Shown: in pieces, positions 1 to 30,005 of the stretch
How positions within the stretch are numbered: the first letter of the stretch is position 1
Layout: the number at the start of each line of letters is the position of its first letter
NCBI GenBank assembly: GCA_002269645.1
Contig: NIVC01001137.1
Coordinates: 1-30,005 of the forward strand
DNA length: 30,005 nt
Direction: 5' to 3'
Source of the DNA: Macrostomum lignano
Lineage: Eukaryota
Position numbers and translations under genes: made by a program
The notes under the pieces: model-generated
The model's database searches: none
Told to the model about the DNA's origin: nothing
What the model saw: only the letters and a program-made list of their open reading frames with translations

Positions 1-115
1 TATGGGAAATTTAGAGTCTGCAGCAATTCATCTAGGGCAATTTAGAATCTGCGGAAATTCATCTAGGGGAATTTAGAATCTGTGGAAATTCATCTAGGGA
101 ATTTAGAATTTTGAG
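1..115. repeat. ~31-bp tandem repeat (GGGAATTTAGAATCTGCGGAAATTCATCTA-like), about 3.5 copies visible, in a caveolin intron
   Basis: Unit read directly; truncated by the window edge. Confidence 0.8.
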
Positions 116-191
116 AACTTTTTGTTGAAGGGTGCTAACCTTGCTAACATCAGTTTTATTAATAAAAAAATTAAAGAATTAAAGAACTCAC

Positions 192-269
192 CTTGAAGCT
201 GCAGGTCCACACATTGTCAAAGCTGAAGACAGTGGGATCCGGTTCAGCAATGATGTCTTCGAATTGCAC
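192..269 (-). CDS. cav: Caveolin shared exon, VQFEDIIAEPDPTVFSFDNVWTCSFK (signature motif plus start of the scaffolding domain); gene continues left of the window
   Basis: Manual reverse translation: acceptor ctcctcccag|GTG CAA TTC GAA GAC ATC ATT GCT GAA CCG ... TTC AAG|gtgagt donor; 78 nt, phase 0/0. FEDIIAEP matches the caveolin signature FEDVIAEP. Not in the ORF track. Confidence 0.95.
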
Positions 270-360
270 CTGGGAGGAGTAAAATTTTTTCAACAAAATT
301 GAAAGAAACAGTTTATAAAATCAAATAGTCAAAGTTGTGAAAGAAGGTTTAAAATGTCAC

Positions 361-510
361 CTTCAAGTGCTGATTGATTAAATCAGGGTCCCTATTGACC
401 AGGTCTATCACTACAGCTTCCTGATTTGCTGCCTTCTTAGGTTTCACTTCAACTTGCGATTGGGAAACACTCAGGCTCTCTAGCTCCAGCCCGAGGGCTG
501 TCTGTGACAT
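361..510 (-). CDS. cav: Caveolin N-terminal exon A (50 aa, MSQTALG...DLVNRDPDLINQHLK)
   Basis: DLVNRDP..N matches human CAV1 DLVNRDPKHLN. It ends AAG|gtgaca, phase 0, and a 91-nt intron (360..270) leads to the FEDIIAEP exon. The intron position equals the CAV1 K65/I66 junction. ATG at 510 is assumed. Confidence 0.9.
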
Positions 511-2554
511 CCTCAAACTCGTCTTCTTGCATTTCGTGAGCTGCGGCTTCTGTTTTGTTTTGTTGACAACAAGACTACCTAATGAGCCAACCACTGTTTG
601 ACCTCTAGGTCTTTTTAAACTGTTGAGGGTTGGGTTAGCTAAAAATTACGAGCTGTTTGACGAGAAGAGAGATTAGCTGTGTGCGTTTATTAGAAGATGC
701 GTATAGTCGAGTTCAAGACCTGAGACAAGGAGTCTAGTGCCAGAATCTGGACTGAAAACTCTTCACCTCACTGCCCGACAGCTGTATAGATAAGTTTTTT
801 TAATCAAATATACTAAAAATGAAAACTATATATATATTAGATACTAAAATCGAGTCTCAGTTGTTTAAAACTAAAAATTGATCAAGGTTAAAAAATTGAA
901 TAGGTTTTCAACGTCTAGTTCGACAGTGTATCGACTTAGGTATTTTGATAACAACTTCTGCCAGTAATAGCTCGTAGTCACTTGGTCATTAAACAGTGAA
1001 CTTTTACTCAAACACGAATAATTTATTAAGCTTTAAAATGAGGCTAAGTTTACAAAATTTGGTTTAATCAAATCGAAGTTATGATAAATTTAATAAAACA
1101 TGGCTATCAAACTACAAATCCAGGTTGCAGACTCTGGGCCTCCTTGTCTCAGCGCACACTCAGTTTTGCCTTCCTTCTTTTTTTCTATCTTAAAAGCTCT
1201 GCAAATGGATGGCAGACTGCTGAGTGCGAGAACACAGACAGTGGATAGGAGCTATAGAGTGGCTGCAGTGAGCATATACAAGTTCCAAGCACACTCGCCA
1301 TTATTGAATTAAGTTATATAGTTTTTGAGTAACAATGGTGATGGAGAGGCTGGCAGAAGTGTTACTACAAAACACTAACCCTTCCGAACCTGGGGCAATA
1401 TTATTATTATCTTTCGTTCTAGCAAATTTAGGTGCCCATATACGGAAAGGAATTTAGTTGTATCACAGTCGCAGCAGTTGTAGCAATTTTTTTAATTGAA
1501 ATTCTTACCGCAATGCAAGCAAAGTGCAAGAAGTGCAAGCGCACTAATTGCTGCTATCTATCTATGCTAATATATATGAGAATCCAGCTCGTGACTGCAG
1601 GCCAGAGTAAAGATGAGAGGAGAGAGGGGAGGGGAGTGGAGAGAGGAGAGAAGAAATCTGAGATCAAGATACATACAAAAACCTGAGCGGGCTGAATTGC
1701 CATTGTGAAGTGACAAAAGACCCGAGGGCCGGATGCCGGTGGCTGCTCTAAGGACTTCTTAGACAAAAGCAGACTGGAGCATTCAACGAATTTAGCAGTT
1801 TAATAAACGTTTTTGTCTACTCCAAGTAGTCAGTCAGCAATGATTTTCGTGCAGTCAGGCAACGGATTCAGCCAAAAGTTATTAAAAGTCTGTTCCCAAA
1901 AGAAGACAATCCATTTACTTCTTTCTTTTTTCAGGAAGCAGAGAAAGAAAGTTAGACATATCTTCTTTGCCGCCACTAACTAGCTAACAAACCTAAGTGA
2001 CATAGCTCTCAAGCAGAAAGGCTTCAGAAAGGAACGAGAGAGAGATATATCTGAAAAAGCAGACACGCAACAGAAGAGAAGAAGAAGCGAGTCAAAAGAG
2101 GCTCAGTCTAGAAGAAAATTGGATTTCAACTTCCGCCTCTTCTGATTGCTGCCCGCGGTTACTAAGGCAAATTCGTGGCCAATAATTGGATTGCAACTTG
2201 TCCTATATGATGTCACAAATTGCCTTGATTGTTATTTATTAGCAAAACTTTCGCCTAAAAGTAAGAACTAAGAGAAGTACATTTTTATCTAACCTAAAAA
2301 TAGATTCTCGGAGAAGCATCTGCAATATTTTCCTATCTTGTCAGCTGACCACGGACGGGTTGAGCAATTTCATGAATAATTAATGAGCTGGGAATTCTTG
2401 TGCACATTTTTATTAAACAATACACCATCACTCAAGCTCAATATTACAGATAATCTTGGCTCTGAATATCTGCAAACTTACCAAGTTAGTGACGAAATTT
2501 TTATTTTTTCGTTACTGACACTTTTACCTGACAACTAAGAAACTGATACTATCT

Positions 2555-2695
2555 GATACTTAATCAAGCTGACATCTCCTGACACTCAGTCTGACATCGC
2601 CTGACACCCAAACTGACATCTACTGATATTACGGAGCTGACACTTTCTGTTACTTAAAACTGACGCCTCCTGACACTTAATAACTGACACTAAAC
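2555..2695. repeat. Degenerate CTGACA-core short repeat
   Basis: CTGACA(T/C) recurs about every 10-20 bp; the core resembles the CTGACACTCA of the 5121 array. Confidence 0.55.
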
Positions 2696-2711
2696 TTAGA
2701 GATTACTAAGT

Positions 2712-2787
2712 TTTATAATTATTAATAATATTATAATATTATAATATTATTATAATAATATTTATAATAATATTATAATATTATTTT
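2712..2787. repeat. AT-only (TAA/TTA) low-complexity tract just downstream of the exon B donor
   Basis: Read directly. Confidence 0.8.
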
Positions 2788-2797
2788 AACTTCCAAC

Positions 2798-3175
2798 CTT
2801 GCAGTGGATGTTCAATGAGTTCGGATCTCTGGTCACGATGTCCATCTGCTCCTTGTAGTCTTTGTTCCTCTCCAGCGTCACCCGACGTCCAGCAACCTTC
2901 GGCGCCTTCGGGATTCGAATCGGAGGAATCCTGCCTGTCCGCTGCTTCTCCGTCCCCGGCTTGCCCTCTGAGCTGGCGGTTGCTTCATCAACTGACTGCT
3001 GCTGCTGCAGCTCAGACTCCGAGCCGGCAGTTCCAGCTGGCCCAATTATTTCACCTTCAGCTCGTAGGTAAGTCGAAGACTGGTCTGCCGGAGTTTCGGA
3101 CGACAACATGATGGCGCTCTCGCCGCCAGCATTCTGGCCAGCTTCTTGAGGCGGTGTCGATGGAGTCTGCGACAT
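2798..3175 (-). CDS. cav: Caveolin N-terminal exon B (126 aa, MSQTPSTPP...DIVTRDPNSLNIHCK); putative alternative first exon
   Basis: C-terminal 15 aa are homologous to the end of exon A. It ends AAG|gttgga (weak GT donor), phase 0, at the same homologous position, and starts MSQT like exon A. I saw no FEDxxAEP exon between it and exon A. Confidence 0.75.
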
Positions 3176-3179
3176 CACT

Positions 3180-3560
3180 GACCGCTGAGTAGAACGCAGC
3201 TAGTACCCAATCAACAGCTGGTTGCTGGTGGACTTTATCAAGGCCAGATACTGGGAGCGGGAAGCGAGGTGGAAACCCCGGCCTCGATGCCGATTGGCTG
3301 GACGAAAGGTCGAAGAAACTGCAGGTCACATGAGGCTCCTTCCCTGGCATTCCATTCCCAGTTGCCTCCTTCCCCAAGTCCCTAATGTAAAATTCGGTCC
3401 CGTCGCCTTCACTCCGGCCAAACAACCGAGCGCTGCTTCCTTCTTCCTCGCTCGATCGTCCTTATCGGGACCTAAACGCGTTACGCACCTCTCTCGCTCT
3501 CGCCCTCTCTCTCGGAATGGCGGGGCGAATTCACTCGCATGCAGAGTATTTGTTTTACTG
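3180..3560 (-). promoter_or_regulatory. Candidate GC/CpG-rich promoter for caveolin exon B
   Basis: CpG-rich relative to the AT-rich flanks; CCAAT box on the minus strand (GATTGG at ~3292) and GGGGCG at ~3522. Position-based inference only. Confidence 0.35.
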
Positions 3561-3744
3561 AATGAACCGAAATAGTGCCCGCCTGCTTGCCTGCCCACAG
3601 CTGCAGCAGACACAGCCTGTTCCCACTTGTAGTTGCATGCCGTGATGCACTTCAATGCCTATATGTGAAGTTTTGTTGTGCTGCACTTTCGTACTTTTAG
3701 TAGCTGTGTGCATACAATTAGCTTAACCATCTGGATGTGATTGA

Positions 3745-4535
<791 letters not shown>

Positions 4536-5120
4536 CAATTGCACAAAACTCTGTCGTTATCTTACTTTATAGAATAACGTACTGTAATTTCCTGCTGAGC
4601 AGTAAACTCCATGAACTTATGCATCAATGGATTATTGCATACTGAATCACCACTTCAGAGTAGGAAAACTCATTAAAAAGGCTTTTAACGTAGTCTTTTA
4701 AGACCAGACGAAAAGCAGGGCATGTTGTTAGTTGGACCTTCACATAAGCGCACTTTAAACCTTTTAGTTTAGTGACAAAACCATAAAGAAAATTTTCAGG
4801 TTGATTGCAGCGTGAGAGAGCGTGGGTTAGAGTGAGAGGGAGAAAACGGAGGGAGAGAATGGATTGTGAGAAGGAGAGAATGGAGGGTGAGAAGGAGAGA
4901 ATGGAGGGTAGGAGGGAGATATTGGTATGCATGAACACAAATTATGTAAGCTAAAACAAAATCTAAAGAATTGAAAGTAAAAATATTCATAAATAATTTA
5001 GAGAGACACAGTCAGATATATTGATTCACTAGTGAAATTGTACTGCGACTACGAAAATCAATTAATAGGACTGTAAAGTTCAAGTTATCAAGGAACCAAC
5101 CTGTCTGGAAGTAGAGAGAT

Positions 5121-5510
5121 TATTTTGGCGCCCTAACTGACACTCATTTTGGCGCCTAAGCTACTGACACTCATTTTGGCGCCCTAACTGACTCTCATTT
5201 TGGCGCCCCAACTGACACTCATTTTGGCGCCCTAACTGACACTCATTTTGGCGCCCCAACTGACACTCATTTTGGCGCCCCAACTGACACTCATTTTGGC
5301 GCCTAAGCTACTGACACTCATTTTGGCGCCTAAGCTACTGACACTCATTTTGGCGCCTACTACTGACACTCATTTTGGCGCCCCAACTGACACTCATTTT
5401 GGTGCCCCAACTGACACTCATTTTGGCGCCCCAACTGACACTCATTTTGGCGCCCTAACTGACACTTATTTGGCGCCACTACTGACACTTATTTTGGCGC
5501 CTTTACTGAT
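5121..5510. repeat. 21-24 bp minisatellite (ACTGACACTCATTTTGGCGCCCCA-like), roughly 16-17 copies
   Basis: Read directly. Confidence 0.95.
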
Positions 5511-5924
5511 TTAAAACAACGCATTGGTCCTATAGTCGAAAGGCTAGGAGAGTACTTTAGTGTCCTTTTGAATTTCTACTTGAAGCAGAGCGTGTGTTCT
5601 TTGCAGCAGCAGTCAGCAGGTTCCCCATCCATTTCACGGGCCAGATAAGAGAATCTTGGCGTACAGGGTTCGCAGCAGCCATACCCAAATGCAGTTTGGG
5701 CAAGCAAATTCATTTTGAAAGCTTTTCGCTGTCTGCAGGCAGGCGCGGTTTGCGAGAGGGAATTGCGGTGATAAAAATCTATTTAGGCAAAGTCAGGACA
5801 GAGGTGGGAACTGATATCACACATCGGAACTTTGGAAGGAAATCTGTACTAAGGGAAGGCAAAGGAACAGGATAGGGAGCTTTCTGACAGAGGGAGCGGA
5901 TGAGATAGTTGTGATTATGAAGGA

Positions 5925-6265
5925 AAGGAGAGAGAAAGAGAGGGAGACAGGAGGCACAGCGACAGGAGAGAGTGGGAGAGGAGACAAGAGATAGGAGACA
6001 TGGTAGATAGAGAGAGAAAAAGAGAGAGGGAAGAGAGGGAGAGAGATAGAGAGAGAGAAGAGAGAGAGGGAGAGAGGGAGAGAGAGAGGGAGAGAGGAGA
6101 GAGGGAGAGAGAGAGAGGGAGAGAGGGAGAGGGAGAGAGGGAGAGGGAGAGAGGGAGAGGGAGAGAAGGAGAGAGACAGAAAGAGGGAGAGAGGGAGAGG
6201 GAGAGAGGGAGAGTGAGAGAGGGAGGCAGGGAGAGGAGACATGGAGAGGAGACAGGGAGAGAGAA
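5925..6265. repeat. GA-rich (GAGAGG/GAGAGA) low-complexity tract
   Basis: Read directly. Confidence 0.9.
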
Positions 6266-6785
6266 TTCTTATTCATATTTATTGCTTCCTAACGAGTATT
6301 TGAAAAGTTCTATTTTTGTTTTGAATTTATCTTCCCAATAGCCTATACCAGACAGAAAACTCGCGAGATACTACTGTATCAAGTAGGAGAGCCAGTAGAT
6401 AAGCATAGCATTTTGCACAGCAAAGAATACCGGTATAAAGACAAGCAATAGGTTCTTGCTTAACGCTGTTTAAATACGAAGTATCTGAGCGAAAGAATTC
6501 CTAAACTCCACAAAGCTGGGGCCGTTCGTTTCTGTTGGTTCGGGGAGTTGGACGTTGTGATGACTAATCTCGAAAAGATGCCTAAAAACCCCAATTGGAC
6601 TTGGACCCAGGCTGCCCTTGGCTTAGATTATGTCTGAACTGGCAGAAATGGCCTGAACTGGCAGGGCTTGCAAGTCAAGTCGAAAAGCAAAACTGTTGAA
6701 AAAGTCAAACTGTGCATGTCTGCTGATTCGTATCGGATAGATTCGCTTGACTGATTAATAACATACTATATGGGAGGGGACTCAC

Positions 6786-7175
6786 GTTGACGTGGCAGTT
6801 AATCTGGTTCTTGTCCCGGTTCAGCAGGTCCATGTCGGTATTGTCTGTGAGCCAGCACGGCTTCCTTGCAGTTGAACTGCCTCCAGCGGCTGCAGACTCC
6901 GCAGCTTCAGCTTTGGCCTTGGCTTTGGCCTCCGCTTTGGCTTTTTTCTCCTCTTCTCTTTTGCGCTTCTTCTCCTCGGCTTCGCGTTTCTTTTGCTCAT
7001 CTTTTTCTTTCTTGGCCTTCTCTTTCTCTTCTTTCTCCTTCTTGGCGTCTTCGGTTGTTTCCGCTGATGTCGAGGGAGCCTGAGCTTCGGCTGCTGCGGT
7101 CTCTTCCGCTTTCGGTTGCTCAGTAGTCACCGTCTCTTTGGTCTCGGCAGTGGCGGCTGCTTGTTCGCCGGACAT
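6786..7175 (-). CDS. cav: Caveolin N-terminal exon C (130 aa, MSGEQAAAT...K/E-rich...DLLNRDKNQINCHVN); putative alternative first exon
   Basis: DLLNRD..IN.H is the caveolin pre-signature motif. It ends AAC|gtgagt (consensus donor), phase 0, at the homologous position. The upstream part of track ORF 6705..8108 is satellite/TE-derived and excluded. Confidence 0.8.
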
Positions 7176-7444
7176 TTTTTCGATTTTTCTGGATGTTGAA
7201 ACACTTCGATTTTGTTTAATAGGAGAAGCCGTGCGTATTGCCGCTTGTATGCAGGTCGGAGCTCCTCGCGTTATATATTTCCAATATGGCTGGCTGGGGG
7301 AATGGGGCAGCTTCAGAAGCAAGGGCCTGGCCAGGGAATACTCTACATATGGAAGTGACACTCCCCAATAGGGGGCGGACCAACCCGGGCCAACTTGTCC
7401 CCAAAACCCACCCAGATGAGAGTGGAAAGGTGGGGCAATGGGGG

Positions 7445-8060
7445 GAGAGAGAAGAATAAAGAGGAGATGAGACATCGATGAGAGGAGAAAAGAAAGGAGA
7501 GAAATGAGAGAGACAGAAGAGAAGATCGATGAGAGGAGAAAAGAAAGGATAGAAATAAGAGAGAGAAAAGAGAGAAGATCGATGGAAGGAGAAAAGAAAG
7601 GAGAGAAAAGACAGAAGATAAGAAAGGTGAGGAGAGGAAAGAATAGAGGAGATAATAAAGGTGAGGAGAGGAAAGAATAGAGGAGATAAGAAAGGTGAGG
7701 AGATGAAAGAATAGAGGAGATAAGAAAGGTGAGGAGATGAAAGAATAGAGGAGATAAGAAAGGTGAGGAGATGAAAGAATAGAGGAGATAAGAAAGGTGA
7801 GGAGTTGAAAGAATAGAGGAGATAAGAAAGGTGAGGAGATGAAAGAATAGAGGAGATAAGAAAGGTGAGGAGATGAAAGAATAGAGGAGATAAGAAAGGT
7901 GAGGAGATGAAAGAATAGAGGAGATAAGAAAGGTGAGGAGATGAAAGAATAGAGGAGATAAGAAAGGTGAGGAGATGAAAGAATAGAGGAGATAAGAAAG
8001 GTGAGGAGATGAAAGAATAGAGGAGATAAGAAAGGTGAGGAGAGGAGAGAGGAGAGGATA
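7445..8060. repeat. GA-rich satellite inside the transposon; 34-bp unit GAAAGAATAGAGGAGATAAGAAAGGTGAGGAGAT from ~7620 onward
   Basis: 34-bp period measured (7681 to 7715). Confidence 0.95.
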
Positions 8061-8254
8061 GAACTTAGAAGGGACAGCAACTTTGAGCGGGCCGAGCCGA
8101 ATTGCCATTGAAGTTTGCCATTGCCATTAATTGCCATTGATAGAGAGGCTTCGTGGACGGAGTTTGCCGGCCTCTGTTTTAAATTTCCAGTTGGGATTCC
8201 AGTGCTGGAAAGTTGTTCTCGCTGACCAGAAACTGGCGATACCCGTGACAGCGT

Positions 8255-8746
8255 TTACCAATGGACTTTGACAGATATCCTGCGATGTAAAACATGACAT
8301 TCAGGCTTTCTTTTCTGAGGATTCCTTACGTCGCAAGGCCAGGCAATGATATAAGAAATGGATATAAGCGACATCACTCTAGTCTTATTTTCAAACTGAA
8401 TAATCTCCTTCGAGCTGATGTAGTATGGGCCATCTGACATCTGTCGATACCTTTCGAATTGCCTCTCGATGGGATCCGAAAGAAACTTTTCGAGCAAAAC
8501 ATACTGAAAGTGCACCGTAGCAAATAGTCTTGAGCAAAGTTTCGGAATCGCAGAACACGTCTGAATGAATCTACCAAAGGTTTCATTCGTCAAGCAGTTC
8601 TTGCCTGCTGCAGCTGCACGCCAGTTTTGTAGAAATTCGGTGAAGAATGTTAGTAGGTGTTCAAGCTGCCAGAGTTCTCTTGTAATCGGCGGACATTCTG
8701 GCTTTTTTAGCTGCTGACCAGCGATAGGTGTTGGAACATTCAAAAT
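8255..8746 (-). pseudogene. C-terminal fragment of a P-like transposase
   Basis: ILNV...WQLEHL...W...LTNETF...FQYVLLEKFLSDPIERQFERYRQMSDGPYYIS resembles the P/THAP9 C-terminal motif (YVLLGKFQTDPLE.RFG.YRQ.SG.NY.IS, from memory). No ATG; joined directly to the THAP remnant, so the central catalytic region is deleted. Confidence 0.75.
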
Positions 8747-8891
8747 GCTGATGCAGATTTTTGTTCAGAATGGCATGTAGCATCTCTGCAGCAATGAAGT
8801 GTCCTTTGAAAAGGAATAAAAGCTAATTTTCTTCTCTGTCGGTGTCGCAATCGCATAGCCGGAACCCGGAATTGCAGTCAATAACACAGCA
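8739..8891 (-). pseudogene. Degenerate THAP zinc-finger remnant of a P-like transposase
   Basis: Across frameshifts it reads CCVIDCNSGF ... KISFYSFSKDTSLLQR(C) ... LHAI ... KIC..QHFE, matching the THAP pattern C-x4-C...F..FP.D...W...I...C..HF. Confidence 0.7.
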
Positions 8892-9598
8892 GGTAAATGG
8901 GATTTTTCGTTACTTGAAACTTTGTTGAAATTTATATAAGAATCACAACTGAAAGGACAGGGAAAAGGCAGATGTACGTGCATGGGTCATATCCAGAGCG
9001 CCCACTATTGTATACAGGATGTACATTTTATTTTTGTTGAGTCAGTGTTTTCCTCTCCAACATTATTTTTTCTCACTGTCCTCTCTGCCCCTGCTCTTCT
9101 GCTCCTTTCGAAATAAGGGAGTTGGGACCACAGACCAATAAGTATAAGGTCTGTGGTTGGGACAGAGTGGACAGTGTTTGAAACCCCCCCCCAAGCAAGA
9201 AGTAACGAAGCTTTTTTAAGTCATGCTATTTTTCGTTCGAAAAAACCTTGGCCTGGGTTGGTCCGCCCTGAGAAGCCTGAATCGGGGAGTGTCACTTCCA
9301 TATGTAGAGTATTCCCTGGCCTGGCTTTGGAGGGGTTGGTTGGCTTGTGTTGTTGGAGAAGCCACGATGGGGTCGGTGGGCCCAATGGTTGAATCATAAC
9401 CCATTTGCCCCAACCCCCCAACCACACCTCCGTGACCCGGCGGGAGCCCGTGACACACTACCCCCCTCCCCTCAGCTCCCTTTTATCTTAACAAGGAGAT
9501 CTTCAACAAAAATTAGGAAGTCGAGCGCGAAAGCAGACGAAAAGGCGAGTTTTCTGTGTAATTTGCAAGAATCTTAGAAAAAATAGTCTTCTATGGGT

Positions 9599-9793
9599 CC
9601 AGCACCAGGGGCGCCAGCACCAGGGGCGCCAGCACCAGGGGCGCCAGCACCAGGGGCTTTAGCACCAGGGGCTTTAGCACCAGGGGCTTTAGCACCAGGG
9701 GCTTCAGCACCAGGGGCTTCAGCACCAGGGGCTTCAGCACCAGGGGCGCCAGCACCAGGGGCTTCAGTACCAGGGGCGCCAGCACCAGGGGCG
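9599..9793. repeat. 15-bp minisatellite AGCACCAGGGGC(GCC/TTT/TTC), ~13 copies
   Basis: Read directly. Confidence 0.95.
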
Positions 9794-10151
9794 ACAGAAA
9801 AAATACAATTAAAGATTCTCATTGAGTCATCGAGTCAAGTATTTGTGATAGTAAAAGTTATTTTAAATTTTATTTTATTGGCAGCCAAATCCAGATTTCA
9901 GGTATATCCTAGGGTCTCCTTGATCTCCCTCGAGGTCCTCTGCAAGCCAAAACGCAGGGGCGCTGGAGAATCGATGACTCACTCGGTGAGTGGGGAAGGG
10001 GTCAGAACCCGAAACCCCATTTTTTGTTATCCCCTGTCCCCCCATTCTCCTACCTGCCTGACTTCGCTTCGCCATGCACAATATAGCTTTAGCCTGGTCT
10101 TTGTCTTAAGCATTGAGATGGCAAGCAAAAGAAGTCTGCTTCAACGCAATT

Positions 10152-11419
10152 TGACGCCACTGAAACCAGTTTGGCGCCGCTCAAACTAATTTGGCGCTAC
10201 TCAAACCAGTTTGGCGCCACTGAAACCAGTTTGGCGCCACTTAAACCACTCAAACCAGTTTGGCGCCACTCAAACCAGTTTGGCGCCACTCAAACCAGTT
10301 TGGTGCCACTCAAACCAGTTTGGCGCTTACTCAAACCAGTTTGGCGCTTACTCAAACCAGTTTGGCGCCACTCAAACCAGTTTGGCGCTTACTCAAACCA
10401 GTTTGGCGCCACTCAAACCAGTTTGGCGCTTACTCAAACCAGTTCGGCGCTAACTCAAACCAGTTTGGCGCCACTGAAACCAGTTTGGCGCCACTTAAAC
10501 CACTCAAACCAGTTTGGCGCCACTCAAACCAGTTTGGCGCCACTCAAACCAGTTTGGCGCTTACTCAAACCAGTTTGGCGCTTACTCAAACCAGTTTGGC
10601 GCTTACTCAAACCAGTTTGGTGCCACTCAAACCAGTTTGGCGCTTACTCAAACCAGTTTGGCGCCACTCAAACCAGTTTGGCGCTTACTCAAACCAGTTC
10701 GGCGCTAACTCAAACCAGTTTGGCGCCACTGAAACCAGTTTGGCGCTTACTCAAACCAGTTTTGCGCCATTGAAACCAGTTTGGCGCCACTGAAACCAGT
10801 TTGGCGCCACTCAAACCAGTTTGGCGCCACTGAAACCAGTTTGGTGCCACTCAAACCAGTTTGGCGCCACTCAAACCAGTTTGGCGCCACTCAAACCAGT
10901 TTGGCGCCACTCAAACCAGTTTGGCGCTATTGGTCATTAATTTCTGGTGTTAAAGATTTGCGAGCTCAAACCAGTTCGGCGCTAACTCAAACCAGTTTGG
11001 CGCCACTGAAACCAGTTTGGCGCCACTTAAACCACTCAAACCAGTTTGGCGCCACTCAAACCAGTTTGGCGCCACTCAAACCAGTTTGGCGCTTACTCAA
11101 ACCAGTTTGGCGCTTACTCAAACCAGTTTGGCGCTTACTCAAACCAGTTTGGTGCCACTCAAACCAGTTTGGCGCTTACTCAAACCAGTTTGGCGCCACT
11201 CAAACCAGTTTGGCGCTTACTCAAACCAGTTTGGCGCCACTGAAACCAGTTTGGCGCTTACTCAAACCAGTTTTGCGCCATTGAAACCAGTTTGGCGCCA
11301 CTGAAACCAGTTTGGCGCCACTCAAACCAGTTTGGCGCCACTGAAACCAGTTTGGCGCCACTCAAACCAGTTTGGCGCCACTCAAACCAGTTTGGCGCCA
11401 CTCAAACCAGTTTGGCGCT
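10152..11419 (+). repeat. 20/21-bp minisatellite CTCAAACCAGTTTGGCGCCA, ~60 copies, with higher-order structure
   Basis: Read directly; diagnostic variant CACTTAAACCACTC at 10238, 10492 and 11024. Confidence 0.97.
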
Positions 11420-11864
11420 ATTGGTCATTAATTTCTGGTGTTAAAGATTTGCGAGCTCCTTTATTTCTAGAGCAAGATATGTATTAATGGTTCAGAATAT
11501 CTGCAAGCATTTTTCGAAGAAAATCGATGAAGCATTTCTAACCCAGATTTGCATTCACCACTCCGCCGACCACCCGCCTCTCGGGCATTTACCCTCACGA
11601 AGCTGTTACGCAACATTGGCAATTTGCATTTTTTCCCCGGCCCTCTCCCGTCTCTCCTGTCATCTGCAATGGCCTCACCCGTGTTTAGCTCTGACCCTGA
11701 AGTGGAACGGGAAGTGGGATCAATTAGAGAGGAGATTTGGGAGTTTCGAGTGGCCTAGCGTGATTCACCGCGATTTTCTTCCATCTACAATAAATTTCCT
11801 GGCGTGCCGAATCAGGGTACTAAAATATAGTGTAATTAGTGTTTTTATATCTATCCTGGAAATC

Positions 11865-12885
11865 ATATCACCCATCCTCAATCCATTCCATCCCATCCTC
11901 AATCTATCCCATCCTCAATCCATCCCATCCTCAATCTATCCCATCCTCAATCTATCCCATCCTCAATCTATCCCATCCTCGATCCATCCCATCCTCAATC
12001 TATCCCATCCTCAATCATCCCATCCTCAATCTATCCCATCCTCGATCTATCCCACCCTCAATCCATCCCATCCTCGATCCATCCCATCCTCAATCAATCC
12101 CATCCTCAATCTATCCCACCCTCAATCTATCCCACCCTCAATCCATCCCATCCTCGATCCATCCCATCCTCAATCTATCCCACCCTCAATCTATCCCATT
12201 CTCGATCTATCCCATCTCAATCTATCCCATCCTCAATCTATCCCACCCTCAATCTATCCCATTCTCAATCTATCCCATTCTCGATCTATCCCATCCTCAA
12301 TCTATCCCATCCTCAATCTATCCCACCCTCAATCTATCCCATTCTCAATCTATCCCATTCTCAATCTATCCCATCCTCAATCTATCCCATCCTCAATCTA
12401 TCCCACCCTCAATCTATCCCATTCTCGATCTATCCCACCCTAAATCCATCCCATCCTCGATCCATCCCATCCTCAATCTATCCCACCCTCAATCTATCCC
12501 ATTCTCGATCTATCCCACCCTAAATCAATCCCATCCTCAATCTATCCCACCCTCAATCTATCCCACCCTCAATCCATCCCATCCTCGATCCATCCCATCC
12601 TCGATCTATCCCATCCTCAATCTATCCCATCCTCAATCCATCCCATCCTCAATCCATCCCATCCTCAATCTATCCCATCCTCAATCTATCCCATCCTCAA
12701 TCCATCCCATCCTCAATCTATCCCATCCTCGATCTATCCCACCCTCAATCCATCCCATCCTCGATCCATCCCATCCTCGATCTATCCCATCCTCAATCTA
12801 TCCCATCCTCAATCCATCCCATCCTCAATCCATCCCATCCTCAATCTATCCCATCCTCAATCTATCCCATCATCAACCTATCCCA
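11865..12885. repeat. 16-bp minisatellite CCATCCTCAATCTATC with variants
   Basis: Read directly. Confidence 0.97.
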
Positions 12886-13210
12886 TACATCCATACATCC
12901 CATCCATACATGCAGACAAATAATGGTCCTCATTATAGATTCAGTCCTGCAGTGCAGCCCCATTTCCTAAATCGTTTTTTTTCAAACCAACGATTACGTA
13001 TGGAGCTGTCTGCCGCAACATTTCATACTCACTTGCTGCTCTACTTCCGGACATCAGATAGTCTGATGCAGAAAGTTTTCGACTGACAAATGGCAAAAAA
13101 ATTGAATTGCATTTTACTCATCATCCCAGCGTCAGACACCGCAGCAACCAACTCGAATAAACTCGATAAAATCAAAAATAAATGAATAATTTTTTGAGTG
13201 AAGTCGAACA

Positions 13211-13596
13211 GGTTTGAGTGGCGCCAAACTGCTTTGAGTGGCGCCAAACTGGTTTCAGTGGCGCCAAACTGGTTTCAATGGCGTCAAACTGGTTTGAGTA
13301 GCGCCAAACTGGTTTGGCGCCAAACTGGCAATGGCGCCAAACTGGTTTGAGTGGCTCCAAACTGGTTTGAGTGGCTCCAAACTGGTTTGAGTGGCGCCAA
13401 ACTGGTTTGAGTGGCTCCAAACTGGTTTGAGTGGCGCCAAACTGTTTTGAGTGGCGCAAAACTGGTTTGAGTTAGCGCCGAACTGGTTTGAGTAAGCGCC
13501 AAACTGGTTTGAGTGGTTTGAGTGGCGCCAAACTGGTTTGAGTAAGCGCCAAACTGGTTTGAGTTAGCGCCAAACTGGTTTGAGTGGCGCCAAACT
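13211..13596 (-). repeat. Same 20/21-bp family as 10152..11419, in inverted orientation (TTTGAGTGGCGCCAAACTGG)
   Basis: The unit is the exact reverse complement of the 10152 unit; it shares the variants GCTTACTC and TTCGGCGCTAACTC. Confidence 0.97.
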
Positions 13597-14221
13597 GCCA
13601 CGTGATCAAATTGTCGCCTCTCTGCTGGACACTAGCTCAACAGCTTCTTTAATGATCTCAAAGTTCACAATCTAATGAACAGCAAAAATGTTTGCCACAA
13701 AAAATGAAAAGACTCCCGTTAGAAAGCTCTGATTCTCCAATTAGTTATTAATCAATCACACTTCTGTAAAATAACTTTCAACAGAAGTCTCTTGGATCCC
13801 GACCTGATCCTTCGTCAGCCTGGTAAACAAATAAATTTTATGCAAGCGAGCCCGCGTCTACTTAACGAGTAGGAAGACTGGGACATACGAGTACGCCTGT
13901 ACATAAGTTAAGAAATAAAGAACGAAAGTTAGTGTTACTTTCAGTTTTTAAACTATAGCAAGAAAAGTATATTTGTTTATTTGTTTTACTGTCTCTAAAG
14001 TTGATAGCTTAGATTAAATTTTGGGCCTTAGAAAACGTAAAATAATAATATTTGTCTCGTCGAAGTGAACACAGATCACAGAAGGTACCAGTAAAAAGCT
14101 TGTAATGCTTTAATCGAGTAAAAGAGAAATTGTAATCATGTCAGTCAGGTTGAACGTGCCACTTGAAAGTGCTTCAACTGTCATAAGCAGGAAAATTCAC
14201 AAGCTACAAGCAAGCGTTGTT

Positions 14222-15860
14222 TCAATCTGCTGTTGCTGCCCATACTCCAGAAATCTCGGAGCAAGTCGTAGAGTTGGCCGGGTCAACCGTCTCATCCGCC
14301 GTTCTTCGCTTTGTTCGTTGTTGAATCCGTTCCCAGGCAATCAGGCAGCAGTCGTGCAGCAGCTCCAGCAGCTCCAGAGCCGACAGCAGCGACATGCCAA
14401 GGAACAAGCCCAGCAGGCCGCCGACATCCGCAACCAATGAGTTGAAGCTGTACGCCGGAGACAGCCGCACCTCCTGGCTGTGAAGTTGTGCGCCAGATAC
14501 TTCTAAGAATAGTAGTGACTGGCGCACCTGCTCCATTGTGGCATTGCTCACCAGGTAAGAGAAGCCTGGCGTGAGACCGTTCTTCTCTACCTTATACAAT
14601 GCGATGTACTTCTTGAAGTACATCTGCCAATCTCTTTCCGAAGGCCACAGAGCCGACGAATATTCGTAGCTGTAAGTTCTCTGACGACACGGAACCTTGT
14701 TAGCGCAGCGCAGCGTTGCTTTGTACAGCATCATCTCCCTGTCTTCCATTAACCGACTGGTTAGTATTGTGCCGCTCGGGAACTGCGTCAGGTTGAAGCA
14801 CGAAGGCAGAGTTCTGTACTCCCAAGGAAGCGGGTACGGCCAGGGAGTGCAGTTAAACAGCTCCAAGGACATCCGTGCGATCTCTCTGTACCAGCAGTCC
14901 ACGTGGCTGTAGTTGAAGGTTCGTTTGCCCTGTGTGTACGGATCGAAAAAATTGACACTTTTGCTGCTGCTGTCAGCCCCAAGACATCTCGAGCTCACGT
15001 CGGCATCAAAGATGGTGTCCTTCATTTTGATTTTCAGGCGGTGGCTCTGGCCGGGCCCGACGTTCAAGTGGCGTCATGAAGCTGGGGTGCTGGCCTCGAG
15101 GCGTGATGAATATTTCGAATCCGCGAGCCACAGAATAGTCCAAGCCGTGCCTGAAGGTCCAGTCCGAGGGCTTCGGGTTGATGAACGATCCGAATAAAGG
15201 TAGAGCGTCCTGCTCAGTGGAGTTGTCGAATGAATGAGGCAGCGGAGGGTCCAGGAACAGGCCAATCTGAAAGTAATTCGATGGATTTTGCAGGGATCGG
15301 ATTTCCTTGTCGGTGAAATCGATTGTGAAGCAGTTGAGGTACAGCGGGTGTCTGAAGGTGCTAATTTTCGGAGTCGATTTTCCTTCAAAATAGTACATGA
15401 AGACCAGTTGGCTGGCCCTGAGCGCCATCTTGTCGAAGAGGAACTGGAATGGCAGGGTGTTAATGAGCCGGATTGCGTAGTTCTCAGGCAGAAAGTCGTC
15501 AGCTACGAGCTCCTTGTAGACTCCAGCGAGGCTGCGGTTGACCAGAGCTCGATACCGGCTTAGCAACGCATTGTCTTCAGCGCTGAGCGTGACCGAGTAG
15601 CTACCGGAGATGGGCTTCTCTTTGCAGATGTGCAGCTCGGGAAAGACAAAGTCCAGCTCATTGGCTCTAATGGTGGTTTTGAGCTCGGCTTTGGCAAAGC
15701 TGCTGTAAGTCTCAACTATTCGCACCACGCACAGGATGACGGAGGCCAAGAAGACGAGCAGCCAGAGGACTCTGACATAGAGAGGCCGTTCGCCTGCGAT
15801 ACGGGACAAACTGTGGGTCGTGGCCTCTTTGGCGTACTTTGCGATGGCGGTTGACAGCAT
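14222..15860 (-). CDS. DEG/ENaC family channel subunit 1, intronless, one frameshift near 15068-15085 (~545 aa if repaired)
   Basis: TTHS, TM1, FPELHIC, NCFT, WPS, DVGGLLGLFLGMSLLSALE (TM2 with GxS). Colinear with the intact paralog at 20070..21692. Start chosen by homology (MLS..); an in-frame upstream ATG exists at 15923. Confidence 0.88.
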
Positions 15861-16874
15861 GGCTGAGCTGAGAGGGTTGAGCGCTTCAAACTCAATGAGA
15901 GCAGTGTTGCAGTTACCGGACATGTTTGAGAGTTTTATCCCCTGTGGGATCCAACTCGAACTCCGTATGTTTGTCAAGTACTAACTCTAACTGGATCAAG
16001 CTTCAGTCATCGGTAAACAGCCTTGCTACATATCGTATAGTGACGTCTTGATTGACAGCTGGACAGTCAAAGATCCATGGCTGTTAAGCTCGGAGATCAA
16101 TTTAGAAAGCTGAAGTGTTGTCTCTGTGTAAATTAGCTATCAATTTTGCCAGTAGCTTTTTTTCTGGGATTAAAATCCTAATCGGGATCGAATCCATCTA
16201 GCAAAGTCTTCATTAAATAATGTATGCAACGTAGCTCATGGATGACTCTTATGGCGAGTCATTTTTACACGACAGCTAGCTAATATACTGGTTAATTTTC
16301 TCTGGTCAAATAAAGTGGCAGGAAATGGTTGCTCTTCTTAGCAAACAGTGCGTGCCAAACAAGCAGATTTCTGACTAATTTTTGAAGAGGATGTTGAGTC
16401 AGTTGCGGTAGATGAAGCGCAGTTTACGCTCACGCTCACTATCGCAGGCCAGGACTCGAATTGATTTATCTCTGAGACCTGAGGCCCGAAGGCTTCCCCA
16501 CAAGGGGGCCGAAAGGTCGAAACCCATCATTATCTACAACGGAGTAGAAATTTGTTTTAACTTAAAACCAGCAGTCGATGCCATTGCTGGATTTCTTCGC
16601 GTAGCATTTGGTCCAAATAGGCATGGTAATATTCACAGGCATACGAGTACTGATATGCCACAGAGGGCTGAAGCAGCAAAGTTCATTGAGGAATTTTCAA
16701 GATTCGTCTGTCTGCATCGAAATCATAATATCATAATAGGAGCCTAACTACAGCAAAAGGACAGGAATTAACAATAACTGGAAAAGAATTTTTCTAAATA
16801 GATTACCAGTTTATAAAGATAGGAGAATTTAAAACAACAGAAAAGTTAGTAAAAGTTGCGAAGCTTCTCTAAGC

Positions 16875-18433
16875 TCAATTAGAACGTGCCATATCGGTTG
16901 AACTGGCATCCGCCGTCTTCCTTGTCGCTGTCCTCGTCTGCAGCCGTCGACACGCAATCAGGCCGCAGTCGTGCAGCAGCTCCAGCACTTCCAGCAGCGA
17001 CAGCAGCGACATGCCCAAGAACAGGCCCAGGATGCCGCCAATGTCAGCTATCAGCGAGTTGAACGAGTAGGCATACGACAGGCGAACCTCCTGGCACATA
17101 TACTTGTCCGCAAACATCTCCAGGTAGACAAGCGACTCTTGGACCTGACGAAATGTTGCATTGTGGACCAGCTGTCGAAAACCGGGCGTTGGGCCGCCCT
17201 GATCCAGCAGGTTAGTCGCAATGTGCTCTCGCAGATAGCCAGACCAGTCTTTTTCTGTCGGCCAGAGACTCGTCGAATAGTCGAAAGTGTAAGAACGTCT
17301 GCGGCACGGCACGTGTTTAGCACACTTGGCTGTGGCAAATCCAACAACTCTCTCCCTCTCCTTCATTACCGTCTTGTTCAGGACTAGGCTTCTAGGAAAC
17401 TGTGTCAGGTTGAAGCACATGGGCGATCGTCTGAGATCCCAAGGCAAAGTCATTTGCCAGGGAACGCAGTTGAACTTCTCCATTGACTGTCGGACGATTT
17501 CACGGTAACCGCATTCGTCTAAGCTGAATTTAACCTTGTACACTCCCATTGTGTATGGATCGAGCAATTCCTCGGATTTATCATCTCCAAAGCATCTGTC
17601 TCCTTTGAGGTCTTCTTCGTAGACAGTGTCTTGCATCTTTAGCGACAGTCGATGGCTCTGCCCCGGTCCAATCTGCAGTCTGGCGTCTGAAGCCGACGGA
17701 TGCTGACCTCTGGGCGTTATTAAAACTGAGAACCCAGTCGGCATTGAAAATCCTAGCCCGAACAGCAAATTCCAATGCACCGGTGAAACCCCCGAGTTGT
17801 CAAATGCCACTGGAGGCTCCAGCAAGTCAAGAAATAGGCCCATCTGTATGTATGAAACCGGGTTGCTCAATACCTCGTAGTCCGACTCCGTAAAGTTTAG
17901 AGTGAAACAGTTAAGAAGAGCGCTGTGCCTCTGAATTCGAAATTTAGGCGTCGGGTCTCCGTCGAACAAAAACTGAACGGCTAGCTGGTTGACCCGACGC
18001 CCCAGTTTGTCAGACAGAAACTGATAGGGCAGAGTGTTGACCAGACGGGCAAAATAGGTGTAATGTGCGAAGTTCGAATCACCGAATTCGATTCCAGCCA
18101 TGCTGTCGCTGACCAAACGCTTGTTTTTTAGAGATTAGCTCAACGTCTTCGGGACTTAAAATGCCGTAATAGCTGCCTGAAATTGGATTTTCATTGCAGA
18201 TGTAAATGTCTGGGAATTCAAACTTGACTTGATCTGCTCGAATGGTAGTTTTTCAAATCGCCTCGTTGAAAAGTGTGGTAAAACTCGCCGATTCTTGTAC
18301 AGCACAGACACAGAAATGTTAGGAACGCAAGCAGCCAGAAGGCTTTGATGTAGACTGGTCTGTCGCTCGACAGCCGAGCGAGACTGTGAGTCGTAGCGTC
18401 CGTGGCAAAGTTTTTCAGCGCTTCTGACAGCAT
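16875..18433 (-). CDS. DEG/ENaC family channel subunit 2, intronless, two +1 frameshifts in A-runs (518 aa if repaired)
   Basis: Removing one base from each of T5 (18249..18253) and T6 (18124..18129) gives MLSEALKNF...LKTTIRADQVKFEFPDIYICNENPISGSYYGILSPEDVELISKNKRLVSDS..., continuous with ORF 16875..18116; TM2 DIGGILGLFLGMSLLSLLE. Confidence 0.88.
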
Positions 18434-18895
18434 TGTTGATCTGAGTTGATTCTGCCTGGCTGCAGCATGGGACTATTGATTTTATCAATAATGATCTCTG
18501 TTTGACTAGATGCATTAACTGGGCGTTTTTAGCTCGGTAAATATGACTTGTGCGATCCGGTTGCATTAATCATTTTCTCTCTCTTTAAACAAATTTTAAT
18601 CGATCGTCTAATCAATTCGAAGCTGAACTAAGCCAAGAGACTTGCGTGTCCTGTTTAATTTGAGCAAGCTCAGCGTAAGCTCGCGACTGTAGAGTATATT
18701 AGATTATCTGGATTATCAAGCAAAAGCGTGAAATTTGCCACGTCAAAAATTTGCGCAGATAGAAGAATAAATAGAAAGATTTTATCATCTAAAGCAGATA
18801 TTCAGAGGCTGGGGCAGTTTAAAAAAAGATTTACTATTGAAGAAAGCCGATACAAAAATCATTCTACAGGTTTAGTCACTTAAGGCAGAAGATGC

Positions 18896-19710
18896 GACCT
18901 CGACATTTCACAACCTCGACATTTCACAACCTCGACATTTCACAACCTCGACATTTCACAACCTCGACATTTCACAACCTCGACATTTCACAACCTCGAC
19001 ATTTCACAACCTCGACATTTCACAACCTCGACATTTCACAACCTCGACATTTCACAACCTCGACATTTCACAACCTCGACATTTCACAACCTCGACATTT
19101 CACAACCTCGACATTTCACAACCTCGACATTTCACAACCTCGACATTTCACAACCTCGACATTTCACAACCTCGACATTTCACAACCTCGACATTTCACA
19201 ACCTCGACATTTCACAACCTCGACATTTCACAACCTCGACATTTCACAACCTCGACATTTCACAACCTCGACATTTCACAACCTCGACATTTCACAACCT
19301 CGACATTTCACAACCTCGACATTTCATAACCTCGACATTTCACAACCTCGACATTTCACAACCTCGACATTTCACAACCTCGACATTTCACAACCTCGAC
19401 ATTTCACAACCTCGACATTTCACAACCTCGACATTTCACAACCTCGACATTTCACAACCTCGACATTTCACAACCTCGACATTTCACAACCTCGACATTT
19501 CACAACCTCGACATTTCACAACCTCGACATTTCACAACCTCGACATTTCACAACCTCGACATTTCACAACCTCGACATTTCACAACCTCGACATTTCACA
19601 ACCTCGACATTTCACAACCTCGACATTTCACAACCTCGACATTTCACAACCTCGACATTTCACAACCTCGACATTTCACAACCTCGACATTTCACAACCT
19701 CGACATTTCA
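18896..19710. repeat. Near-perfect 16-bp tandem array ACCTCGACATTTCACA, ~51 copies
   Basis: Read directly; one internal variant seen (TTCATAAC, ~19327). Confidence 0.98.
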
Positions 19711-20069
19711 AAAGCTCGCAATTCATTTTTTAAGTTTCGAGTCATTTTTCAGGAACTCGAAACTTCATATGGTAGAAAAATAAAAAAAGGTTTGATCACT
19801 CTCACACAAGCTCGAAATGTCACGTTATCAAAATACTATTGCTAGTCACTTCTGCTCGCTTAAACTTTCAAACTAATTGGATGAAACTCAAAAATTGTGT
19901 TATGAAATTAGAGTAGTTGCTTTAAAGTTTAACTCAGGACAGGTAAAGCAGAAGGTTGCTATACACTCGAAACTCGCGTCAAGTCAACGGTCGGTTTAAT
20001 ACGCTTCAAAGTGCTTAAACTGTCATTAGTTATTCCCAATGAGATTTTCCTAATTAACTGAGCGTTGCT

Positions 20070-21692
20070 TCATTCTGCTTTTGCTGCCCATACTCCAGAA
20101 ATCTCGGAGCAAGTCGTAGAGTTGGCCACGTCAACGGTCTCATCCGCCGTTCTTCGCTTTGTTCGTTGTTGAACCCGTTGCCAGGCAATCAGGCAGCAGT
20201 CGTGTAGCAGCTCCAGCAGCTCCAGAGCCGACAGCAGCGACATGCCAAGGAACAAACCCAGCAGGCCGCCGACATTCGCAACCAATGCATCGAAACTGTA
20301 GTCGAGTGACAGCAACACCAAATTGCTGCGGAATTCAGCCGATGAGATTTCCAGCAGCAGTAGAGAATCGCGAACCTGCTGCATAGTGGCATTGTCCACT
20401 AGGTAGGAGAGTCCGGGGGTTGGTCCGTTGGCCATCGAAATCTTCTCTAATATTTGTTCTCGCAAATACGATCTCCAAACCCGTTCGGTCGGCCAAAGGC
20501 TGGATGAATAAGTGTAGCTGTATGATCTCTGCCGACAGGCGGCCATTTCGGAGCACTTTCTGGTCGCGTTGAAAAGTATTCGCTCTCTTTCAAGTATCCC
20601 CTCTCTGGAGACGTTTAAACTAGCTGGGAACTGCGTTATGTTGAAGCAGTACGGCGCCCATCTGTGTTCCCAGGGAAGCGGAATTCGCTCTAAAACGCAG
20701 CCGAATCGCTCCATGGATAGTCTGACAATTTCTCGGTACCAGCACACGATCGGAGTGTTTCTGAACTTCTGCCTGTCGCCAGAGTAGGGGTTCAGAAAGG
20801 CCCCAGTATTGGCATTGCTTCTTCCAAAGCATCTGTCACTCACTTCGTCGTCGTAGACGGTTTCCTGCATGCTGATTGACAGCTTGTGGTGCTGGCCTGG
20901 TCCAATGCGAAAAGAATGACCCCACCTGCTGGGATACTCATACTGAGGCACAATGAACAGTTGGATGCCGCTGGCTTGAAAAAAATCGACGCCGAAGCTG
21001 AAACTCCAGTCAACTGGTTTTACGTTGATCCTCGAGCTACCGTAGTAAAACAAGTCCTGCTCAGTAGAGTTGTCAAATGGCTTTGGAAGCAGCGGGTCCA
21101 AGAACAAGCCGATCTGCATGTAGCTGGTAGGACTTTGCAGAGCTCGAATGTCCGACTCCGTCAAATCTAGCTTGAAACAGTTCAAATGGTCGGCATGCCT
21201 CAGCGTGCGAAGCTGAGGCGTGAAATTTCCGTTGAAGTAGTACGACACAACCAGCTGGTCGGATTTGTGCGCCATTTTGTCGGCTAGAAAGTTGAACGGC
21301 AGCGTGTTCACTAATCTGATGTTGTAGTTCCCAACCCTATTTTGGTGCGGAAATCCTTCGATGCTTGCGTTGACCAGCTGGCGGTAACGACTCAGCAGTT
21401 CGGCGTCCGCGGCGCTGAGCATCACCGAGTAACTACCAGAAATTGGAATCTCATTGCAAAAGTAGATATCCGGGAATCTAAAATCAAGCTCATTGGCTCT
21501 AAAAGTCGTCTTTAGACTGTTTTTAGAGTAGCTTTCAAAAGCGTTGCGCATACGAATTGAGCAGAGAGTCACAGACGCCAGAAGCGTGACAAACCAGAAG
21601 GCCCTGACGTAGCCGGGTCTGCCACCAGCCAGCCTGGAGAGGCAGTGGGTGCTGGCCTCGCCTGCGTATTTAGTCAGGGCTTCGGACAGCAT
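20070..21692 (-). CDS. DEG/ENaC (amiloride-sensitive Na channel family) subunit 3, intact single-exon 540 aa
   Basis: ATG to TGA ORF with STHC, TM1 (AFWFVTLLASVTLC), FPDIYFCN, NCFK, Cys-containing thumb, LWPTE and TM2 NVGGLLGLFLGMSLLSALE. Confidence 0.95.
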   Translation of the reverse strand: MLSEALTKYAGEASTHCLSRLAGGRPGYVRAFWFVTLLASVTLCSIRMRNAFESYSKNSLKTTFRANELDFRFPDIYFCNEIPISGSYSVMLSAADAELLSRYRQLVNASIEGFPHQNRVGNYNIRLVNTLPFNFLADKMAHKSDQLVVSYYFNGNFTPQLRTLRHADHLNCFKLDLTESDIRALQSPTSYMQIGLFLDPLLPKPFDNSTEQDLFYYGSSRINVKPVDWSFSFGVDFFQASGIQLFIVPQYEYPSRWGHSFRIGPGQHHKLSISMQETVYDDEVSDRCFGRSNANTGAFLNPYSGDRQKFRNTPIVCWYREIVRLSMERFGCVLERIPLPWEHRWAPYCFNITQFPASLNVSREGILERERILFNATRKCSEMAACRQRSYSYTYSSSLWPTERVWRSYLREQILEKISMANGPTPGLSYLVDNATMQQVRDSLLLLEISSAEFRSNLVLLSLDYSFDALVANVGGLLGLFLGMSLLSALELLELLHDCCLIAWQRVQQRTKRRTADETVDVANSTTCSEISGVWAAKAE

Positions 21693-22652
21693 CTCCCCCT
21701 GTCTGCAGGTACAGACGATCCTTACCTAACAGTGAAGTTTTTAGCAACTTCCCTCATTTTATGCTGATATCGCTAATGGTGTTTGTTGAAAGCAAATCGT
21801 TTTAGCCATTGTCAAATTTATTGGTTGAGCAAACTACTCTGTAAGTATTATCTCTTTATTGCCGAATAAACATTGTATAAAAAATCTTTGCAAAAAACGG
21901 TCGGCTCTACTGGAAGTAGCGAGCTAGACATTTACTTCGAAATCTTGCAGTATAACTTGCAGTACGAATGATATGTCGGATTACTTACTTGCACTTTATA
22001 TTCTATAGTAAACTACATGCATGACATCAATTTAGACTAGTCTGCACACTCTCTCTCCTGAACAAGACAGATTTATTGGGTTGCCAGCCTTTCTGGCTTG
22101 CCTAAAAAACCCCAATTTTCTGATAATTTATGACCACACACGAGTCCATATTAGCCTAGCAGAAGATATTTGCTCGAACTAAATGAATGACCAATTATCC
22201 CGATTTGTCTTTAGATGAAACAATTTTGTAAGAGCACAAACGTTTTCTCGTGATGAGTTTTCGTAAATTTAAGACTAAAATAGCCCAGAGATTAGACCCA
22301 GAAGCTGCAACAGGTACGGCTGCATGCAAAGTCAAGTACAGCTACCAACTTTATTGCAACAGTGCACACTAAAGCCAAATGGTTAACAAGCAAACAGAAT
22401 AAGGGTAAACGAAACGCAAGGCTACTCTCTGAGAAGTGTAGAGAGTGGGACTAGGAGAAAAAGCAGAAATAGGGGATGCAAGCCAAGCTCATTGGCTGCT
22501 CCCGAGACGGAGCACTCAGCAGCAGCAGCAGCAGCAGCCCTGTCCCTCTCAAAAGCAGAAAGCCGCTTCAAAACACGCAGCAGAAACTTCTCTTCTTTTT
22601 AATCCCAGCAGGTTGAAGCCAGTTTAGGGAGGGGGGCGGTTCGCGAAACGAA

Positions 22653-23777
22653 ATGCGTCGACCTCAGCTCCAGTCGTTGCCGCGACTTCGCCGACTCATC
22701 GATCGGGGCCGACGTCGCGGACGACGCAAGCTTCGTTTGCTGACGCCGCCGCCCTACAATTACAAGTCGGATTGCGCCGGAGCGCAGAAGCTGTTCTACA
22801 TCGGCTTTGTCCTGTCCTCAATCGCAAGCGTTGTCTTTCTGATCAGCTTCGTGTTCAACAGCGGCAGCGGTGGTGCCAAAGCTGGGGGAGCCGACGAGCT
22901 GTCTGATGGCAACTCGACTCTGGCGACCCCGCTGCCTGACGCTCGGCCTTCGACTGCTGGCAGCGGAAGACGACAGCTGGGCCTGTTTGAGACCTTGGCT
23001 CTGCTGTGCTCAGCTTTCGGTCTCTGCTTAATTGCCGGAGTCTTCTTGTGTGGCCTGTACGTTACACGACGCATGAAAGACATGGATGAGGAGAAGCTCA
23101 TAGCGACAGGAGGTGCAGGGTCCTCCAGACAAGGCTGCTGGGACGCTGATGACGAGGATGACGACTGCGAGGATGACGCGACTCAGACAACGGAGACTCC
23201 GGCTGGTGAACTGTCGTCCTACTCGATTGCGTCCGCTGTGGGGAGTGCGGCTCAGCAGGTTCGTTCTGGGCTGGTAAATCAGTCAGTCAGTCAGTCAGTC
23301 AGTCAGTCAGTCAGTCAGTCAGTCAGTCAGTCAGTCAGTCAGTCAGTCAGTCAGTCAGTCAGTCAGTCAGTCAGTCAGTCAGTCAGTCAGTCAGTCCATC
23401 ACTCACTCACTCAGAGGGCCGGACTCTGCACCGAGTGCGGCTGCCGCAGGACTTCCGATCGTCAGGGCGCTGACGACGAGCAGCAGGTGGAAGATCTTGA
23501 CGAAGATCTCGACTTAGACGACGAAGAGGACGACGAAGATCTGGACAATACTCGAGCGACCCGAACGTCAGTCGACTCAAACGAATCCGAAATGAAATCT
23601 TCGAATAATCCTGCCGAGGCTGCTGTACGTCAAGCGTTGAACTCGAACGTTCCTCGTCGCCTGCGACGATGCACCTGCGCTCAGATCAGCACCGTGTCCA
23701 GGCTGTCAGATCGGTTCGCTTGTCGAGACTCCGCGTCAGTTTTTGAAACCTCTGACCAGTCTATTGCGTTCTTCTGA
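22653..23777 (+). CDS. Unknown 2-TM membrane protein with an N-terminal PPPY motif and acidic tail (374 aa unspliced; 327 aa if 23274..23414 is an intron)
   Basis: ATG-initiated GC-rich ORF with two hydrophobic segments (LFYIGFVLSSIASVVFLISFVF; LALLCSAFGLCLIAGVFLCGLYV), D/E tracts and Cys motifs. I do not recognise the family. Confidence 0.65.
   Translation: MRRPQLQSLPRLRRLIDRGRRRGRRKLRLLTPPPYNYKSDCAGAQKLFYIGFVLSSIASVVFLISFVFNSGSGGAKAGGADELSDGNSTLATPLPDARPSTAGSGRRQLGLFETLALLCSAFGLCLIAGVFLCGLYVTRRMKDMDEEKLIATGGAGSSRQGCWDADDEDDDCEDDATQTTETPAGELSSYSIASAVGSAAQQVRSGLVNQSVSQSVSQSVSQSVSQSVSQSVSQSVSQSVSQSVSQSVHHSLTQRAGLCTECGCRRTSDRQGADDEQQVEDLDEDLDLDDEEDDEDLDNTRATRTSVDSNESEMKSSNNPAEAAVRQALNSNVPRRLRRCTCAQISTVSRLSDRFACRDSASVFETSDQSIAFF
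23274..23414 (+). other. Probable 141-nt phase-0 intron filled by ~29 copies of TCAG
   Basis: CTG|gtaaat ... cactcactcag|AGG; length is 3x47 and it contains no in-frame stop. Confidence 0.55.
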
Positions 23778-23959
23778 CACGATAGCGGTCTGTCTCGGAT
23801 GTTTTGAAGTAGCTAATTGATTTTATGACTAAACAGACCTGATGGCTTGGAGACAATACGTACTGTTTACTGATCCCTGATGTACACAGTTTCGACTGAG
23901 AAGCTACCACTGTTTTATGCACTTAGATACAGCTTGTGTTTATAACTGAATGCTTTTAT

Positions 23960-24880
23960 TGTGTTTAAGACTGGCTGTTTAATGTGTTTTTATATGACTG
24001 CTTAATTTGTTTATGACTAAATCTTTGATGTTTTTATGGCTGGATGTTTGATGTGTTTATGACTGAATGTTTGATGTGTTTATGACTGGCTGCTTGGTGT
24101 GTTTATGACTGAATGTTTGATGTGTTTATGACTGAATGTTTGATGTGTTTATGACTGGCTGTTTGATCTGTTTGATGTGTTTATGACTGGCTGTTTGATC
24201 TGTTTGATGTGTTTATGACTGGCTGCTTGGTGTGTTTATGACTGGATGTTTGATGTGTTTATGACTGGATTTTTGATGTGTTTATGACTGGATGTTTGAT
24301 GTGTTTATGACTGGATGTTTGATGTGTTTATGACTGGATGTTTGATGTGTTTATGACTGGATGTTTGATGTGTTTATGACTGGCTGCTTGATGTGTTTAT
24401 GACTGGCTGTTTGATCTGTTTGATGTGTTTATGACCGGATTTTTGATGTGTTTATGACTGGCTGTTTGATCTGTTTGATGTGTTTATGACCGGATTTTTT
24501 ATGTGTTTATGACTGGCTGCTTGGTGTGTTTATGACTGAATGTTTGATGTGTTTATGACCGGATGTTTGATGTGTTTATGACTGGCTGTTTGATCTGTTT
24601 GATGTGTTTATGACTGGCTGTTTGATCTGTTTGATGTGTTTATGACTGGCTGTTTGATGTGTTTATGACTGGCTGCTTGGTGTGTTTATGACTGGCTGCT
24701 TGGTGTGTTTATGACTGAATGTTTGATGTGTTTATGACTGGCTGCTTGATGTGTTTATGACTGGATGTTTGATGTGTTTATGACTGGATGTTTGATGTGT
24801 TTATGACTGGATTTTTGATGTGTTTATGACTGGCTGTTTCAATTGTTGATTTATGAATGCTTAATTTGTTTATGACTGGA
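23960..24880. repeat. 23-bp satellite, subtype TGATGTGTTTATGACTGGATGTT
   Basis: Read directly. Confidence 0.93.
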
Positions 24881-24884
24881 TTCT

Positions 24885-25652
24885 TGATGTGTTTACATAA
24901 GAATGCTTGATGTGTTTACATAAGAATGCTTGATGTGTTTACATATGAATGCTTGATGTGTTTACATTACATACCAGGGTAAGAATGCTTGATGTGTTTA
25001 CGTATGAATGCTTGATGTGTTTACATAAGAATGCTTGATGTGTTTACATATGAATGCTTGATGTGTTTACATTACATAAGAATGCTTGATGTGTTTACAT
25101 AAGAATGCTTGATGTGTTTACATATGAATGTTTGATGTGTTTACATTACATAAGAATGCTTGATGTGTTTACATAAGAATGCTTGATGTGTTTACATAAG
25201 AATGCTTGATGTGTTTACATAAGAATGCTTGATGTGTTTACATAAGAATGCTTGATGTGTTTACATATGAATGCTTGATGTGTTTACATAAGAATGCTTG
25301 ATGTGTTTACATATGAATGCTTGATGTGTTTACATTACATAAGAATGCTTGATGTGTTTACATATGAATGCTTGATGTGTTTACATATGAATGCTTGATG
25401 TGTTTACATAAGAATGCTTGATGTGTTTACATATGAATGCTTGATGTGTTTACATTACATAAGAATGCTTGATGTGTTTACATAAGAATGCTTGATGTGT
25501 TTACATATGAATGCTTGATGTGTTTACATTACATAAGAATGCTTGATGTGTTTACATAAGAATGCTTGATGTGTTTACATATGAATGCTTGATGTGTTTA
25601 CATAAGAATGCTTGATGTGTTTACATATGAATGCTTGATGTGTTTACATATG
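24885..25652. repeat. 23-bp satellite, related subtype TGATGTGTTTACATA(A/T)GAATGCT, with 28-bp ACATTACAT variants
   Basis: Read directly. Confidence 0.95.
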
Positions 25653-26124
25653 ATTTTATTATTTTATTATTTTATTCTTAGCCATGGTGTGTTTATCTCT
25701 ACTCCGTAAATAATTATTGATCGATTGGTTAGCATCATCAAGATGCTGTAACTAGCAAAAGAATGTCGCCAACATCAAAGAGATTCTGTAGATAAAAATT
25801 AGTTCAGCACAAGCCATCATTCATGATCAAGCAAAGATTTCTCAGAGTGATCCGCAGAGCAGAGTAAGAAGTCAAAGCCGGGGTTGGGTACTCTTGGGAA
25901 ATCTCGATTGGAGATCTCGGACAACAGAAAAGAACCAAAGCATCCATTTTTGTTCAACTTCTTCCTTCCAAGCATGCTTTTTTCCCTTAGGGTTAGGGTT
26001 GTCTTGGAATTCTATTTGTTCGTGCGATTATGGCATTTCCCAATGCTCAGGCGTACCAAGTATTGATTATTTAGTCCTCTGAGTACTGGGTAGCTGTGCC
26101 ACTCTGTATTTCGTAAGGCTTCTC

Positions 26125-26575
26125 TTCCCTCCCTCTCATTCTTCTCACCCTCTCTCCCCTCCATGTCATTCTTCTCACCCTCTCTCCCCTCCCTCCCATT
26201 CTTCTCACCCTCTCTCCCCTCCCTCCCATTCTTCTCACCCTCTCTCCCCTCCCTCCCATTCTTCTCACCCTCTCTCCCCTCCCTCCCATTCTTCTCACCC
26301 TCTCTCCCCTCCCTCCCATTCTTCTCACCCTCTCTTCCGTCCTCTCATTCTTCTCACCCTCTCTCCCCTCCCTCCCATTCTTCTCACCCTCTCTTCCGTC
26401 CTCTCATTCTTCTCACCCTCTCTCCCCTCCCTCTCATTCGTCTCACCCTCTCTCCCCTCCATCTCATTCGTCTCACCCTCTCTCCCCTCCCTCCCATTCT
26501 TCTCACCCTCTCTCCCCTCCCTCCCATTCTTCTCACCCTCTCTCCCCTCCCTCTCGTTCGTCTCATCCTCTCCTT
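26125..26575. repeat. 30-bp CT-rich minisatellite CTTCTCACCCTCTCTCCCCTCCCTCCCATT
   Basis: Read directly. Confidence 0.95.
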
Positions 26576-27061
26576 CACTCTCTCATCTAAATTCCTTTTC
26601 CTTCCATCTTTTCTCTGTGTAAATCTGTATTCCCTTACCTTCTTTCATCCTGATATTACTGATCAAAAGTCTGGAATCACTGCCGCTAAGAACTCAGTTT
26701 ATTTGAGCAGCAATATTTTCCTGTTGTAAAATTTAACAGCACCAAACCATAAAAAGCTTATTAAGTATGATAGCTCAATCATTTTCTAGCAACCACAGGG
26801 CTAGATATAAGGCCAAGAGACAGACGCATGAGACCAGCGGAGTGTATCCAGAATCATGTTATTTGATCGAGTACCTCATCATTCGCTCAATCGCTCATTT
26901 TACTATCTGAATCTGTGGCAGAAGATGATCAGCTTTCCAGATTTGATGCATTAACTGGCTTAAGAGAACTAATTTCCTGTTTGACTAGAGAAAATACGTT
27001 TTTTGTATGATGAGCACTGTCTGCTTCCAGGGTCTGCCAAAGACCTCTGATAACTCTATGG

Positions 27062-28412
27062 GTCTCCCAATGACCTTGGTTTGGTCAAGGGTTTCCCAAT
27101 AACCTTGGTTTGGTCAAGGGTTTCCCAAATAACCTTGGTTTGGTCAAGGATTTCCCAATAACCTTGGTTTGGTCAAGGATTTTCCAGTGACCTTGGTTTG
27201 GTCTAGGGTTTCCCAATGACTTTGGTTTGATCAAGGGTTTTCCAATGACCTTGGTTTGGTCAAGGGTTTCCCAATAACCTTGGTTTGGTCAAGGGTTTCC
27301 CAAATAACCTTGGTTTGGTCAAGGGTTTCCCAATAACCTTGGTTTGGTCAAGGATTTTCCAGTGACCTTGGTTTGGTCTAGGGTTTCCCAATGACTTTGG
27401 TTTGATCAAGGCTTTTCCAATGACCTTGGTTTGGTCAAGGGTTTCCCAATGACCTTGGTTTGGTCAAGGATTTTCCAGTGACCTTGGTTTGGTCAAGGGT
27501 TTCCCAATGACCTTGGTTTGGTCAAGGATTTTCCAGTGACCTTGGTTTGGTCAAGGGTTTCCCAATAACCTTGGTTTGGTCAAGGGTTTCCCAATAACCT
27601 TGGTTTGGTCAAGGATTTTCCAGTGACCTTGGTTTGGTCTAGGGTTTCCCAATGACTTTGGTTTGATCAAGGGTTTTCCAATGACCTTGGTTTGGTCAAG
27701 GGTTTCCCAATGACCTTGGTTTGGTCAAGGATTTCCCAATAACTTTGGTTTGGTCAAGGGTTTTCCCAATGACCTTGGTTTGGTCAAGGGTTTCCCAATG
27801 ACCTTGGTTTGGTCAAGGATTTTCCAGTGACCTTGGTTTGGTCAAGGGTTTCCCAATGACCTTGGTTTAGTCAAGGGTTTCCCAATGACCTTGGTTTGGT
27901 CAAGGAATTTTTCCCAATAACCTTGGTTTGGTCAAGGGTTTCCCAATGACCTTGGTTTGGTCAAGGGTTTCCCAATGACCTTGGTTTGGTCAAGGGTTTC
28001 CCAATAACCTTGGTTTGGTCAAGGATTTCCCAATGACCTTGGTTTGGTCAAGGGTTTCCCAATAACCTTGGTTTGGTTAAGGGTTTCCCAATGACCTTGG
28101 TTTGGTCAAGGGTTTCCCAATGACCTCGGTTTGTTCAAGGGTTTCCAAATGACCTTGGTTTGGTCAAGGGTTTTCCAATGACCTTGGTTTGGTCAAGGGT
28201 TTCCCAATAACCTTGGTTTGGTCAAGGATTTCCCAATGACCTTGGTTTGGTCAAGGGTTTCCCAATAACCTTGGTTTGGTTAAGGGTTTCCCAATGACCT
28301 TGGTTTGGTCAAGGGTTTCCCAATGACCTCGGTTTGTTCAAGGGTTTCCAAATGACCTTGGTTTGGTCAAGGGTTTTCCAATGACTTTGGTTTGGTGAAG
28401 GGTTTCCCAATA
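27062..28412. repeat. 29-bp satellite GACCTTGGTTTGGTCAAGGGTTTCCCAAT, ~46 copies
   Basis: Read directly; head-to-tail, no spacers. Confidence 0.97.
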
Positions 28413-29132
28413 ACTCTCTTATAGCTACATGGGTTTTCCAACGAGTGTTGCTGGGAGTTCCCTCGCCAATTTTCGTTCCTTCCGAGGCTTGCCAACTACC
28501 CGTTTTATTTTCCAGCTCGAGAAAAAAACTTTTTTGGCATCAAGTGTGCGAGCTGTAGTGGCGACATTCTAAGTCAAATTTTCGGGGCCAAAATCCCATG
28601 AGGAAAAACTGGCCCCTGCAGTCGACAAGAGATCTAGCGGAGCACTTTTACAGAGATCGAGACCAGACAGCGAGGGAGGGAGAGAGAGAGACTTGGAACA
28701 GCCTCCCACCATGGAGACTCGATCGCACCACTTGTCACTCTCTATCTGCAGGAAACGAACTACAGCAATTTCCTTCCAAAGGGGAGTTGGCGGCCCTTCT
28801 AATTGACTATAAATAAATGAATCGACACACAGAGAGACAGAGAGAGAAATCGACAGATGGAGCAGAGGGAGTTTTGCGCGCGTGTGTGTTGGAGAGTTGC
28901 AGAAATTAAAACTGTTAAAAAACTTCGTCTATTAGTACTACACCAAATCATTCTCTTATAGATGTAATTCATCTTAACAAATTGGTGTCCAGATATATGT
29001 AGAATACTTTTCATCGATTTAATATAAGTTATGCAATAAGGCCTGACTATAAATGTAGAGGCTAATTTATTGCCAATGACTGACCTACTGTATTGTCTAC
29101 TCTACCGCCTATCAAATGCCTACTATGCTGCC

Positions 29133-29328
29133 TAAGGAGATAATCTCAGCTAGGAATCTCACACTTAGGAAAGATAATCTCAGCTAGGAATCTAACACTT
29201 AGGGAAGATAATCTCAGCTAGGAATCTCACATTTAGAAAGGATAATCTCAGCTAGGAATCTCACTCCTAGGGGAGATAATCTCAGCTGGGAATCTCACAC
29301 CTAGGGGAGATAATCTCAGATAGAAATC
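29133..29328. repeat. 34-bp tandem repeat GATAATCTCAGCTAGGAATCTCACACTTAGGAAA-like, ~6 copies
   Basis: Period measured at 29139, 29173 and 29207. Confidence 0.9.
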
Positions 29329-30005
29329 TGCCTGAAAACAGATGGAAGCATAATGAGAGCACACTTCTCAGACTCCACATGCCTAACAAATCAGTCATTA
29401 CAGAACAGCAACAGTGGCAGATGAGCAAATTACAGATGAGCTTACATAACCCGAAACCGGGTGCTCAGCAGGCTAACTCTAATGAGCTCTGCTGTGGGCC
29501 AGCACTGCTCAGAATGAAATTACAGGGAGAAGAGATGCATAGGACTACTGGAGCATGCTACTACATGTATAGGTAATAAACTTAGCAACTCTGCCAGTTG
29601 ATAAGGGGAGCGAGTTGCACACAGCTCTCGGGCCAAGCTAAGCTGCAGCTAGGCCCTCTAAAAATTGGCTTTCTGTACATGCCGATCTTGCTGGCTGTCA
29701 ATAATTGAGGAGCAAAGTGAGGCGCTCATCTCGTAGAGGTTGACTTGCATGTTAGTTAAGGCAGGAGGTGTCGTTACGCCCTCAACACTTTGAGCACTAA
29801 AAAAGCCTGTATGTATACACATTAGTAATGCTCCTTGGATCACTCAAGGAGGCTCAGAGTCAGAACCTGGAGTGCCAGCTCCTCCCCATAAAGCCACCTA
29901 ATAATAATATAATACATTTGTAATAGAGGCAGAAGCTGGCGCACCCTGGCGCACTGCACTTTAAGCGGCATTGTCACACAACCGGCGAGAACCATTACTG
30001 CCGCC

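What the first reader, a model, noticed from the sequence alone, without database searches (positions are those of the whole stretch)
14222..21692. Tandem trio of intronless, divergent DEG/ENaC genes
Seen: three co-oriented ~1.55-1.65 kb single-exon genes, all starting MLS(E/T)A, separated by ~1.0 and ~1.6 kb, colinear without introns but clearly diverged in the ectodomain. The neighbouring caveolin has normal introns. Known: DEG/ENaC channels are trimers, are usually encoded by multi-intron genes, and lineage-specific expansions (pickpocket, degenerins) serve chemo- and mechanosensation. The WP(S/T) motif before TM2 points to the ENaC/FaNaC/degenerin side rather than ASIC. Inference: a retroposed ancestor duplicated in tandem, giving a lineage-specific sensory channel subfamily. 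The three may be co-expressed, form a heterotrimer, or (if the host trans-splices) be co-transcribed.
Basis: partly seen in the sequence, partly recalled or inferred. Interest (0 to 1): 0.7.

Follow-up and report, generated by a model that had tools for sequence, protein, structure and literature searches.

The report
Tandem flatworm DEG/ENaC genes, two broken
Three neighbouring, intron-free sodium-channel (DEG/ENaC) genes really are there, in the flatworm Macrostomum lignano, but only one has an unbroken reading frame and their closest relatives are also almost intron-free, so this is an ordinary old tandem gene family and not a special retrogene cluster.

Summary
Three co-oriented minus-strand DEG/ENaC (Pfam ASC) paralogs lie at 14222-15860 (A), 16875-18433 (B) and 20070-21692 (C). 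All start MLS(T/E)A, the spacers are 1014 and 1636 bp, and no introns are needed. A carries one frameshift; B carries two, each an extra A in an A-run.

The window is from Macrostomum lignano: a neighbouring ORF is 100% identical to a UniRef M. lignano protein. The trio is monophyletic, with saturated synonymous sites and dN/dS of 0.15-0.28. It nests among M. lignano DEG/ENaCs that are only about 25% identical. Six of those relatives have 0-2 short introns and one has none, so the intronless state is close to normal for this clade and retroposition is not required.

A and C share a roughly 230-bp gene-conversion tract over TM2 and the C-terminal tail. A and B show no extra decay compared with C, so their frameshifts are either recent or assembly errors. 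No protein matching the trio exists in any searched collection, although M. lignano proteomes are included. Heterotrimer formation and co-transcription remain untested.

Verdict: new members of a known family, of low to moderate interest.

The parts
20070..21692 (-). Gene C: intact, intronless DEG/ENaC ORF of 540 aa. TM1 is about residues 27-57 and TM2 about 467-500. It has the G483-M-S485 filter motif and H16-C17 in place of the HG motif.
   Evidence: ORF. Pfam ASC match 1-455/455, E 1.6e-41. AF2 model pLDDT 86, pTM 0.80. Foldseek top hit is FaNaC1 8on9, E 7.6e-26. Motifs.
16875..18433 (-). Gene B: DEG/ENaC paralog read in three frames (18433-18251, 18252-18127, about 18125-16875). Conceptual product is 518 aa, 49% identical to C.
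   Evidence: tblastn; sequence; Pfam ASC on the 413-aa piece, E 1.1e-31; alignments.
18249..18253 (-). Frameshift 1 of gene B: an A5 run where A4 would keep the frame (..TTG AAA A|CT ACC..).
18124..18129 (-). Frameshift 2 of gene B: an A6 run where A5 would keep the frame (..TCT AAA AA|C AAG CGT..).
14222..15860 (-). Gene A: DEG/ENaC paralog in two frames (15860-~15072 and ~15070-14222). Conceptual product is about 545 aa, 57% identical to C.
   Evidence: (Pfam ASC E 2.1e-16 and 2.7e-27 for the two pieces).
15068..15072 (-). Frameshift of gene A (net +1 or -2 nt) in ...ATGACGCCAC|TTGAAC..., not in a homopolymer. As written the frame stops 21 codons later.
14212..14440 (-). Gene-conversion tract, A side: TM2, the C-terminal tail and the first ~10 nt of the 3'UTR. 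It is at least 93% identical to C 20060-20288, against about 60-67% for the rest of the gene.
   Evidence: pS 0.06 in the last 50 codons against about 0.7 elsewhere; alignment; sliding identity.
20060..20288 (-). Gene-conversion tract, C side.
18897..19718 (.). 16-nt minisatellite (51 copies) filling half of the C-to-B spacer. Without it the spacer is about 814 bp.
21693..22652 (.). 960-bp divergent spacer between gene C and the plus-strand ORF 22653-23777. It is a candidate promoter region for C, with CTGCAG at -16 from the ATG.

Best explanation
This is an old tandem array of three paralogous DEG/ENaC channel-subunit genes in the genome of the free-living flatworm Macrostomum lignano.

Origin:
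- The array arose by local (unequal crossing-over type) duplication of an ancestor that was already intronless or nearly so, as is usual in this flatworm DEG/ENaC clade.
- Each copy then evolved for a long time under purifying selection as a subunit of a trimeric, FaNaC/ASIC-fold cation channel.
- More recently, A and C exchanged their TM2 and C-terminal tail by gene conversion.

Present state:
- In this sequence only C can encode a full subunit.
- A has one frameshift and B has two. These are either very young inactivating mutations, which is plausible in a hidden polyploid with redundant copies, or residual assembly errors.

Basis of each step:
- Shown: family identity, tandem arrangement, monophyly, past purifying selection, the conversion tract, the frame breaks, and the intron-poor state of relatives.
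- Inferred: the duplication mechanism, channel function and ligand, and the cause and age of the frameshifts.
For: Identity and fold:
- Pfam ASC matches and PDB sequence hits to FaNaC1, ASIC5, ASIC1 and ENaC.
- AF2 model with pLDDT 86.
- Foldseek hits FaNaC, ASIC and ENaC at E 1e-26 to 1e-19.
- TM2 GxS motif, FP motif, WPx motif and 8 conserved ectodomain cysteines.

Species:
- The neighbouring ORF is 100% identical to M. lignano A0A1I8GPF8.
- Two minisatellites are shared with M. lignano contigs.

Age and selection:
- pS is about 0.6-0.73 (saturated) and dN/dS is 0.275, 0.18 and 0.15.
- The trio is monophyletic in 100/100 bootstraps, inside a group of M. lignano proteins.

Intron state of relatives: 0-2 short introns in six M. 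lignano genes, with a shared intron position lost in P0003.

Conversion tract.

Frameshifts and lack of decay:
- Frame breaks are documented.
- A, B and C are equidistant from outgroups (0.746, 0.752, 0.747).
- They keep 31, 32 and 31 of 41 family-conserved columns, so A and B are not long-dead.
Against: - No expression evidence of any kind could be obtained.
- No protein matching A, B or C at 50% identity or better is present among 15 billion predicted proteins, although M. lignano annotations are included. Even C may therefore be silent or very weakly expressed.
- The HG gating motif is HC, HS and HS in the trio, so normal channel gating is not assured.
- Duplication from an already intronless ancestor cannot be distinguished from an ancient retroposition followed by duplication, because any poly(A) tail or target-site duplication would long since have been erased.
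Confidence: 0.8

Rival explanations
1. All three genes are intact and functional in the animal. The three frameshifts are assembly or consensus errors, or minor alleles, and the trio encodes three co-operating subunits.
For: - Both B frameshifts are +1 in A-runs, the classic long-read indel error.
- There are no in-frame stops or other lesions.
- A and B are as conserved as C: equal distance to outgroups, and 31-32 of 41 conserved columns kept.
- dN/dS is 0.15-0.28.
Against: - The A frameshift is not in a homopolymer.
- Longer runs (T7 in C, T6 in A) are in frame, as are 10 of the 12 runs of 5 or more bases in the four ORFs checked.
- No matching protein or transcript-derived ORF exists in any collection searched.
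- Differences inside the young A/C conversion tract are mostly non-synonymous (6 codons against 3).
Confidence: 0.35
2. A retroposed (processed-mRNA-derived) ancestor was inserted here and then duplicated in tandem. The intronless state is a retrogene signature.
For: - All three copies have no introns.
- The neighbouring caveolin has introns.
- Macrostomum genes average 3-5 introns (PMC10468722).
- RT-mediated events are the usual way introns are lost.
Against: - Relatives in the same clade have only 0-2 introns, and one lost all of them independently.
- No A-rich tail or flanking duplications lie downstream of any copy.
- No multi-exon parent is known: the nearest proteins are about 25% identical.
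Confidence: 0.2
3. The three genes form one SL-resolved polycistronic unit (an operon) transcribed from the promoter upstream of C.
For: - The genes share orientation.
- M. lignano has operons and counts repeat-adjusted spacers under 1 kb (PMC8629364).
- The C-to-B spacer is about 814 bp once the minisatellite is subtracted.
- YTNCAG acceptor-like CTGCAG lies at -16 (C) and -32 (B).
- There is no AATAAA or ATTAAA in the whole B-to-A spacer.
Against: - Operon spacers peak at about 100 bp, whereas here they are 814-1636 and 1014 bp.
- C has ATTAAA at +69 and A has its own signals.
- A has no YTNCAG within 250 nt of its ATG.
- The absence of a poly(A) signal in 1 kb is not significant (about 1.3 expected).
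- Trans-spliced genes in M. lignano are mainly conserved or stem-cell genes.
- No SL reads were available.
Confidence: 0.1
4. The whole array is a silent relic. None of the three is expressed any more, and C has simply not yet acquired a lesion.
For: - Two of the three copies are broken.
- The trio is absent from both M. lignano protein sets and from all transcript-derived ORFs in the collections, while the next gene (22653-23777) is annotated.
- The HG motif is lost.
Against: - C keeps a 540-codon ORF.
- All three keep the family-invariant residues, and long-term dN/dS is low.
- Sensory-cell-restricted channel genes are often missed by whole-animal RNA-seq annotation.
Confidence: 0.2

Closest known systems
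Uncharacterised Macrostomum lignano DEG/ENaC genes (e.g. PAA81733.1, PAA90405.1, PAA58710.1, UniRef A0A1I8GD92, A0A1I8GGQ7)
   Same: - Same species.
- Best hits in an exhaustive profile search (E 2e-62 to 1e-40).
- They cluster with the trio in the NJ tree.
- Similar size of about 520-590 aa.
- Intron-poor, with 0-2 short introns.
- Same TM2 GG.LG.(Y/F).G.S motif.
   Different: - Only about 25% identical.
- They keep the HG motif, whereas the trio has HC or HS.
- None was seen in tandem within the 17-22 kb fetched around three of them.
- They are annotated, whereas the trio is not.
FMRFamide-gated sodium channels (FaNaC; Malacoceros FaNaC1 PDB 8on7-8ona, Aplysia FaNaC 7yvb)
   Same: - Best solved-structure match by sequence (E 7.7e-10) and by fold (E 7.6e-26, TM 0.64-0.67).
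- WPx motif and general architecture.
   Different: - 16-17% identity.
- The trio groups with flatworm genes, not with the mollusc FaNaC-like hit.
- M. lignano channels of a FaNaC-adjacent branch gave no response to FMRFa or other peptides in oocytes (PMC9234716). It is not known whether those belong to the same clade.
- Peptide gating was not tested here.
Acid-sensing ion channels / ENaC (ASIC1, ASIC5/BASIC, ENaC beta/gamma)
   Same: Same fold (Foldseek E 1e-21 to 1e-19) and the same TM2 G-x-S filter and pre-TM2 GG motif.
   Different: - Under 20% identity.
- The vertebrate genes are multi-exon (established knowledge).
- The trio has W-P where ASIC has I-P. That comparison comes from my own recollection of the ASIC1 sequence.
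- The trio lacks three cysteine pairs that are common in the family.
Lineage-specific tandem DEG/ENaC expansions (Drosophila pickpocket clusters, C. elegans degenerin-like genes)
   Same: Local duplication of divergent subunit genes, with probable sensory or heteromeric roles (established knowledge).
   Different: It occurs in a different phylum, two of the three copies are frame-broken, and there are no expression or functional data.

Membership tests
DEG/ENaC superfamily (Pfam PF00858 ASC) | Full-length match to the ASC profile above the gathering score | tested here: met
   C scores 143.3 bits (cut-off 23.6) over profile positions 1-455/455. The pieces of A and B score 60-111 bits.
DEG/ENaC superfamily (Pfam PF00858 ASC) | Two transmembrane helices flanking a large cysteine-containing ectodomain, with a fold like solved ASIC, ENaC or FaNaC structures | tested here: met
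   The AF2 model (pLDDT 86, pTM 0.80) has helices at 27-57 and 467-516. Foldseek matches FaNaC1, ASIC1, ASIC5 and ENaC at E 1e-26 to 1e-19.
DEG/ENaC superfamily (Pfam PF00858 ASC) | TM2 selectivity-filter G/S-x-S motif and pre-TM2 GG.LG motif | tested here: met
   VGGLLGLFLGMSLLS is present in all three copies. G475, G476, G479, G483, S485 and E491 are near-invariant in 80 sequences.
DEG/ENaC superfamily (Pfam PF00858 ASC) | N-terminal His-Gly (HG) gating motif | tested here: not met
   The motif is H-C in C and H-S in A and B, against HG in 34 of 49 aligned relatives. His is kept and Gly is lost. Other family members (HS, HA, NG, QG) also deviate, so this does not exclude membership.
DEG/ENaC superfamily (Pfam PF00858 ASC) | Conserved ectodomain cysteines (disulfide scaffold) | tested here: inconclusive
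   Eight cysteines are kept (79, 172, 288, 317, 332, 349, 380, 386). Six positions that are Cys in 61-91% of relatives are not Cys in any copy.
DEG/ENaC superfamily (Pfam PF00858 ASC) | Trimeric, amiloride-sensitive Na+-selective channel activity | not testable with these tools
   This needs heterologous expression and electrophysiology.
FaNaC (peptide-gated) subfamily | Phylogenetic placement inside the FaNaC clade | tested here: not met
   In the NJ tree the trio groups with M. lignano proteins, away from the Mercenaria FaNaC-like protein. The tree is distance-based, with few named references.
FaNaC (peptide-gated) subfamily | Activation by FMRFamide or related peptides | not testable with these tools
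   Only literature is available: three M. lignano channels near the FaNaC clade were unresponsive (PMC9234716).
Processed retrogene | Intronless copy of a multi-exon parent gene | tested here: not met
   The copies are intronless, but no parent exists. The nearest proteins are about 25% identical and themselves have 0-2 introns.
Processed retrogene | Poly(A) remnant and target-site duplications | tested here: not met
   None was found in the 500 nt downstream of each stop codon. They are expected to be erased at this age (pS saturated), so this is weak evidence.
M. lignano SL trans-spliced operon (criteria of PMC8629364) | Same orientation and a repeat-adjusted spacer under 1 kb | tested here: inconclusive
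   The C-to-B spacer is 1636 bp, or about 814 bp adjusted, which meets the criterion. The B-to-A spacer is 1014 bp with no array found, which just misses it. Both are far from the 100-bp mode.
M. lignano SL trans-spliced operon (criteria of PMC8629364) | SL-containing reads at an acceptor upstream of each downstream gene | not testable with these tools
   Only motifs could be checked: CTGCAG at -32 (B) and -16 (C), and none within 250 nt for A.

The most novel reading that the evidence does not exclude
The trio is an unannotated, Macrostomum-specific DEG/ENaC subfamily with an altered gating motif (HG changed to HC or HS) and a reduced disulfide scaffold. Its three subunits would all be intact in vivo, co-transcribed from one promoter, resolved by SL trans-splicing, and assembled into a dedicated heterotrimeric sensory channel. 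That would be an 'operon' encoding the three subunits of one channel.
Probability: 0.06. Interest if true: 0.55.

Novelty: new member of a known kind. Interest (0 to 1): 0.22.

Why it matters
If the genes, or at least C, are expressed, they add an unannotated and very divergent branch to the large DEG/ENaC repertoire of a flatworm laboratory model. That branch has a naturally altered HG gating motif and fewer disulfides, which could interest channel biophysicists. The array is also a small, clean example of intron loss, tandem duplication, gene conversion and possible post-polyploidy gene decay. It does not overturn anything: divergent lineage-specific DEG/ENaC clusters in Platyhelminthes are already described (bioRxiv 10.1101/2022.06.28.497943).

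Tried and rejected
- Word-indexed homology search with C found nothing. The same search with the ORF at 8255-8743 also found nothing, and a chimeric multi-ORF query timed out.
- Exact-product look-ups for C, the ORF at 22653-23777, P0165 and the truncated ORFs of A and B found no contig. A second assembly of this locus could therefore not be fetched to check the frameshifts.
- Rfam found no RNA family in the window. The M. lignano SL sequence is not in the window.
- I first suspected that the ORF at 8255-8743 was a THAP9 or P-element transposase remnant. Pfam gave no support, so I dropped the idea.
- Two further caveolin-like first exons (2786-3178 and 6705-~7100) resemble the 'NRDP..IN.H.KV' end of caveolin exon 1. 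They have no Pfam hit and no recognisable second exon.
- I considered tiny introns as an explanation for the frame changes and rejected it. The frames abut or overlap with no spare sequence and no GT..AG.
- I considered processed pseudogenes and rejected that. The copies are in tandem and co-oriented, are each other's closest relatives, and show dN/dS well below 1.
- Counting homopolymers to separate assembly error from mutation was not discriminating: 2 of 12 runs of 5 or more bases are affected, both in B, with p of about 0.27 under a uniform error rate.
- A first tree run timed out, and a Kimura correction failed at these distances. The final tree uses Poisson distances.


Full report
**What is in the sequence**

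The minus strand of 14222-21692 carries three paralogous DEG/ENaC genes.

| Gene | Coordinates | Length | First residues |
|---|---|---|---|
| C | 20070-21692 | 1623 nt | MLSEA |
| B | 16875-18433 | 1559 nt | MLSEA |
| A | 14222-15860 | 1639 nt | MLSTA |

- The spacers are 1636 bp (C to B) and 1014 bp (B to A).
- C is a single uninterrupted 540-codon ORF. It matches Pfam ASC (PF00858) end to end (1-455/455, E 1.6e-41). The pieces of A and B match the corresponding parts of the profile.
- tblastn of C against the window shows that A and B are colinear with C, with no gaps that would call for introns.

- In A the frame changes at about 15068-15072 (…TTC ATG ACG CCA C|TTG AAC GTC…). This is not a homopolymer, and the net change is +1 or -2 nt.
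- In B both changes are one extra A in an A-run: A5 at 18249-18253 and A6 at 18124-18129.
- There is no spare sequence and no GT..AG at these points, so they are frameshifts and not mini-introns.
- With the frames joined conceptually, A is 57% and B 49% identical to C.

**Whose genome**

- The N-terminal 200 residues of the divergently oriented neighbour ORF (22653-23777, plus strand) are 100% identical to UniRef A0A1I8GPF8, 'Transmembrane protein', of Macrostomum lignano. That model differs only by splicing out the in-frame (TCAG)n microsatellite.
- Two minisatellites of the window recur in M. lignano contigs fetched for other reasons. One is a 15-mer at 9600-9797 (about 90-93% identical) and the other a 24-mer at 5122-5501 (76%).
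- The window is therefore M. lignano. This free-living flatworm is a hidden polyploid (PMC10468722). It trans-splices 30% of its genes and has 15% in operons (PMC8629364).

**Family membership**

- The best PDB sequence match is Malacoceros FaNaC1 (E 7.7e-10), followed by ASIC5, ASIC1, ppk26 and ENaC.
- An AlphaFold2 model of C, built on an 80-sequence alignment, has pLDDT 86 and pTM 0.80. TM helices lie at about 27-57 and 467-516, and there is one disordered loop (205-237).
- Foldseek returns FaNaC1 (E 7.6e-26, TM about 0.65), then Aplysia FaNaC, ASIC1, ASIC5 and ENaC.
- The TM2 GG.LG.F.GMS motif, the post-TM1 FP motif, the WP(S/T) motif and eight ectodomain cysteines are present in all three copies.

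Two departures are shared by all three copies and therefore predate the duplications.

- The N-terminal HG gating motif is H-C (in C) or H-S (in A and B), where 34 of 49 relatives have HG.
- Six positions that are cysteine in 61-91% of relatives, probably three disulfide pairs, are not cysteine in any copy.

**Relatives and history**

- An exhaustive profile search of 1.84 billion cluster representatives gave 2513 hits. The best scored only 228 bits.
- All named hits down to E of about 1e-24 are M. lignano proteins. Unnamed Logan and ENA sequences follow, then a mollusc FaNaC-like protein at 1e-19.
- Identity to the M. lignano relatives is about 25%.
- In a neighbour-joining tree of 52 sequences the trio is monophyletic (100/100). 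A and C pair together (99/100), and the trio sits with the M. lignano group.
- Pairwise Nei-Gojobori values show saturated synonymous sites (pS 0.61-0.73) and dN/dS of 0.275 (A-C), 0.18 (A-B) and 0.15 (B-C).
- The duplications are therefore old, and every copy spent most of its history under purifying selection.

The exception is the 3' end.

- From A 14440 / C 20288 to about 10 nt past the stop codons, A and C are at least 93% identical, against about 60-67% elsewhere.
- This is a gene-conversion tract of about 230 bp covering TM2 and the cytoplasmic tail.
- It also inflates the A+C grouping, because outside it the three copies are nearly equidistant.
- Of the differences accumulated since the conversion, six codons are non-synonymous and three synonymous.

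**Intronless state**

I fetched the genomic loci of six M. lignano relatives and mapped the proteins back.

| Relative | Introns |
|---|---|
| P0003 | 0 |
| P0006 | 1 (about 75-90 nt) |
| P0007 | 1 |
| P0155 | 1 |
| P0001 | 2 |
| P0162 | 2 |

- The second intron of P0001 and the intron of P0006 fall at the same alignment position. P0003, the sister of P0001, lacks it, so P0003 lost its introns independently.
- Macrostomum genes average 3-5 introns, so the whole clade is intron-poor.
- No A-rich tail follows any stop codon, and no multi-exon parent exists in the searched proteomes.
- An ancient retroposition cannot be excluded, but nothing requires it.

**Are A and B dead?**

- A, B and C are equally distant from the seven M. 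lignano relatives (0.746, 0.752, 0.747).
- They retain 31, 32 and 31 of the 41 columns that are at least 70% conserved among relatives.
- All family-wide near-invariant residues are intact in all three, and there are no other stops.
- The frameshifts are therefore recent or artefactual.
- For artefact: both B shifts are +1 in A-runs.
- For real mutation: the shift in A is not in a homopolymer, and longer runs elsewhere (T7 in C, T6 in A) are in frame.
- The counts do not discriminate. I could not obtain a second assembly of this locus.
- My estimate is that the shift in A is more likely real than not, and that B is about even.
- Recent decay of redundant copies would fit a hidden polyploid. 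That is an inference.

**Expression and co-transcription**

- No protein at 50% identity or better to the trio exists in the 15-billion-protein collections. These collections do hold two M. lignano annotations, including the gene next door. This is absence of evidence, but it points to low or no expression in whole-animal data.
- For a polycistron:
  - The genes share orientation.
  - The C-to-B spacer shrinks to about 814 bp when the 822-bp 16-mer array at 18897-19718 is removed. That is under the 1-kb repeat-adjusted threshold used for M. lignano operons.
  - CTGCAG, which fits the YTNCAG acceptor motif, lies at -16 (C) and -32 (B).
  - The B-to-A spacer has no AATAAA or ATTAAA, although only about 1.3 would be expected by chance.
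- Against a polycistron:
  - Operon spacers peak at about 100 bp.
  - C has ATTAAA at +69 and A has its own signals.
  - A has no acceptor motif within 250 nt.
- Sequence alone cannot settle the question.

**Verdict**

It is a lineage-specific tandem DEG/ENaC subfamily. The retrogene inference meets its own refutation test, and the heterotrimer and operon ideas are untested and weakened.
- This is a new, unannotated set of members of a known family, in an organism already known to have divergent DEG/ENaC clusters.
- Interest is low to moderate.

Noticed in passing
window 22653-23777 (+): A 374-aa ORF with two predicted hydrophobic segments and acidic tracts, no Pfam hit, divergent from gene C. 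It is 100% identical to M. lignano UniRef A0A1I8GPF8, except that the UniRef model splices out an in-frame (TCAG)34 microsatellite (23279-23414) that would encode (SVSQ)n. Either the coding microsatellite is real or it has been modelled as an intron.
   Followed up: partly
window 162-594 (-), 2786-3178 (-), 6705-~7100 (-): One caveolin gene is confirmed: exon 1, an intron of about 88 nt (GTGAC..CAG), then exon 2, with Pfam Caveolin E 1.1e-12. It runs off the window start. Two more ORFs end in a caveolin-exon-1-like 'D(L/I)(V/L)(N/T)RD...IN.H.KV' motif, which suggests a tandem caveolin-like array. They have no Pfam hit and no recognisable second exon.
   Followed up: partly
genes A, B, C: residues 16-17 (C: window ~21642-21647): The near-universal DEG/ENaC His-Gly gating motif is His-Cys (C) or His-Ser (A, B) in all three copies. 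A Gly-to-Ser change at this motif in human beta-ENaC is, from my own knowledge, a known loss-of-function disease mutation. Six positions that are Cys in most relatives (gene C positions 151, 157 (gap), 321, 330, 361, 382) are not Cys in any copy.
   Followed up: partly
window 10150-11418 and 13207-13597, flanking 11890-12905: Two arrays of the same 20-nt satellite (TTTGGCGCCACTCAAACCAG) lie in opposite orientation and flank a 1-kb array of a 16-nt satellite. This is a large inverted-repeat arrangement of minisatellites just downstream of gene A.
   Followed up: no
whole window (e.g. 3744-4524, 5122-5509, 7616-8058, 9600-9792, 18897-19718, 23935-25653, 26121-26572, 27060-28411): The window is extremely dense in micro- and minisatellites: TRF returned 21 rows scoring 200 or more, some overlapping. 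At least two unit types (a 15-mer at 9600-9797 and a 24-mer at 5122-5501) recur on unrelated M. lignano contigs (L001), so they are dispersed satellite families.
   Followed up: partly
window 8255-8743 (-): A 162-aa ORF with no homolog in the 5.8-billion-protein search and no Pfam family. I first suspected a transposase remnant, but this is unsupported.
   Followed up: yes
L001 8001-9704; L002 10001-11807; L003 10001-12387 (M. lignano contigs): M. lignano DEG/ENaC relatives show recurrent intron loss. P0003 is fully intronless, although its sister P0001 has two introns, one at a position shared with P0006.
   Followed up: yes
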